From contig OZ246001.1 of the NCBI GenBank assembly GCA_965230295.1, positions 3,360,001-3,424,000 on the forward strand: 64,000 nucleotides of DNA, written 5' to 3'. Positions 1 through 64,000 of this stretch are shown here, in pieces. The notes below the pieces were generated by a model. That model saw only the letters and a list, made by a program, of their open reading frames with translations, made no database searches and was not told the origin of the DNA. This stretch comes from Marinicella sp. Lineage in GTDB: Bacteria; Pseudomonadota; Gammaproteobacteria; Xanthomonadales; Marinicellaceae. Both the position numbers and the translations under genes were made by a program. How positions within the stretch are numbered: the stretch's first letter is position 1; the number at the start of each line of letters is the position of its first letter.

Positions 1-10
1 AAACCTATTT

Positions 11-72
11 CTCCTTTACAACAAGAATTTTAAAAAACGGCGCATTTTCCCACTAAAGATATGAATAGTCAA
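11..72 (-). promoter_or_regulatory. sigma70 promoter and RBS of a divergent gene starting at the window edge (probably rpsT)
   Basis: Minus strand: TTGACT (72-67), 17-nt spacer, GAAAAT (49-44), GC-rich discriminator GCGCCG, then RBS AAAGGAG (17-11). rpsT is commonly divergent from murJ; the CDS itself lies outside the window. Confidence 0.6.
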
Positions 73-93
73 CATGGATAGGTTATTAATTGA

Positions 94-1638
94 ATGAATT
101 TAATTAAATCTACTGCTGTGGTGAGTTTTTTCACCCTGTTATCAAGAATTTCAGGCTTTGTCCGTGATGTATTGGTGGCCAGGTTTTTCGGTGCCAATTT
201 GCTCACAGATGCTTTTGTTGTGGCATTCAAGATACCTAATTTCATGCGCAGGTTGTTTGCTGAAGGTTCATTTTCTTTGGCGTTCATTCCGGTATTGAAT
301 GAAGTTAAGGCAAGGGAAAATAAGCAGGTTTTGCAAAACTTTGTCAATCATGTATTTGGTTGTTTGTTGGTGGTGTTGCTGTTGGTTGTGACCTTGTTGG
401 AGTTGATCGCTCCAGGTGTGATCACCGTATTTGCACCTGGTTTTCTGGACCATGAAATGGTGTTTCAGTCTACAGTTGATATGCTGCGCATCACGTTGCC
501 CTATTTGTTGTGTATTTCATTGGTGGCTTTCAGTGCAGGAATCCTCAACAGCTTTGGTCGATTTGCTTTGCCAGCGGCCACTCCAATCATTCTGAATCTG
601 GTGCTGATATGGTCTGCCTTGTATCTCAGGGATGAGTATGATGTCCCGGTGAAAGCGTTGGCTGTGGGTGTGCTGATTGCAGGTTTTTTGCAGTTGTTGG
701 TGCAAATTCCCGCTCTGATCCGATTGGGCCTATTGCCTAGACCAGTGGTTCGGTTTCATGATCCTGAGGTCAAGAAAGTGATGACTTTAATGCTGCCAAC
801 ATTATTGGGTTCATCGGTGGCACAAATCAATTTGTTGATTGATACCTTGTTGGCGACTTTATTGCCATTAGAAGGCAGTCCAACTTTTCTGTATTATACT
901 GATCGCTTGGTGGAGTTTCCTTTGGGTTTGTTCGGGATTGCCATTTCGACGGTGATTCTTCCAAAGCTGTCGATGGCATTTGCAGACCAAGACAAAGCAG
1001 ATTACCAAAAAACACTGAAATGGGCCATGTCTTTGGCCATGTTCATCGCACTGCCTTCAGCGGTTGGCTTGTTGTTGCTGGCCCAACCTGTTGTCATTAC
1101 ATTGTTTGCCTATGACCAATTCACTTTGCAAAATGCACTGTATACTTCGTACAGTTTGATGGTTTATATGGTGGGTTTACCTGCGTTTGTGGCCAACAAA
1201 GTTTTGTTACCGGCTTTTTACTCCAGGAAGGACACCAAATCTCCAGTTAAGATTGCTTTGAAGGCCATGTTGATCAATGTTATTCTGAACTTCGTCTTTG
1301 TAGGTATCTTGTACTATTTCGATGTGGTGTCATTGCACATGGGGTTGGCGATGGCTGGAGTCGGTTCTGCTTGGATGCAATGTGTGTGGCTTTACCGGAA
1401 ACTGCGACAAGACAACATCATCACAGCTGCTTTATTCAGTTTGGGCTATGTGTTGAAAATCAGTTTATCACTGACAATCATGGGCTTAAGCCTTTGGTGG
1501 GCCAGTCAATGGATGCCTGAATGGTATGAAATCAGGGCATACCGCAGGTTTTTGAATTTATTTGCATTGATTGGTGTGGGTGCAGCAGTCTATTTTGGGT
1601 CTATGTTTGCCCTCAGGGGACATAGGTACATCAGATGA
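94..1638 (+). CDS. murJ: lipid II flippase MurJ (MviN)
   Basis: TLLSRISGFVRD, AFKIPNFMRRLFAEG, DRLVEFPLGLFGIAI motifs; many TM helices; upstream of ribF. Confidence 0.97.
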   Translation: MNLIKSTAVVSFFTLLSRISGFVRDVLVARFFGANLLTDAFVVAFKIPNFMRRLFAEGSFSLAFIPVLNEVKARENKQVLQNFVNHVFGCLLVVLLLVVTLLELIAPGVITVFAPGFLDHEMVFQSTVDMLRITLPYLLCISLVAFSAGILNSFGRFALPAATPIILNLVLIWSALYLRDEYDVPVKALAVGVLIAGFLQLLVQIPALIRLGLLPRPVVRFHDPEVKKVMTLMLPTLLGSSVAQINLLIDTLLATLLPLEGSPTFLYYTDRLVEFPLGLFGIAISTVILPKLSMAFADQDKADYQKTLKWAMSLAMFIALPSAVGLLLLAQPVVITLFAYDQFTLQNALYTSYSLMVYMVGLPAFVANKVLLPAFYSRKDTKSPVKIALKAMLINVILNFVFVGILYYFDVVSLHMGLAMAGVGSAWMQCVWLYRKLRQDNIITAALFSLGYVLKISLSLTIMGLSLWWASQWMPEWYEIRAYRRFLNLFALIGVGAAVYFGSMFALRGHRYIR

Positions 1639-2573
1639 GATTTGTCAGGTATCCTCAGTTGAATCCTCTCAAGGCAAGCAGTTGTGTCACCATTGGAAAT
1701 TTTGATGGTATGCATTTGGGCCATCAGGCCTTGGTAAAGACAGTGGTTGAGCGCGCCCGGTTAAACAACCAACAAGCCGTGGTGGTGACCATGCAACCCT
1801 TGCCTTTACAACATTTTAATGGGCCGTATTCCATTGAAATCCTGACTCCGTTCAAGCATAAGTATCAAATACTCAAGTCATTGGGTGTGGATGTGATGTG
1901 CTGTTTGAATTTCAATAGCCAATTGGCAAGCATGGTGGCTCATGCATTCTTCGAAGACATTTTGTTGAAAGGCCTGAATGCCAATTACTTATTGGTTGGT
2001 GATGATTTTAAGTTTGGTGCGGATCGACAAGGAGATTTTAAAATGTTGCAGGCCCTTGCGACCGAATCAGCCATGTCAGTGGATCGCATGCATTCAATTT
2101 TGATTGGTGAAAAAAGGGTCAGTTCCACTTCAGTGAGGAGTCACCTGAGGGCGGGTGAGTTTTCTGCAGTTAAAGGGATGTTGGGACGAGACTTCAATGT
2201 TATAGGGCGAGTGGCACATGGAAAAAAATTAGGTCGAACTTTGGGATACCCAACCATAAACCTAGAGCTGAAACATGGTGCATTTCCGCTGCATGGAATT
2301 TATGTCGTGAGCATAATCATTGCTGGAATCAGACACCCGGCGGTGGCTTCAGTTGGATTCAATCCAAGTGTTGGTGGTAACGCCAAACGCATAGAAGTTT
2401 ATGTTTTGGATTTTGATCAACAAATTTATGGCCAAAGTGTTGAAGTTTTGTTTTATAAAAAGCTGCGAAATGAAGTAGAATTCGACAGCTTAACTGCATT
2501 GACTTCAGCCATAGAAAGCGATGTGAAAAAAACGAGAGAATATTTTGCCAAAAAATCAGGAGAACTGGTGTGA
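1635..2573 (+). CDS. ribF: bifunctional riboflavin kinase/FAD synthetase
   Basis: TIGNFDGMHLGHQ, VGDDFKFG, SSTSVR, GRTLGYPTIN motifs. Confidence 0.97.
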   Translation: MRFVRYPQLNPLKASSCVTIGNFDGMHLGHQALVKTVVERARLNNQQAVVVTMQPLPLQHFNGPYSIEILTPFKHKYQILKSLGVDVMCCLNFNSQLASMVAHAFFEDILLKGLNANYLLVGDDFKFGADRQGDFKMLQALATESAMSVDRMHSILIGEKRVSSTSVRSHLRAGEFSAVKGMLGRDFNVIGRVAHGKKLGRTLGYPTINLELKHGAFPLHGIYVVSIIIAGIRHPAVASVGFNPSVGGNAKRIEVYVLDFDQQIYGQSVEVLFYKKLRNEVEFDSLTALTSAIESDVKKTREYFAKKSGELV

Positions 2574-5371
2574 GCCAAGACTATAAAAACACGCTCAATT
2601 TACCCAAAACCAATTTTAAGATGAAAGCATCTTTGGCGACCAAAGAACCACAGTGGATTAAGCAGTGGAATAAAGAAGGTCTTTATGATGCATTACAAAA
2701 ACATCACAAGGACAACAAGCCGTTCATTTTGCATGATGGCCCTCCATATGCCAATGGTGCCATTCACATTGGTCATGCGGTTAATAAGATTTTAAAAGAC
2801 ATCATCGTTAAATCTAAAATGATGTCTGGTTTCAGGGCACCTTATGTACCGGGTTGGGATTGCCATGGTTTACCGATTGAAGTACAGGTTGAAAAGAAAG
2901 TAGGCAAAGTGGGGCAAAAAGTCGACGCCAAAGTGTTCAGGCAAAAATGTCGGGATTATGCTGAAAACCAAATCAGGATTCAAAAGCAGGATTTCATACG
3001 TCTGGGGGTGTTAGGGGATTGGGAAAACCCTTACATGACCAAGTCATTTGATTACGAAGCCAACATGATCCGTGCTTTGGCAGAAATAGCCAAAAACAAC
3101 CACATTGAAAAAGGTGTTAAGCCTGTAAACTGGTGTTTTGATTGTGGTTCGGCACTGGCCGAGGCAGAAATTGAATACCAGGACAAAACTTCACCTGCCA
3201 TAGATGTGGCATTTGATTTTGTTGCACCTGATGCGGTGGCTGAAAAGTTCGGTGTGCCTTCAATGGAAAAAACAGTGGCGGTGCCCATATGGACCACGAC
3301 CCCATGGACCATTCCAGCCAACCGGGCAGTGTCTTTGCATCCTGAATTGTCATACGCACTGGTCAGTGGTCATAGCAAGTACCTTTTGGTGGTGGCTGAG
3401 TCAATGGTTGATGAGGTGATGTCTCGATTAGGTGTTGATGACCATGAAGTGTTGGCTACTGTAATAGGCAGTGAACTTGAGCTACTTAAACTAAAACACC
3501 CCATCTATGACATACAGGTGCCGGTAGTTCTGGGTGAACATGTCAACACGGAAGCGGGTACCGGTGCTGTTCATACGGCCCCAGGACATGGTGTTGACGA
3601 TTTTCTGGTGGGCAAAAAATATGATTTGGAAATCTACAATCCAGTCGATTCTGATGGTGTTTATTTGCCGGATACAGAACGCTTTGCAGGTCAGCATGTT
3701 TGGCAAGCCAATAAAACCGTGGTGGAGGCACTGTCTGAAACGGGCCAGTTACTGCATCACGAAAACATTCAGCACAGTTACCCTCATTGTTGGCGCCATA
3801 AAACGCCAACGGCTTTCAGAACCACGCCGCAATGGTTCATCAGTATGGATAAAGAAGGCTTACGTACCCAGTCATTGAATGAAATCAAACAAGTACAATG
3901 GATTCCTTCTTGGGGCGAAGAACGCATCTATAAAATGATAGAAAATAGACCAGAATGGTGTATTTCTAGGCAGCGAACATGGGGGGTGCCAATCACCATG
4001 TATGTAAACAAGCAAACAGGGGAGTTGCACCCAGATACCGCCACGATCATGGAAGATGTCGCCAAGAAGGTGGAACTTAAAGGCATGGATGTTTGGTATG
4101 ATTTGGATGATTCGCAATTTTTAGGTGATGAAATCGATGCCTATGAAAAGGTCACAGATGTTTTGGATGTGTGGTTTGATTCTGGCGTCACACATTACTG
4201 TGTCTTGAAGCAAAATGAAGTGTTGTCCGAACCGGCAGATTTGTATCTTGAAGGATCTGATCAACACCGCGGTTGGTTTCATTCATCTTTGTTAACCGGG
4301 GTGGCCATCAATGACCGTGCACCTTACAAGCAAGTGTTGACTCATGGCTTCGTGGTAGACAAAGACGGCAAAAAAATGTCGAAATCTTTGGGTAATGTGA
4401 TTTCCCCTAAAGACGTGGTTAACACCTTGGGAGCAGATATTTTGCGACTGTGGGTGGCATCTGCTGATTACCGTGGCGAAATGACCATTTCAGACGAGAT
4501 TTTGAATCGTGCTGCCGATGGTTATCGTCGCATCAGAAACACGGCACGATTTATGCTGGGCAACCTCAATGAATTTGGGACTGAAAACTTGTTGCCTTTG
4601 AATCAGTGCACAGAAATAGATTTGTGGGCCATCAACCAGGCCAAAGAGCTGCAAGAAGAGGTGATTGAGTGCTACGATGCCTACCAATTACATTTGGTGT
4701 TTCAGAAAGTTTTACACTTTTGTTCTCAAGAAATGGGTGCGTTCTATTTGGATGTGATCAAAGACCGGCTATACACATGTCATAAAGACAGTGCGGCACG
4801 CAGATCTGCCCAAACGGCCATGTATCATATATTGAACTCATTACAATGCTTGATTACCCCCATACTGACTTTCACTGCAGATGAAATCAGGCTTTCACGA
4901 GGGCAGAAAAAGCACATATTGTTCTCGCAATGGTATAACTTTCCTGACATTGATTTTGCTGACCAGGCTGACAAATGGCAATTGATTGCAGCCATCAGGC
5001 AAGCCGTTTCTAAACAGCTTGAAAACCTGAGGGTGGCTGGAGAAATAGGCTCATCGCTTGATGCCGAGGTTAACTTATTTTTACCAGATGATTTGTTTGC
5101 ACAACTACAAAACATGTCAGCTGATTTGCGTTTTGTGTTGATCACCTCTGAAGCCAATATTCATCCATGGTCCGAACGCGGTGATGCTGAGGCCATTGAG
5201 TTGGCATCAGGTGAACACATTGCTGTGACAGCCAAAACGGCAGCCGGTGAAAAGTGTGAACGCTGTTGGCACATCAGAACCGATGTTGGTGTTAACGCCA
5301 ACCACCCAACTATTTGTGGTCGTTGTGTCGAGAATGTTGACGGACCGGGCGAAATCAGGAGATTTGCTTGA
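2570..5371 (+). CDS. ileS: isoleucine-tRNA ligase (type 1)
   Basis: HDGPPYANGAIHIGH (HIGH), KMSKS, WCISRQR, C-terminal CERCW...CGRC zinc finger; GTG start. Confidence 0.99.
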   Translation: MSQDYKNTLNLPKTNFKMKASLATKEPQWIKQWNKEGLYDALQKHHKDNKPFILHDGPPYANGAIHIGHAVNKILKDIIVKSKMMSGFRAPYVPGWDCHGLPIEVQVEKKVGKVGQKVDAKVFRQKCRDYAENQIRIQKQDFIRLGVLGDWENPYMTKSFDYEANMIRALAEIAKNNHIEKGVKPVNWCFDCGSALAEAEIEYQDKTSPAIDVAFDFVAPDAVAEKFGVPSMEKTVAVPIWTTTPWTIPANRAVSLHPELSYALVSGHSKYLLVVAESMVDEVMSRLGVDDHEVLATVIGSELELLKLKHPIYDIQVPVVLGEHVNTEAGTGAVHTAPGHGVDDFLVGKKYDLEIYNPVDSDGVYLPDTERFAGQHVWQANKTVVEALSETGQLLHHENIQHSYPHCWRHKTPTAFRTTPQWFISMDKEGLRTQSLNEIKQVQWIPSWGEERIYKMIENRPEWCISRQRTWGVPITMYVNKQTGELHPDTATIMEDVAKKVELKGMDVWYDLDDSQFLGDEIDAYEKVTDVLDVWFDSGVTHYCVLKQNEVLSEPADLYLEGSDQHRGWFHSSLLTGVAINDRAPYKQVLTHGFVVDKDGKKMSKSLGNVISPKDVVNTLGADILRLWVASADYRGEMTISDEILNRAADGYRRIRNTARFMLGNLNEFGTENLLPLNQCTEIDLWAINQAKELQEEVIECYDAYQLHLVFQKVLHFCSQEMGAFYLDVIKDRLYTCHKDSAARRSAQTAMYHILNSLQCLITPILTFTADEIRLSRGQKKHILFSQWYNFPDIDFADQADKWQLIAAIRQAVSKQLENLRVAGEIGSSLDAEVNLFLPDDLFAQLQNMSADLRFVLITSEANIHPWSERGDAEAIELASGEHIAVTAKTAAGEKCERCWHIRTDVGVNANHPTICGRCVENVDGPGEIRRFA

Positions 5372-5874
5372 TGGACATCAGGTCAACAGGGCTGAAGTAT
5401 TTGTGGGTCAGTTTTTTGGTGTTGATTTTAGACCAATGGACCAAATCTTTGGCCAGTGCAAATCTTGATTTGTATGTACCGAATAAAATCACTGATTTCT
5501 TCAATTTAACCTTGATGCACAACGAAGGTGTGGCATTCAGCTTGTTGGCTGATCAATCCGGCTGGCAAAGGTATTTCATCTCGGTGGTGGCTTCATTGAT
5601 TGTCATTTGGTTGCTGTATTGGCTGTATAAAAACAAGCCCTCTATGAAATTACAAAACACGGCCTTGGTACTGGTCATTGGCGGTGCATTGGGTAACATA
5701 TGGGATCGGGTGTTGTTGGGCTATGTGGTTGACTTTGTTGAATTGCACTATAACGGTTATTATTGGCCTGCGTTCAATGTGGCAGATTCTGCCATCTCCT
5801 TAGGAGCCGTTTTGTTGATCATTGATGCCTTCAAAAATAAACAAGTGGACGACCATGAAAGTTCTGCTGGCTAA
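5368..5874 (+). CDS. lspA: lipoprotein signal peptidase II
   Basis: [37 protein letters not shown] motifs. Confidence 0.97.
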
Positions 5875-6805
5875 CCCGCGAGGCTTTTGTGCCGGTGTTG
5901 ACCGTGCCATTGATATCGTTAACCGGGCTTTGGACTCTTTCGGTGCCCCCATCTATGTGCGCCATGAAGTGGTGCACAACCAATTTGTGGTGAATAAGCT
6001 GAGAGACCGTGGTGCAGTATTTGTTGATGAACTGGATGAAATACCAGATAACCAGATTGTGATTTTTTCAGCCCATGGTGTTTCAAAAGCAGTCAGGAAA
6101 GAAGCCGCTGAGCGTCAGTTAAAGGTGTTTGATGCCACTTGTCCTTTGGTAACTAAAGTTCATATAGAAGTGTACAGGTACTGCAAACAAGGGTTTGATT
6201 TGATATTAATTGGTCACCATGGACACCCTGAAGTGGAAGGTACTTTGGGACAATGGGACAAATTGAGTGGTCAAGGAACCATCTATTTGGTTGACTCTGT
6301 CGCTGAGGCCCAAGCCATACAGGTCAATCAACCAACTCAAATTGCCTATGTGACCCAAACCACACTCTCAATGGATGACACCAGGGACATCATTCACGAA
6401 TTGCGTCAACGATTCCCAATGATCGAAGGGCCGAAACATGATGACATTTGCTACGCCACCCAAAACAGACAGATGGCCGTTAGGCAATTGGCAGCACAAA
6501 CTGATCTGGTTTTGGTGGTTGGGAGTATCAACAGTTCCAATTCAAACCGTTTGAAAGAGCTGGCTGAACGCGAAGGGGTGACTTCCTATTTAATAGATGG
6601 AGCCACCGACATCAACAGGCAATGGTTTTCAGGTGTCAGAACAGTTGGGCTGACCGCTGGTGCTTCTGCGCCTGAGAAATTGGTCAGAGATGTGATAACA
6701 GCCATTGAGGGATTCAGTGCAGAGCTTGAAGTTCTGGAACTCGATGGAGAGCCTGAAAACATGGTGTTTGCGCTGCCCAAAGAGCTCCGTTTGGTTCAAA
6801 AATAA
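5855..6805 (+). CDS. ispH: 4-hydroxy-3-methylbut-2-enyl diphosphate reductase
   Basis: Starts [15 protein letters not shown] (ATG at 5855, overlapping the lspA end); [32 protein letters not shown]. Confidence 0.97.
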
Positions 6806-6835
6806 CCGTTTATCAAGGTATTCATACCGTCAATC
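6805..6835 (+). promoter_or_regulatory. candidate LytTR-family (AlgR-like) binding site, direct repeat
   Basis: ACCGTTTATC (6805-6814) and ACCGTCAATC (6826-6835), 21-bp period, about 80 bp upstream of the minor pilin operon. Confidence 0.45.
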
Positions 6836-6913
6836 AGATTCAGACTGATCTCTCTTGTGTGCTTGACAACGATCACCTATGATTCATGGTGGTTAAAATC
6901 AAAAGAAATGTAA

Positions 6914-7420
6914 GTGCGCAAATTACAACACAAAAATAAAGGGTTTAGTTTAATCGAACTGTTCATAACCTTACTGATAGGTTCGCTGTTGTTGGCTTGG
7001 GGTGTCCCAAGCTACCGTGACTTTAAAGTCAGGAAACAAGTCAGCGACACAGCCAATGAAATTGTTTACAGTTTTAATTTGGCCCGAGCCGAGGCCATCC
7101 GCTTTGGTGTTAACGTGAAAGTTGATCGCAACGGCAACAACTGGAAAAATGGTTGGAATGTCTACACGCTTGACGAAAACGGTGCCAACGACACCTTGGT
7201 TCACCAACAATTGGCATTGCCGGGCACGATGAAATTAACCCAATCGGGTGGATTTACTGGCGATTTGGAATTCAATAACCTGGGGGCATTGGTTTTAGGC
7301 GTAGGTACGCAATTTGCAGTCGAAGATGATCCCAGTGTCAATGGCTCAGCTGCGGTTGCAAACAGTCGCAGAAACATCATTGTCAGTCCATCAGGCTCAG
7401 CCAGGGTGGTGAAACCATGA
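6914..7420 (+). CDS. fimT: type IV minor pilin FimT/FimU (GspH family)
   Basis: Prepilin site KG/FSLIELFITL; ARAEAI motif; W..GW; first gene of the cluster. Confidence 0.85.
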   Translation: MRKLQHKNKGFSLIELFITLLIGSLLLAWGVPSYRDFKVRKQVSDTANEIVYSFNLARAEAIRFGVNVKVDRNGNNWKNGWNVYTLDENGANDTLVHQQLALPGTMKLTQSGGFTGDLEFNNLGALVLGVGTQFAVEDDPSVNGSAAVANSRRNIIVSPSGSARVVKP

Positions 7421-7959
7421 AATATTTAAAGCATAAAAATCAGTTGGGTGGATCAAGAGCAAGCGGATTTACACTGTTAGAAGTGTTGGTGGCCGTATTG
7501 GTCTTTTCGTTTGGCATGTTAGGTATTGCCGGTTTGATGTCAATTTCTGTGAAAAACAACCACAATGGCTATTTACGCTCACAAGCCAATTTTCTGGCAG
7601 AAAACATGGTGGACCGCATGCGGGCCAACCCGGTTGCATTGTGGAATGATGATTATACTGGAACCGCTGCTACAGGTGCCAGTAACTGTGATTCGCCTTG
7701 TACCTATGCAGAACTGGCCACCTATGATATGGAACAATGGGCGCAAAGTTTGTCTTTCATCTTGCCCAATGCGGTGGGCACCATTGCCTGTGTCAGAAAC
7801 ACCAATTTACCGACGAGCATTTCATTGGCAGATCCTCCTTCCATCTGGTTCCCTGCACCTCCATACTCTGGTGTTTGTACGGTGACCGTTTCTTGGACTG
7901 AGTCTAATCGGGATGGCGCTGCCGATGCCCAAACATTAACTATGGTGGTACAGCCATGA
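7417..7959 (+). CDS. pilV: type IV minor pilin PilV
   Basis: G/FTLLEVLVAVLVFSFGMLGIAGL; RSQANFLAENMVDRMRAN. Confidence 0.92.
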   Translation: MKYLKHKNQLGGSRASGFTLLEVLVAVLVFSFGMLGIAGLMSISVKNNHNGYLRSQANFLAENMVDRMRANPVALWNDDYTGTAATGASNCDSPCTYAELATYDMEQWAQSLSFILPNAVGTIACVRNTNLPTSISLADPPSIWFPAPPYSGVCTVTVSWTESNRDGAADAQTLTMVVQP

Positions 7960-9293
7960 GAAATTCGGAAAACAACATGAAGAATAAACAGTTGGGCTTT
8001 TCTTTGATTGAATTGATGGTGGCCATGGTCATAGGTTTGATCATTCTGTTGGGTTTGGTGTCCTTGTTCACCAGTTCTAGTAACCTCAACAGGGCACAAA
8101 GTGGTTTGTCCGTCCTGCAGGAAAATGGTCGTTATGCCATGATGCGGATCAAACAAGACATCGAAAATGCCGGTAGAAAACATTGTGCCACTGTGGCACT
8201 GCCATCATCATTCACCACTGATTGGAATCAAGGTTATGAAATGTCCAGTTGGTTGATTGATCAAAGTATTGATATGACGACCTTGCCAAGTGGTTGGCCC
8301 AGAGCCAATCAAGTGATGCTGGATGATGCCAATGACAATGACCAGCTGAGTGATGGTACAGCCGCCGGGTTACTGGCTGCAGCCACTCCATACCCATTGG
8401 ATCCAGGCTTCTTTATTCGCGGGCATGAATGTGCTGGCAGTTCTTGTTTACCTGCCGTAGGGATATTGGGTGGTGATGACGCCACGAAACTCAGGAGTAT
8501 GGGTGTCACTTCAGGTAGTCGAGTACCCAGTACAGATATTTTAACAGTGCGTTATTTAACAGGTGGAACCCGAGTGACCAATGTCGATGCAACTACAAAT
8601 GTAGCGACCACCGAAACTTTGCCAACTGGTATCACAGGGAATGCCCTGATAGCAGATTGTAACACCGCCATGATGACCACCGCTACTTGGGGTGGGAGTG
8701 CAGTAACTTTAGGCCAAGTGCCATTCTTGGCAGTCGATTCAGACACGAAAGTGTTTAGCATGACCCAAGATTTCAAAACGGTCAGTTATTTTATTGGTGT
8801 TGATACAGACGTCAGTAATGCCAATCGCTTAGTCAGTTCCTTGTACCGAATGGAAAATGGAGTTGTGCAGCAATTGGTTGAAGGTGTAGAAAGGTTTGAT
8901 GTGTTTTATTTGGCCCAATTGCAAACTGGCCATGTGGCCAGACTCACTGCCGATCAAGTGCAAAATGTTCAAGGTGGTGGTGACAACAACAACGATGGTC
9001 TTATTGATCAAATCGAAGGTTGTGTTATTCAACCAACAACAGCCTCACTGACCAATTACAAGTTGGCCAACGACGCTGGTTGTTTGTGGCGCTCGATCTA
9101 TGCCATTGAAGTTCATTTGTTGATGAATACCGTCAGTAACAGCACCCCGTTAGACAACGAAGTTTTTATCTATTCACCTGATGGATTGACACCACAAGAT
9201 CCCAGTTTAGGTTTGACCACTGGTCTGCCAGCTGAAAGGATGTATCGCAAAGAATTCTCAGCCATTGTTCCTATAAGGAGTTACACATTATGA
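7956..9293 (+). CDS. pilW: type IV minor pilin PilW (long form; start may be 7977)
   Basis: G/FSLIELMVAMVIGLIIL; LQENGRYAM; QLVEGVERFDVFY. Confidence 0.9.
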   Translation: MRNSENNMKNKQLGFSLIELMVAMVIGLIILLGLVSLFTSSSNLNRAQSGLSVLQENGRYAMMRIKQDIENAGRKHCATVALPSSFTTDWNQGYEMSSWLIDQSIDMTTLPSGWPRANQVMLDDANDNDQLSDGTAAGLLAAATPYPLDPGFFIRGHECAGSSCLPAVGILGGDDATKLRSMGVTSGSRVPSTDILTVRYLTGGTRVTNVDATTNVATTETLPTGITGNALIADCNTAMMTTATWGGSAVTLGQVPFLAVDSDTKVFSMTQDFKTVSYFIGVDTDVSNANRLVSSLYRMENGVVQQLVEGVERFDVFYLAQLQTGHVARLTADQVQNVQGGGDNNNDGLIDQIEGCVIQPTTASLTNYKLANDAGCLWRSIYAIEVHLLMNTVSNSTPLDNEVFIYSPDGLTPQDPSLGLTTGLPAERMYRKEFSAIVPIRSYTL

Positions 9294-9943
9294 GCATAAA
9301 TTTCAGAAAAAGAAAACAACAAGAAGGTGCCGCATTGGCTGTTGGCTTAATCCTGTTGTTAATCATCACCTTAATGGGCTATACCGGCATGAAAGGAACC
9401 ATCCTGCAAGAGAAAATGGCGGCTGGTTTGAAAAACAGGAGCATGGCCTATTCTGGCGCGCAAAGTGCGCTGCGAGCTGGCGAACAGTTCCTGTATAATT
9501 TGGTTGAAAGCACCAATGGCGTGGTGATAGAAGGTACAGCCGCTGGGTCATTGTCAAACATCTATTCCATGTACAACACGCCTGGAGTGGCTTCATCTGG
9601 CTTGAACACAACAGTTGAGAATTTCATGCAAAATGATTGGTCCACACCCGGGTCATCTCCAGGTCACGACTATACTGCCAGCAGTTTCGTAGGCTCATCA
9701 TTGAGTGTTCAACCTGAATTCATGATTCAGCACATTCGAGGCACCAACGCTGGTGGTGCAGGATCCGCAAACATCACAGTCGAGTTCGGTAACTACGGTG
9801 CCGGCGGCGGCGGTGGAGGCGGTTCGTCTCCACAGCAATCCACGTTTCTAATCACAGGTAAAAGCAGAAGTGGTGATGGTAAATCATTTGCCATGCTTCA
9901 ATCGGTTTATACAGCTGTACCCAACAGCTCGCCCAGTCAATAA
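9290..9943 (+). CDS. pilX: type IV minor pilin PilX
   Basis: QEG/AALAVGLILLLIITLMG lacking Glu+5, as typical for PilX; QEKMAAG, AQSALRAGE. Confidence 0.9.
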   Translation: MSINFRKRKQQEGAALAVGLILLLIITLMGYTGMKGTILQEKMAAGLKNRSMAYSGAQSALRAGEQFLYNLVESTNGVVIEGTAAGSLSNIYSMYNTPGVASSGLNTTVENFMQNDWSTPGSSPGHDYTASSFVGSSLSVQPEFMIQHIRGTNAGGAGSANITVEFGNYGAGGGGGGGSSPQQSTFLITGKSRSGDGKSFAMLQSVYTAVPNSSPSQ

Positions 9944-9955
9944 TCAGAGGTTCAC

Positions 9956-12900
9956 ATGAAATTTTCTATACCATTAAAATTAACATTCATTTCAATCATG
10001 GTGATGCTTGCTGGCATCCGTTCATCTGATGCGTCGTTGTTGGATCTTTCTCATGACCCGTTGTTTTTGAATCAATCAGTGCCACCTGCCATTGCAGTGA
10101 CTTTTGATGATTCAGGCAGTATGGCTTGGGGCTTTATGGGACAAGGATTGAGTAACAGTGGCAACACCTACGACACGCGGGGTTTCACTGACCCGACCAT
10201 CAACAGGATTTATTTCAACCCCAACATCAATTACAGGCCACCGATTGGTGCCGATGGCGTTGAATTTCCTCAGTCCAGTTTTACAGCGGCCAGAGTCGAT
10301 GGTTTTGATTCGACTTCAGCCACAGTTAACCTGGCACAAAACTACATTCCAATTGCCCGTTATTATTACTACAGTGATGGTGATTATCAAATAAGGTTTG
10401 CCAGAACCCCCAATACCCCTGGTGTTGATACCGTTATTCAAGGTAACTGGAATGATGCTTATCCCAATGCAACCGCAAGAAATGCCACGGGCAGGGCAGC
10501 CTACTATTATTTGGGCAATACACTGGTTACAGTGCCTACAGCACAACGTCAAAACTTTGCCAACTGGTACACCTATTACAACACCCGTTTGAAGCTGGGT
10601 AAATCTGCGGTCAGTCGTTCCTTTTCAACCTTTGGTCCAACATTTAAAATAGCTTGGCAACAGTTGAATCGCAACACGGTGTTTCCTGACTTGGATAAAT
10701 TTGAAGGCACTCACCGTGATAATTTCTTCGATTGGTTGTTCGATGTCCCATCCAATGGTGGTACACCTTTGAGGAATGCATTTTTCAGGGCAGGTACCAA
10801 ATTCACCCAATTGTCCAGTTATGATTCTGATGACTTCAACACACGTTTGTCTTGTCAGCAGAACTTCCACATCGCTATATCTGATGGTGAGTGGAATCAG
10901 AACTTAGGTTTCACTTCTGATCAGGATGAAACCAATCGGGCCAAACTGGCGGGAGACACAGATGATTTATACGGTGCCTACGATGGCAATGGAGAACAGG
11001 CCATTTACCCATTCAGTGAAAACGGCACCACACTGTCTGACATCGCTTTTCATTTTTGGCACAGAGATTTGGTCCCCACCTTAAATAATAATGTTAAAAG
11101 GTTCAAAGGTGATTACACCGATGCCGATGGTGACGACATCATATTGAACCCTGGGGAAGATGAATGGGACAATGCGGCCTTTGTTTGGAACCCCAAAAAT
11201 GACCCTGCCTACTGGCAACATATGGTGACTTATAACATTGGTATGGGTCTAGAGGCATCGCGGGTATTGGAATACGAAGCAGGCTTGTGGACTTGTCCGA
11301 ATCAACCGACCATAACTGATTCAGCTGAAGCGGTATTGGCTGGCTTGAGGGGTGGTGATTGTAACTGGCCGCCAGCCACCAATGGTGCCAATAAAATTGA
11401 TGATGTGTGGCATTCTTCGCTCAACAGCCGCGGTGAATTTTTTGGCGCAGATGACCCGGACCAACTGACTGCTTCATTGAATGCAGTGGTGAACAGCATC
11501 TTGGAGCGTTTGTCTCGTGGTGGTTCATCAACCGTATCTTCTGGTGTGATCACATCAGGTACCCAGGCCTATACACCGGGCTTTGATTCTTCCAACTGGA
11601 CGGGTAACTTACTGGCCAGACCTGTTAATTCAGACGGAGAGTTTGGCAGTGTAATCTGGGACTTTGCTTGTAAATTAACAGGTGGTTTTTGTGATGCCAC
11701 TGGCGCCACTGAAACAAAACAAGTCAACCGCAATATTTATGCTTACGACACAACGATTGATGATGTGGTTAGGCTGGTACCTGGTATGGGGGGTAATCTT
11801 GAAGCTGAAATGGCAAGCAATGCCAGTGATGTCATCACTCGATTAGGTACCTCAGTAGATGACATCATCCGTTTCATTAATGGAGACAACGATGTTGAAA
11901 TTCAGGGTGGCGGTAACCTCAGGAATCGTGACAACAAACTGTCAGATGTGGTGCATGCCAGTCCGATCATTCAACGAGGTCCTGGTGAAGCTTTTGATGA
12001 CACAAGATGGCCTGATCCATCAGCTGAAAAAACGGCTTACGACAATGGTAATGGCTACATAGATTACAAAATTGATAATGCCAACCGCACCAATGTGGTG
12101 TACATAGGCAGTAATTCAGGCATGCTACATGCCATCTATACAGAAGGTCCAAATCGTGGTCAAGAGATCTGGGGCTATGTTCCTGCCAAGGCTTTTGACA
12201 ACCTGCACCGCCTGGTGGATCCGATTTATGAACACTGGTCATACGTGGACAACACCCCCATCTTGGCAGATGCCTTCCTCAATAACAAATGGAGGAGCTT
12301 GTTAATTGGTGGTATGCGTTATGGTGGTCAAGCTTATTATGCTTTGGACGTGACCAACCCAACTGCCATCAGACCGGATGTTTTGTGGGAATTTTCTGAC
12401 GAAAACGATGCGGACATGGGGTATTCCTATGGCAGGGCAAGTGTCGCCAGAATCTCCAGTACGGGTGACTGGGTGGCTTTGATACCCAATGGCTACAACA
12501 ACTCAGAAGATGATGGCATCAAAGGTGATGGTACAGCTGTACTCTACGTGGTTAGGCTTCGCGATGGACAATTATTGGCTAAATTGGATACCAATGTAGG
12601 TTCAGCCACCACCCCCAATGGTATGGCACCGGCGCAACCTGTTGACTCCATTTGGGAAAGTGGGATTGCAGTGGGTACAGATCAAGGTGCTGATTTTGCC
12701 TATGCAGGTGATTTGTACGGTAACCTGTGGCGCTTCGATTTTAGAAGCAGTAATTATTCAGATTGGGAGTCCAGTTCAAACATTGTTAAAGTGTTTGATG
12801 GTGGTACCATTATGGATAGACCCATCACCGAACAACCCCGTGTGCTTTCTTTTGATGCAACCGCTGCGGGTGAATTTCCAGCACTTGTATATGAGAGGGA

Positions 12901-13561
12901 TGCTTTGGTGATGTTTGGTACCGGTAAATACTTAGAAGTTTCAGACCGTTCCATCAGTTTACCTGCTGATCAGTATTTGATTGGCTTTGTTGATTCTATC
13001 GATAACACCAATGTGTTCGATGTGAGTTCTCCAGAACTGGTTCCTCAATCCATGAATGCCTCGATCATTTCAGGTAACGGTGGTGAGCAAGGTTTCCGGG
13101 AATTTACTACCAACAATAAGGTTAAATACACCGGTGGTGAATGGGGTTGGAAGTTAAGGCTTTCAGAACAAGGAGAACGCATGACGAACCCGATGAGTTT
13201 AATTGGCTCTGACATACTGTTGGCTGCGTCCACAGTGACGGCAGGCGTTGACCCATGTGAAGCCGGGGGTCGAAGTTGGTTACTGGCTGTAGGTCCTTTA
13301 CATGGCGCCACACCCAGGTCTGGCGAGATCTTTGAAATTGAAGTCACTACCAACGATGTCAATGGGGATCCACAAACTGAAGTGTTTGACGGTGCAGGTG
13401 TCTTGGTTCAAGACTTGATTGTGGGCAGGCCGCCCATCATTGAAAATCAAGGTGGTGGTAATTCAAACATCATCATTGAAGGCGCCGGATCGACAACAGT
13501 GATAGAATTTAAAAAATTCACCTGGCGCCGACGTAATTGGTCAGATTTGTTAACTGAGTGA
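9956..13561 (+). CDS. pilY1: type IV pilus tip adhesin PilY1 (vWA + beta-propeller)
   Basis: Signal peptide; FDDSGSM MIDAS motif; NFANWYTYY, GTPL, WQHMVTY, NSGMLHA, YAGDLYGNLWRFD. Confidence 0.93.
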   Translation: MKFSIPLKLTFISIMVMLAGIRSSDASLLDLSHDPLFLNQSVPPAIAVTFDDSGSMAWGFMGQGLSNSGNTYDTRGFTDPTINRIYFNPNINYRPPIGADGVEFPQSSFTAARVDGFDSTSATVNLAQNYIPIARYYYYSDGDYQIRFARTPNTPGVDTVIQGNWNDAYPNATARNATGRAAYYYLGNTLVTVPTAQRQNFANWYTYYNTRLKLGKSAVSRSFSTFGPTFKIAWQQLNRNTVFPDLDKFEGTHRDNFFDWLFDVPSNGGTPLRNAFFRAGTKFTQLSSYDSDDFNTRLSCQQNFHIAISDGEWNQNLGFTSDQDETNRAKLAGDTDDLYGAYDGNGEQAIYPFSENGTTLSDIAFHFWHRDLVPTLNNNVKRFKGDYTDADGDDIILNPGEDEWDNAAFVWNPKNDPAYWQHMVTYNIGMGLEASRVLEYEAGLWTCPNQPTITDSAEAVLAGLRGGDCNWPPATNGANKIDDVWHSSLNSRGEFFGADDPDQLTASLNAVVNSILERLSRGGSSTVSSGVITSGTQAYTPGFDSSNWTGNLLARPVNSDGEFGSVIWDFACKLTGGFCDATGATETKQVNRNIYAYDTTIDDVVRLVPGMGGNLEAEMASNASDVITRLGTSVDDIIRFINGDNDVEIQGGGNLRNRDNKLSDVVHASPIIQRGPGEAFDDTRWPDPSAEKTAYDNGNGYIDYKIDNANRTNVVYIGSNSGMLHAIYTEGPNRGQEIWGYVPAKAFDNLHRLVDPIYEHWSYVDNTPILADAFLNNKWRSLLIGGMRYGGQAYYALDVTNPTAIRPDVLWEFSDENDADMGYSYGRASVARISSTGDWVALIPNGYNNSEDDGIKGDGTAVLYVVRLRDGQLLAKLDTNVGSATTPNGMAPAQPVDSIWESGIAVGTDQGADFAYAGDLYGNLWRFDFRSSNYSDWESSSNIVKVFDGGTIMDRPITEQPRVLSFDATAAGEFPALVYERDALVMFGTGKYLEVSDRSISLPADQYLIGFVDSIDNTNVFDVSSPELVPQSMNASIISGNGGEQGFREFTTNNKVKYTGGEWGWKLRLSEQGERMTNPMSLIGSDILLAASTVTAGVDPCEAGGRSWLLAVGPLHGATPRSGEIFEIEVTTNDVNGDPQTEVFDGAGVLVQDLIVGRPPIIENQGGGNSNIIIEGAGSTTVIEFKKFTWRRRNWSDLLTE

Positions 13562-13569
13562 GAATTGAT

Positions 13570-13908
13570 ATGAAAAAATTAAATAAAATTTATATGTTTT
13601 TGTTGTTGTTATTGATTTCAGTTAATGCAATTTCAGAGCCTTCAGTGTCAGAACTGGTTTATGCAGAATTAGGTAAAGTAGATGCCAGATCCAACACGCT
13701 GGTGGTGGCTGGTAACACTTATAGCTATAAGTTGGACCTTGAAAACTCCAGTTATAAATCAGATCAAGACATGGCAACCAGCTTAAATTTAAGAGATCTT
13801 CGGCCCGGTAATATGTATTATTTTGAAATGATTTACAAAGGCCAAAACAAGAGGAATGCCCGATTTTCTGATATAATTTTTATATCAGAAAGTGCACCCT
13901 CGGAGTAG
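13570..13908 (+). CDS. small exported protein in the PilY2 position
   Basis: Signal peptide (MKKLNKIYMFLLLLLISVNAIS); located between pilY1 and pilE; no recognised family. Confidence 0.6.
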   Translation: MKKLNKIYMFLLLLLISVNAISEPSVSELVYAELGKVDARSNTLVVAGNTYSYKLDLENSSYKSDQDMATSLNLRDLRPGNMYYFEMIYKGQNKRNARFSDIIFISESAPSE

Positions 13909-13911
13909 ATT

Positions 13912-14322
13912 ATGAAGAAAACATCTGGCTTTACGCTGATCGAGTTGTTGGTAGTCATTGCAATCATTGCATTACTCGCCTCCTATGCTGTACCCAGCTA
14001 CCGCCAATATGTGGTCCAAAGCAAACGTGCTGAGGCACATGCCAAGTTACTTGAAGTAGCAGGTATGTATGAAAAATTTTATGCCAATACCAACACTTAT
14101 CCAACCAACGTGACTGGTGGCGGTACTGCATTGTCATTAAACAATTCATATTTACGCTGGGATGACTACCGAATCATCCAGGCCGGTAATTCTGGTGGGG
14201 CCACCTGGCGAATCCAAGCCAACGCGCGGAATGAACAGCGCAATGATGATCCAAGTTGCCAGCGTATATGGGTCGATAACTTAGGCCGCCGAGGGCCTAA
14301 TGACGAATGTTGGAACAACTGA
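13912..14322 (+). CDS. pilE: type IV minor pilin PilE, copy 1
   Basis: G/FTLIELLVVIAII, PSYRQYVVQSKRAEA, C-terminal Cys pair ending CWNN. Confidence 0.9.
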   Translation: MKKTSGFTLIELLVVIAIIALLASYAVPSYRQYVVQSKRAEAHAKLLEVAGMYEKFYANTNTYPTNVTGGGTALSLNNSYLRWDDYRIIQAGNSGGATWRIQANARNEQRNDDPSCQRIWVDNLGRRGPNDECWNN

Positions 14323-14387
14323 ATGGCCAATTAATTGAAATTAATAGGGCGGGGTGATTATATTTTTTGATATAAATCCTCTACATG

Positions 14388-14420
14388 AAAAGCTGCCTGA
14401 ATAATGGCAGCTTTTTTTTT
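14388..14420 (+). terminator. intrinsic terminator after pilE copy 1
   Basis: AAAAGCTGCC-tgaataat-GGCAGC followed by T9. Confidence 0.85.
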
Positions 14421-14793
14421 ATAAAATTTTAATCCTTGAATGCTCAGCAATGTTGTTGAGTCAATATTGATGATCTCATGATCAACTTAACATCGATATC
14501 TTTTGTCCCGATCATTTATTTTGTAAAACGTTGATATTGATTTATTAATAATTCCAAAAAAACCTTGGCAATCTTTGTTGATAATTTTCTTTGAATTGTC
14601 ATATAAAATGTCCATTCTTTTCGCATCGGGTGTCATTAAAACCCTGGATTTACACAAATATGACAAAATTTGTCATTAATCGGCTGTTTTGTGACCTGTT
14701 TCATTTAAATGATAGCCAATAAATGTTAGAGTAATTGATGAAAATCATGATAAATTAAACATATTTGTACATATTAAATCTTGGGAGTGTGCT

Positions 14794-15204
14794 ATGAAAA
14801 AAATGAAAGGGTTTACCCTGATTGAATTATTGATAGTGATAGGTATCATTGCTTTGTTGGCATCTTATGCAGTACCCAGTTATCGCGATTATGTAGTACA
14901 AAGCAAACGGGCTGAAGCCCATGCGAAGCTGCTTGAAGTTTCCGGAATGTATGAAAAATTTTATGCCAATACCAATAGTTACCCAACCAATGTGTCCGGT
15001 GGCGGTACGGCATTGTCTTTGAGCAACGATTTTCTTCAATGGGATGATTACACCATTTCTCAATCTGCCAATGCGGGAGTGGCTACTTGGCGAATTGAAG
15101 CCAGTGCACGAGGCGGGCAAAGTACCGATGATACCAACTGTGGAACCATTTGGTTAGATAATCTAGGTAACAGGGGTCCCAGTGATGAATGTTGGAATAA
15201 CTGA
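14794..15204 (+). CDS. pilE: type IV minor pilin PilE, copy 2
   Basis: Same length as copy 1 (136 aa), 105/136 identical by manual alignment; own RBS (GGGAG). Confidence 0.9.
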   Translation: MKKMKGFTLIELLIVIGIIALLASYAVPSYRDYVVQSKRAEAHAKLLEVSGMYEKFYANTNSYPTNVSGGGTALSLSNDFLQWDDYTISQSANAGVATWRIEASARGGQSTDDTNCGTIWLDNLGNRGPSDECWNN

Positions 15205-15219
15205 ATAAAAAAATAAGTT

Positions 15220-15693
15220 TTATTCGGATTGGCCCTTCAGTAAACGTTGTTTCTGTCTGTTCCAGTCCCTTTCTTTTGAAGCTGCACGTTTATCGTGCAG
15301 CTTTTTACCTTGTGCCAGGATAACTTTCAACTTAACTTTTCCATTGATCCAATACAAGCTTCTGGCAACCAATGTGAGGCCCTTTCGCTCTACTGAGCCA
15401 ATGAGATGATTGATCTGATGGCGGTGTAACAGTAATTTTTTCAATCGATTGGGTTCAGCAACTATATGTGTGGATGCCGTATTCAACGGCGTCACATGAC
15501 AATTGGTTAAGTATATTTCTCCGTCTTTGATGAACACATAGCTTTCTGCCAGATTGACTTTACCAGCGCGCATGGATTTGACTTCCCAGCCCTGTAACTC
15601 AATGCCGGCTTCAAATTCTTCAATAAAATGGTATTCATGGGATGCCTTTTTGTTGACGACAATGGTATTATCCTTTTTCTTTGTTTTGGCCAT
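15220..15693 (-). CDS. smpB: SsrA-binding protein
   Basis: NKKASHEY, EAGIELQGWEVKSMR, KLLLH, GKKLHDKR. Confidence 0.98.
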   Translation of the reverse strand: MAKTKKKDNTIVVNKKASHEYHFIEEFEAGIELQGWEVKSMRAGKVNLAESYVFIKDGEIYLTNCHVTPLNTASTHIVAEPNRLKKLLLHRHQINHLIGSVERKGLTLVARSLYWINGKVKLKVILAQGKKLHDKRAASKERDWNRQKQRLLKGQSE

Positions 15694-15779
15694 GCAATGA
15701 GTGTAGTTTCTATGGATGCTAGATTTTATTTAATTTCTACCTAAATTGCACCCACGATATTTTAAATGAGACTAATACC

Positions 15780-16226
15780 ATGTCAGAAATCATAAAATCA
15801 GCCATTGTTCCATACAACAGTAAGCAAATGCTGGACCTTGTCAATGATGTTGAAAAGTATCCAGACTTTCTCAAGTGGTGTAAAAAAGGTTACATTGAAA
15901 GCGCTTTCGATGGAGGTTATACGGCTGGTATGACCATCAAAATAAAAGGTGTACAAGTTGATTTTGTGACAGAAAACAACATGGCTGAAGAGGGCGATTT
16001 GATCAACCTGTTCATGACTTTAGTCAGGGGGCCATTTAAAAACCTAACCGGTGAGTGGCGATTCCATCAATACCCTGAATTTGGTTCAAAAGTAGAATTA
16101 CAACTACAGTATGAAATCAAGTCTCAATTATTGGGTAGAATGTTTGCCAAGGGGTTTGATCAGGTGGCCGCTCATTTGGTCAATGATTTTGTTAACAGGG
16201 CAGGGGTGATTTATGCTGAAAATTGA
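15780..16226 (+). CDS. ratA: RatA/Coq10-like START-domain protein
   Basis: LVNDVEKYPDFLKWC, GPFKNLTGEWRF; divergent from smpB as in other gammaproteobacteria. Confidence 0.88.
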   Translation: MSEIIKSAIVPYNSKQMLDLVNDVEKYPDFLKWCKKGYIESAFDGGYTAGMTIKIKGVQVDFVTENNMAEEGDLINLFMTLVRGPFKNLTGEWRFHQYPEFGSKVELQLQYEIKSQLLGRMFAKGFDQVAAHLVNDFVNRAGVIYAEN

Positions 16227-16491
16227 ATTGATTTATGCCACTTTGGAACACCAGAACCTGCTTCAATTGAATGTGCCTGAAGGTTCAGACATCAGTTACT
16301 GTATCGAAACATCGGGGATTAAAAATCAATTCCCGGAAATTGATTTATCCACCATGAAAGTGGGTATTTTTAGTCAGGTTAAACCACTGAATCATTTGGT
16401 ACAATCAGGAGACAGGATAGAAATCTATAGACCCTTAATCGCTGACCCTAAAGCGGTTCGCAGAAAAAAAGCAGAAGCTGCTAAGAAATAA
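16213..16491 (+). CDS. ratB: RatB/RnfH ubiquitin-like protein
   Basis: GDRIEIYRPLIADPKAVRR motif. Confidence 0.9.
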   Translation: MLKIELIYATLEHQNLLQLNVPEGSDISYCIETSGIKNQFPEIDLSTMKVGIFSQVKPLNHLVQSGDRIEIYRPLIADPKAVRRKKAEAAKK

Positions 16492-16496
16492 ACGCC

Positions 16497-16832
16497 CTAG
16501 TCCACCTCAGTGGTGGTCACATCTTCTTTGTTTGGAAAGTAGTTACCTTCTGTTCTTACCAACTTATTGTCTTCAAAAAACAAACTCAGTTTCTTGATTT
16601 TTTTGAACTCACCTTTGACTTTGCTGGTGTTGATGTAATCCCATCGGTCTTGGTTGAATGGGTCAGCAACAGTGGGTGTACCCAGGATGATGACCACTTG
16701 TTGTTTGGACATGCCTGGTTTCACTTCATCTATGTCTTCCTGCTTTAAAATGTTGCCTTGTTGGACCGGTGTTTTGTAACAAGCTGTGAGTCCAGTAAAT
16801 GCAAGCAATGTGGCAATAAGAATAATTTTCAT
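16497..16832 (-). CDS. bamE: outer membrane assembly lipoprotein BamE
   Basis: Lipobox LTAC; QQGN, GMSKQQV, LGTP, RWDY; divergent from fur. Confidence 0.95.
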   Translation of the reverse strand: MKIILIATLLAFTGLTACYKTPVQQGNILKQEDIDEVKPGMSKQQVVIILGTPTVADPFNQDRWDYINTSKVKGEFKKIKKLSLFFEDNKLVRTEGNYFPNKEDVTTTEVD

Positions 16833-16903
16833 TTCAATAAGCTATTCAAAAATCAATCGAGAATGATACAATAAAATCTATTAAATAACAGTTAATTCTT
16901 GCG

Positions 16904-17302
16904 ATGAGCAAAAAAGAAATTAAAGAAGCCGGCTTAAAGGTTACCTTACCCAGATTACAAATACTCGAATTTTTAAGTAACAACAAGGGCAAGCACTTTA
17001 CTGCTGAAGACCTTTACGATGAAATGAAGTCTGCTGACCATGACATTGGACTGGCTACCATTTATCGTGTGCTTAACCAGTTTGAAACTGCAGGATTGGT
17101 CAGTAAAAACCAATTCGAAAACACCCAAGCGGTCTATGAATTGGATACAGGAGAACACCATGATCATATGGTGGATGTAGATACAGGAAAAGTACTCGAG
17201 TTTTATGATTCTGAACTAGAAAAGTTACAAGTGAAAATTGCCAATAAACACGGTTATGAATTGATTGATCACAAATTGGTCTTGTATGTAAAAAAGCAAT
17301 AA
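16904..17302 (+). CDS. fur: ferric uptake regulator
   Basis: GLKVTLPRLQIL, IGLATIYRVLNQFE, HHDHMV; Cys-less type. Confidence 0.96.
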   Translation: MSKKEIKEAGLKVTLPRLQILEFLSNNKGKHFTAEDLYDEMKSADHDIGLATIYRVLNQFETAGLVSKNQFENTQAVYELDTGEHHDHMVDVDTGKVLEFYDSELEKLQVKIANKHGYELIDHKLVLYVKKQ

Positions 17303-17659
17303 ATGGATATTTATAAAGAGTTCTATTTAGAATCGGCTCATTGGCTGCCGCATGTTCCTGAAGGTCATAAATGCGGTAATTTACATGGCCACTCATTCAA
17401 AATCATCATTCAATTGAGTGGAGATCCTGACCCTCAAATGGGTTGGATTGTGGATTTTGCAGAGATCAAAGCTGCATTCAAGCCGATCTATGATCAACTG
17501 GATCATGCGTGCTTAAACCACATCGATGGGTTAAGTAATCCCACCAGTGAAAATTTAGCCATATGGATCTGGCAACATCTGAAGCCAAACTTACCTCAGT
17601 TGTCGCAAATTGAGGTCTGTGAGACATGTACATCCGGCTGTAAATACACGGGTTCTTGA
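17303..17659 (+). CDS. queD: 6-carboxytetrahydropterin synthase
   Basis: [28 protein letters not shown] motifs. Confidence 0.95.
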
Positions 17660-17752
17660 TTGGAATCAGGGAATTTATGGATTGGCTTTGTTCATCATCC
17701 TTAAGTACTGAACAGAAACAAAAAAAAATTAACAAATTCTGCGGAAAAATAT

Positions 17753-17781
17753 TTGACTATGGTCAGATAAATGCCGATAAT
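17753..17781 (+). promoter_or_regulatory. sigma70 stable-RNA promoter
   Basis: TTGACT-N17-GATAAT with upstream A-tracts and a GC-containing discriminator just before tRNA-Ala. Confidence 0.7.
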
Positions 17782-17796
17782 ACGCATCCTCTTTGT

Positions 17797-17872
17797 GGGG
17801 CTATAGCTCAGCTGGGAGAGCGCAACACTGGCAGTGTTGAGGTCAGCGGTTCGATCCCGCTTAGCTCCACCA
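17797..17872 (+). tRNA. tRNA-Ala(GGC)
   Basis: GGGGCTATAGCTCAGCTGGGAGAGCG; anticodon arm CAACA-CTGGCAG-TGTTG; GGTTCGATCC; encoded CCA. Confidence 0.97.
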
Positions 17873-17918
17873 CTAAGAGGCTTTGTATAAACAAAGTGTA
17901 GTTAATTAAGTGTCCTGT

Positions 17919-17994
17919 GTCCCCTTCGTCTAGTGGCCTAGGACCCCGCCCTTTCACGGCGGTAACAGGGGTTCGAGTCCCCTAGGGGACGCCA
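17919..17994 (+). tRNA. tRNA-Glu(TTC), copy 1
   Basis: GTCCCCTTCGTCTAGTGGCCTAGGAC; anticodon loop CTTTCAC; GGTTCGAGTCC; ends GGGGACGCCA. Confidence 0.97.
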
Positions 17995-18057
17995 GTTTAT
18001 TGATTGATCTTGTCAATAGATTGTCACTTGAAATGCCAAGATCAGATAATGTCCTGA

Positions 18058-18133
18058 GTCCCCTTCGTCTAGTGGCCTAGGACCCCGCCCTTTCACGGCG
18101 GTAACAGGGGTTCGAGTCCCCTAGGGGACGCCA
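18058..18133 (+). tRNA. tRNA-Glu(TTC), copy 2
   Basis: Identical 76-nt sequence to copy 1. Confidence 0.97.
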
Positions 18134-18196
18134 GCATGACTTTTCGATGATCATCCATCAGAATATCAATTGCTTTTTAATGACAGGCCTGCAGGC

Positions 18197-19180
18197 TTAC
18201 TGGCCTCTGGTCCATGCATAATCACACAGAAACATCAGTGCCATTTTGGCATCAGAGGCAGGTAGATTATCGAGTTTGTTTTTGGCAGCCGCTGCTTTTT
18301 CCTTGGCTTGGTTCAGTGTGTAATCAATCGCACCAGAGTCAAGCACCATTGTTTTTACGGCTGAGAAATCTGCATCATCTGGATTTTCGATTGCGTTGAT
18401 GATTTGATTTTTTTGCTGTTCATCGCCATGCTTTAATAGATAGATTAAAGGCATGGTTAATTTACCTTCTTTGAAGTCATCACCCAGGTTTTTTCCTAAG
18501 TCTTCATCCTTGGCGGTGTAGTCCAGTACGTCATCAGCAATTTGAAAGGCCGTTCCCAACAACATCCCAAACTTGGCCAGTTCCTGCTGTAATGATTGAT
18601 CTTGTTCAGCAATGACAGCAGCCAGCTGACAGGCCGCTTCGAATAACTTGGCTGTCTTGTTGGCGATGATTTCATAATAAGCGTCTTCGGTGATGTCAAT
18701 GTTGCCAATATTCAGCAATTGTTGAACTTCACCTTCAGATATTTTATTGGTGGCATTGGATAAAATAGACATCACTTGCATGTTGTCAGCCTTGACCATC
18801 ATCTGAAAAGATTTTGAGTACAGAAAATCACCCACCAAGACACTGGCAGAGTTGCCCCAGATTTCATGGGAGGTTTTTTCGCCGCGGCGCATTTCAGATT
18901 CATCAACCACATCATCATGCAACAAAGTGGCGGTGTGGATTAACTCAATGACTGCAGCTAAATTGATGTTTTGTTCTCCATCATAATCACAAGCTTCAGC
19001 AATCAACAGCATCAACATCGGTCGCAAGCGTTTGCCGCCGTTGCTGATGATGTACTCGGCAATCTGATTGATCAGGATAACTTCAGAGTTCAGTTGGTTG
19101 CGCAAATGTTCATTGACCTCATTCATGCCCAAGTCTGTAAGTTTAATGACGTCGTTGATGTGGGTGACGGTGTTTTCCAT
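18197..19180 (-). CDS. ispB: octaprenyl/polyprenyl diphosphate synthase
   Basis: GGKRLRP, IHTATLLHDDVVD, RRG, FQIADDVLDY, GKNLGDD. Confidence 0.93.
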   Translation of the reverse strand: MENTVTHINDVIKLTDLGMNEVNEHLRNQLNSEVILINQIAEYIISNGGKRLRPMLMLLIAEACDYDGEQNINLAAVIELIHTATLLHDDVVDESEMRRGEKTSHEIWGNSASVLVGDFLYSKSFQMMVKADNMQVMSILSNATNKISEGEVQQLLNIGNIDITEDAYYEIIANKTAKLFEAACQLAAVIAEQDQSLQQELAKFGMLLGTAFQIADDVLDYTAKDEDLGKNLGDDFKEGKLTMPLIYLLKHGDEQQKNQIINAIENPDDADFSAVKTMVLDSGAIDYTLNQAKEKAAAAKNKLDNLPASDAKMALMFLCDYAWTRGQ

Positions 19181-19326
19181 TGCTATGCCAGCGTGTTTGC
19201 GTAATTGTGGTCGCCATTATATAAGAGCAGGTGATATAGATACAGGCTTGTCAGTAAATATATTTCAGTATACATGGAATTATTCATTGGTCTGATTTAA
19301 TAAGTTTGGTACCATTCGCAACCATT

Positions 19327-20499
19327 ATGTCCAAGATGAATTCACTAGAACGAAAATCGGCCCTGGCCATTGCATTCATGATTGCATTGCGCATGTATGG
19401 TTTGTTTCTGATCTTGCCTGTGTTTTCTCTTTATGCAGCAAAAATTGAAGCCGCTGACCCTTTCTTAATTGGCTTGGCCATTGGTGTTTATGGGTTGACT
19501 CAGGCGTTGCTGCAAATACCTATGGGCTTCTTGTCTGACCTTTGGGGACGCAAAAAAGTCATGGCATTGGGTTTGTGCTTATTCATAAGTGGTTCTGTAC
19601 TGGCAGCTGTGGCAACTGATATCTATTGGATTATCATAGGCAGATTGGTCCAGGGTATGGGTGCCATCGCTTCGGCAGGCATGGCATTGATTGCAGACGT
19701 GTCACGACCCGAGCAGCGGGGCAAAATGATGGCTGTGGTGGGTAGCAGCATTGGCTTGTCATTCATGCTGGCATTTATTACAGGGCCTGTCTTGGCAGTT
19801 CATATTGGCTTAAATGGATTGTTTTGGTTCACTGCCATCTTGGCCTTCCTGGCCTTGTTGGTGCTCATTTTTGTGGTTTCTGAGCCGGAGAAACTGAAAC
19901 ACCGGGACTTTCACTTTAAAGAGCTGTTGCATTGTATCAGGCAAAAAGAATTGCTGATGTTGGACTCAGGTGTGTTTGCACTTCATGCCAGCATGACGGC
20001 TTTGTTTTTGGTGTTGCCAATGGTTTTGGTTGAACAATTTGGTTTGTCATTGGCCAACCATTGGTACGTGTATTTACCCGTGCTGCTGTTGTCTTTGGGA
20101 ATCATGATTCCGCTCATCATCATGCAGGAAAAAAATAAAAAACACTTACAATTTATGAGTGCCGGATTTTTCATGCTGGCTGTCAGTTTATTCCTGATCA
20201 ATTGGCAACCGTCCAGTCTGTGGTTGTTGGCAGCTTATTTGGTGATGTACTTTGGCCTGTTTAACTATTTAGAAGCAGCGATGCCATCAGCATTGTCTAA
20301 GATTGCCACGGAAAAATACCGGGGTACAGCCATGGGTGCATTTTCAACCAGCCAATTCATTGGTGCATTTGTTGGTGGTGCTGTAGGTGGGTATATACTC
20401 AGTTTTTCCAAGAATGGTGTGCTGTTGGTGATGGCTGGGTTGTTGATCCTGGTGGCAATTTTTGGTGTCATATTGCATGCGCTTAAGAAGCCGGCTTGA
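19327..20499 (+). CDS. MFS transporter (YajR-like); start 19327 or 19336
   Basis: LRMYGLFLILPV, GLAIGVYGLTQALLQIP, LSDLWGRKK (MFS motif A); about 12 TMs. Confidence 0.88.
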   Translation: MSKMNSLERKSALAIAFMIALRMYGLFLILPVFSLYAAKIEAADPFLIGLAIGVYGLTQALLQIPMGFLSDLWGRKKVMALGLCLFISGSVLAAVATDIYWIIIGRLVQGMGAIASAGMALIADVSRPEQRGKMMAVVGSSIGLSFMLAFITGPVLAVHIGLNGLFWFTAILAFLALLVLIFVVSEPEKLKHRDFHFKELLHCIRQKELLMLDSGVFALHASMTALFLVLPMVLVEQFGLSLANHWYVYLPVLLLSLGIMIPLIIMQEKNKKHLQFMSAGFFMLAVSLFLINWQPSSLWLLAAYLVMYFGLFNYLEAAMPSALSKIATEKYRGTAMGAFSTSQFIGAFVGGAVGGYILSFSKNGVLLVMAGLLILVAIFGVILHALKKPA

Positions 20500-20516
20500 G
20501 TTCTTTATGCTGATGA

Positions 20517-21773
20517 TCAGGTGGGTGGTTCAATCAATACTTTACTAATGATGTTGTCTTCTGTGGTCTCCAATATCGTCATGTGATAACCGCTGATGTT
20601 CACAGCCAAATCCTTGGTTGGTAGGTCTTGTAAGTGTTCCGTGATGAGCCCGTTGATGGTGGTGGCTTCTTCAGTGGGTAATGACCACATCAGTCTGCGA
20701 TTCAATGACCGCACAGCGATGCGTCCCTTGACTAAATATTGATTGTCGCCTTGCTTGATGATTTTCAGCCCCCGATCTCCGGGTTCTGAGGTGAATTTAC
20801 CAACAATTTCTTCCAGGATGTCATCCAAAGTCAATAAGCCAACCAGGTCCCCATATTCGTCAACCACCAGACCCATCCGTCGTTCTTTCCTTTGAAATTC
20901 TCTCAATTGAGCAGACAAGCTGGCTGTTTCTGGAACAAAATAGGGCTTGCGTAGAATTCGCTTCAGTTTGTTTTGATCCAGGTTTTGGTTTTTTAACATG
21001 GTTAAAATGGTTCTGATATGTAGTATGCCCAGCACCTGATCAATGTTATCTACATAAACTGGCAGCCTTGTGAGGTAAGTGTTCACCAACTGTTTTTCAA
21101 TGATCTCCCAATCATCATTGATGTTAATGCCTTGTATTTCATTACGAGGAACCATCACATCTTCAATGTTCATGTGATCCAGATTCATCACATTGATCAT
21201 CATTTTTTGATGTACCTCTGGATTGATTAAATCATTTTCGATCACCAGTGTTTTGAGTTCTTCTCTGGACAAAGCTTCTTGCGCAATGTTTTTGGGCACA
21301 CCCATCAGACGCAGTAAGCCATTGGTCATTAAATTGGTCACCCACACCACTGGGTAAAGTAATTTCAGCAGTGGGGTCAATACAAATGAAGCCACGTAGC
21401 CGATTTTTTCCGGGTGCAAAGCTGCATAGGTTTTGGGCGTGACCTCGGAAAAAATTAAAATGGCAAAAGTCAAAAAAGCTGTGCCATAGGCCACCCCTTT
21501 ATCACCCGCAATTTTGATCGCAACAATGGTGGTTAATGCCGTGGCAGCAATGTTGATGAAGTTATTGCCTATGAGAATCAAACCGATGAGGCGATCCGGT
21601 TTTTCTAATAACTTTTTCGCCAGATAAGCGCCTTTTTTGTGCTTGGCATCATTTTTTAATTTGATTCTGTTCAACGCCATCAAAGCGGTTTCTGAGCTTG
21701 AAAAAAAGGCAGATAACAGCAACAGAATTCCGATGGTGATCAGTAGGTAATTTGTGGGGATTTGCTCCAGCAA
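20517..21773 (-). CDS. CNNM/CorB (YfjD) family DUF21-CBS-CorC protein
   Basis: SAFFSSSETAL, LIGNNFIN, FSEVTPKT, VDEYGD, LEEIVG. Confidence 0.92.
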   Translation of the reverse strand: MLEQIPTNYLLITIGILLLLSAFFSSSETALMALNRIKLKNDAKHKKGAYLAKKLLEKPDRLIGLILIGNNFINIAATALTTIVAIKIAGDKGVAYGTAFLTFAILIFSEVTPKTYAALHPEKIGYVASFVLTPLLKLLYPVVWVTNLMTNGLLRLMGVPKNIAQEALSREELKTLVIENDLINPEVHQKMMINVMNLDHMNIEDVMVPRNEIQGININDDWEIIEKQLVNTYLTRLPVYVDNIDQVLGILHIRTILTMLKNQNLDQNKLKRILRKPYFVPETASLSAQLREFQRKERRMGLVVDEYGDLVGLLTLDDILEEIVGKFTSEPGDRGLKIIKQGDNQYLVKGRIAVRSLNRRLMWSLPTEEATTINGLITEHLQDLPTKDLAVNISGYHMTILETTEDNIISKVLIEPPT

Positions 21774-21775
21774 TA

Positions 21776-22528
21776 TTACACCAAATAATCAAGCACGATG
21801 TAACTGCCTAAAAAGCCCAGCATCAACAAGCACATAGCCAATAAGTTGAGTTTGATGGCTGTTCGACCACGCCATCCTTTGGTCAATCGACCGACAATTA
21901 AAATGGCAAACAACACCCATGCCACCAATGAAAAAATAATCTTGTGTCCCATTCCCTCGGATAAAAACCCTTGTACAAAGATGATGCCTGTCACCAGTGA
22001 ACAACTGAGAAACAGCCAACCAAACAAGATCAATTTAAACAGCTTCTCTTCATTTTTAAGCAAACTGTTGATGGTCATGCTTTGTGAAATGAAGACGTTT
22101 TTTTTCATTTGTTTGATTTGCCAACCCAAGATGACCGATACGATGGAAGACACGAACAACAAAGAATAAGCCAATACCGACAACAAGATATGTAAATCAA
22201 TGGCCCACACATAGGGCTTGGACTCAGAATCAAATGGCAGGAAATGTATCCAGGCTATGATACCAATGGCAATCAAGTGCATCAAACTCCTGACCCAAAC
22301 CAGCCTAAAACCAGCGATCAAAACGATGATGTTAGACATCCAACTCACCACCAGACAGGCATTTTGAGCATTGAATGTCCAACCGGTTTCAGACAACAAC
22401 AACTGCCCCGTTATGATGGTTTGTAACAAGCTGGCCAAGATAAACAAAACCACAGAAGACTTATAATTTTTGATGTTGATCAGCGCCAACAAATGAGCCA
22501 CTGCTGTTGCAATGAATAGGTATGTCAT
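21776..22528 (-). CDS. ypjD: YpjD/CcsA-family inner membrane protein (start probably 22528)
   Basis: HILLSVLAYS, HKIIFSLVAW, GWRG, LGFLGS; conserved position divergent from ffh. Confidence 0.82.
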   Translation of the reverse strand: MTYLFIATAVAHLLALINIKNYKSSVVLFILASLLQTIITGQLLLSETGWTFNAQNACLVVSWMSNIIVLIAGFRLVWVRSLMHLIAIGIIAWIHFLPFDSESKPYVWAIDLHILLSVLAYSLLFVSSIVSVILGWQIKQMKKNVFISQSMTINSLLKNEEKLFKLILFGWLFLSCSLVTGIIFVQGFLSEGMGHKIIFSLVAWVLFAILIVGRLTKGWRGRTAIKLNLLAMCLLMLGFLGSYIVLDYLV

Positions 22529-22629
22529 ATTATTGAAGAGGCAATTTTTATTGGCCGTCTCGTTTATATTTGAAGATATTGCCATTATAATAGCAGGTCT
22601 TATTTTTTACCAACAGGATAATCTTCATC

Positions 22630-23988
22630 ATGTTTGAGAATTTGACCGACAGGCTATCGAAAAGCATACAAAAAATCAGAGGGCAGGCCAACCTTTCTGA
22701 AGACAACATCAAAGAAGCTTTGCGTGAAGTCAGGGTGGCTTTATTGGAAGCTGATGTGGCACTGCCAGTGGTTAAGTCTTTCATCGATGATGTGAAAGAA
22801 CGTGCCTTGGGTAAAGAGGTCTTGACCAGCCTGAAACCTGCACAGGTGATGGTGAAAGTGGTTCAGGAAGAATTGGTTAAAGTGTTGGGCGAAGCCACTG
22901 AAGGCATCAACTTCAACGCCCAGCCACCAGTGGTCATTTTGATGGCTGGTTTACAAGGTGCTGGTAAAACCACCACCACCGGTAAATTGGCCAAATTCCT
23001 CAAAGAACGTGAGCAGAAAAAAGTGATGGTGGTTTCAGCGGACGTCTACCGTCCAGCGGCCATCGAACAACTACAAACCGTGGCAGAACAAGTGGGGGCT
23101 GATTGGTTTCCTTCATCAGTGATTGATGATCCGGTGACCATTGGCATGACGGCGTTACAAGCCGCTAAGAAAGGCTATTATGATGTTTTGATTGTTGATA
23201 CCGCTGGTCGCCTGGCTGTTGATGAAGCGATGATGAAAGAAATAAAATCGTTGCAAAACAGCATCAATCCCACAGAGACTTTATTTGTGGTTGATGCCAT
23301 GACCGGTCAAGATGCGGCCAATACGGCCAAAGCCTTTTCTGATGCGCTGGATTTAACCGGTGTGGTTTTAACCAAGGTCGACGGTGATGCAAGAGGTGGT
23401 GCTGCTTTATCGGTCAAAACCATCACTGGTAAACCGATCAAATTCCAGGGTGTGGGCGAAAAAATGGAGGCCTTGGAACCATTTCATCCTGATCGGATTG
23501 CTTCGAGTATCCTTGGCATGGGTGATGTGTTGTCATTGGTTGAAGAGGTTGAGCGTAAGGTTGACAAGAAAGAAGCTGAAAAGCTGGCTAAGAAAGTGGC
23601 CAAAGGCAATAAATTTACGCTAGAAGATTTTCAGTCTCAATTGATACAAATGCAAAACATGGGTGGTATGACTTCAATGTTGGATAAATTGCCGGGTATG
23701 AGCAATTTACCAGATATGGTTAAAGATCAAGTGAATGACAAGCACACCAATCGCATGTTGGCGGTGATTAATTCCATGACCATCAAAGAAAAACGCTATC
23801 CGCAATTGATCAAAGGTTCAAGAAAAAGGCGCATAGCCAATGGTTCAGGAACCACCATACAAGACGTTTCCAAGTTGTTGAAACAATACAACCAAATGCA
23901 AAAAATGATGCGCAAATTCAAAGGCAAAGGCATGATGAAAATGATGCAAAAATTAGGTGGAAAAATGCCTGGTGGCATGCCATTTTAA
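22630..23988 (+). CDS. ffh: signal recognition particle protein
   Basis: MFENLTDRL, GLQGAGKTT, DTAGR, TKVDGDARGGAALS, Met-rich M domain. Confidence 0.99.
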   Translation: MFENLTDRLSKSIQKIRGQANLSEDNIKEALREVRVALLEADVALPVVKSFIDDVKERALGKEVLTSLKPAQVMVKVVQEELVKVLGEATEGINFNAQPPVVILMAGLQGAGKTTTTGKLAKFLKEREQKKVMVVSADVYRPAAIEQLQTVAEQVGADWFPSSVIDDPVTIGMTALQAAKKGYYDVLIVDTAGRLAVDEAMMKEIKSLQNSINPTETLFVVDAMTGQDAANTAKAFSDALDLTGVVLTKVDGDARGGAALSVKTITGKPIKFQGVGEKMEALEPFHPDRIASSILGMGDVLSLVEEVERKVDKKEAEKLAKKVAKGNKFTLEDFQSQLIQMQNMGGMTSMLDKLPGMSNLPDMVKDQVNDKHTNRMLAVINSMTIKEKRYPQLIKGSRKRRIANGSGTTIQDVSKLLKQYNQMQKMMRKFKGKGMMKMMQKLGGKMPGGMPF

Positions 23989-23993
23989 TTGGT

Positions 23994-24707
23994 ATGAGGA
24001 CATTGTTGTGCCTGGTGCTGTTAGGTTGCAGCGCATTTGGAATCACAAAGAAGCCTGACTTGTATCGCTGCCTACAAGCTGATGGCAGCGTGGTGATTCA
24101 AGATCGTCGCTGTCAAGCAACCCATTTGCAGCAAGCCAAGCCTCAGGAGTCTAAGCCTAAGCGTTTAAAACCCATTCCTTCAAAACCTATGGTGAAAAAT
24201 ACCGATCCGGTGAAGGCCATCAACCGGCGGGCACACACAACCAAGGTACAAAAAAATGCCCAACGAAGTCCTTATTTTAACGTTGGGTGGGAACGGTTCA
24301 TTCCTGCCAATTGGCAATTGCAACAAATCAAAACACAACGTTTTGATCAGTTGTTGATGAGTCGTTCGCGTTTTAATGGTCTGAATGATTTCAGGGAAGG
24401 GGTTAAACTTGCGGTTTACGCAGACACTGTGCGTAAACACAGACAAGGTGCCTTTGCTCATGCACTACAACTTTATGAGCGAATACGTGACAATGAGGCC
24501 TATACTCTATTAGACAGCCAATATAAAAATCACCCCAATTATAAAGTATTCAATATCAAATACCTTTTGGGAAATAAAGACTTGGCACTCACTGAGTTTT
24601 ATATTGATGAAACCCACAATGACTTGTTTGTGTTAACAGTTCAAGCCAGAGAGTCCAGTTGGTTACCTCAATGGCAATTTGCAGAACGCATCATCAATCA
24701 ACTGTAG
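23994..24707 (+). CDS. exported protein with N-terminal DUF4124-like motif
   Basis: Signal-like N-terminus; LYRC..ADGSVVIQDRRC; Pro/Lys linker; unknown C-terminal domain. Confidence 0.6.
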   Translation: MRTLLCLVLLGCSAFGITKKPDLYRCLQADGSVVIQDRRCQATHLQQAKPQESKPKRLKPIPSKPMVKNTDPVKAINRRAHTTKVQKNAQRSPYFNVGWERFIPANWQLQQIKTQRFDQLLMSRSRFNGLNDFREGVKLAVYADTVRKHRQGAFAHALQLYERIRDNEAYTLLDSQYKNHPNYKVFNIKYLLGNKDLALTEFYIDETHNDLFVLTVQARESSWLPQWQFAERIINQL

Positions 24708-24722
24708 CTCAAATATACGGCC

Positions 24723-25448
24723 TCACTCGTGAATGCCACATTCTCTTTTCAGACCAAAAAACCTCAACTCTTCTATTTGATCCACTTCATGGATGGATTT
24801 GGTTGAGTGCTTATCTCCGACTGTTATGTACCCTTGATCATACAAAGGGTGCTGGGGCAACCCATGTTGTTTCATATACAGGTACATGTCACGGTCACTC
24901 CAGTCTAAGATGGGATGAATTTTGTAGCGCTCCTGTTTGGTGGTGACCCAAGGTAGGCTTTGTCGATGCTCAGACTGACTGCGTCTGACTCCAGAAAACC
25001 AACTGTTTACTTTGAGTGATGACAGGGCGTGTTCTAAAGGCTGAACTTTCCGCAGTTGGTTGTATTGTTCAATACCAGTCAGTCCAGATAGCCACAATTG
25101 GCCATGTTGACTTTCAAACCTGGCGGTTGAGACCGGACTTTGGTGAACTTCTAAGTTCAAGCCCAATAACTCAGTTAGTTGATCAACGTATTGATAGGTT
25201 TCGTTGAATAGGTAACCCGTATCAATCAGAATCACGGGAATTCCCGGAATCACTTGGTTGATCAAATGTAAACTGACGGCAGCATCTATGCCAAAACTGG
25301 AAGTCATGGCATAGTTTTCCGGCAAGTAAGCAGCTGCTTGTTCAATGCGTTCAATGGCACTGAGTTCTGCAAAACCACGATTCATGTGGTCTATGCAGTG
25401 GTATGCAGGTCGTTTGTTGGGTTCTATTTTTAAGCAGTTGTTGTTCAT
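24723..25448 (-). CDS. cysH: phosphoadenylyl-sulfate reductase (start probably 25448)
   Basis: SSFG, DTGYLF, RKVQPL, SGVRRSQS, GYITVGD, C-terminal RECGIH. Confidence 0.95.
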   Translation of the reverse strand: MNNNCLKIEPNKRPAYHCIDHMNRGFAELSAIERIEQAAAYLPENYAMTSSFGIDAAVSLHLINQVIPGIPVILIDTGYLFNETYQYVDQLTELLGLNLEVHQSPVSTARFESQHGQLWLSGLTGIEQYNQLRKVQPLEHALSSLKVNSWFSGVRRSQSEHRQSLPWVTTKQERYKIHPILDWSDRDMYLYMKQHGLPQHPLYDQGYITVGDKHSTKSIHEVDQIEELRFFGLKRECGIHE

Positions 25449-25458
25449 TTGGCAGCCT

Positions 25459-27174
25459 CTACGCTTGTTTGATGTTGACTTCAATGCCATGTTTAACCGC
25501 ATCTACATATCCTTGTCTGACCACAAAATCACCAAAGTCCTCACCAGTTTGACCCGCTTGGGCATAGTGGCCTAATAATTGCTCTAAGTGCTCCAGGATA
25601 CTGGCTTCGTTGATGTTTTCTGCAAACAGTTGGTTTAAGCGTGTGCCATTTTTACGGCCTCCTAAATACATGTTGTAACGCCCCAAAGCTTTACCCACAA
25701 AACCAATTTCTGCAATGAAGGGGCGGGCACAACCATTGGGACATCCAGTCATTCTGACCATGATGCCTCTGTCTGCGATGCCATGTTTTTGTTGTATGTG
25801 TTCAATGTCAGTGATCAAGTCAGGTAAATACCGCTCTGCCTCTGCCATGGCTAAAGTGCAAGTTGGGAATGCCACACAAGCCATTGACAATTGACGGGTG
25901 GCTGAAATGTGATCTACCAAATTGAATTGGGCCAACAGTTGTTCGATTTCGACTTTGTTTTGCTCAGGAATTTTGGCAATGATTAAATTCTGATTGGCTG
26001 TTAACCTGAAGTCACCTTGATGTACCTTTGCAATGGCTCTTAGGGCTGACCTGACTCTGGAGTCATCGTCATCTTTAACGCGGCCATTGGCGATAAAAAG
26101 GGTGTGATTCCAGCTGCCATCTTCATTTTGCCGCCAGCCAAACCGATCGCCGTTGTGAGTAAAGGTTACAGGGTGAGGCGCATCCAATGCAAACCCCGAT
26201 CGATCGGTCAATTGGGCTCGAACCCAATCAACACCGTGGTCATCAACCGTGTATTTAAAGCGTGCATGTTTGCGGTTGGTGCGGTCGCCATGATCTCTTT
26301 GAATCTTGACTATATTTTCAGCCACAGCCAAAACCTGTTCGGGTAAGCAGAAGCCCAGAGTGTGAGCCAACAGAGGGAATGTTTTGGGGTCACCATGGGT
26401 GGAGCCCATACCGCCACCAACAGTGACATTAAAGCCCAGTAGCTTCTGGTCTTTGATGATGGCCACAAACCCCAAATCATGAGCCAGTACATCGACATCG
26501 TTGTCTGGTGGAATGACCACTGCTGTCTTGAATTTTCTGGGCAAGTAAGTCTTTCCATATATGGGCTCATGATCAACTTTGGGTTCTGTGACCACCTTTT
26601 CTCCATCCAGCCAAATTTCATGGTAAGCAGATGTTTGTGGGGTTAAATGATCACTGATGGCAGTGGCCACTTTAAAGACTTGATCATGCACCTCAGACAG
26701 TTCAGGGTTGGCAGTACACATCACGTTGCGATTGACATCCCCACAGGCGGCTATGGTGTCCATTAGCTGTTGGTTGATGGCAGCGACAGTGCGCTTGAGC
26801 TTGTTCTTAATCACGCCATGAAACTGAAAAGCTTGTCGGGTGGTGATGCGAATTGATCCATTGGCATACCGGTCGGCCATGTCGTCTATGGCCACCCATT
26901 GTTGCGGTGTGCAAATGCCGCCAGGAACCCTGGCCCTGATCATGAAACTGTAGAGGGGTTCTAATTTTTGTTTGCTCCGTTCTTTGCGTAAGTCGCGGTC
27001 ATCTTGCTGGTATATGCCGTGAAACTTTGTTAATTGAGTGTCACTTTCAGTGATTGATCCTGTGACGTCGTTGAGTAACTCTGTGGCGATGGTGCCACGC
27101 AGGTAATTACTGTCGTCTTTGATGAGTTCAACGGCCTCTAATTTTTGTTGTTCAGTGTTCATATCAGTAGACAT
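25459..27174 (-). CDS. cysI: sulfite reductase hemoprotein subunit
   Basis: KFHGIYQQDDRD, ACGDVNRN, YLPRKFK, ACVAFPTC, TGCPNGC. Confidence 0.97.
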   Translation of the reverse strand: MSTDMNTEQQKLEAVELIKDDSNYLRGTIATELLNDVTGSITESDTQLTKFHGIYQQDDRDLRKERSKQKLEPLYSFMIRARVPGGICTPQQWVAIDDMADRYANGSIRITTRQAFQFHGVIKNKLKRTVAAINQQLMDTIAACGDVNRNVMCTANPELSEVHDQVFKVATAISDHLTPQTSAYHEIWLDGEKVVTEPKVDHEPIYGKTYLPRKFKTAVVIPPDNDVDVLAHDLGFVAIIKDQKLLGFNVTVGGGMGSTHGDPKTFPLLAHTLGFCLPEQVLAVAENIVKIQRDHGDRTNRKHARFKYTVDDHGVDWVRAQLTDRSGFALDAPHPVTFTHNGDRFGWRQNEDGSWNHTLFIANGRVKDDDDSRVRSALRAIAKVHQGDFRLTANQNLIIAKIPEQNKVEIEQLLAQFNLVDHISATRQLSMACVAFPTCTLAMAEAERYLPDLITDIEHIQQKHGIADRGIMVRMTGCPNGCARPFIAEIGFVGKALGRYNMYLGGRKNGTRLNQLFAENINEASILEHLEQLLGHYAQAGQTGEDFGDFVVRQGYVDAVKHGIEVNIKQA

Positions 27175-28993
27175 CCTTTTGATAGCGGTTGTTGCGTATG
27201 AGGTTTTTTAGGTGTTGTTTGGCTTCTTCAGCAGACAAAGAACTTTGTGTGCTGATGATTTCCAGTAGGGTGTTTTCTACATCTTTGGCCATTCGGGTGG
27301 CGTCACCGCACAAATAAATATGGGCCCCTTGTTCTAACCAATGCCAAAGTTCGCTGGCTTTCGATTTTAATTTATCTTGTACATAGACTTTGTGGTCCTG
27401 GTCTCTTGAAAAAGCGACATCCAGTTGTTGTAAAAAGCCTGACTTTTGAAGTTTCAACCATTCTGTTTGGTATAAAAAGTCAGTGCTGAAATGCGGGTTG
27501 CCAAACACCAGCCAATTCTTGCCATTGGCTTGTTGGTGCTGACGTTGTTGAAGAAAAGAGCGGAATGGGGCAATGCCGGTCCCTGGACCAATCATGATGA
27601 TGGGGGTTTCAGGGTCGTCAGGCAATCTGAAATTGGCATTGGGTTCAACATACACTGAGACTTGATCACCCACTTGGGCCCCGTGACACAGCAAGCCACT
27701 GGCCAGCCCATAATGTCCTAGCGCTGTGGCCTCTTCAAGATTGATGGTGAGGTGCAATTCATCTTCTTCAATGCTTTGTGCTGAAGCGATCGAGTACAAG
27801 CGTGGAGTGATGCTTTTTAAATTCAATAAACTGTCTTGGATAGAAACTTTACGTTCAGGATCAAATGTAAGTAATAAATCCAGTAACTGATGATCCTGAC
27901 AGTAATCGGTATAGGCTTGATGAGAATTTGCCATGGCTTGCAGTTCCGTGTTGTTGATCTGGGTCGCTAAATACTGTACAAAGGGTTTGCTGATCTGAGT
28001 GATCTCGATGTGTTCAGTCAGCAGTTTTTTTACCTTTTCATTGTGGTTTTTGAAAGAGAGTTCTTCGTCGCCTTCCAGACCCCAGTGTTGCAATAGTTGC
28101 TCAACAGATTCATCACCATTGTGGGCCCAAACACCCAAAGAGTCACCTGGCTTGTATTGAATCACATTGGGATCAATAGCAAGTTCTAAATGAAAAGTGT
28201 TTTTGTCAGAACCCCTGCCAGTTATTTTTTGAATGGTTAAGATTTCTGCCAAATAAGGTTTTTGTTTAGAGGCCAATGTGTTTCCAGGTGCGTCTGCCAA
28301 GCCATGCAAAGGTAAAGCAGTGATGTTATTGGCATCGGGATTTTCTTGCTTAAGTTCTGATTCAATTTTGGGTAACAAGCCAGTGATCCATTGATTGGCA
28401 GGCTCTTCAAAATCGACATCACAATCAATGCGTTCATGAATCTGTGTTGCACCCAACTCACTCAACCTTTGATCAATTTCTTTACCAGTTTGACAATACA
28501 ACTCATAGCTGCTGTCACCCAATGCCAAAACACTGTATTTAATGGCAGATAAATCAGGTGCTTTGTTGCTGAATATTTGCTCATAAAATTGTTCCGCATC
28601 ATCAGGTGCTTCACCTTCACCATGGGTACTGATCACCAAAGATATGTGGGTTTTTTTGGCTAATTGTTTGGCTGTGATGTCTGCCAGTGAAAACAGCTCA
28701 GTTGCCAGACCTAAGGCCTCAGCTTGTGACTGGAGGTTCTTGGCCACGGATTCACCGTTGCCCGTTTGGCTGCCAAAAAGAATGGTTAATTTGTCTTTGT
28801 TGGCCCCTTTTTCCGATGTTATAACAGGCGTTGTCCCTGTGTTTGTAACACGTGCGGAAGCGGCTAAAAATCCTGACAACCAGAGCTTTTGGTCGGGATC
28901 TAATTGGTCCAGCAAGACATTCAATTGTTGCCATTGTTGGCTGTTGGTTTTGTTTTCAGGCCATTGCAACATGGCCAAAGTATTTAAGTTCAC
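27164..28993 (-). CDS. cysJ: sulfite reductase flavoprotein subunit
   Basis: GSQTGNG flavodoxin loop, STHGEGE, RLYSIAS, GPGTGIAPFRSF, YQKDVY; GTG start. Confidence 0.96.
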   Translation of the reverse strand: MNLNTLAMLQWPENKTNSQQWQQLNVLLDQLDPDQKLWLSGFLAASARVTNTGTTPVITSEKGANKDKLTILFGSQTGNGESVAKNLQSQAEALGLATELFSLADITAKQLAKKTHISLVISTHGEGEAPDDAEQFYEQIFSNKAPDLSAIKYSVLALGDSSYELYCQTGKEIDQRLSELGATQIHERIDCDVDFEEPANQWITGLLPKIESELKQENPDANNITALPLHGLADAPGNTLASKQKPYLAEILTIQKITGRGSDKNTFHLELAIDPNVIQYKPGDSLGVWAHNGDESVEQLLQHWGLEGDEELSFKNHNEKVKKLLTEHIEITQISKPFVQYLATQINNTELQAMANSHQAYTDYCQDHQLLDLLLTFDPERKVSIQDSLLNLKSITPRLYSIASAQSIEEDELHLTINLEEATALGHYGLASGLLCHGAQVGDQVSVYVEPNANFRLPDDPETPIIMIGPGTGIAPFRSFLQQRQHQQANGKNWLVFGNPHFSTDFLYQTEWLKLQKSGFLQQLDVAFSRDQDHKVYVQDKLKSKASELWHWLEQGAHIYLCGDATRMAKDVENTLLEIISTQSSLSAEEAKQHLKNLIRNNRYQKDVY

Positions 28994-29036
28994 AGTGACA
29001 AGTATGTTTAAAGTTCCTGGAAGTTTAGACGGCTAA

Positions 29037-29100
29037 ATCATACTTGTGAACTGCAATAAATCTATATGCTTATAGCTTTTAGTTATTTGAGAATAAATGC
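29037..29100 (-). promoter_or_regulatory. cysJ promoter with candidate CysB (LysR) site
   Basis: Minus strand -10 TATGAT (29042-29037), weak -35, upstream AT-rich TTATTCTCAAATAACTAAAAGCTATAAGCATAT resembling CysB boxes. Confidence 0.45.
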
Positions 29101-29244
29101 GGTGCAATCTTATGCGTTCCCAGCTGAGGTAGCGCACTTCATTGATTGGCTTAATAGGTTGTTGGTATATCGCATGAGCAGGCGGCAGCAGCGAAGTGTG
29201 TTGCCAACCACCCGAGGTTGCCTCAGGTGGTTGCTAAGTTCGAT

Positions 29245-30015
29245 TTACTTAGGTTCTAAGCGCACCGCACCGTCTAAACGGATGGTTGAACCATTGAGGT
29301 AGGTGTTTTCAATGATGTGCTCTGCCATTCTGGCAAACTCTTCAGGGGCACCTAAACGTGAAGGGAAAGGCACAGATGCACCCAATGCGGCTTTGATGTC
29401 ATCCGGTAAGCCAGCCACCATCGGAGTTAAAAATACGCCAGGGGCAATGGTCATGACGCGGATACCAAAACGCGTTAACTCACGAGCCATAGGTAAAGTC
29501 ATGCCCACAATACCACCTTTACTGGCAGAATAAGCTGCTTGTCCGATCTGACCTTCATAGGCTGCTACCGAGGCCGTATTGATGATCACACCACGTTGAC
29601 CATCTTCATCGGCCTCGTTGTGTTGCATCAAATTGGCTGCTGCTTTTGACAAGTTAAAGCTACCAACTAAGTTGACTTGTATTGCGCTGTTGAAATGGGC
29701 CAATGGCATGGGTTCTTCGCGACCCAAAACGCGGCCTCCAGCCAGTACGCCCGCACAGTTGATGGCCACATTGATGGAGCCAGCAAATGCCTTGGCTGCT
29801 TCACATGCGTTTTGTATATCAGTTTCAGAACTGACATCCGCTTTAAAGAAAGATGCTTGATCCTTGCCCAGTTTTTCAATGGCCGCATCACCAGCTTGCT
29901 GATTAATGTCTATCAGTGTGACTTGACCGCCGTTCTCAACGATGTGTTGAGCGCAGGCAAAACCAAGTCCAGATGCACCACCAGAAATGATGGCTTTGGT
30001 TTGTTTTAAGTTCAT
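29245..30015 (-). CDS. SDR, 3-hydroxyacyl-CoA dehydrogenase type 2 (HSD10-like)
   Basis: GGASGLG, NCAG, NTASVAAYEGQIGQAAYSASKGG, PFPSRLG, LDGA. Confidence 0.92.
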   Translation of the reverse strand: MNLKQTKAIISGGASGLGFACAQHIVENGGQVTLIDINQQAGDAAIEKLGKDQASFFKADVSSETDIQNACEAAKAFAGSINVAINCAGVLAGGRVLGREEPMPLAHFNSAIQVNLVGSFNLSKAAANLMQHNEADEDGQRGVIINTASVAAYEGQIGQAAYSASKGGIVGMTLPMARELTRFGIRVMTIAPGVFLTPMVAGLPDDIKAALGASVPFPSRLGAPEEFARMAEHIIENTYLNGSTIRLDGAVRLEPK

Positions 30016-30055
30016 GTTATTACTCTCAAAATCACACTTCCAACGCTGTGGTTGT

Positions 30056-31075
30056 TCAGTGTTCTTGTTTCAGTGGATGCATCAGATAACACAAACAGTC
30101 TAATCTGATGGCTTTGATGCTTTGGGTAATCATGGCTGGCACCACCTTTTGCTTGATGCGCACTTCATCACCATGTTGCTCGAAGTAGTGGTCAGTGATG
30201 TCGTGACCAATTTGATCGGTGACCGCAAAAGGCATGGGTAAATCCGATTTTGTGGTGCGACCGAATACTGTGCCGGCTTCAATCAAATGAAAATTTAAAT
30301 AATCCAGGTCGTCATTGATTAAGAAATCAACGGTTTCATTCTCATCGCCATCAATACCGATACTGATTTCAGGTTTTACTTTTACAGTAGAGAAAATATT
30401 CAGTACTTGTTGGTGTTCTGCCACACCTGGGATTCGTTTCAAAGTTGACAAGTGAATCAAGTTTTCCAGAAAGGTTAAAGTTTGTTCGATGCCATCTGCG
30501 GTACCTGACATGCCGCATTCAATGGTCACAGAAGGGCAAAAAGGTGCAAAAGCACCTGATTGGATGCCATCAGGGCTGGTGAAATGAATGATGGTTTCTG
30601 AGAATAATGAGGCGAGGTTTACAAATTCGCCATTCAGGGAATTGATCCCTGCATAGTGGGGGTTCCTGCCAGAATTGTTATGTATATCAATACTGGCAAA
30701 AGGTTTAATCTTTGCCATCATGTTGGTGATGTATGCCAATTTCTTGGCCACCTCATGGTTTTGTTTGTGTAAACCTGGCCAGCAGCGATTAAAGTCAGGT
30801 TGATTGGCCAATTGTCTGGTGTTCAATGCAGCAGCTTTCACATTGCCAAACAACAGGTATATGCTGCGTGGTAAATTTTTTTCATGGTTGGCAATCAAAG
30901 CTTTGATGGCATCCCAGCCGGTGACTTCATCGCCGTGTTGTAATATGGAAACAAACAAAGGCCTTTCAATTTTGCCTTTCAGGTGTACCAAGGTGTGGTC
31001 CTCAACAAATTCATGCAAGCGACTGGCGTCTACTTCCAGGATTCCTGCAGGTAATTGGTCAAGAATTTTTATCAT
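30056..31075 (-). CDS. M14 / succinylglutamate desuccinylase-aspartoacylase family Zn hydrolase (start probably 31075)
   Basis: QHGDE (HxxE), DFNRCW, DIHNN, TIECG. Confidence 0.82.
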   Translation of the reverse strand: MIKILDQLPAGILEVDASRLHEFVEDHTLVHLKGKIERPLFVSILQHGDEVTGWDAIKALIANHEKNLPRSIYLLFGNVKAAALNTRQLANQPDFNRCWPGLHKQNHEVAKKLAYITNMMAKIKPFASIDIHNNSGRNPHYAGINSLNGEFVNLASLFSETIIHFTSPDGIQSGAFAPFCPSVTIECGMSGTADGIEQTLTFLENLIHLSTLKRIPGVAEHQQVLNIFSTVKVKPEISIGIDGDENETVDFLINDDLDYLNFHLIEAGTVFGRTTKSDLPMPFAVTDQIGHDITDHYFEQHGDEVRIKQKVVPAMITQSIKAIRLDCLCYLMHPLKQEH

Positions 31076-31458
31076 CGGGTTTTCAGTATTTTTTGGAACT
31101 TTTCTTTGGGTTTTTATTCTGATAATCGCATGTGCAAATACTCCAGCCAAACTATGTTCTGGGACACATGTAATAACAGCAAGCGATGATATTAAAGACC
31201 TGCGTACAAGTCAATGATTATTCACTTTGTGATGATTTATTGAATGATTTCTTAACAGTTATTAACAAGCTTTGAAGGGTTCCTTAAAATTGATCAAATT
31301 TTGGCTTGAAAATTAAAACAAATAACACTAAGTTTGCACAGGCTAAAAAATTCATCGTGTCGATGAAAATAACCCCATAGGGTGGGTACGAGATCTGGTT
31401 TTGATACCCAATCGACACATGGAAATTTTAATTTATTGAGAACAACAGAAGGAATGAC

Positions 31459-32400
31459 ATGATTGAATGTTTGAATTTAAGTAAAAAGTTTGGCCAGTTT
31501 ACCGCAGTCAATGACTTAACATTTACTGCCAACCAAGGTCAGGTACTTGGGTTTTTAGGGCCCAATGGTGCGGGTAAATCCACCACCATGAAAATGATCA
31601 CAGGTTTTTTGGAACCCACCGCTGGTGACATCAAAGTCTGCGGCATTGATATTTCTGAGAACCCGGTTGCTGTGAAACGCAAAATTGGCTACTTACCTGA
31701 AGGTGCGCCCAGTTATGGCGAAATGGAAGTGGGTCAATTTTTGAATTTCATTGCGGCCTTACGTGGTCTGGATGCCAACATGATAAAACCAGCAGTAGAA
31801 TCAGTGATTTCCAGGGTCAATCTAGAAAAAGTCTACTTTCAAAGGATTGAAACCCTTTCTAAAGGTTTTAAAAGACGGGTTGGTTTGGCACAAGCCATCA
31901 TTCATGACCCGGAAGTGCTGATTATGGACGAGCCAACAGATGGACTTGATCCGAACCAGAAGCACCAGGTCAGAGAATTGATTACAGACATGTCAAAGGA
32001 CAAAACCATCATCTTGTCTACCCATATCCTGGAAGAGGTGCATGCAGTTTGTGATCGTGCTTTGGTCATCGCTGGCGGTGTCTTGGTTGCAGATAACACA
32101 CCAGCTGAAATGGAAAACATGTCCAGATACCATCATGCAGTGAGCTTCGTTTCCGACTTGGATACTGATTTATTGAATAAAATCAAAAATATGGATTGTG
32201 TACTTGATGTAAATTATGATTCAAGGTTAAAGGAAACCACCGTGTTTCCAACACAAGGTTTGTTTATCTTCGATGAAATCAGTGAATTTTTAAGAAAAGA
32301 ATCCATCCAGGTTAAAAGTCTGAAAATGGAAGCCGGTCGGTTGGATGAGGTATTTCGTAACATCACCCAAAATGTCGGTGAAAGGGAGGTGGTGAAATGA
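31459..32400 (+). CDS. ABC transporter ATP-binding protein (GldA-like)
   Basis: GPNGAGKST, LSKGFKRRVG, ILIMDEPT-type Walker B, STH. Confidence 0.92.
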   Translation: MIECLNLSKKFGQFTAVNDLTFTANQGQVLGFLGPNGAGKSTTMKMITGFLEPTAGDIKVCGIDISENPVAVKRKIGYLPEGAPSYGEMEVGQFLNFIAALRGLDANMIKPAVESVISRVNLEKVYFQRIETLSKGFKRRVGLAQAIIHDPEVLIMDEPTDGLDPNQKHQVRELITDMSKDKTIILSTHILEEVHAVCDRALVIAGGVLVADNTPAEMENMSRYHHAVSFVSDLDTDLLNKIKNMDCVLDVNYDSRLKETTVFPTQGLFIFDEISEFLRKESIQVKSLKMEAGRLDEVFRNITQNVGEREVVK

Positions 32401-33131
32401 GTCCTATAAGAACCATTGTTAAAAGAGAGTTACAGAGCTATTTCGCGACGCCTATTGCTTATGTCTTTATTGTGATATTTTTGATCATGAGTGGGGTGTT
32501 TGGCTTTTATTTTGGTAATTTATATGAAAGGGGTCAGGCTGACCTCATTCCATTTTTCAACTTCCATCCCTGGTTGTATTTATTTTTGGTGCCTGCAGTG
32601 GCTATGCGATTGTGGTCTGAAGAACGTAACAGTGGCAACATTGAATTGTTGATGACTCTACCTGTTAATAAAATGGATTGGGTTGTTGGAAAATTTTTGG
32701 CCGCGTGGTTGTTCATAGGTCTGGCACTGTTGCTGACGTTCCCTATGGTTGTTTCCATCAATTATTTAGGTAACCCAGACAATGGGTTGATTGTGGCCAG
32801 TTATTTTGGCAGTTTCTTACTGGCTGGTGGATTTTTGGCCATTGGCAGTTGTCTGTCAGCAGCCACAAAAAACCAGGTGATAGCATTCATCTTGACAGTG
32901 GTGATTTGCTTTTTGTTCCTGCTTTCCGGGTTTCCCATGGTGCTGAACTTCTGCAAACTGTTTTTACCACAAGTGATGGTTGACGCCATTGCCTCAACCA
33001 GCTTTCTGACCCATTTCGACTCAATCACCAAAGGTGTTTTGGATTTAGGGGATTTATGTTATTTCGGCATTGTTATTGGTTTGTGGTTGTACGCCACAGC
33101 GTTAGTTATTGATATGAAAAAGGCAGATTAA
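32397..33131 (+). CDS. ABC-2 permease (GldF-like)
   Basis: RELQSYFATPIAY, MRLWSEERNSGNIELLMTLP, GKFLA, TKNQVIAF. Confidence 0.9.
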   Translation: MSPIRTIVKRELQSYFATPIAYVFIVIFLIMSGVFGFYFGNLYERGQADLIPFFNFHPWLYLFLVPAVAMRLWSEERNSGNIELLMTLPVNKMDWVVGKFLAAWLFIGLALLLTFPMVVSINYLGNPDNGLIVASYFGSFLLAGGFLAIGSCLSAATKNQVIAFILTVVICFLFLLSGFPMVLNFCKLFLPQVMVDAIASTSFLTHFDSITKGVLDLGDLCYFGIVIGLWLYATALVIDMKKAD

Positions 33132-33133
33132 TC

Positions 33134-34981
33134 ATGCAAAAACAAGCACATAAAACACAATTATTTATGATGGCCGCCATATTCTTGTTGGCTGCCGTTG
33201 TCATCAGCCAAAGTGGTTTGTTCTCTAGGCTGCGAGTCGATTTGACGGAAAACAACTTATTCACTTTGAACGACGGAACCATCAATATATTGAAGGATAT
33301 TGATGAAAACATCCATTTGCGGTTGTTTTATTCTGATCAAGCCACTGAAAACATTCCAATGCTGAGGACATATCACCGCCGGGTGGTTGATTTCCTTCAG
33401 GAACTGGAACGTTATGGTTCCGGGAAATTGACTGTTACCATGATCGATCCAGTGACTTTTTCAGAAGAAGAGGACCAGGCATCACAATATGGCTTGCAAG
33501 CCTTACCTGTTGGGGAGGGTGGTGAAAATGTCTTTTTTGGCATTGCTGGAACCAACGCCATCGATGCCGTTGAAGTCATCCCGTTCCTGCAACCAGATCG
33601 TGAGGCCTTTCTTGAATATGATTTGGCCCAATTGATTTACAACTTGAATAACCCAGCCAAACGCACAGTGGGTGTTATGAGCGACTTGTCGTTGTTAGGA
33701 AGTTTCGATCCACAAACCGGTCAAATTCCAGGGCAAATCATATTTGAGCAGTTGAAAGAAATGTACAATGTGGTTCCTGTGGCTACGGATACCTCAAGCA
33801 TCGGTGATGTCGACTTGTTGTTGGTGGTTCATCCAAAAAACCTGACTGAATCCACACTGTTTGCCATTGATCAATTTGTCATGAATGGCGGCAGACTGAT
33901 GGTCTTTGTTGACCCCATGGCCCAATCAGAAGAAGTGCCTGCAGATCCTCAGAACCCAATGGCCCAACTCCAGGCTGATCGATCATCTGGTTTGGCCGTA
34001 CTGTTTCATGCTTGGGGTGTTGGGTTTGATAAAACCAAGGTGTTGTTAGACAACCAGCACGCCGTATCAATTCAAGCAGCTCAAGGACAAACCATCAGAC
34101 ATTTGGGAATCAATTCGTGGACTCAAAATAACATGAATCAAGATGACATTGTGACTTCTGACCTGTCTTCGCTCAACACGGCGTTGGCCGGGACATTGAC
34201 CAGCAGCACTGATAATTTGTTGCCGATTTTAACCACTTCAGAACAAACCATGTTAACCAGCAATGATGCGATGTCATTGTTGTATAACCCCAATGTTTTG
34301 TTCCAAAACTTCCAGCCAGAAGATCAATCTCATGTCATTGTAGCCAGGATCAAAGGTGCATTGAACAGTGCTTTCCCAAGCGGAATCGAAGGGCAAACAG
34401 AAGTTTTGTCACAAGTTGAGCAACCACAAGTGGTGATATTTGCCGATGTTGATGTTTTGTTTGACCGCATGTGGGTGCGGGCACAAAACTTTTTTGGCAG
34501 GCAGATTTACTCGAATTTCGCTGACAACGGGTCATTAATCAATAACTTGATTGACAACATGACCGGCAGTGCTGATTTGATTCAAGTGCGGGCCAGGGGA
34601 ACTTCAAACAGACCTTTTGATAAAGTACAAGAGATCAAACGGGTCAGTGAGCAAAAATACCGAGAAACTGAAAGCCAACTGCTGCAGCAGCTTCGTGAGA
34701 CAGAAAATAAATTGAATGAATTGCAACGCATCAAAGGTCAAGAAAACCAATTGATCATCAGCCAGGAGCAACAACAGGAAATCAACCGCTTTAAGCAACG
34801 AAAACTTGAAGTGCGAAAAAGCCTCAGAGAAGTCAAACGTAATCTGAACAAAGACATTGAAGCATTGGGCACTCAATTGAAGTTCATTAACATCGCATTG
34901 GTGCCCATATTACTCACGGCATTGATTGTCTTTTTATCTTGGAGAAAATCAAAACGTAAGGAGCGTCAGTATGTTAAGTAA
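33134..34981 (+). CDS. GldG-like ABC auxiliary component
   Basis: RVDLTENNLFTL, LEYDL, IDQFVMNGG, large periplasmic domain, coiled coil, C-terminal TM. Confidence 0.87.
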   Translation: MQKQAHKTQLFMMAAIFLLAAVVISQSGLFSRLRVDLTENNLFTLNDGTINILKDIDENIHLRLFYSDQATENIPMLRTYHRRVVDFLQELERYGSGKLTVTMIDPVTFSEEEDQASQYGLQALPVGEGGENVFFGIAGTNAIDAVEVIPFLQPDREAFLEYDLAQLIYNLNNPAKRTVGVMSDLSLLGSFDPQTGQIPGQIIFEQLKEMYNVVPVATDTSSIGDVDLLLVVHPKNLTESTLFAIDQFVMNGGRLMVFVDPMAQSEEVPADPQNPMAQLQADRSSGLAVLFHAWGVGFDKTKVLLDNQHAVSIQAAQGQTIRHLGINSWTQNNMNQDDIVTSDLSSLNTALAGTLTSSTDNLLPILTTSEQTMLTSNDAMSLLYNPNVLFQNFQPEDQSHVIVARIKGALNSAFPSGIEGQTEVLSQVEQPQVVIFADVDVLFDRMWVRAQNFFGRQIYSNFADNGSLINNLIDNMTGSADLIQVRARGTSNRPFDKVQEIKRVSEQKYRETESQLLQQLRETENKLNELQRIKGQENQLIISQEQQQEINRFKQRKLEVRKSLREVKRNLNKDIEALGTQLKFINIALVPILLTALIVFLSWRKSKRKERQYVK

Positions 34982-35942
34982 CATGAAAGTACTGCTTGTT
35001 TTACTGGTAGTCATCGCTGGTTTGGCATTTTGGGTTTTAAAAGACAATCAAGAGCCCAATGAAAATCAGCCACTGATTCCAGAGTGGCAAGGCAAAAGTG
35101 ATGCAATGGCAAAAGTCAATCGGGTTGTCATCAGTCAAGCAGGAGAGCAAATTGAATTGCAACAATCGGGGAATCGATGGGTACTCAATGGAGGTTTTTA
35201 TGCTTCCATAGATCCATTGTTCAGCCTGCTTCAATCATTCAAAAATGCTGAAATTGTGGAGGCCAAAACTGCCAACCCTGATAACCATGCCCAGATCGAA
35301 CTGTCAGATGATGATTTGAAAGTTGAGTTTTTCAGTGACCAGGGATCTGATGCCTTTCATGTGGGTAAGAAAACGGCGTCAGGCCTGACATTTCTACGCC
35401 TCGAAGGTGAGGATCAGACTTATACAGTTAAAGCACTTGATGCCATTGTTTTCAATCAAGATAACTGGCAATTAAAAACGGTATTGGATATAAGTGACGA
35501 GCAAATTCAATCCATTCTGATAAGCACAGCTGAAGGCAGTGAAGTTGATGTCAGTAGAAACTCCGAAGATGGAAATTTTGAGATCAACAATTTAGCAGAA
35601 GGATTTCAACTAAAGGCTGATGCATCATTGAATCAATTGGCCAATGGCTTATCGAGGTTAATGATTGATGCGGCTGTGCCATTAGATGTGGTGGAAGAAG
35701 AACTGAAAGTCGATGCCAAATATCAATTGGTCAATGGTCAGGAAATCATCATCAAGGTACACCAAAAAGAAGATGGGCATTTCTTGGTCATTGAATCTGA
35801 CCAATATCCGGAGTATGCAGCATGGATGATGAAAATTGCTGACTATAAATTCAATGCATTTAACCGCAGTCTTTCTGAATTCATAGAACCTGTAGATGCT
35901 TCACCAATTGATGAAAAATCTGAGGACGCTTCTATTGAATAA
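34971..35942 (+). CDS. DUF4340-like membrane-anchored periplasmic protein (start 34971)
   Basis: N-terminal TM; usual fourth gene of GldAFG-like operons; W and VGK motifs. Confidence 0.7.
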   Translation: MLSNMKVLLVLLVVIAGLAFWVLKDNQEPNENQPLIPEWQGKSDAMAKVNRVVISQAGEQIELQQSGNRWVLNGGFYASIDPLFSLLQSFKNAEIVEAKTANPDNHAQIELSDDDLKVEFFSDQGSDAFHVGKKTASGLTFLRLEGEDQTYTVKALDAIVFNQDNWQLKTVLDISDEQIQSILISTAEGSEVDVSRNSEDGNFEINNLAEGFQLKADASLNQLANGLSRLMIDAAVPLDVVEEELKVDAKYQLVNGQEIIIKVHQKEDGHFLVIESDQYPEYAAWMMKIADYKFNAFNRSLSEFIEPVDASPIDEKSEDASIE

Positions 35943-36318
35943 AAAGGCATTTTACTTGGTGGTGGCAGCTGTTTATGGACTGACAGCTGTTGCCATGGGT
36001 GCTATGGGTTCTCATGTGTTTGGTTTGCAGCATGGTACCGAACAATACACTTTATTTCAAACGGCTTTTCTCTATCAGATCATTCATGCATTGTTGTTGA
36101 TCTGGATTGTTTCTCAATTGGATGAAGGACCTTGGGTCAGGTATGCAGCAGCAGCTGTTTCATTGGGCGTACTGCTGTTTTGTGGCGGTCTATATGTGCT
36201 GGTTTTTTATGGTAAATCCACACTCTCTTTTTTGACACCAGTGGGTGGCAGTTTAATTATTTTGGCTTGGCTTAATTTGGTCATCCATGGATTTTTGAAG
36301 TTCAAAGACCGGCCTTAA
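35935..36318 (+). CDS. DUF423 (YgdD/TMEM256) membrane protein (TTG start 35935)
   Basis: AVAMGAMGSH, YQIIHAL, GVLLFCGGLY, TPVGG; RBS GAGGA at 35922. Confidence 0.85.
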   Translation: MNKKAFYLVVAAVYGLTAVAMGAMGSHVFGLQHGTEQYTLFQTAFLYQIIHALLLIWIVSQLDEGPWVRYAAAAVSLGVLLFCGGLYVLVFYGKSTLSFLTPVGGSLIILAWLNLVIHGFLKFKDRP

Positions 36319-36516
36319 TTCAGTCAAAATGATTGAATTGGTGCGGTCATACGGCTTGATTACCTGATTATACATAACTGTAGTATTATCATTAAAAAAT
36401 TGTTATTTCTGATTGGTTGGCATTCAGAATAGTCAATAATTTGCCAACAATGTCACAAACAGAGCCTTATTATCAGATAAAATTAATTGGATACTCACTT
36501 TAATTTTAGGAACTCG

Positions 36517-38340
36517 ATGAAAAAGAATATAGCAAGAAGACGGCTCCTGGCCGGTACTGCAGCGTCTGCATTGCTGGCTGCATTACCTTCATCAGGCCTG
36601 GTGATCAATGGTGTCAAACGTACATCAACTCCAAGGCCTAATAAAATAGCATCAGCCATCAAAGCTGCTAGTTTACCTCAGCAGCGTTTTTCACATATGG
36701 TTTATAGCAGGCTTGGGTATGGTATCACGCCAGGCGTGTTTGACCATGTTAGGTGGCTTGCTTTGGGTTCTGATGACACCCAGCGTTTATCAAATTTTGT
36801 GTCGCAACAACTGGCTGGTGGGGTCGATGGACCGTTAGATACCCGTATCAATCAGGCTGGTAACTATGCGACTTTGAATAAAAGTTTAACATTGATGTGG
36901 AACCACCACCACGTGAATCCTGGTTCAGGATTGCGCAGCTCATCCCGACCCAGGTATGAAATGCAGCGGTTAAAATTTCTTCGTGCGACCTATTCAATAT
37001 TTCCATTGAGAGAACGAATAGCAGATTTTTGGCACAACCATTTCAGTCTCAATGGTGACAGTTTTTATGCGAGATCAACCTTGACCAGTTGGGATCGTGA
37101 TGTGATCAGAACTCACATGTTAGGAAACTTCCAAAACTTCTTGTTGGCAACTTCCAGGCATCCTGCGATGTTGTATTATTTAGATAACTATAACAACTCT
37201 GTAACAGAGCCCAATGAAAATTATGCCCGTGAATTATTTGAATTACATACCTTAGGTGCTGAGAATTATTATGGGTTGGCCGATCAAAACACCGTACCGA
37301 CGATTCAAGTTCCTGAACGCGGCGGTCCTTGGTCTACTGATGGCATCATACAGGAGTTTTATGTAGACAATGATGTTTACGAGGCGACACGATGTTTGAC
37401 TGGATGGCGTGTTAATGACTCAAGTAGCACAGGCGATAATGGCTTGTTTTTGTATGATGATGATCGACATGATCGTTTTCAAAAATCTGTACTCTACAGT
37501 GGACAGACCAACATACCAGCCAATCAAGGTGTGGATGATGGCTTAGATGTGATCAAATTGCTGGCCAGACATCCAGGCACCGCCAAGCACATAGCTGGAA
37601 AATTGGCTCGTTTCTTCATCTCTGATGATCCGCCACAGTCAGTTATTGATGATGTGGCTGATGTGTTCTATCAGAACAGGAATGCCAATGATCAATTGCA
37701 TCAAGTGTTTACTGCCTTGTTCAATCACCCGGAATTTGCCAACCCAGCCAATTGGCAATCAAAATTAAAGCGCCCATTTGATACCGTGGTTTCTGCCATG
37801 CGCGCGTTGCAAACCAATTTCACCATTAAACCAGATGAAGACAACAGCAATAATCTAGAGTGGAGAATGGATGATACAGGGCATTATCCTTTTGAATGGC
37901 AGCCACCTGATGGTTATCCCGTTCAGTCTAGTTATTGGATGAGTTCAACTGCATTGATTCAAACTTGGAAGACAGTGGATTGGCTGATTGACAGAAATTA
38001 CAATTCTGGCACTTATCTCTCACCTGTCAGGCAACAAACAGTGACTTATTTCACAGCGAATCCAGGAACCATGACACCAGAAAACTTACTGTCGTGGTGG
38101 ATGACTAAAATATTCAACTTGGCGCCGGCTGGTGGTTGGGTAGGAGATCCCGTGTTTGAAGACATTCTTGAGTTCCTCACCCAAAGACCGCCTGACAACC
38201 TCAGTTTCCCCAGTTGGCCAAGAGGTAAAGCAGTGATCGTCTCAGACTTAACTGACAACACATGGCCATACCGTTGGCATGAACGCTTGCGCGGAACGGT
38301 GAGTTTGATTTTGGCCTCGCCTTACTTTATGCAACGATAA
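36517..38340 (+). CDS. DUF1800 family protein with Tat signal (start 36517)
   Basis: ARRRLL twin-arginine leader; FWHNHF, PAMLYYLDN, NENYARELFELHTLG, LTGW. Confidence 0.88.
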   Translation: MKKNIARRRLLAGTAASALLAALPSSGLVINGVKRTSTPRPNKIASAIKAASLPQQRFSHMVYSRLGYGITPGVFDHVRWLALGSDDTQRLSNFVSQQLAGGVDGPLDTRINQAGNYATLNKSLTLMWNHHHVNPGSGLRSSSRPRYEMQRLKFLRATYSIFPLRERIADFWHNHFSLNGDSFYARSTLTSWDRDVIRTHMLGNFQNFLLATSRHPAMLYYLDNYNNSVTEPNENYARELFELHTLGAENYYGLADQNTVPTIQVPERGGPWSTDGIIQEFYVDNDVYEATRCLTGWRVNDSSSTGDNGLFLYDDDRHDRFQKSVLYSGQTNIPANQGVDDGLDVIKLLARHPGTAKHIAGKLARFFISDDPPQSVIDDVADVFYQNRNANDQLHQVFTALFNHPEFANPANWQSKLKRPFDTVVSAMRALQTNFTIKPDEDNSNNLEWRMDDTGHYPFEWQPPDGYPVQSSYWMSSTALIQTWKTVDWLIDRNYNSGTYLSPVRQQTVTYFTANPGTMTPENLLSWWMTKIFNLAPAGGWVGDPVFEDILEFLTQRPPDNLSFPSWPRGKAVIVSDLTDNTWPYRWHERLRGTVSLILASPYFMQR

Positions 38341-38353
38341 CGGGAGCAATGAT

Positions 38354-39637
38354 ATGAAAAAAATGAATCGAAGAGCTTTTTTACAATCAACCGCTGCCTT
38401 AAGTGCATTTTCAGGTATTAATATTGCCCGTGCAGGTGGCTCATCTCCCAGTAACCAGCCCATCATCATTGATTTATTCATGCGTGGGGGTATGGATGGT
38501 TTGAATGTCATCCCGCCGGTTTCTGGCCCTAACAGAACATTTTATGAGCAGTTAAGACCCAATATACAAGTACCATTGAATGGCAGTAACAGCGTGATCA
38601 ACGTGGGTGAAGCCATGGGTTTTCATCCTGCAGCAACAGGCTTAAGGGATATGTATGTGGCGGGTGACATGGCCATCATTCATGGCACTGGTTTGCCTCA
38701 AGAAAATGTCACCAGAAGTCATTTTGATGCCATGAAATTGCGTGAATTGGGTACCCCGGCCAGTATCTCAACAACCAGTGGTTGGCTGACTCGACATCTT
38801 GAGTCTACACCGCATATAACCGGTTCTGAAATCATTCCGGTACTGGTTTCAAATGATTCAAATCCGATCAGTCTTCAGGCTTACTTTAATGCATTGACTG
38901 TTGATCAGGTGGGTGGCTATCACCCGAATTCCGGAGATTATGGTGATACACACGCTCAAGCCATTGGCAAAATGTATCAAGGGAACAGTGCATTGGATTT
39001 ATCTGTCAGTGGCGCCATGGACACCTTGTCAATCATATCGGCTTTGGATTTGAATAATTACGTGCCAGCCGGTGGAGCCAATTACCCCAATTCATCCTTT
39101 GGTGATCAGCTGATGTTAATCGCCCAATTGATTAAAGAGGACCTCAACATCAATGTGGCCACAGCAGACCTGGGTGGTTGGGATACCCACAATGGCCAAG
39201 GTGATGGCGGCGGTGGTAGTTTCTACGGAAGGGTTGAAAACATGTCAAATGCAGTCAGAGCGCTTTGGCAAGATTTGAATGCATCTGGACTCGGTGACCA
39301 AGTGACCATTGTTGTTCACAGTGAATTTGGCAGACGAGCCAGACAAAATGGCCAGGGTGGCAGCGGCACTGATCATGGATCTGGAAATGTGATGTTTGTG
39401 ATTGGTGGCAAAATCAACGGTGGCCAATCATATGGACAATTTGTTGGGCTTTCAAATGAGCAATTATTTGGTGGTGAAGACATCGCTCCTGTTGTTGACT
39501 TTAGGCGTGTCTATGCCACGATATTGCAACAAATACTGGGTAATTCCGACATCAATTATGTGTTCCCAGGTTACGACAACCATGTCAATATGGGTTTTGC
39601 TCCCAGTGATTTGATATTCTCATCTAATTTTGATTGA
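38354..39637 (+). CDS. DUF1501 family protein with Tat signal
   Basis: NRRAFL; RGGMDGLN, RSHFD, GGWDTH, SEFGRR, GTDHG; ends DLIFSSNFD. Confidence 0.9.
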   Translation: MKKMNRRAFLQSTAALSAFSGINIARAGGSSPSNQPIIIDLFMRGGMDGLNVIPPVSGPNRTFYEQLRPNIQVPLNGSNSVINVGEAMGFHPAATGLRDMYVAGDMAIIHGTGLPQENVTRSHFDAMKLRELGTPASISTTSGWLTRHLESTPHITGSEIIPVLVSNDSNPISLQAYFNALTVDQVGGYHPNSGDYGDTHAQAIGKMYQGNSALDLSVSGAMDTLSIISALDLNNYVPAGGANYPNSSFGDQLMLIAQLIKEDLNINVATADLGGWDTHNGQGDGGGGSFYGRVENMSNAVRALWQDLNASGLGDQVTIVVHSEFGRRARQNGQGGSGTDHGSGNVMFVIGGKINGGQSYGQFVGLSNEQLFGGEDIAPVVDFRRVYATILQQILGNSDINYVFPGYDNHVNMGFAPSDLIFSSNFD

Positions 39638-39655
39638 ATGATGAGTAGAAGGCAT

Positions 39656-39688
39656 AAAAAAAGGCGATATGGAAATATCGCCTTTTTT
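39656..39688. terminator. bidirectional intrinsic terminator
   Basis: A-run, AGGCGATAT-GGAA-ATATCGCCT, T-run, between convergent DUF1501 and kbl. Confidence 0.88.
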
Positions 39689-39701
39689 GGTTTTAAGTCA
39701 T

Positions 39702-40868
39702 TCAGAAAAATTCATCGTAGACTTGTTTGAATGCTTGTAAGGCCAAATCCAGATCATTTTTTGAATGGGCAGCTGATATTTGTAACCTGATGCGGGCTTT
39801 GCCTTTAGGTACCACAGGAAAACTGAAGCCTATGCAATAAATACCTAGTTCCAACAATCTGTCGGCCATTTCTTTGGCCAATTTGGCGTCACCCAACATG
39901 ATGGGGGTGATTGGGTGCGTTTCACCTGATACGGTATAACCCAATTCGACGATTTTCTTACGAAAATAGGCCGTGTTTTCAGCCAATTGATCACGCAGTG
40001 CGGTTGAATCGGAAATCAATTCGAAAACCTTGATGCTGGCAGCCACCAGCGGTGGTGGTAATGTGTTAGAAAACAGATAAGGTCGCGATCGTTGCCTGAG
40101 TAACTCAATGATTTCTTTTTTGCCAGTGGTGAAGCCGCCTGATCCGCCACCTAATGCTTTGCCTAGTGTTGATGTGAAGACATCAATCTTATCCATCACA
40201 CCAGCCAGTTCAGCGGATCCACGACCAGTGGGTCCGATGAACCCGGTGGCATGAGAATCATCAACCACCACCATGGCATCATATTTTTCAGCCAGATCAG
40301 TGATGGTTCTTAAGTCAGCTATGGTGCCATCCATACTGAATACACCATCGGTGACAATCAATCTTTGTTTGCAATCTTGCGTATCAATCAGAATCTGCTC
40401 CAAAGCTGTCATATCACTGTTTTTGTAACGATGACGTTGTGCTTTACACAAACGAACACCATCAATGATTGATGCATGATTCAACTCGTCGCTGATAACG
40501 GCGTCGTCTTGATCTAAAATGGTTTCGAATAGACCACCATTGGCATCAAAACAGGAAGTGTAAAGGATGGTGTCTTCGGTGCCAAAAAAATCACTGATTT
40601 TTTGCTCCAATTCTTTGTGTAAATCTTGTGTGCCACATATGAATCGCACCGATGCCATACCAAACCCATGGGTGTCCAAGGCTTTTTTGGCTGCTTTAAT
40701 GATCGCAGGGTGGTCGGCCAATGCCAAGTAGTTGTTGGCACAAAAATTGATGACATTTTGCCCGCCTGGTAACTCAATGTGTGATGATTGAGGGCTGGTG
40801 ATGATGCGCTCTGATTTATACAGGCCGTCATCTTTGATGGTTTGAATGATCTCAGAATAATTTTTCAT
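39702..40868 (-). CDS. kbl: glycine C-acetyltransferase (2-amino-3-ketobutyrate CoA ligase)
   Basis: [45 protein letters not shown]. Confidence 0.97.
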
Positions 40869-40876
40869 GTTTGGTC

Positions 40877-41899
40877 TCAATCCCAGCTACAAACAACTTT
40901 ACCGCATTGGCCTGATGACATCAGGTCAAAACCGGTCTGAAAGTCGTCGATGTGAATTTCATGGGTAAGGGCTTTTTCAAGTGGAAAGCCAGATAACAGC
41001 AATTGGGTCATTTTGTACCACGTTTCATACATTTTCCTTCCAGTGATGCCTTTGACTGACAAGCCTTTGAAAATGATGTTGTCCCAATTGATTTGTGTGC
41101 TGTCAGGCAGCATGCCGAGTAGGGTAATCTTGCCGCCGTTGTACATGCTGTCGAGCATGTCGTTGAAAGCCAATGGGTTGCCAGACATTTCCATGCCCAA
41201 ATCAAAGCCAGTGATGTCCATTTCGGCCATTACATCTGAGAGTTTTTCTTTGGCCACATTGACACAGCGGGTTGCCCCCATAGACTTGGCCAATTCTAGG
41301 CGATAATCATTGACATCAGTAATCACAACATTCCTGGCACCCACATGTTTACAAATACCTGTGGCTATGATGCCTATCGGTCCGGCACCGGTTATTAAAA
41401 CGTCTTCACCCACCATGTCATATTCAAGTGCACAATGTGCGGCGTTACCAAATGGATCGAAAAAGGCTGCTAATTTTGACGGGATGCTGTCTGACACCGG
41501 CCAAAGATTTTGAACTGGCATGGTGATGTATTCAGCAAAGGCGCCATTTCTGTTGACCCCAATGCCTTGGGTGTTGGGGCACAAATGTGGTGTACCAGCA
41601 CGACAGTTTCGGCACACGCCACATACAATGTGACCTTCTGCACTGACTCGCTGGCCTATATCATAGCCATTGACTTCACTGCCCATCTCAACGATATGAC
41701 CAACAAACTCATGACCAATCACCAAGGGTGGTTTGATGACTTTGGCAGACCATTCATCCCATTTATAAATATGTAAATCAGTGCCACAAATGGCGGTTTT
41801 TTCAACTTTGATTAAGACGTCATTATGTCCCATATAAGGCATGTCTACATCTTCCATCCAAATACCTGTTTCAGGATGTTTTTTTACCAGTGCTTTCAT
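40877..41899 (-). CDS. tdh: L-threonine 3-dehydrogenase
   Basis: [21 protein letters not shown]...[15 protein letters not shown]. Confidence 0.97.
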
Positions 41900-42015
41900 T
41901 TTTTATTTGATTTGCATTTTGAGCCGCCTGCATCAAAACAGACGGCTTATGTTGAAGAGGTTTGTATTATAAACTGATTTGGTTGGTTGTACGATATGTG
42001 TCAGTTAATGTGCAC

Positions 42016-43671
42016 TTATTCTCTGAGGTCTTTCCGCAGAATTTTACCCACATTGGTTTTGGGTAAATCGTCTCTGAACTCAACCAATTTGGGTACTTTG
42101 TAGCCAGTTAAATGGGCTCTGCAATGCTCAATCACATCCTGTTCAGTCATTTCGTCTGAGCTCTTGACCACAAAAAGTTTAACGATTTCACCTGATTTAT
42201 CATCTTGAATACCAATCGCCGCACATTCAATGATGTGATCATTCAAGCAAGCAGCATCTTCTATTTCATTGGGATAGACATTGAAACCGGAAACCAAGAT
42301 CATGTCTTTTTTGCGATCAACAATCTTGAAGTAACCTTTTTCATCCATGACGGCCACATCGCCGGTTTTAAGCCAGCCATCTACAATGGTTTTTTCAGTT
42401 TCTTCGGGCCTGTTCAAGTAACCCAACATCACTTGTGGGCCCCTGATACACAATTCGCCGGCTTCTCCGATGGGCAATGGATTGCCATCATCATCTTGGA
42501 TTTGGCAATCTGTCGATGGAATCGGTAAGCCAATGGTGCCATTGTATGCTTCCATGGGTACCTTATTTACACAGGCTGCGGGAGATGTTTCAGTCAATCC
42601 ATAGGCTTCAGCCAATGTCACCCCAGTCACTTGTTTCCAACGTGTGGCGGTGTCTTTCTGAACGGCCATGCCGCCACCCAAAGTGAATTTAAATGATGAA
42701 AAATCAATGTCGGCAAAACCAGGGGTGTTAAGCAGGCCATTGAATAATGTGTTGACCCCTGTCAAAACAGTGAATTTATGCTGAGAAAGTTCTTTAACAA
42801 ACCCCGGCATGTCTCTTGGGTTGGTGATCAAAATGTTCTTGGCACCATATTGACAAAAAGACAAACAATTGGCCGTCAATGCAAAGATGTGATACAGCGG
42901 CAATGCGGTGATCACAATTTCTTCGCCATAGGCTATTTCACTGGATATCCACAATGTGGTTTGTGTGACATTGGCCACCATGTTTTTGTTGGTCAGCATG
43001 GCACCTTTAGAAACGCCAGTTGTACCACCGGTGTATTGCAGGAATGCGATGTCATCCAACTGACGACTCACAGGGGTGTATGTCATTGAATTACCGGCTT
43101 TCAGTGCTGCTTTGAAGCTGATAGAACCTGGTAATTCAAAGGGCGGTACCATTTTTTTAACCCGTTTGATCATGAAGTCCATGATGGCGCCTTTCAAGCC
43201 ACCAATCATTTCACCAATGGTGGCGGTAATGACCTTTTCTACGCCGGTTTCAGACACCACTTCTGCCAGAGTACAAGCTGTGTTTTCGATCACAATGATG
43301 GCTTTGGCGCCTGAATCATTGAGTTGGTGCTTCAATTCACGTGGGGTATACAACGGGTTGACGTTGGTAACAACCATACCAGCACGTAAGATGGCCAATA
43401 CTGCAATTGGGTATTGCAATACATTGGGCATCATGATGGCAATGGCATCACCTGTTTTGAATTGACTTTGTAGGTATGCAGCCAATTGTTGGCTGTATTG
43501 GTCCAATTCACTGTAAGTAATGGCTTTACCAAAATTTACATAGGCATCACTGTCAGTGTATTTCTCACAGGCATCTATCATCATGTCTGCGACTGAATTG
43601 AATGGTAACTCACCGACTTCTGCAGGCACGCCTGGTTGGTATTCTTTGAGCCAAGGTCTTTCTATTGTCAT
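42016..43671 (-). CDS. fadD: long-chain fatty acid-CoA ligase
   Basis: LQYTGGTTGVSKG, YGLTETSP, TGD, VDRKKDMILVSGFNVYPNEIE, PKTNVGKILR. Confidence 0.94.
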   Translation of the reverse strand: MTIERPWLKEYQPGVPAEVGELPFNSVADMMIDACEKYTDSDAYVNFGKAITYSELDQYSQQLAAYLQSQFKTGDAIAIMMPNVLQYPIAVLAILRAGMVVTNVNPLYTPRELKHQLNDSGAKAIIVIENTACTLAEVVSETGVEKVITATIGEMIGGLKGAIMDFMIKRVKKMVPPFELPGSISFKAALKAGNSMTYTPVSRQLDDIAFLQYTGGTTGVSKGAMLTNKNMVANVTQTTLWISSEIAYGEEIVITALPLYHIFALTANCLSFCQYGAKNILITNPRDMPGFVKELSQHKFTVLTGVNTLFNGLLNTPGFADIDFSSFKFTLGGGMAVQKDTATRWKQVTGVTLAEAYGLTETSPAACVNKVPMEAYNGTIGLPIPSTDCQIQDDDGNPLPIGEAGELCIRGPQVMLGYLNRPEETEKTIVDGWLKTGDVAVMDEKGYFKIVDRKKDMILVSGFNVYPNEIEDAACLNDHIIECAAIGIQDDKSGEIVKLFVVKSSDEMTEQDVIEHCRAHLTGYKVPKLVEFRDDLPKTNVGKILRKDLRE

Positions 43672-43895
43672 AGCACCCCTTATTAATTATCAGATATTAA
43701 TGGTCAAGAGACATGTGTAATGGTTTCATTGGTGCACCATTTGACTTCAGTCCCCACTGAAATAAACATAAAAAATAGTTTAAATATCATCAACCTTGAG
43801 GATCTAATCAAGGTGTAATAATTGCTTATCATGATAAATGTTTTTATGACTTTTATCTACCAATTTGATAGACTTTAAACCCACCTTTAACAAAA

Positions 43896-45746
43896 ATGCA
43901 TATGGAATCTGAACTTTTGGTAAATACATTACAACCACATGCCTTGGGTGTTTTGATATTGACTTTGGTGGCTTTGATTCTGTTCGCCAATGACAGAATT
44001 CCACTGCAAACTTCCAGTTTGTTTGTGTTGTGTGCTTTGATTCTGGGGTTTCATGTCTACCCATACCAGCTCAGTGACGGCACCGTATTTCCGATCAAAA
44101 CATTCTTTTTAGGCTTTGGTAATGAAGCATTGATTGCTGTTTGTGCTTTGATGGTAGCTGGTCAAGCTTTGGTGCGTACTGGCGCCATGGAACCCATTGG
44201 TCGTTATTTAGCCAAAATTTGGAAGGTCAGCCCATCCTTGTCTTTGCTGTTAACACTGATCACAGGTGCTGTTCTCAGTGCCTTTGTTAACAACACGCCG
44301 ATTGTGGTGCTGTTGTTACCGGTATTGATCAGTGTGTCATTGCGAACTGGTCAATCATCAGCCGGAACCTTAATGCCGATGGGACTGGCAACGTTGTTGG
44401 GTGGTATGGCAACCACCATCGGTACATCCACAAATTTACTGGTGGTCAAGGTGGCTGAAGGGCTGGGTGTACCAGAGTTCAGTATGTTTGATTTCACTTT
44501 CCCGGTGGCAATCACTGGTGTGGTGGCCATTCTGTATTTGTGGCTGGTTGTTCCCAAGATTATTCCTGACCGCACACCGCCTTTGAAAGACACTTCACCC
44601 AGGGTTTTTTCCGCAGAAATCAAAGTCAACGATGGGGCTTTTGCAGATGGTAAGAACTTAGCAGAAATCAGGGATAAAGTGGATGGCAAGATATCGATCC
44701 AGCGCATTGTAAGGGGAGAGTCACTGTCGATTGCAACTTTACCTGATGTGGTGATAAAAGCCGGTGATCGTCTGATGGTTTCTGACACTGCCGATAACTT
44801 GCGTGAATATGAAATAGAATTGGGTGGTTCATTGTATACAGGTGAACACCAGGTGGATGAATCGCACCCATTGTCAGCTGGTGATCAATCGATTGCAGAG
44901 TTGGTGATTACTTCTGGCTCACTGTTAGATCGTGTCAGGGTTGGTGACTCAAGATTAAACAGTAAATATGGCTTGACCCTGTTGGCTGTGCATTCACAAG
45001 GAAAGGAAACCACTGCCACCACCAAAGGCATGGATGACTTGATTTTTAGGCCTGGGGATGTGTTGTTGGTTCAGGGTACGCACAATGCCATTCAAGAAGT
45101 TAAGCGAACAGGTTCATTGTTGGTTTTAGATGGTGGTGAAGAATTGCCACATACCAAAAAAGCACCTTTGGCACTGGCTGTTATGGCGGGAGTGGTTGGG
45201 TTGGCTGCATTTAATGTGGTGCCCATTTCTATCAGTGCGGTGATTGGCTGTTTTGTGTTGATTGCTACTGGATGCTTGCGTTGGCGTGATGCCACCCATG
45301 CATTAAGTGCACAAGTGATATTTATTATTGTTGCTTCATTGGCATTAGGGGCTGCTTTGATGGCCACCGGTGGCGCAGATTACTTGGCCAATTTGTTCGT
45401 GGTTTCTACATCTGGGTTCGCCCCTGGTGTGGTACTGGGTATTTTGATGTTCTCCATGGCCATCATGACCAACGTGATTTCAAACAACGCGGCTGCTGTG
45501 ATTGGTACACCCATTGCAGTCAGTATTGCTCAACGATTGGGCATGCCGGTTGAACCGTTTGTGTTGGCTGTGTTGTTCGGAGCAAACTTAAGTTATGCCA
45601 CACCGATGGCGTACCAAACAAATTTACTGGTTATGAATGCCGGAGGCTATAAGTTTGTGGATTTCGTTAAAGTGGGTGTTCCTTTGACCATCATAACCTG
45701 GGCCATGTTAACGGGTATGCTGACGTGGATTTACCAATTATATTAG
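43896..45746 (+). CDS. SLC13/CitMHS-type permease with two TrkA-C (RCK_C) domains
   Basis: SAFVNNTP, GGMATTIGTSTNL, SNNAAA, TPMAYQTNL; central soluble region. Confidence 0.88.
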   Translation: MHMESELLVNTLQPHALGVLILTLVALILFANDRIPLQTSSLFVLCALILGFHVYPYQLSDGTVFPIKTFFLGFGNEALIAVCALMVAGQALVRTGAMEPIGRYLAKIWKVSPSLSLLLTLITGAVLSAFVNNTPIVVLLLPVLISVSLRTGQSSAGTLMPMGLATLLGGMATTIGTSTNLLVVKVAEGLGVPEFSMFDFTFPVAITGVVAILYLWLVVPKIIPDRTPPLKDTSPRVFSAEIKVNDGAFADGKNLAEIRDKVDGKISIQRIVRGESLSIATLPDVVIKAGDRLMVSDTADNLREYEIELGGSLYTGEHQVDESHPLSAGDQSIAELVITSGSLLDRVRVGDSRLNSKYGLTLLAVHSQGKETTATTKGMDDLIFRPGDVLLVQGTHNAIQEVKRTGSLLVLDGGEELPHTKKAPLALAVMAGVVGLAAFNVVPISISAVIGCFVLIATGCLRWRDATHALSAQVIFIIVASLALGAALMATGGADYLANLFVVSTSGFAPGVVLGILMFSMAIMTNVISNNAAAVIGTPIAVSIAQRLGMPVEPFVLAVLFGANLSYATPMAYQTNLLVMNAGGYKFVDFVKVGVPLTIITWAMLTGMLTWIYQLY

Positions 45747-45793
45747 AATAGTAAAACGTACAATTATCTATATCAACAACAAAGAGGAAGACT

Positions 45794-47713
45794 ATGGGTG
45801 AACAAAACATATCAAGGGGTGGAGACAATGAAGCCAAGAGGTTGTTTACTCGTGCTGTATTGAATGACCTGCGGGCCCTTGAGTTAATGATTGAAAAAGG
45901 CTTGATTGAGTCAGGTGCTCGTCGAATTGGTGCGGAACAAGAAATGTTTATCACCAACAATGATTACAGCCCCAATTTAACTGCACTGAATATCCTTGAT
46001 GACATCAAAGATGATCGATTCACCAATGAAATAGCCCTGTTCAATATTGAAGCCAATTTAACACCCAGGCGCTTCCAGGCCAAATGCCTCAGTGAAATGG
46101 AAGAAGAAATCAAAGAGGTGGTTTCTATCGCTAAAAGACATGCCAAGGACCATGACTCTCGAATCATTTTAGCCGGTATCTTGCCGACGTTAAGACAACT
46201 TGACCTCACTATGGACAGCATCACGCCGGTAGACCGATACTATGAATTGAATGATCGATTGAAAGAAATTCGGGGTTCTGATTTCAGGATGGATATTCGT
46301 GGCGTTGATGAGTTGTCAGTGACCCATGATAATTTTTTGTTGGAAGCCATGAACACCAGTTTTCAGGTTCATTTTCAGGTCAGCGGCAATGAATTTGTTG
46401 ATATGTATAATTTATCTCAAGCGGTGACAGGACCTTTGATGGCAGTGGCAGTGAACTCCGGCTTGATTCATCACTATCGATTGTGGCATGAATCACGCAT
46501 TGCTGTTTTTCAAAACTCCATAGACACGCGCTCAACAACTCACCAGAAAAGGGGTACGCAACCGCGGGTTCATTTTGGTAATGAATGGATTGAAAGTATT
46601 GTGGATGTTTTCAGGGATGATATTTCAAGATTTTCCGTGGTACTGACTTCTGAGTTTGAAGAAGACCCTGTGGGTATGGTGAATGCTGGAATCATGCCCA
46701 AATTGAAAGCATTGATGTTGCATAATGGGACCGTATACCGATGGAACCGACCTTGTTATGGGGTTAAGGACAACATCCCACATTTACGTATTGAAAACAG
46801 GGTTTTGCCTTCAGGTCCTTCAATGATTGATGAAGTGGCCAATTCAGCGTTTTATTTTGGGTTAATGTCTGGCATGAGTCAAAAAATTCCAGACATCACC
46901 AAAGCACTGCGGTTTTCTAATGCCCGCAATAACTTTTTACAAGCGTGCCGCACAGGACTCGAATGCCATTTTAACTGGATCGATGGAGAAAGCATCTCTG
47001 CCACCAGGCTGATCAAAGAAGAGTTGTTACCCATAGCAGAATCTGGTTTGAAGTCAGCAGGTATTGATGCCGGTGACATTGAACGGTATTTAGGCACCAT
47101 TGAAAAACGGGTTGATAGCAAGCAAACTGGTGCCAGGTGGGCCATCAAGTCCATCACTGAAATGGACGAAGAGATCCACCCGGATGAAAAAGTCAGGTCG
47201 GTGGTTGCTGAAATGCACCACCAGCAAAAAACAGACAACCCGATCCATGAGTGGCCTTTGGCATCGGCTGAAAGGCGTACTGACTGGCGAGCCGGATTCA
47301 TGTTAGTGGGGCAATTCATGACCACCAAGTTGTTAACAGTTAGACCTGATGATTCTATGGATCTTGCGGCCAGCATCATGGATTGGAAACGGGTCAGACA
47401 TGTGCCCGTTGAAAACGACGAAGGTGAATTGGTTGGCCTGGTTTCACACCGGTCTATCATCAAGAAAATTGTCGACGGAGATGATCATGAAGCCACAGCC
47501 ATCAGTGAAATCATGAATGATCAACTCATTTTTGCACACCCAAAAACAACTACAGTTGAAGCCATACAAATCATGCGTGAGCAGCGGGTCAGTTGTTTGC
47601 CAGTGGTTGAAAATGGTAAATTGGTTGGAGTCATCACTGAATATGATTTGATCAAAGTTGCCAGCCATGTGTTGGAAGCTGACTTAAAAGCCTATAAGGA
47701 CAAATTAGAATAA
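45794..47713 (+). CDS. glutamate-cysteine ligase-like (GCS2) carboxylate-amine ligase with C-terminal CBS pair
   Basis: IGAEQE, NIEAN, TSFQVH, HNGTVYRWNR, LRIENRVLPSGP; CBS: FMT..RHVPV..LVGLVS and IM..CLPVV..LVGVIT. Confidence 0.85.
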   Translation: MGEQNISRGGDNEAKRLFTRAVLNDLRALELMIEKGLIESGARRIGAEQEMFITNNDYSPNLTALNILDDIKDDRFTNEIALFNIEANLTPRRFQAKCLSEMEEEIKEVVSIAKRHAKDHDSRIILAGILPTLRQLDLTMDSITPVDRYYELNDRLKEIRGSDFRMDIRGVDELSVTHDNFLLEAMNTSFQVHFQVSGNEFVDMYNLSQAVTGPLMAVAVNSGLIHHYRLWHESRIAVFQNSIDTRSTTHQKRGTQPRVHFGNEWIESIVDVFRDDISRFSVVLTSEFEEDPVGMVNAGIMPKLKALMLHNGTVYRWNRPCYGVKDNIPHLRIENRVLPSGPSMIDEVANSAFYFGLMSGMSQKIPDITKALRFSNARNNFLQACRTGLECHFNWIDGESISATRLIKEELLPIAESGLKSAGIDAGDIERYLGTIEKRVDSKQTGARWAIKSITEMDEEIHPDEKVRSVVAEMHHQQKTDNPIHEWPLASAERRTDWRAGFMLVGQFMTTKLLTVRPDDSMDLAASIMDWKRVRHVPVENDEGELVGLVSHRSIIKKIVDGDDHEATAISEIMNDQLIFAHPKTTTVEAIQIMREQRVSCLPVVENGKLVGVITEYDLIKVASHVLEADLKAYKDKLE

Positions 47714-47938
47714 CAAGATAAGTCACAGGCCTGGCTTTACAACCCTTGATTTGCTCCAGTTAACTGAACCACATGTGAATGAATGGTATTAATTACCCCG
47801 TTTTTTGAATAGCTGGTGATAAGCTGTTTATAAGAATGGTCGAAAATCTTTGGTAATTGATTTAGAATATTGCCTACAAACTCGTACAAAATGAAACATT
47901 AAAACCCACCCCTATCAGTAAAACCTTCGAAATCACCT

Positions 47939-50900
47939 ATGAAATTTATTATCTTTTCAGCCACTGTGCTGCTATCAACCACATCAATATCAAGCTCATT
48001 TGAGGTGATTAAGCATTCTGTTCATGCCAATGATGAGTTAAACAAAAGCTCTGAAAGAAAAACACTGGTTCTCAATGCCGGTGAATTTGACCCTTTGTAT
48101 GAGCAGTTAATTCACCGATCCTTGGTAGAAAAAAGTGACAGACAAAGCCCATATGGCTTGGTGCAAATTCATGCCAATGATTCACAAGGATTGGCGAATA
48201 TTGAATCTATGGGCGCACAAGTTTTGGGTTATTTACCGCATGACACCTATTTAGTTAAGTGGGGTGCAGTTGAAAGGAATCAAATCATGTCATCAGACAT
48301 GTTTCGTTACACAGGTGATTACAGCAACGCCTATAAGTTCAATGCCGGCTTATGGAGTCAAGCCAAATCACTGGGAATTAATGATGCTCCCCAGGCTGTG
48401 ACCATCGATTTGTTTGGCTTTCCGGGTGTGCCTGTTTCAAGAATAGAACAAACTCTAATGAAAGTCATGGCGGATGCTGTTATTGAATCCAGTCGGGACC
48501 TCAATAACATGCCATATGTGAAACTAACTTTGCAAGGGGATGTGGCCTCTAATATCCTACAGCTGGCTAACACGGTTGATGTCATGTGGATGACTATGCA
48601 TGTTCAGGATAAGATTTTGAATATCGATTCAGTTGGACCCATTCAATCTAACAACCCGGAAATTACCCAAGCCACCATTTGGGACAAAGGACTGATTGGT
48701 ACAGGTCAGGTTGTAGCTGTTGTTGACAGTGGGTTAGACAGAAACCAAGATTTTTTCTCACAATACGACACCGGTTCTGGAGCGGTGACTAAAAAGTACA
48801 CAGACGCCAGCAGCCCTCCAGTAGGGGAGGTGGGAACGATCAATGCCGATCATAAGGTGATTGCTTATTATGTTCAGCCAGGTGCATCTGCTTATGATGA
48901 CGATTCCCAATGTGGCGAAGATGGTACACCCTCTGGATTTCACGGGACACATGTCACAGGAACTGTTGCCGGGGATGCCGGAACTCCTGCCAATTCAAGT
49001 GCTGCTAATTATGATGAAGGCGATGGTATGGCACCGCATGCACAAATTCTCTTTCAAGACATTGGCAACACCCAGTCCGGTTGCTTAACAGCTGGAAGTA
49101 CTCGCTATGAAATGCACCTGCAAGCAGCAAAATCAGGGGCCTCAATTTCATCCAACAGTTATGGCGGAGATGCTGAAAACAGTTCAAGTGAAGGTTACTT
49201 TTTTGGTGATTATCAAGTAGATTTAGCCAGTTATGAATTAGAAGACCTGTTGATTGTTGTGTCGGCTGGGAACAGCGGTATAAGGGCCCTATCACATCCT
49301 GGACATGCAAAAAACGCGGTAACTGTGGGTGCTTTGGGTCATGGTGATTCAACCACGGCAGCATCATTTTCATCGCGAGGGTTTGCCTTTGATGACCGCG
49401 TAAAACCTGATGTGATGGCACCTGGTGTTGGTATCTTTTCTGCCGAAGGTAATTTAGACAATTCAGTACCGCCTGCCGGAGTCAACAATGGTATTACGCC
49501 TAAGAATGGAACGTCTATGGCGACTCCGACTGTTTCAGGAGGCCTGGCGTTGATGCGACAGTATTTCACAGATGGCTTTTATCCGTCAGGAGCTAAAAAC
49601 AATGACGATCAGCTTGAACCCTCAGGTTCACTGCTAAAATCCACCTTACTGAACGGCACCTTACTGAACAGCCGAGCCCCATCAGTGGATCAAGGCTGGG
49701 GTCGTATATTCTTGGACAATAACTTGTATTTTGCTGGAGACTCAAAAGCATTGCGAGTTTGGGATTTACCGAATGCGGATGGTTTGAGCACTGGTGAATC
49801 ATTCAGCTTTGAAGTCAATGTACCTGCAGGTGAAGCATTCAGGGCCACGTTGACTTGGTTTGATCCTCCACCGTTGGTCCAATCTGGAAAAGCTTTGGTC
49901 AACGATTTAGATTTAGAAGTCAGGTTCAATGGAAAAGTTTACATGGGTAATGATTTGTTTGGCAGCGTATCCCAAGAGGGAGGATCGGCTGATACCCTTA
50001 ACAATGTGGAACAATTTCATTTGCCGAACCCTGAACCTGGCATTTATGAAGTTGTTGTGAAAGGGTCTCAAGTGAATGGTACGAGTGCAGGGTCTCAGAC
50101 TCAGAAACAAGGTTTTGCCTTGGTGACATCTCAAGGCCAATGCAGTTCCCAAGTCGGTGCGGCACCACAAATCACATTAACCGAATCCAGTGAGTTACGG
50201 CCTGTGGTTAACATTGATCCATTAAGCAATGTGACAGATTACCAAATTTATAAAAAACCAGGTGGTTGTGATGTCCCTAACTCAAAATTCAGATTCATCG
50301 GTCAAGCCAGCGGATCTGCAGGGGACATTTCATTCACTGATTTCAACACACTCCCAAACGAGATTTATGGCTATGCAGTCAAAGCCGTGGATGCCTGTGG
50401 TGAAGGTCAATTCAGCAGTTGTCTAGAAATTCAATCGAACGCTCAGTGTTCATTGAAACCAGCATTCAACACCAGTTCTTTGAATGTGAAATCTACCGGG
50501 TATGAAGGCTGTTCAGTTAATTTGGCATGGGAAGCTGGTCAAAATCAATGCCAGGCCGGAAGTGCTGTGAAATACAATATTTACCGTTCGTTGCAAGCAG
50601 ATTTCCAACAAAGTGACAACAACAGGATTGCACAAGGCGTCTCTCGTTTGGATTATAACGATCACACGGTTGAAAACAATCAGACCTATTACTACAAAGT
50701 GACTGCGGTAGATGACATTGGCAACGAATCTTTTCAGGTGAGTAGTTTAAGCGTTTTTACCACAGGTGATGATTTTTCATCTACAGGTACCTATGTTGAT
50801 GATCCTGATTCAACCACTTTTGCTACGCTACGAAATCCATGGAGAATTACCAGTTTCCGCAGTACTACAGGAAGCCAAAGTTTTCATAATGCCGAAGATG

Positions 50901-52105
50901 GCAAAAGATATTTGCCTAATACCTGCGCATACATGACGTTACCAGAAATTGAAATTCAAGCAGGTCAATCGACTTTGACTTATGATGCTGCCTACAACGT
51001 AGAAGAGTATTGGGACGGTGTGGTGGTCCAAATATCGACCAATGGTGGTGAAACCTGGTCAGACTTGCCTCCTGATGGCGGTTACCCTTCTGATTTCAGG
51101 GATACAGCACCACAAGGCACCCCAATCAATGCCTGTGGTTTTCCAGCTACCCAAGGTGCCTTCAATGGAGCACAAAACACGTTTGCTCCATTCACGACTG
51201 ATTTATCTGCCTATGCAGGTGAATCAGTGATCATTCGGTGGGGGTTTTCATCTGATGAAGCTTCTGAAGAACCTGGCTTTTATCTGGACAACATTCAGAT
51301 AGGCAATGCCAGTGCGCCAGGTGTGTGCGAGGTCAAAACGATCACCAAAGACACCGCCGGACCCTGGTTTAACCCTGATCAATCTGGTCATGGTTTTTTC
51401 CTTGAAATTTCTGATGGTGGAACTGGTAACCCAGAGCGTATTACTGGTTATTGGTATGCCTATTTAGATGGAGAGCCCAGGTGGTTGTTAGGCACAGGAC
51501 TGACCAATGGCAACAGCGCAACCATTGATATGTTGGTCACATCAGGTGGGATATCGCCCCCTAATTTTGATCCAAGTGCTATAGAAGTCACCCCATGGGG
51601 GGACTTGACCTTTGACTTCAGTAGCCCAACTGAAGGCCTTATCACTTGGAGCAGCAGCATCCCCGGCTTTGGTTCTGGAAGCATGCCTATCGCCAAATTG
51701 GCAAACATCAGTGATTCGCCGAAAGCTTGCCTGAGCGGCTCTTACAGTGATCCTGCGCAACCAGGACACGGTTATGTGATTGAAGTCATTGGTGCTACCG
51801 GTGCCGAATCGGTGTTGATGACCTGGTACAGTTATGACAATGATGGCAATCAAATTTGGTTGATTGGTTCCGGTGCATTGAACGGTACATCAGCCACTAT
51901 ACCAGTCAGTGTGTTCAGTGGTGCCGACTTTCCGCCACAATTTGATCCCAATGATGTCATGGGTCAGCAGTGGGGTGTACTGGAGCTTGATTTCAGTGTA
52001 TTGAATTCATTGGGTGTGTCTTGGCAAGCTGATTTACCAGGGTACTCTGATGGTCAAGTCACCGCTGCAAAATTAACAGAATTGAAAGGCAGATCCTGTT
52101 TCTGA
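47939..52105 (+). CDS. secreted S8 subtilase with FN3-like and repeated C-terminal domains
   Basis: Catalytic triad VVDSG / HGTHVTGT / GTSMATP; signal peptide; YNIYRS...YYYKVTAVD FN3-like segment; two C-terminal repeats. Confidence 0.9.
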   Translation: MKFIIFSATVLLSTTSISSSFEVIKHSVHANDELNKSSERKTLVLNAGEFDPLYEQLIHRSLVEKSDRQSPYGLVQIHANDSQGLANIESMGAQVLGYLPHDTYLVKWGAVERNQIMSSDMFRYTGDYSNAYKFNAGLWSQAKSLGINDAPQAVTIDLFGFPGVPVSRIEQTLMKVMADAVIESSRDLNNMPYVKLTLQGDVASNILQLANTVDVMWMTMHVQDKILNIDSVGPIQSNNPEITQATIWDKGLIGTGQVVAVVDSGLDRNQDFFSQYDTGSGAVTKKYTDASSPPVGEVGTINADHKVIAYYVQPGASAYDDDSQCGEDGTPSGFHGTHVTGTVAGDAGTPANSSAANYDEGDGMAPHAQILFQDIGNTQSGCLTAGSTRYEMHLQAAKSGASISSNSYGGDAENSSSEGYFFGDYQVDLASYELEDLLIVVSAGNSGIRALSHPGHAKNAVTVGALGHGDSTTAASFSSRGFAFDDRVKPDVMAPGVGIFSAEGNLDNSVPPAGVNNGITPKNGTSMATPTVSGGLALMRQYFTDGFYPSGAKNNDDQLEPSGSLLKSTLLNGTLLNSRAPSVDQGWGRIFLDNNLYFAGDSKALRVWDLPNADGLSTGESFSFEVNVPAGEAFRATLTWFDPPPLVQSGKALVNDLDLEVRFNGKVYMGNDLFGSVSQEGGSADTLNNVEQFHLPNPEPGIYEVVVKGSQVNGTSAGSQTQKQGFALVTSQGQCSSQVGAAPQITLTESSELRPVVNIDPLSNVTDYQIYKKPGGCDVPNSKFRFIGQASGSAGDISFTDFNTLPNEIYGYAVKAVDACGEGQFSSCLEIQSNAQCSLKPAFNTSSLNVKSTGYEGCSVNLAWEAGQNQCQAGSAVKYNIYRSLQADFQQSDNNRIAQGVSRLDYNDHTVENNQTYYYKVTAVDDIGNESFQVSSLSVFTTGDDFSSTGTYVDDPDSTTFATLRNPWRITSFRSTTGSQSFHNAEDGKRYLPNTCAYMTLPEIEIQAGQSTLTYDAAYNVEEYWDGVVVQISTNGGETWSDLPPDGGYPSDFRDTAPQGTPINACGFPATQGAFNGAQNTFAPFTTDLSAYAGESVIIRWGFSSDEASEEPGFYLDNIQIGNASAPGVCEVKTITKDTAGPWFNPDQSGHGFFLEISDGGTGNPERITGYWYAYLDGEPRWLLGTGLTNGNSATIDMLVTSGGISPPNFDPSAIEVTPWGDLTFDFSSPTEGLITWSSSIPGFGSGSMPIAKLANISDSPKACLSGSYSDPAQPGHGYVIEVIGATGAESVLMTWYSYDNDGNQIWLIGSGALNGTSATIPVSVFSGADFPPQFDPNDVMGQQWGVLELDFSVLNSLGVSWQADLPGYSDGQVTAAKLTELKGRSCF

Positions 52106-52150
52106 TTCAAAGCAATCAATCAAAGACTGTTGCAAGAAATTATTCATGCA

Positions 52151-52618
52151 TCAGTCTTTTTTTGTGTATTCCATGTAATAATCACTGCGTTGGTATTCAG
52201 AATCAAACGGGTAGGGTAATTTTACAAAGCCAAACCGTTCATACAATTTGATCGCTGGCTGTAGCGAGGAATGAGTTTCCAGGTATAGTTTTTTACCATT
52301 CAGCTTTTTAAATTCCTCAATACAAGAATGCATCAGAACAGCGCCAATACCGCGGGCTTGAAAATCTCTTGTGACGGCCATTTTTGCCAACTCAATTTCG
52401 CCTGCACCATGGTGCTTAAGTGCCACACAACCCACCACTTGCTCACCGATGTTGGCATAAATGATTTGTCCGCCCTGGACAACGATTTCATCCGGGTGTG
52501 ACAACATGTATTCATCTATGGGTTCAATGGCAAAATATTTCTTTAGCCACTCTTCATTAAGTCTTTTGAAATGAGGGCCTAATTGGCTGTTGTGAGTCTG
52601 CGTGGTTACTTCTTGCAC
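52151..52618 (-). CDS. GNAT family acetyltransferase
   Basis: FKRLNEEW, ELAKMAV, QARGIG, AIKLYERFGF; GTG start. Confidence 0.88.
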   Translation of the reverse strand: MQEVTTQTHNSQLGPHFKRLNEEWLKKYFAIEPIDEYMLSHPDEIVVQGGQIIYANIGEQVVGCVALKHHGAGEIELAKMAVTRDFQARGIGAVLMHSCIEEFKKLNGKKLYLETHSSLQPAIKLYERFGFVKLPYPFDSEYQRSDYYMEYTKKD

Positions 52619-52676
52619 TGAATTTTCTGTTTAGATTTGATGTATAATTATTCATTTTAAATGATGGACGGTCAAT

Positions 52677-53786
52677 ATGGGAATCTGGGATAAATTATTC
52701 GGTGAATTGGTAGACGTGATTGAGTGGACAGATGACACACAACACACTTTGGTCTATCGATTCCCACGTTATGGAAATGAAATTAAAAACGGTGCTATGT
52801 TAACAGTTCGTGAAGGCCAAATGGCGGTTTTGGTTAATGAGGGAGAAGTGGCCGATGTATTTGAGCCTGGCTTGTATGAACTCAGTACCGCGAACATCCC
52901 CATTTTGTCGTCTTTACAAGGTTGGAAACATGGTTTTGAAAGTCCATTCAAAGCAGAAGTTTATTTCTTCAACACCAAAGTTTTTACTGACATGAAATGG
53001 GGGCTTAGAAACCCATTGATTTTGCGTGATCGAGAATTTGGGGTGATCAGAATCAGGGCCTTTGGGAGTTATGCTTTTCGCATCAACGATCCCCATAAAA
53101 TGATGTCTGAAATAGTGGGCACTGATGGCCATTTCGTCTTAGAGGAGATCATAGGTCAGTTGAAGAACCTGGTGGTGACTGGGTTTGCTAAAGTACTGAG
53201 TGAATCGGGTGTTCCAGTCTTGGATTTGGCGGCCAGTTATGATGACCTCGGTCAGTTTTTGACCAGTCAAATTCAACCGATGTTCAATGAATATGGGCTC
53301 AAACTAGAAACCATGTTGGTCGAAAATGTTTCCGTTCCAGAATCTGTTGAAAAAGCGCTGGATGAACGTGCCAGTTCCATTGCTGTGGGTGATTTGAATC
53401 GATTCACACGTTATCAACAAGCGCAATCAATGCGGGATGCAGCTAACAATCAATCCGGCGCAGCAGGCGGTGGAATGGCCATGGGCATGGGGTTTGGAAT
53501 GGCACAATCTTTTGGTCAAGCATTGGCTAAGGGTGATGACACTGACCCCTTGCAACCACCTCCTACGCCACAACAAGTTAAAGAGGTTAAACATTATTTT
53601 GTCATTGTTGATGGTAAACGGGTTGGGCCCATTAATTTAGCTGCGGTGGCAGAAATGGTGGCCCATGATCAAATCAATGCTGATACCCTGATGTGGACTG
53701 CTGGTTTGAATGATTGGACTGCGGCAGAGGGTATGTCAGAGGTGCAACAACTGCTCAACAACCAACCACCAAAAATGCCTGAGTAG
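52677..53786 (+). CDS. SPFH (band 7, YdjI-like) protein with C-terminal GYF_2 domain
   Basis: DVIEW, LTVREGQ, SPFKAEVYF, RAFGSY; GMGMGFG; GP...I..DTLMWTAGLNDW. Confidence 0.85.
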   Translation: MGIWDKLFGELVDVIEWTDDTQHTLVYRFPRYGNEIKNGAMLTVREGQMAVLVNEGEVADVFEPGLYELSTANIPILSSLQGWKHGFESPFKAEVYFFNTKVFTDMKWGLRNPLILRDREFGVIRIRAFGSYAFRINDPHKMMSEIVGTDGHFVLEEIIGQLKNLVVTGFAKVLSESGVPVLDLAASYDDLGQFLTSQIQPMFNEYGLKLETMLVENVSVPESVEKALDERASSIAVGDLNRFTRYQQAQSMRDAANNQSGAAGGGMAMGMGFGMAQSFGQALAKGDDTDPLQPPPTPQQVKEVKHYFVIVDGKRVGPINLAAVAEMVAHDQINADTLMWTAGLNDWTAAEGMSEVQQLLNNQPPKMPE

Positions 53787-53800
53787 TCACTCAACCCAAC

Positions 53801-54886
53801 ATGATTTCTTACACACACTTTAAATGTAACCAGTGTGGTTCTGACTTGGACTATGCCATTGGCTTGCACTCTTTAAAATGTGTCAGCTGTGGTGAAGTGG
53901 ATCCCATAGAAGCATCACCTTTGGACATGTATTTGGCCCATGATTACAAATCTGCCATCAGTGATCTCAGCTACTTTGATCCCAAAACAGTCAGTCATGA
54001 ACTGAATTGTGAAAACTGTGGCGCCAATTTCATGTTGCCGACCAATGTGCATGCTGAGGAATGTCCTTATTGTGATTTGAATGTTGTGGTACCAGTGGAG
54101 TTATCAAGAAAGCTGAAACCAGATGGGGTGATTCCATTCGAAATAAAGCAACATCAGGCAGAAGCCTCATTCAAAAAGTGGATCAGTGGATTGTGGTTTG
54201 CTCCCAATGCCTTGAAAAGGAAAGCCATCCAAGCACAATCCATTGTGGGTTCATACATGCCGATGTGGGCCTTTGATGCAGAGGTAGACAGTCGTTATAC
54301 CGGAGAACGTGGTGATAATTATCACACGACTGTTCGTGTTCCTACCCAGGTGAATGGAAAAACAGTCATGAAAACCAGAACTGTGGTAAAAATAAAATGG
54401 CGGTATCGTTCAGGGCAAGTCCACAACAGCTTTGATGATGTGATGACCCTGGGTAGCACCACCTTACCAGTTAAATTTCAGCGTTTTTTATCCGATTGGG
54501 ATTTATATAAAACACAGAACTACAATGAAAAATACCTCAGTGGATTCAGGTCTGAGCTCTATCAAATTGGTTTGCCCGAAGCGTTTAAAATGGCCAAAGA
54601 TGTCATGCAATTCACCATCAGGGCCACCGTCAGACATGACATCGGAGGTGATCATCAAAGGATTCACCAGGTTGATTCGACCTATCGACAAGTCGGGTTT
54701 AAATTGTTGCTGGCCCCAATGTGGATTTCAGCGTTTAACTTCAACAAGAAATCTTACCGTTATGTGATCAATGGACAAAATGGCAAAGCACATGGTGAAC
54801 GACCTTACAGTATTTTCAAAATAGTTGGCTTTGCGTTGACCGTGATTTCTGTGGTTGGGGTCGGGTTCATGCTTTTTAATCGATGA
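53801..54886 (+). CDS. multi-Zn-ribbon membrane-anchored protein (YdjG-like)
   Basis: Four CxxC pairs (CNQC, CVSC, CENC, CPYC); PDGVIPF, WFAP, YMPMWAFD, INGQNGK.HGERP; C-terminal TM. Confidence 0.8.
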   Translation: MISYTHFKCNQCGSDLDYAIGLHSLKCVSCGEVDPIEASPLDMYLAHDYKSAISDLSYFDPKTVSHELNCENCGANFMLPTNVHAEECPYCDLNVVVPVELSRKLKPDGVIPFEIKQHQAEASFKKWISGLWFAPNALKRKAIQAQSIVGSYMPMWAFDAEVDSRYTGERGDNYHTTVRVPTQVNGKTVMKTRTVVKIKWRYRSGQVHNSFDDVMTLGSTTLPVKFQRFLSDWDLYKTQNYNEKYLSGFRSELYQIGLPEAFKMAKDVMQFTIRATVRHDIGGDHQRIHQVDSTYRQVGFKLLLAPMWISAFNFNKKSYRYVINGQNGKAHGERPYSIFKIVGFALTVISVVGVGFMLFNR

Positions 54887-55041
54887 TTCTGTGGTCTCAG
54901 TCAATCAAGCCGGATTGATATGAACAATAAAATCTATAGGAATACTGAAAATGATGGCTTAAATGCGATAGACAAGACCTTCAACAAGCATTAAACTTAG
55001 CATATGTTCAATAACGATCAAGGTGTTTAAAAAAAACCTTA

Positions 55042-55887
55042 ATGACAGAAGACCAGAGTAGGAAAGATTCTGATCAGGATAATCAGAAGTCATGGTTAAG
55101 CAAATTAGCCAATCTTTTTACGGATGAACCACAAAATCGCGACGACCTCATTCATATATTACATGAAGCTTATAACAACCATTTGGTTGATATTGATGCT
55201 TTGAATATGATGAAAGGTGCCTTAAAAGTATCAGAGTTACAAGTTCGTCAAGTGATGGTTCCCAGGGCCCAAATGGTCGTGATTCCACAAACATCAGACA
55301 TTGAGGATGTTTTGCCCATCATCGTTGAGTCAGGACACTCCCGATTTCCAGTCGTTGGAGAAGATAAAGATGAACTGGAAGGCATTTTATTGGCCAAAGA
55401 TGTATTGAAGTCATTTGTAAAAGATGAAGATGATTTTAATTTACGGCAAATCATTCGACCCGCAGTGGTGATTCCAGAATCAAAACAGGTCAATATCCTT
55501 TTGAATGAATTCAGAACGACACGCAATCACATGGCCATCATCATTGATGAATATGGTGGTGTTGCTGGTTTGGTGACCATTGAAGACATTTTGGAAGAAA
55601 TTGTCGGTGAAATTGATGATGAATACGATGATCAAGAAGATCCATATGTGATGAACGTGAGTGACCAGCTATACCGCATCAATGCCTTGACCACCATTAC
55701 AGAGTTCAACGAGCAATTCAAGTTTGATTTTGATGACACCGAATATGACACCATTGGCGGATTGGTTGCCAGTGAAGCAGGGCGGTTACCAGAAACCGGT
55801 GAGTTGATTGAAGTGGCTGATCTGACATTCAAGGTGATCAAAGCAGACAAACGCCGCATTGAATTCGTTGAAGTAGACTTAAGTTAG
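55042..55887 (+). CDS. corC: Mg/Co transport-associated CBS protein CorC (YbeX)
   Basis: VMVPRAQM, SGHSRFPV, GILLAKD, PESK, HMAIIIDEYGGVAGLVTIEDILEEIVGEIDDEYD. Confidence 0.93.
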   Translation: MTEDQSRKDSDQDNQKSWLSKLANLFTDEPQNRDDLIHILHEAYNNHLVDIDALNMMKGALKVSELQVRQVMVPRAQMVVIPQTSDIEDVLPIIVESGHSRFPVVGEDKDELEGILLAKDVLKSFVKDEDDFNLRQIIRPAVVIPESKQVNILLNEFRTTRNHMAIIIDEYGGVAGLVTIEDILEEIVGEIDDEYDDQEDPYVMNVSDQLYRINALTTITEFNEQFKFDFDDTEYDTIGGLVASEAGRLPETGELIEVADLTFKVIKADKRRIEFVEVDLS

Positions 55888-55888
55888 T

Positions 55889-56950
55889 TTGAAACGTCTG
55901 TTGATATCAGTCTTTCTGGTTTTTGTTGGCTTTTCAAGTGCAGCCAAAACCGTGCGATTGATCACCATTGGGCCGGGCGATGCTTTTTGGTCAGCTTTTG
56001 GTCATACGGCCATCGCCATTGACGACGAAGTTTATGGTTTTGGTTATTTCAGTTTTGATCTTGATATCATTAAATCCTTCGTTTCAAACAGCATGATGTA
56101 TGAACTGGGTGTCAGCGAAATCAATTATGAAGCCAATCTGGCTGAGCAGCAAAACAGAACTTTCAGTTATATTGATCTTGAATTGAGTGAAGAACAAACC
56201 AGTCAACTGGCTGATTTTCTTGACTGGCATTATTTGCCAGAAAACCAAACTTACCGTTACGATTACTTCTTGAATAATTGTTCAACCAAAATTCGTGATT
56301 TACTGATTTTGGCATGGCCCAATGATTTCGAGCAAAACAGTCAGGAATTAACTGACAGCAGTTATTTCGAACAAACCTTTCCAGCCAAACACCAAGGGTT
56401 GATGAACTTAGGATTGGCTGTGGGTTATGGGTGGGAAGCTTACCAGCAAAGAAACCATTGGGAGTTGATGGCTTTTCCGGTTTATCTTGAACAACAAGTG
56501 GTGAAAATGGCCGCTGAAAAAACAACACACCGCCAGGTTGTGTATGAAACCATACCGAGTCGCTCAATGGAATACCTGATTAAAACCCATTGGGCATTGA
56601 TTGCCTATGTGTTGTTTTGGATCTTGATCCTCATGCCCAGGTCGAATCAAGTGGCCACCAAAAGCTGGTTTATTTGGCACGGCTTGATAGGTTGGGGTTT
56701 GATGGGATTGTGGTTTCTGACGCCACATTCGGCGGCGGACTGGAATGTCAATGTGTTGTTGTTTTCACCCTTTGGGTTATTTATTTTGTTTTCAGAGAAA
56801 AGCAAGCACTTTATATACCCTGGCTGGGTGTTGTGGCTGCTGTTCAGTGTCTACCTCAATGCATGGTATTTAATTCCCATGCTACTGCCTGCTTTTATGG
56901 CCATGCGCAACTTAAGTGCTGATAGGCAATCTACAGTTAAGGCTCAATGA
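55889..56950 (+). CDS. DUF4105 / Lnb-like candidate lipoprotein N-acyltransferase
   Basis: Signal peptide; LITIGPG, FGHTAI, YGFGYF, YRYDYFLNNCSTKIRD, MAFP; several C-terminal TMs; TTG start 1 nt after corC. Confidence 0.75.
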   Translation: MKRLLISVFLVFVGFSSAAKTVRLITIGPGDAFWSAFGHTAIAIDDEVYGFGYFSFDLDIIKSFVSNSMMYELGVSEINYEANLAEQQNRTFSYIDLELSEEQTSQLADFLDWHYLPENQTYRYDYFLNNCSTKIRDLLILAWPNDFEQNSQELTDSSYFEQTFPAKHQGLMNLGLAVGYGWEAYQQRNHWELMAFPVYLEQQVVKMAAEKTTHRQVVYETIPSRSMEYLIKTHWALIAYVLFWILILMPRSNQVATKSWFIWHGLIGWGLMGLWFLTPHSAADWNVNVLLFSPFGLFILFSEKSKHFIYPGWVLWLLFSVYLNAWYLIPMLLPAFMAMRNLSADRQSTVKAQ

Positions 56951-57524
56951 ATTTAACCTGGCCTTTACTGACATTTTGTAATGATACTTTGAATGGCTTC
57001 AACTCTTTAACAGGTAAGCTAACTTCACACTGCATACCTGACACATTGAAGTCCTGATTGTTGGCTTTGCCACCGAAGTCTTCTGCCACTTTAAACAATT
57101 GCTGGCTGTACTCAAAAGGTATTTGTATCAGTAATGTAGCCAACGGAACATGTTCTTTAAAGGGGGCATTCTGTAGGTTTTTAGCGATGGTTCCACCATA
57201 GGCCCTGGCCAAACCGCCGGTGCCTAATTTAATACCGCCATAATAGCGAATAACGAGTGCACCAATGTAATCGAAACCAGCACCGTCTATGGCAGCGAGT
57301 ATTGGTTTTCCAGCAGTGCCTGAAGGTTCACCGTCATCATTGAACCGGTATTCATTACCTATGCGGTAAGCCCAACAGTTATGAGTGGCAGTTAAATCCT
57401 GGTGTTCTGTCAGGGAATGAAAAAAATCTTCTGGTGTTTCTATGTGAAAACAAACACCAATGAAAGTACTTTTTTTGATCAGTTCTTCATTGGTGTTGTT
57501 GGCAGTGATGACTTTAGAGGTCAA
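56937..57524 (-). CDS. yigZ: YigZ/IMPACT family protein (TTG start about 57524)
   Basis: IKKSTF, ATHNCWAYR, DDGEPSGTAGKP, RYYGGIKLGTGGLARAY. Confidence 0.9.
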   Translation of the reverse strand: MTSKVITANNTNEELIKKSTFIGVCFHIETPEDFFHSLTEHQDLTATHNCWAYRIGNEYRFNDDGEPSGTAGKPILAAIDGAGFDYIGALVIRYYGGIKLGTGGLARAYGGTIAKNLQNAPFKEHVPLATLLIQIPFEYSQQLFKVAEDFGGKANNQDFNVSGMQCEVSLPVKELKPFKVSLQNVSKGQVKFIEP

Positions 57525-57948
57525 GATACTCAGATGGTATGGCAGTATTCGGGAATGCTTTGTCCATGAAAGCCACAATTCTCTTAACCATGTCCGTGTT
57601 ACCGTCCTTGCCAAATTTTTCCAGCGCCTTTAATGCTTGATCAGCTGTTTGGTATCGCATGGCTAATTGCATGTTGCTGCGGGCCACTTCTTTCAATGCC
57701 TTCTTGTCTTCTTCTGTAGGCATCAAAAATGGTTCGGGTGGAACGGTATCTTCTTTGGCCTGGGTTGTGGCCATGACTTCAGCTGGTTTGGTCTCAACAG
57801 CAGGTTGAACTTCTGTGACCACTGCAGCCGGCTCAGTAACTGTTTCGGCTTCATTTGCACCAAAAAACTTCCATCCCAAAGCCGCTGCAAACAAAACGCC
57901 TGCAATGATTAAAAATGGCACCAGCACTGATTTTGATTGGGTAGACAT
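57514..57948 (-). CDS. hypothetical membrane-anchored protein
   Basis: N-terminal TM, E/T/P/A-rich linker, helical C-terminus; RBS GAGGA; overlaps the yigZ start. Confidence 0.65.
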   Translation of the reverse strand: MSTQSKSVLVPFLIIAGVLFAAALGWKFFGANEAETVTEPAAVVTEVQPAVETKPAEVMATTQAKEDTVPPEPFLMPTEEDKKALKEVARSNMQLAMRYQTADQALKALEKFGKDGNTDMVKRIVAFMDKAFPNTAIPSEYLDL

Positions 57949-57994
57949 ATATAAATCCTCAATAGTAAATTATGATTTGCTGCGATTAGATTGT

Positions 57995-60847
<2,853 letters not shown>

Positions 60848-60890
60848 ATATTATCTTTCAAGTAGCACCACATAAGAGGCTTACATAAAC

Positions 60891-62441
60891 ATGGACATCA
60901 AACACAGCAAAATCCTGATCCTGGATTATGGATCACAGTACACACAGTTAATTGCTCGCAGGGTCAGGGAACTCAATGTGTATTGTGAAATATATGCATG
61001 GGATGCAGGCACCGACGCCATCAAAGCATTTGATCCTCAGGGCATCATTTTATCGGGCGGTCCTGAATCAGTGCACATGGAGGACGCCCCTACATTGAAT
61101 GAAGTGGTTTTGGAATTGGATGTGCCTGTGTTGGGTGTTTGCTATGGCATGCAATTACTCAATCAATATTATGGCGGAGAAGTCGAAGGTTCCGAAGAGA
61201 AAGAATTTGGTTATGCCCAAGTCAACATGACAGGGGAATCAATACTGTTTGACCGGATCGACAAACAACAATTGGATGTGTGGATGAGCCATGGTGATAA
61301 AGTCAAATCACTGGCATCTGTTTTTCATTCCATTGCCCACACCAGTTCCACCCCTTATGCCGCTTGCGAACACAAGGATTTACCCGTTTACGGGGTCCAG
61401 TTTCATCCAGAAGTTGAGCACACAGCTGACGGCAGAGAGATCTTGGGGCAGTTCGTCCACCACATTTGTGGTTGTGAAGAGTTGTGGAGCACCGATAACA
61501 TCATCGACACCCATGTTGACAACATCCGTGCATTGGTGGGTGATGAAAAAGTGCTGTTGGGATTGTCTGGTGGTGTGGACTCTTCAGTGGTGGCAGCCTT
61601 GATGCACAAAGCCATTGGTCAACAGTTGGTTTGTGTGTTTGTGGATACTGGTTTGTTGCGTTTTCAGGAAGGCGATCAAGTGATGCAAACCATGGCGGAA
61701 AAAATGGACATCAATGTCATCCGTGTCAATGCACAAGAGCGCTATTTCAAAGCGCTGGCAGGTGAAACAGACCCCGAACGTAAACGCAAGATCATTGGCG
61801 AGTTGTTCATTCGTATATTTGAACAGCAAGCCAAAGAATTGGATGACATCAAATGGTTGGCCCAAGGGACCATTTACCCGGATGTGATTGAATCTGCCGC
61901 ATCCAGTACCGGGAAAGCCCATGTGATTAAATCACATCACAATGTAGGCGGCTTGCCGGATGACTTGGCTTTAAAGTTGATCGAACCATTAAAAGACTTG
62001 TTCAAGGATGAAGTGCGTAAACTGGGGGTCAATCTCGGCTTGGCTCCAGAAATGGTTTACCGACACCCATTCCCGGGTCCTGGGCTGGGTGTTCGTATCT
62101 TGGGTGAAGTCAAGGCAGAATACGCTGAAACATTGGCCAAAGCTGATCACATTTTTATCGAAGAGTTGCGTCAACATGGGCTGTATGACAAAACCAGCCA
62201 AGCATTTGCAGTATTTTTACCCGTCAAGTCTGTTGGAGTGGTGGGAGATGCCAGACGATATGAATACGTCATTGCCTTACGTGCAGTGGAAACCATCGAT
62301 TTCATGACTGCCCGGTGGGCACACCTACCCTATGAGTTTATCGACTTGGTTTCTCGTAGGATAATCAATGAGATAGATAAGGTATCTCGAGTAGTTTATG
62401 ATGTTTCTAGCAAGCCACCTGCGACCATTGAATGGGAATAG
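60891..62441 (+). CDS. guaA: GMP synthase (glutamine-hydrolysing)
   Basis: [41 protein letters not shown]. Confidence 0.99.
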
Positions 62442-62923
62442 AACCCATTTCTAGAGATGAGTCTTACATGGAGCTGGCCTTGGCCCAGGCTCGAATGGCT
62501 GCAGCGGCTGGTGAAGTACCTGTGGGTGCTGTGGTGGTTTTGAATGAAGAAGTCATTGCGGCCGCTCATAACCAAGTCATTTCTCAAAATAACCCGACTG
62601 CCCATGCTGAAATTTTGGCTTTGCAGCAAGCGGGCCAACAGATTGGTAATTACCGTTTAATCAACTGTGAATTGTTTGTCACCCTAGAACCCTGTACGAT
62701 GTGTGCCGGGGCTTGTGTTCATGGCCGAATCAAACGTCTGGTATATGGAGCAAAGGATCCAAAAACAGGCAGCATTGAAAGTGTTGGTCAGGTATTGGCC
62801 GCACCATACAACAACCATCATGTTGATTCATTAGGGGGGGTCCTGCGAGGGCCATGCAGTCAATTATTAACCCGCTTTTTTGCTGCCAGAAGGGCAGAAC
62901 AGAAAGCCAAAAAACTCAAGTGA
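62432..62923 (+). CDS. tadA: tRNA adenosine(34) deaminase
   Basis: [30 protein letters not shown]. Confidence 0.95.
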
Positions 62924-63596
62924 TCACAGATTGGGTGTAGACCCAGTAGGTCATGCCATTGTGGATGATGTGAGCAAGCAAAGCAGGCACAACACTGCCT
63001 GAACGTACAGTTATCCATGCATAAATCAAGCCAATAACAAATAAACTGAAGAACGCTGGCCAACTCCAGTGAATCAGCGCAAAGAGCAACGCGCTCAAAC
63101 CAGCAGCCAGCCAAAAATTGAACGATTCATTCATTTTTCTGAACAGCAAGCCCCTGAACACGAACTCTTCAAACACAGGTGCAAAAATCACACTGCTGAG
63201 CAAAACAGATGAATCTGCATAGTTTAGATTAGCCAATCTCCATTGGATAATCTGGGCGTTTATATCGGTGCTAAAAACCATTGAATTCAATAAGTGGTCA
63301 AACCACCAAAACCCCAAGCCAATAATCACTGCATTCAATGCCCAGATGGGGCGAAATTCTAAAATCCCCAAAGTGGTTTTTACTTCGGCTTTGAACAATC
63401 TAATGAGTAACAACAGCCACAAGGTGGATGATGTGAAAAACCACAAAGCAGGGGTGATCTGAGAATCATGTGGGAGATGGGCCATCAGTCCAATAAACAA
63501 AACGGACCAAACAAGCAGACAAACCACCACCCAAATGGTTCGTTGTATTGACAATGACTGATGAATTGGACTTAACTCAGCTGTTAATTTGTTCAA
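62916..63596 (-). CDS. CPBP (CAAX/Abi) intramembrane metalloprotease
   Basis: APVFEEFVFRG, FALIH, AHIIHN motifs. Confidence 0.88.
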   Translation of the reverse strand: MNKLTAELSPIHQSLSIQRTIWVVVCLLVWSVLFIGLMAHLPHDSQITPALWFFTSSTLWLLLLIRLFKAEVKTTLGILEFRPIWALNAVIIGLGFWWFDHLLNSMVFSTDINAQIIQWRLANLNYADSSVLLSSVIFAPVFEEFVFRGLLFRKMNESFNFWLAAGLSALLFALIHWSWPAFFSLFVIGLIYAWITVRSGSVVPALLAHIIHNGMTYWVYTQSVIT

Positions 63597-64000
63597 CGAC
63601 TTGAGGCATTGACGTAACTACTGGTGCTGTTATGAGAACGGTTGTTAACTGATGCCGTTCGGTTCAGGGTGCGTTGATATCTTTTGAATAAAATTTTAAC
63701 CCTTCGAACATATTCTTTGGTTTCCGGGAATGGCGGAATGGTGCGTCCATATTTTTCTACGGCGGTTTCTCCTGAATTATAGGCCGCTAAATAGACGTCA
63801 ATGGTGCTGTAAGTATTTTTTAAATGTTTCAAATAAGCTGCGCCGCCATTGATGTTTTGTGCCGGATCGTAGGGATTAGTCACTTGATAAGTTTTTTGTG
63901 TCAATGGCATCAATTGCATCAACCCCTGTGCTCCGGCGGAGGAAACCGCTTTGGGTTTGAAGGCTGATTCGGCATGAATAACCGCTTTGAGCAAAGCTTC
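63593..64000 (-). CDS. lytic transglycosylase (SLT domain), 5' end outside the window
   Basis: AVIHAESAF, AVSSAGAQGLMQLMP, LAAYNSG, PPFPETKEYV. Confidence 0.9.
   Translation of the reverse strand, partial: EALLKAVIHAESAFKPKAVSSAGAQGLMQLMPLTQKTYQVTNPYDPAQNINGGAAYLKHLKNTYSTIDVYLAAYNSGETAVEKYGRTIPPFPETKEYVRRVKILFKRYQRTLNRTASVNNRSHNSTSSYVNASSR

Follow-up and report, generated by a model that had tools for sequence, protein, structure and literature searches.

In proteobacteria, Lnt is seen as a conserved enzyme that is often essential, and it counts as a drug target; the acylation state of lipoproteins decides innate immune sensing, via TLR2/1 versus TLR2/6. In E. coli K-12 the lnt gene (b0657) follows corC/ybeX in the gene order miaB-ybeZ-ybeY-ybeX-lnt, and its product has LNT_N and CN_hydrolase domains, a nitrilase E-K-C triad and eight membrane helices. 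The lipoprotein N-acyltransferase of Bacteroides is Lnb (BT_4364 / BF9343_0945; Armbruster et al. 2024, PMC11573676). C148 of BT_4364 is essential by mutation, while the Asn of the triad is predicted only, the mutations made being those of C148 and C198 (PMC11573676). LnsA of the Staphylococcus aureus LnsA/LnsB system, which also belongs to the NlpC/P60 superfamily, is likewise used for lipoprotein N-acylation, but LnsA/LnsB is a two-protein Gram-positive system without sequence homology to Lnb (PMC11573676). A permuted NlpC/P60 core with a His and a Cys is also found in TseH of V. cholerae (PDB 6v98) and in the Salmonella T6SS effector Tox-Act1 (PMC12994826). These two lipid-targeting enzymes are secreted toxins that lack a five-helix membrane domain and lie in conflict-system neighbourhoods.

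We analysed a window of 64,000 nucleotides from a Marinicella genome (one contig, 97.9% complete). Here, corC is followed by an Lnb-like gene, in the position that lnt takes in E. coli and in most gammaproteobacteria:

54969..54997, forward strand: sigma-70-like promoter match TAGACA-17-TAAACT upstream of corC, a consensus match only
55042..55887, forward strand: corC, encoding a CNNM-family CBS-pair protein of 281 aa (CBS, CorC_HlyC and NMB0537_N domains)
55889..56950, forward strand: the lnb-like gene, 353 aa plus stop (open reading frame list, Pfam and NCBIfam)

The corC product scored 309.7 bits on the NCBIfam CorC model NF011675, below its cut-off of 379. One base separates its TAG stop (55885-55887) from the TTG start of the lnb-like frame at 55889, and in congeners, too, the frame starts with TTG and the protein with MKRL. 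With a start one nucleotide past the corC stop, corC and the lnb-like gene are likely to be translationally coupled. The promoter match is weak, since two sigma-70-like sites were observed in the region and 5.7 are expected from shuffles.

Searching the 353-residue protein against Pfam revealed an Lnb_N domain (DUF4105, PF13387) at residues 20-144, with 53.7 bits (cut-off 22.2); no second Lnb_N copy was found in the whole genome. The NCBIfam Lnb model NF051878 aligned residues 21-300 to its positions 30-332 of 394 (E 2.8e-25), and the 89 bits obtained are far under the equivalog cut-off of 550. This cut-off is narrow, as the Flavobacteriia-like homologues P0055 and P0059 likewise fail it with 272 and 274 bits. 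The membrane-domain profile 5TMH_Lnb (PF25221) scored under its Pfam cut-off of 25.2 on the Marinicella protein, while the orthologue of genome G036 reached 44.1 bits. The parts of the protein map as follows:

55889..55945, forward strand: signal peptide or N-terminal anchor, residues 1-19 (hydropathy 1.96; model helix 2-12, pLDDT about 73)
55946..56557, forward strand: predicted periplasmic permuted NlpC/P60-like Lnb_N domain, residues 20-223
56003..56005, forward strand: codon of His39, the predicted catalytic His (His49 of Bacteroides Lnb)
56036..56038, forward strand: codon of Gly50, at the predicted third-triad position (Asn66 of Bacteroides Lnb, His+17; alignment A1)
56279..56281, forward strand: codon of Cys131, the predicted catalytic Cys (Cys148 of Bacteroides Lnb)
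56564..56944, forward strand: predicted five-helix membrane domain, residues 226-352 (AlphaFold helices; 5TMH_Lnb 20.0 bits)

The N-terminus, MKRLLISVFLVFVGFSSAAK, resembles a signal peptide, and the hydropathy given above is that of its highest-scoring 19-residue window. In the AlphaFold model (mean pLDDT 93.1), the C-terminal part folds into five helices, at residues 226-248, 254-277, 288-300, 303-322 and 326-352. The permuted NlpC/P60 fold was confirmed for the protein, with TseH (PDB 6v98) as nearest solved structure and best structural match. These results support the view that 55889-56950 encodes an Lnb-family protein with Lnb architecture and a predicted catalytic His/Cys pair. An earlier note had described corC, a one-nucleotide gap and then an Lnb-like frame, which the open reading frame list and the junction sequence bear out; the signal peptide, the FGHTAI and second motifs and the C-terminal transmembrane helices that it named were recovered by translation, hydropathy and the AlphaFold model, and its DUF4105/Lnb assignment by the profile searches.

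To follow the residues across homologues, we used an alignment (A1) of 28 sequences, taken from the order and from three Bacteroidota-like proteins (P0055, P0058 and P0059, one of them named Aequorivita sp.). FGHTAI corresponds to residues 37-42 of the translation and YDYFLNNCSTKIRD to residues 124-137. His39 and Cys131, the sole cysteine of the protein, are conserved in 28/28 sequences. W275, H280 and N286 of the membrane domain are also invariant, Bacteroidota-like sequences included, and across the order N130 and twelve more positions are invariant along with His39 and Cys131. Residue numbers of BT_4364 were matched indirectly, by the spacing of the motifs and the offset of the model. The Asn of the predicted Bacteroides Lnb triad was not found in this protein, which has Gly50 at that position in A1. 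There, P0055, P0058 and P0059 as well as the order's other families have Asn, and Marinicellaceae have G, A or S.

Compared with Bacteroides Lnb, the Marinicella protein is shorter (353 versus 398 aa), has Gly as third triad residue and comes from a gammaproteobacterial host, where its gene sits in the corC/lnt slot. Identity to the three Bacteroidota-like proteins of A1 is 22-24%, and the best local BLASTP alignment gives 29%. With Lnt it shares the position after corC/ybeX and the presumed reaction, a thioester acyl-enzyme on a Cys, but the folds are unrelated and there is no sequence similarity. Unlike the genes of TseH and Tox-Act1, this gene lies in a housekeeping corC operon.

We then looked at the lipoprotein pathway of the genome. 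Neither the window nor the rest of the genome yielded an Lnt; across the genome, TIGR00546 reached at best 52.7 bits (cut-off 132.9) and LNT_N gave a single, sub-threshold match of 15.6 bits. Four frames carry a CN_hydrolase domain (294, 272, 340 and 561 aa). None of them lies at the position of the LNT_N match, no membrane-bound CN_hydrolase was found among the frames of the genome, and the 353-aa frame matches neither LNT_N nor CN_hydrolase in Pfam. The absence of a nitrilase-fold Lnt, claimed earlier for the window, therefore extends to the whole genome. Lgt and LspA are both encoded, and the window holds the following genes of the pathway and its cargo:

5368..5871, forward strand: lspA, signal peptidase II, the preceding pathway step (TIGR00077 138 bits, cut-off 73.95)
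16500..16832, reverse strand: bamE, an example lipoprotein substrate (lipobox LTAC, Cys18)

Of the LolC/E family, one gene alone is above cut-off in the genome, a LolF-type permease. Tolerance of losing lnt correlates with LolF-type systems (PMC11784454). This suggests that diacyl lipoproteins may be tolerated and that N-acylation is perhaps dispensable.

We put the probability at about 0.65 that the frame encodes an Lnb orthologue, an NlpC/P60-type lipoprotein N-acyltransferase cotranscribed with corC, which displaced lnt in situ. That the Marinicella protein N-acylates lipoproteins is suggested by homology, and our literature search found no evidence at the biochemical level for an Lnb in any proteobacterium. 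In the mechanism that we propose, the gene would be co-transcribed and translationally coupled with corC, and the five C-terminal helices would anchor the protein in the inner membrane with the catalytic domain on the periplasmic side. His39 would activate Cys131, and a membrane phospholipid would donate an acyl chain to this Cys, forming a thioester. Lgt and LspA leave a diacylglyceryl-cysteine whose alpha-amino group is free, and the chain would next be moved there, yielding triacylated lipoproteins such as BamE. These would be exported by the Lol system, here with its single LolF-type permease. The displacement itself would have occurred in an early ancestor of the Lysobacterales/Xanthomonadales and not in Marinicella, whose genome would since have lost every Lnt-like gene.

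To place the locus, synteny was mapped by genome searches in 151 genomes of the order (Lysobacterales/Xanthomonadales), some of whose proteins bear Stenotrophomonas and Xanthomonas names. An Lnb orthologue is present in 147/151 genomes, including 12/12 searched in the genus and 19/19 in the family. It directly follows corC in 133 of the 146 genomes showing both genes, an adjacency far above chance. Lnt is above cut-off in 28/151 genomes of the order, against 235/250 across the class. In total, 121 genomes of the order have Lnb only, 26 have both, two have Lnt only and two have neither. The two with Lnt only (G029 and G040, family f6) have corC-lnt without Lnb and are the only corC-lnt genomes among the 151; corC-lnt was also found in G378, outside the order. 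The gene thus stands where lnt stands in E. coli K-12, in f6 and in G378, which agrees with the earlier placement in the lnt slot. The earlier note had assigned the swap to 'this lineage'; the swap is real, but this scope was too narrow. Since corC-lnb prevails throughout the order, the swap dates to a distant ancestor. Protein names in family f11 pointed only to MAG-level or distant matches, namely Lysobacterales or Xanthomonadales bacterium, Dokdonella and Aquimonas. A related-locus search of the genome contigs returned two loci, one of them a chance-like match of 24 residues in a Planctomycetaceae MAG.

Lnb and Lnt are not strictly exclusive, since all but two of the 28 genomes with an Lnt above cut-off in this order carry the Lnb orthologue as well (26 genomes). 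We considered that the coexisting Lnt could be catalytically dead and rejected this, as the Lnt of G034 keeps E267, K335 and C387 and a divergent LNT_N+CN_hydrolase protein of G024, from the same family, apparently keeps E, K and C. Genomes in which Lnt could suffice have therefore kept the orthologue as well. This coexistence, Gly50 and the single LolF-type permease weaken a strict replacement reading. Alternatively, the protein could be an Lnb-family acyl-enzyme acting on another envelope lipid, in phospholipid/lysophospholipid remodelling or on some other amine-bearing lipid, while lipoproteins stay diacyl and are exported by a tolerant LolF-type transporter. The same three observations would fit this explanation, as would the 89 bits, far under the Lnb equivalog cut-off, and the action of the related clades Tox-Act1, LRAT and YiiX on phospholipids (PMC12994826). 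Authors working on Lnt-less Xanthomonas campestris have, moreover, assumed diacyl lipoproteins (PMC10368991). However, the protein shares its architecture over the full length, and the invariant residues of both domains, with the Bacteroidota-like Lnb homologues, and the gene is placed exactly in the lnt slot. Of the three DUF4105 paralogues in G036, the one linked to corC is alone in combining Lnb_N with 5TMH_Lnb and in matching NF051878; the other xanthomonad paralogues, with neither the membrane domain nor a match to that model, were rejected as true Lnb. With the orthologue retained in 147/151 genomes and Lnt patchy, the pattern is also what one would expect if this protein made Lnt dispensable. 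We consider action on another lipid unlikely, but the most serious of the alternatives.

The direction of the swap could also be the reverse, with lnb first in the order and lnt displacing it secondarily in family f6. The wording of PMC12994826, in which DUF4105 proteins 'are repeatedly displaced by' Lnt, points this way, as does the restriction of corC-lnt to 2/151 genomes. Against it, the Lnb orthologue occurs in just 6/250 genomes of the class, where Lnt is nearly general, and in 6/301 of the phylum sample, all six within this order; corC-lnt is found outside the order, in E. coli and G378. An ancestral corC-lnt arrangement is thus more parsimonious, and we regard the reverse order of events as improbable. 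That the Marinicellaceae protein lost activity together with the triad Asn, surviving as a structural or regulatory membrane partner, is suggested by Gly50 where other families and the Bacteroidota-like sequences have Asn, but we consider it very unlikely. Against it stand the order-wide invariance of His39, Cys131, N130 and twelve further positions, the orthologues in all genus and family genomes searched, and a triad Asn that was not among the residues mutated (C148 and C198) in PMC11573676.

Displacement of lnt by lnb in an early ancestor could have wider consequences. We see an even chance that in almost the whole order, the genomes with Xanthomonas and Stenotrophomonas names included, triacylation ancestrally runs through Lnb-type N-acylation and not through Lnt, usually with no second route; that the diacyl assumption for Lnt-less xanthomonads is wrong; and that the Marinicellaceae enzyme is a Cys-His dyad without Asn. 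Little of the swap itself is new. PMC12994826 (2026) reported DUF4105/Lnt displacement, with the M. pacifica locus in its tables, and so already hinted at corC-lnb, as do database names: orthologues appear in UniRef as 'lipoprotein N-acyltransfera...'. For this window alone, the annotation is correct but was already anticipated. If a whole gammaproteobacterial order does use Lnb, Lnt-directed inhibitors would miss it, and Lol modelling with diacyl anchors, as in PMC10368991, would need revisiting. With Lnb alone in some genomes, Lnt alone in two and both in 26, the order offers a natural test of Lnb/Lnt interchangeability.

The earlier note had placed an Lnb-like gene one nucleotide behind corC in the window, in the position normally taken by lnt. 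Inspection of the sequence bore out this gap: the corC stop codon TAG (55885-55887) is followed by one base and then by a TTG start, and the two genes are likely translationally coupled. The features of the locus are:

54969-54997, upstream of corC: promoter-like site, a weak match
55042..55887, + strand: corC, 281 aa, with CBS, CorC_HlyC and NMB0537_N domains (Pfam)
55889..56950, + strand: lnb-like ORF, 353 aa, TTG start
56937..57614, - strand: convergent yigZ-like gene (yigZ/IMPACT family), whose 3' end overlaps that of the lnb-like ORF by 14 nt (56937-56950)

Together, corC and lnb look like a two-gene unit, because the convergent yigZ-like gene overlaps the 3' end and a weak promoter-like site precedes corC. 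None of the five terminator-like matches found in 54700-57200 lies at or beyond the 3' end of the lnb-like ORF. Directly upstream (52677-54886, +) are an SPFH protein (Band_7_1+GYF_2) and a 361-aa zinc-ribbon membrane protein. The E. coli K-12 order is miaB-ybeZ-ybeY-ybeX-lnt, and the three genes that precede corC there do not lie upstream of it here. Marinicella meishanensis carries an orthologue of 56% identity in a syntenic locus, SPFH/zinc-ribbon protein/corC/Lnb-like (L021, compared by ORF order and lengths only), which identifies Marinicella as the window's genus; a supplementary table of PMC12994826 gives the same four-gene order for M. pacifica.

Profile searches assigned the ORF to the Lnb family. 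Pfam Lnb_N matched residues 20-144 with 53.7 bits (cut-off 22.2), while 5TMH_Lnb remained sub-threshold (20.0 bits versus 25.2). With the NCBIfam Lnb equivalog NF051878, the alignment covered residues 21-300 of the protein and positions 30-332 of the 394-position model (E-value 2.8e-25), but its 89 bits fall short of the required 550; this cut-off is narrow, since even Flavobacteriia-like homologues reach only 272-274 bits. The translation contains both motifs reported earlier: residues 37-42 read FGHTAI and residues 124-137 read YDYFLNNCSTKIRD. We aligned 28 sequences: the window ORF, 22 orthologues found elsewhere in the order, two metagenomic relatives and three Bacteroidota-like proteins (one carries the name Aequorivita sp.). 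Invariant residues (G38, H39, G52, F64, Y71, R90, L97, N119, Y122, Y124, N130, C131, P197, W275, H280 and N286) fall in the periplasmic and membrane domains alike, and Cys131 is the only cysteine of the window protein. An AlphaFold model built from this alignment (mean pLDDT 93.1, pTM 0.88) has a mixed alpha/beta N-terminal domain followed by helices at 226-248, 254-277, 288-300, 303-322 and 326-352. Its top Foldseek match was TseH (6v98, E 3.1e-3, probability 1.00), and the structural matches (Foldseek, VIA-align) are those to be expected for Lnb, namely its permuted NlpC/P60 relatives.

Bacteroides Lnb is described as 398 aa long, with its DUF4105 domain in the periplasm and five helices in the membrane; a triad Asn66-His49-Cys148 is predicted for it, and its C148S variant is inactive (PMC11573676). 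The window protein differs from it in that Asn66 is replaced by Gly50. The alignment has G, A or S at this position throughout Marinicellaceae, and Asn, within a motif F/Y-N-Y/F-G, in the order's remaining families and in the Bacteroidota-like sequences; residues were matched to BT_4364 numbering by their spacing (His+17) and by the offset in the model. The missing Asn66 equivalent counts against a simple replacement of Lnt and in favour of an Lnb-family enzyme that acts on another envelope lipid while lipoproteins stay diacyl.

We searched the whole genome of the window (one contig of 4,008,074 bp, 97.93% complete; Gammaproteobacteria, Lysobacterales, Marinicellaceae in the NCBI taxonomy) for Lnt and found none. 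The best TIGR00546 match, in a 294-aa frame, was below the cut-off at 52.7 bits, and LNT_N gave nothing beyond a single sub-threshold match of 15.6 bits, which coincided with none of the four CN_hydrolase frames of the genome (294, 272, 340 and 561 aa). In this genome, which lacks Lnt, the ORF in the lnt slot is an enzyme of the Lnb family. Other parts of the lipoprotein pathway are present: Lgt (230.7 bits), lspA at 5368-5871 in the window (LspA, 137 bits) and, in the window, a BamE with the lipobox LTAC. A single LolC/E-family permease gene of the entire genome scored above the cut-off (479 bits; G000:C1:2905317-2906552, L058, outside the window), which is a LolF-type arrangement. A review describes this arrangement as the commonest and as correlated with tolerance of lnt loss (PMC11784454). 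A LolF-type transporter may therefore render N-acylation optional, a further point in favour of lipoproteins staying diacyl.

Our survey of the GTDB order to which the window belongs took in 151 genomes, all with a completeness of 90% or more. CorC was present in 149, Lnb_N in 148 and an orthologue of the window protein in 147, whereas Lnt was patchy, exceeding its cut-off in 28 genomes (38 with any match at E <= 1e-20).

Lnt (above cut-off) and the lnb-like orthologue in the 151 genomes of the order
Lnt no, orthologue yes: 121 of 151
Lnt yes, orthologue yes: 26 of 151
Lnt yes, orthologue no: 2 of 151 (G029 and G040, family f6)
Lnt no, orthologue no: 2 of 151 (G077 and G120; in G120, corC reaches the contig end)

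Adjacency, parsed from coordinates, could be read in the 146 genomes with both corC and the orthologue. The orthologue lay directly downstream of corC on the same strand in 133 (matched-segment gap 3-358 nt, median 122), 527-1308 nt downstream in five, distant and on the opposite strand in two, and on a separate contig in six. The two f6 genomes have the canonical order, with lnt about 200 nt past corC. Family f2, whose proteins bear Stenotrophomonas and Xanthomonas names, had Lnt in 0/19 genomes and the orthologue in 19/19; this agrees with the independent statement in PMC10368991 that an Lnt gene is missing from X. campestris B100.

Lnt was found in 235 of the 250 genomes of a class-wide sample. 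A profile of the 28-sequence alignment detected the orthologue in six of them, namely the window's genome, two others of its order, G198, G378 and G276 (the hits in G198 and G276 are unpublished data). In G378, corC and lnt are adjacent and the Lnb-like gene lies elsewhere. Since all matches in a phylum-wide sample (6/301 genomes) belonged to the window's order, the full-length Lnb type is, within Pseudomonadota, essentially a trait of this order, where it occupies the lnt slot.

Mutual exclusivity of Lnb and Lnt is imperfect: 26 of the 28 Lnt-bearing genomes of the order retain the orthologue, 24 of them next to corC, again a point against simple replacement. The Lnt of G034 (L007:499-2898, -) spans 800 aa, with LNT_N, CN_hydrolase and a C-terminal extension of about 300 aa without an assigned domain; the E. 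coli Lnt residues E267, K335 and C387 are conserved in it. In most f4 and f11 genomes with Lnt, the match likewise falls in a long frame (754-938 aa), lengths that high G+C may inflate. G024, from another genus of the window's family, combines corC-lnb with a divergent 478-aa LNT_N+CN_hydrolase protein (L068:1553-2986, -; TIGR00546 85.8 + 31 bits, sub-threshold) whose E, K and C seem to be retained. Among those listed, sub-threshold Lnt-like frames also occur in five f12 genomes (G046, G087, G127, G133 and G151; 477-507 aa) and in four f4 genomes (501-697 aa). The Lnt of G099 may be foreign to that genome, as it lies on a 1.6-kb contig and the assembly has 4% contamination.

Paralogues speak against a role on another lipid. 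G036, with Stenotrophomonas-named proteins, encodes three DUF4105 proteins, and only the corC-linked copy matches the Lnb model (Lnb_N + 5TMH_Lnb; NF051878, 160.7 bits). The other two, a 375-aa protein with Lnb_N at its C-terminus only (L009:1324-2448, -; 162 bits) and a 646-aa protein with DUF7844 and Lnb_N (L066:1368-3305, -), have neither the Lnb membrane domain nor an NF051878 match. A near-universal orthologue beside a patchy Lnt is also what would be expected if the orthologue makes Lnt dispensable. Lipoprotein N-acylation is the most likely function of the ORF, with a probability of about 0.65. The earlier proposal that Lnb replaced Lnt in this lineage is partly supported: it stands as to enzyme family, slot and Lnt-less genome, but the swap is ancient and order-wide, and 26 genomes keep both.

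Displacement between DUF4105 proteins and Lnt has been described in print before, and database names reflect the idea as well. The authors of PMC12994826 word it as DUF4105 proteins being repeatedly displaced by Lnt and predict an acyltransferase function from this; their supplementary tables list an M. pacifica member beside SPFH, 'primosomal protein N'' and CBS/CorC proteins, which is the same locus as ours; the main text names neither CorC nor xanthomonads. In UniRef, orthologues from Marinicella and Stenotrophomonas are called 'lipoprotein N-acyltransfera...', and NCBI names some 'lipoprotein N-acyltransferase Lnb domain-containing protein'. Among the DUF4105/Lnb papers listed by our searches, none reports an experimental test of a proteobacterial member. 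The most useful outcome is the order-wide picture, including genomes with Xanthomonas- and Stenotrophomonas-named proteins, which would run counter to the diacyl lipoproteins assumed in print and is directly testable.

Elsewhere in the window, three consecutive genes (31459-34978, +) are similar to GldA/GldF/GldG, the ABC transporter of Bacteroidota gliding motility; their scores of 304, 190 and 90 bits all stay under the equivalog thresholds (402, 288 and 390). After Lnb, this is the second envelope feature with a Bacteroidota flavour in this gammaproteobacterium. The window also encodes another CNNM/CorC-family paralogue, membrane-bound and 418 aa long, at 20520-21773 (-), which scores 414.6 bits in NF008604 and so misses the cut-off of 475. 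At 47939-52105 (+) lies a secreted protease of the subtilisin-like (S8) type, 1388 aa in length, whose long C-terminal domains are repeat-like; only weak NCBIfam similarity was found for it. A type IV pilus minor-pilin cluster (6914-14319, +) includes a PilV-like gene at 7417-7956 and, at 9956-13558, a gene for a PilY1/PilC-like tip adhesin of 1201 aa.
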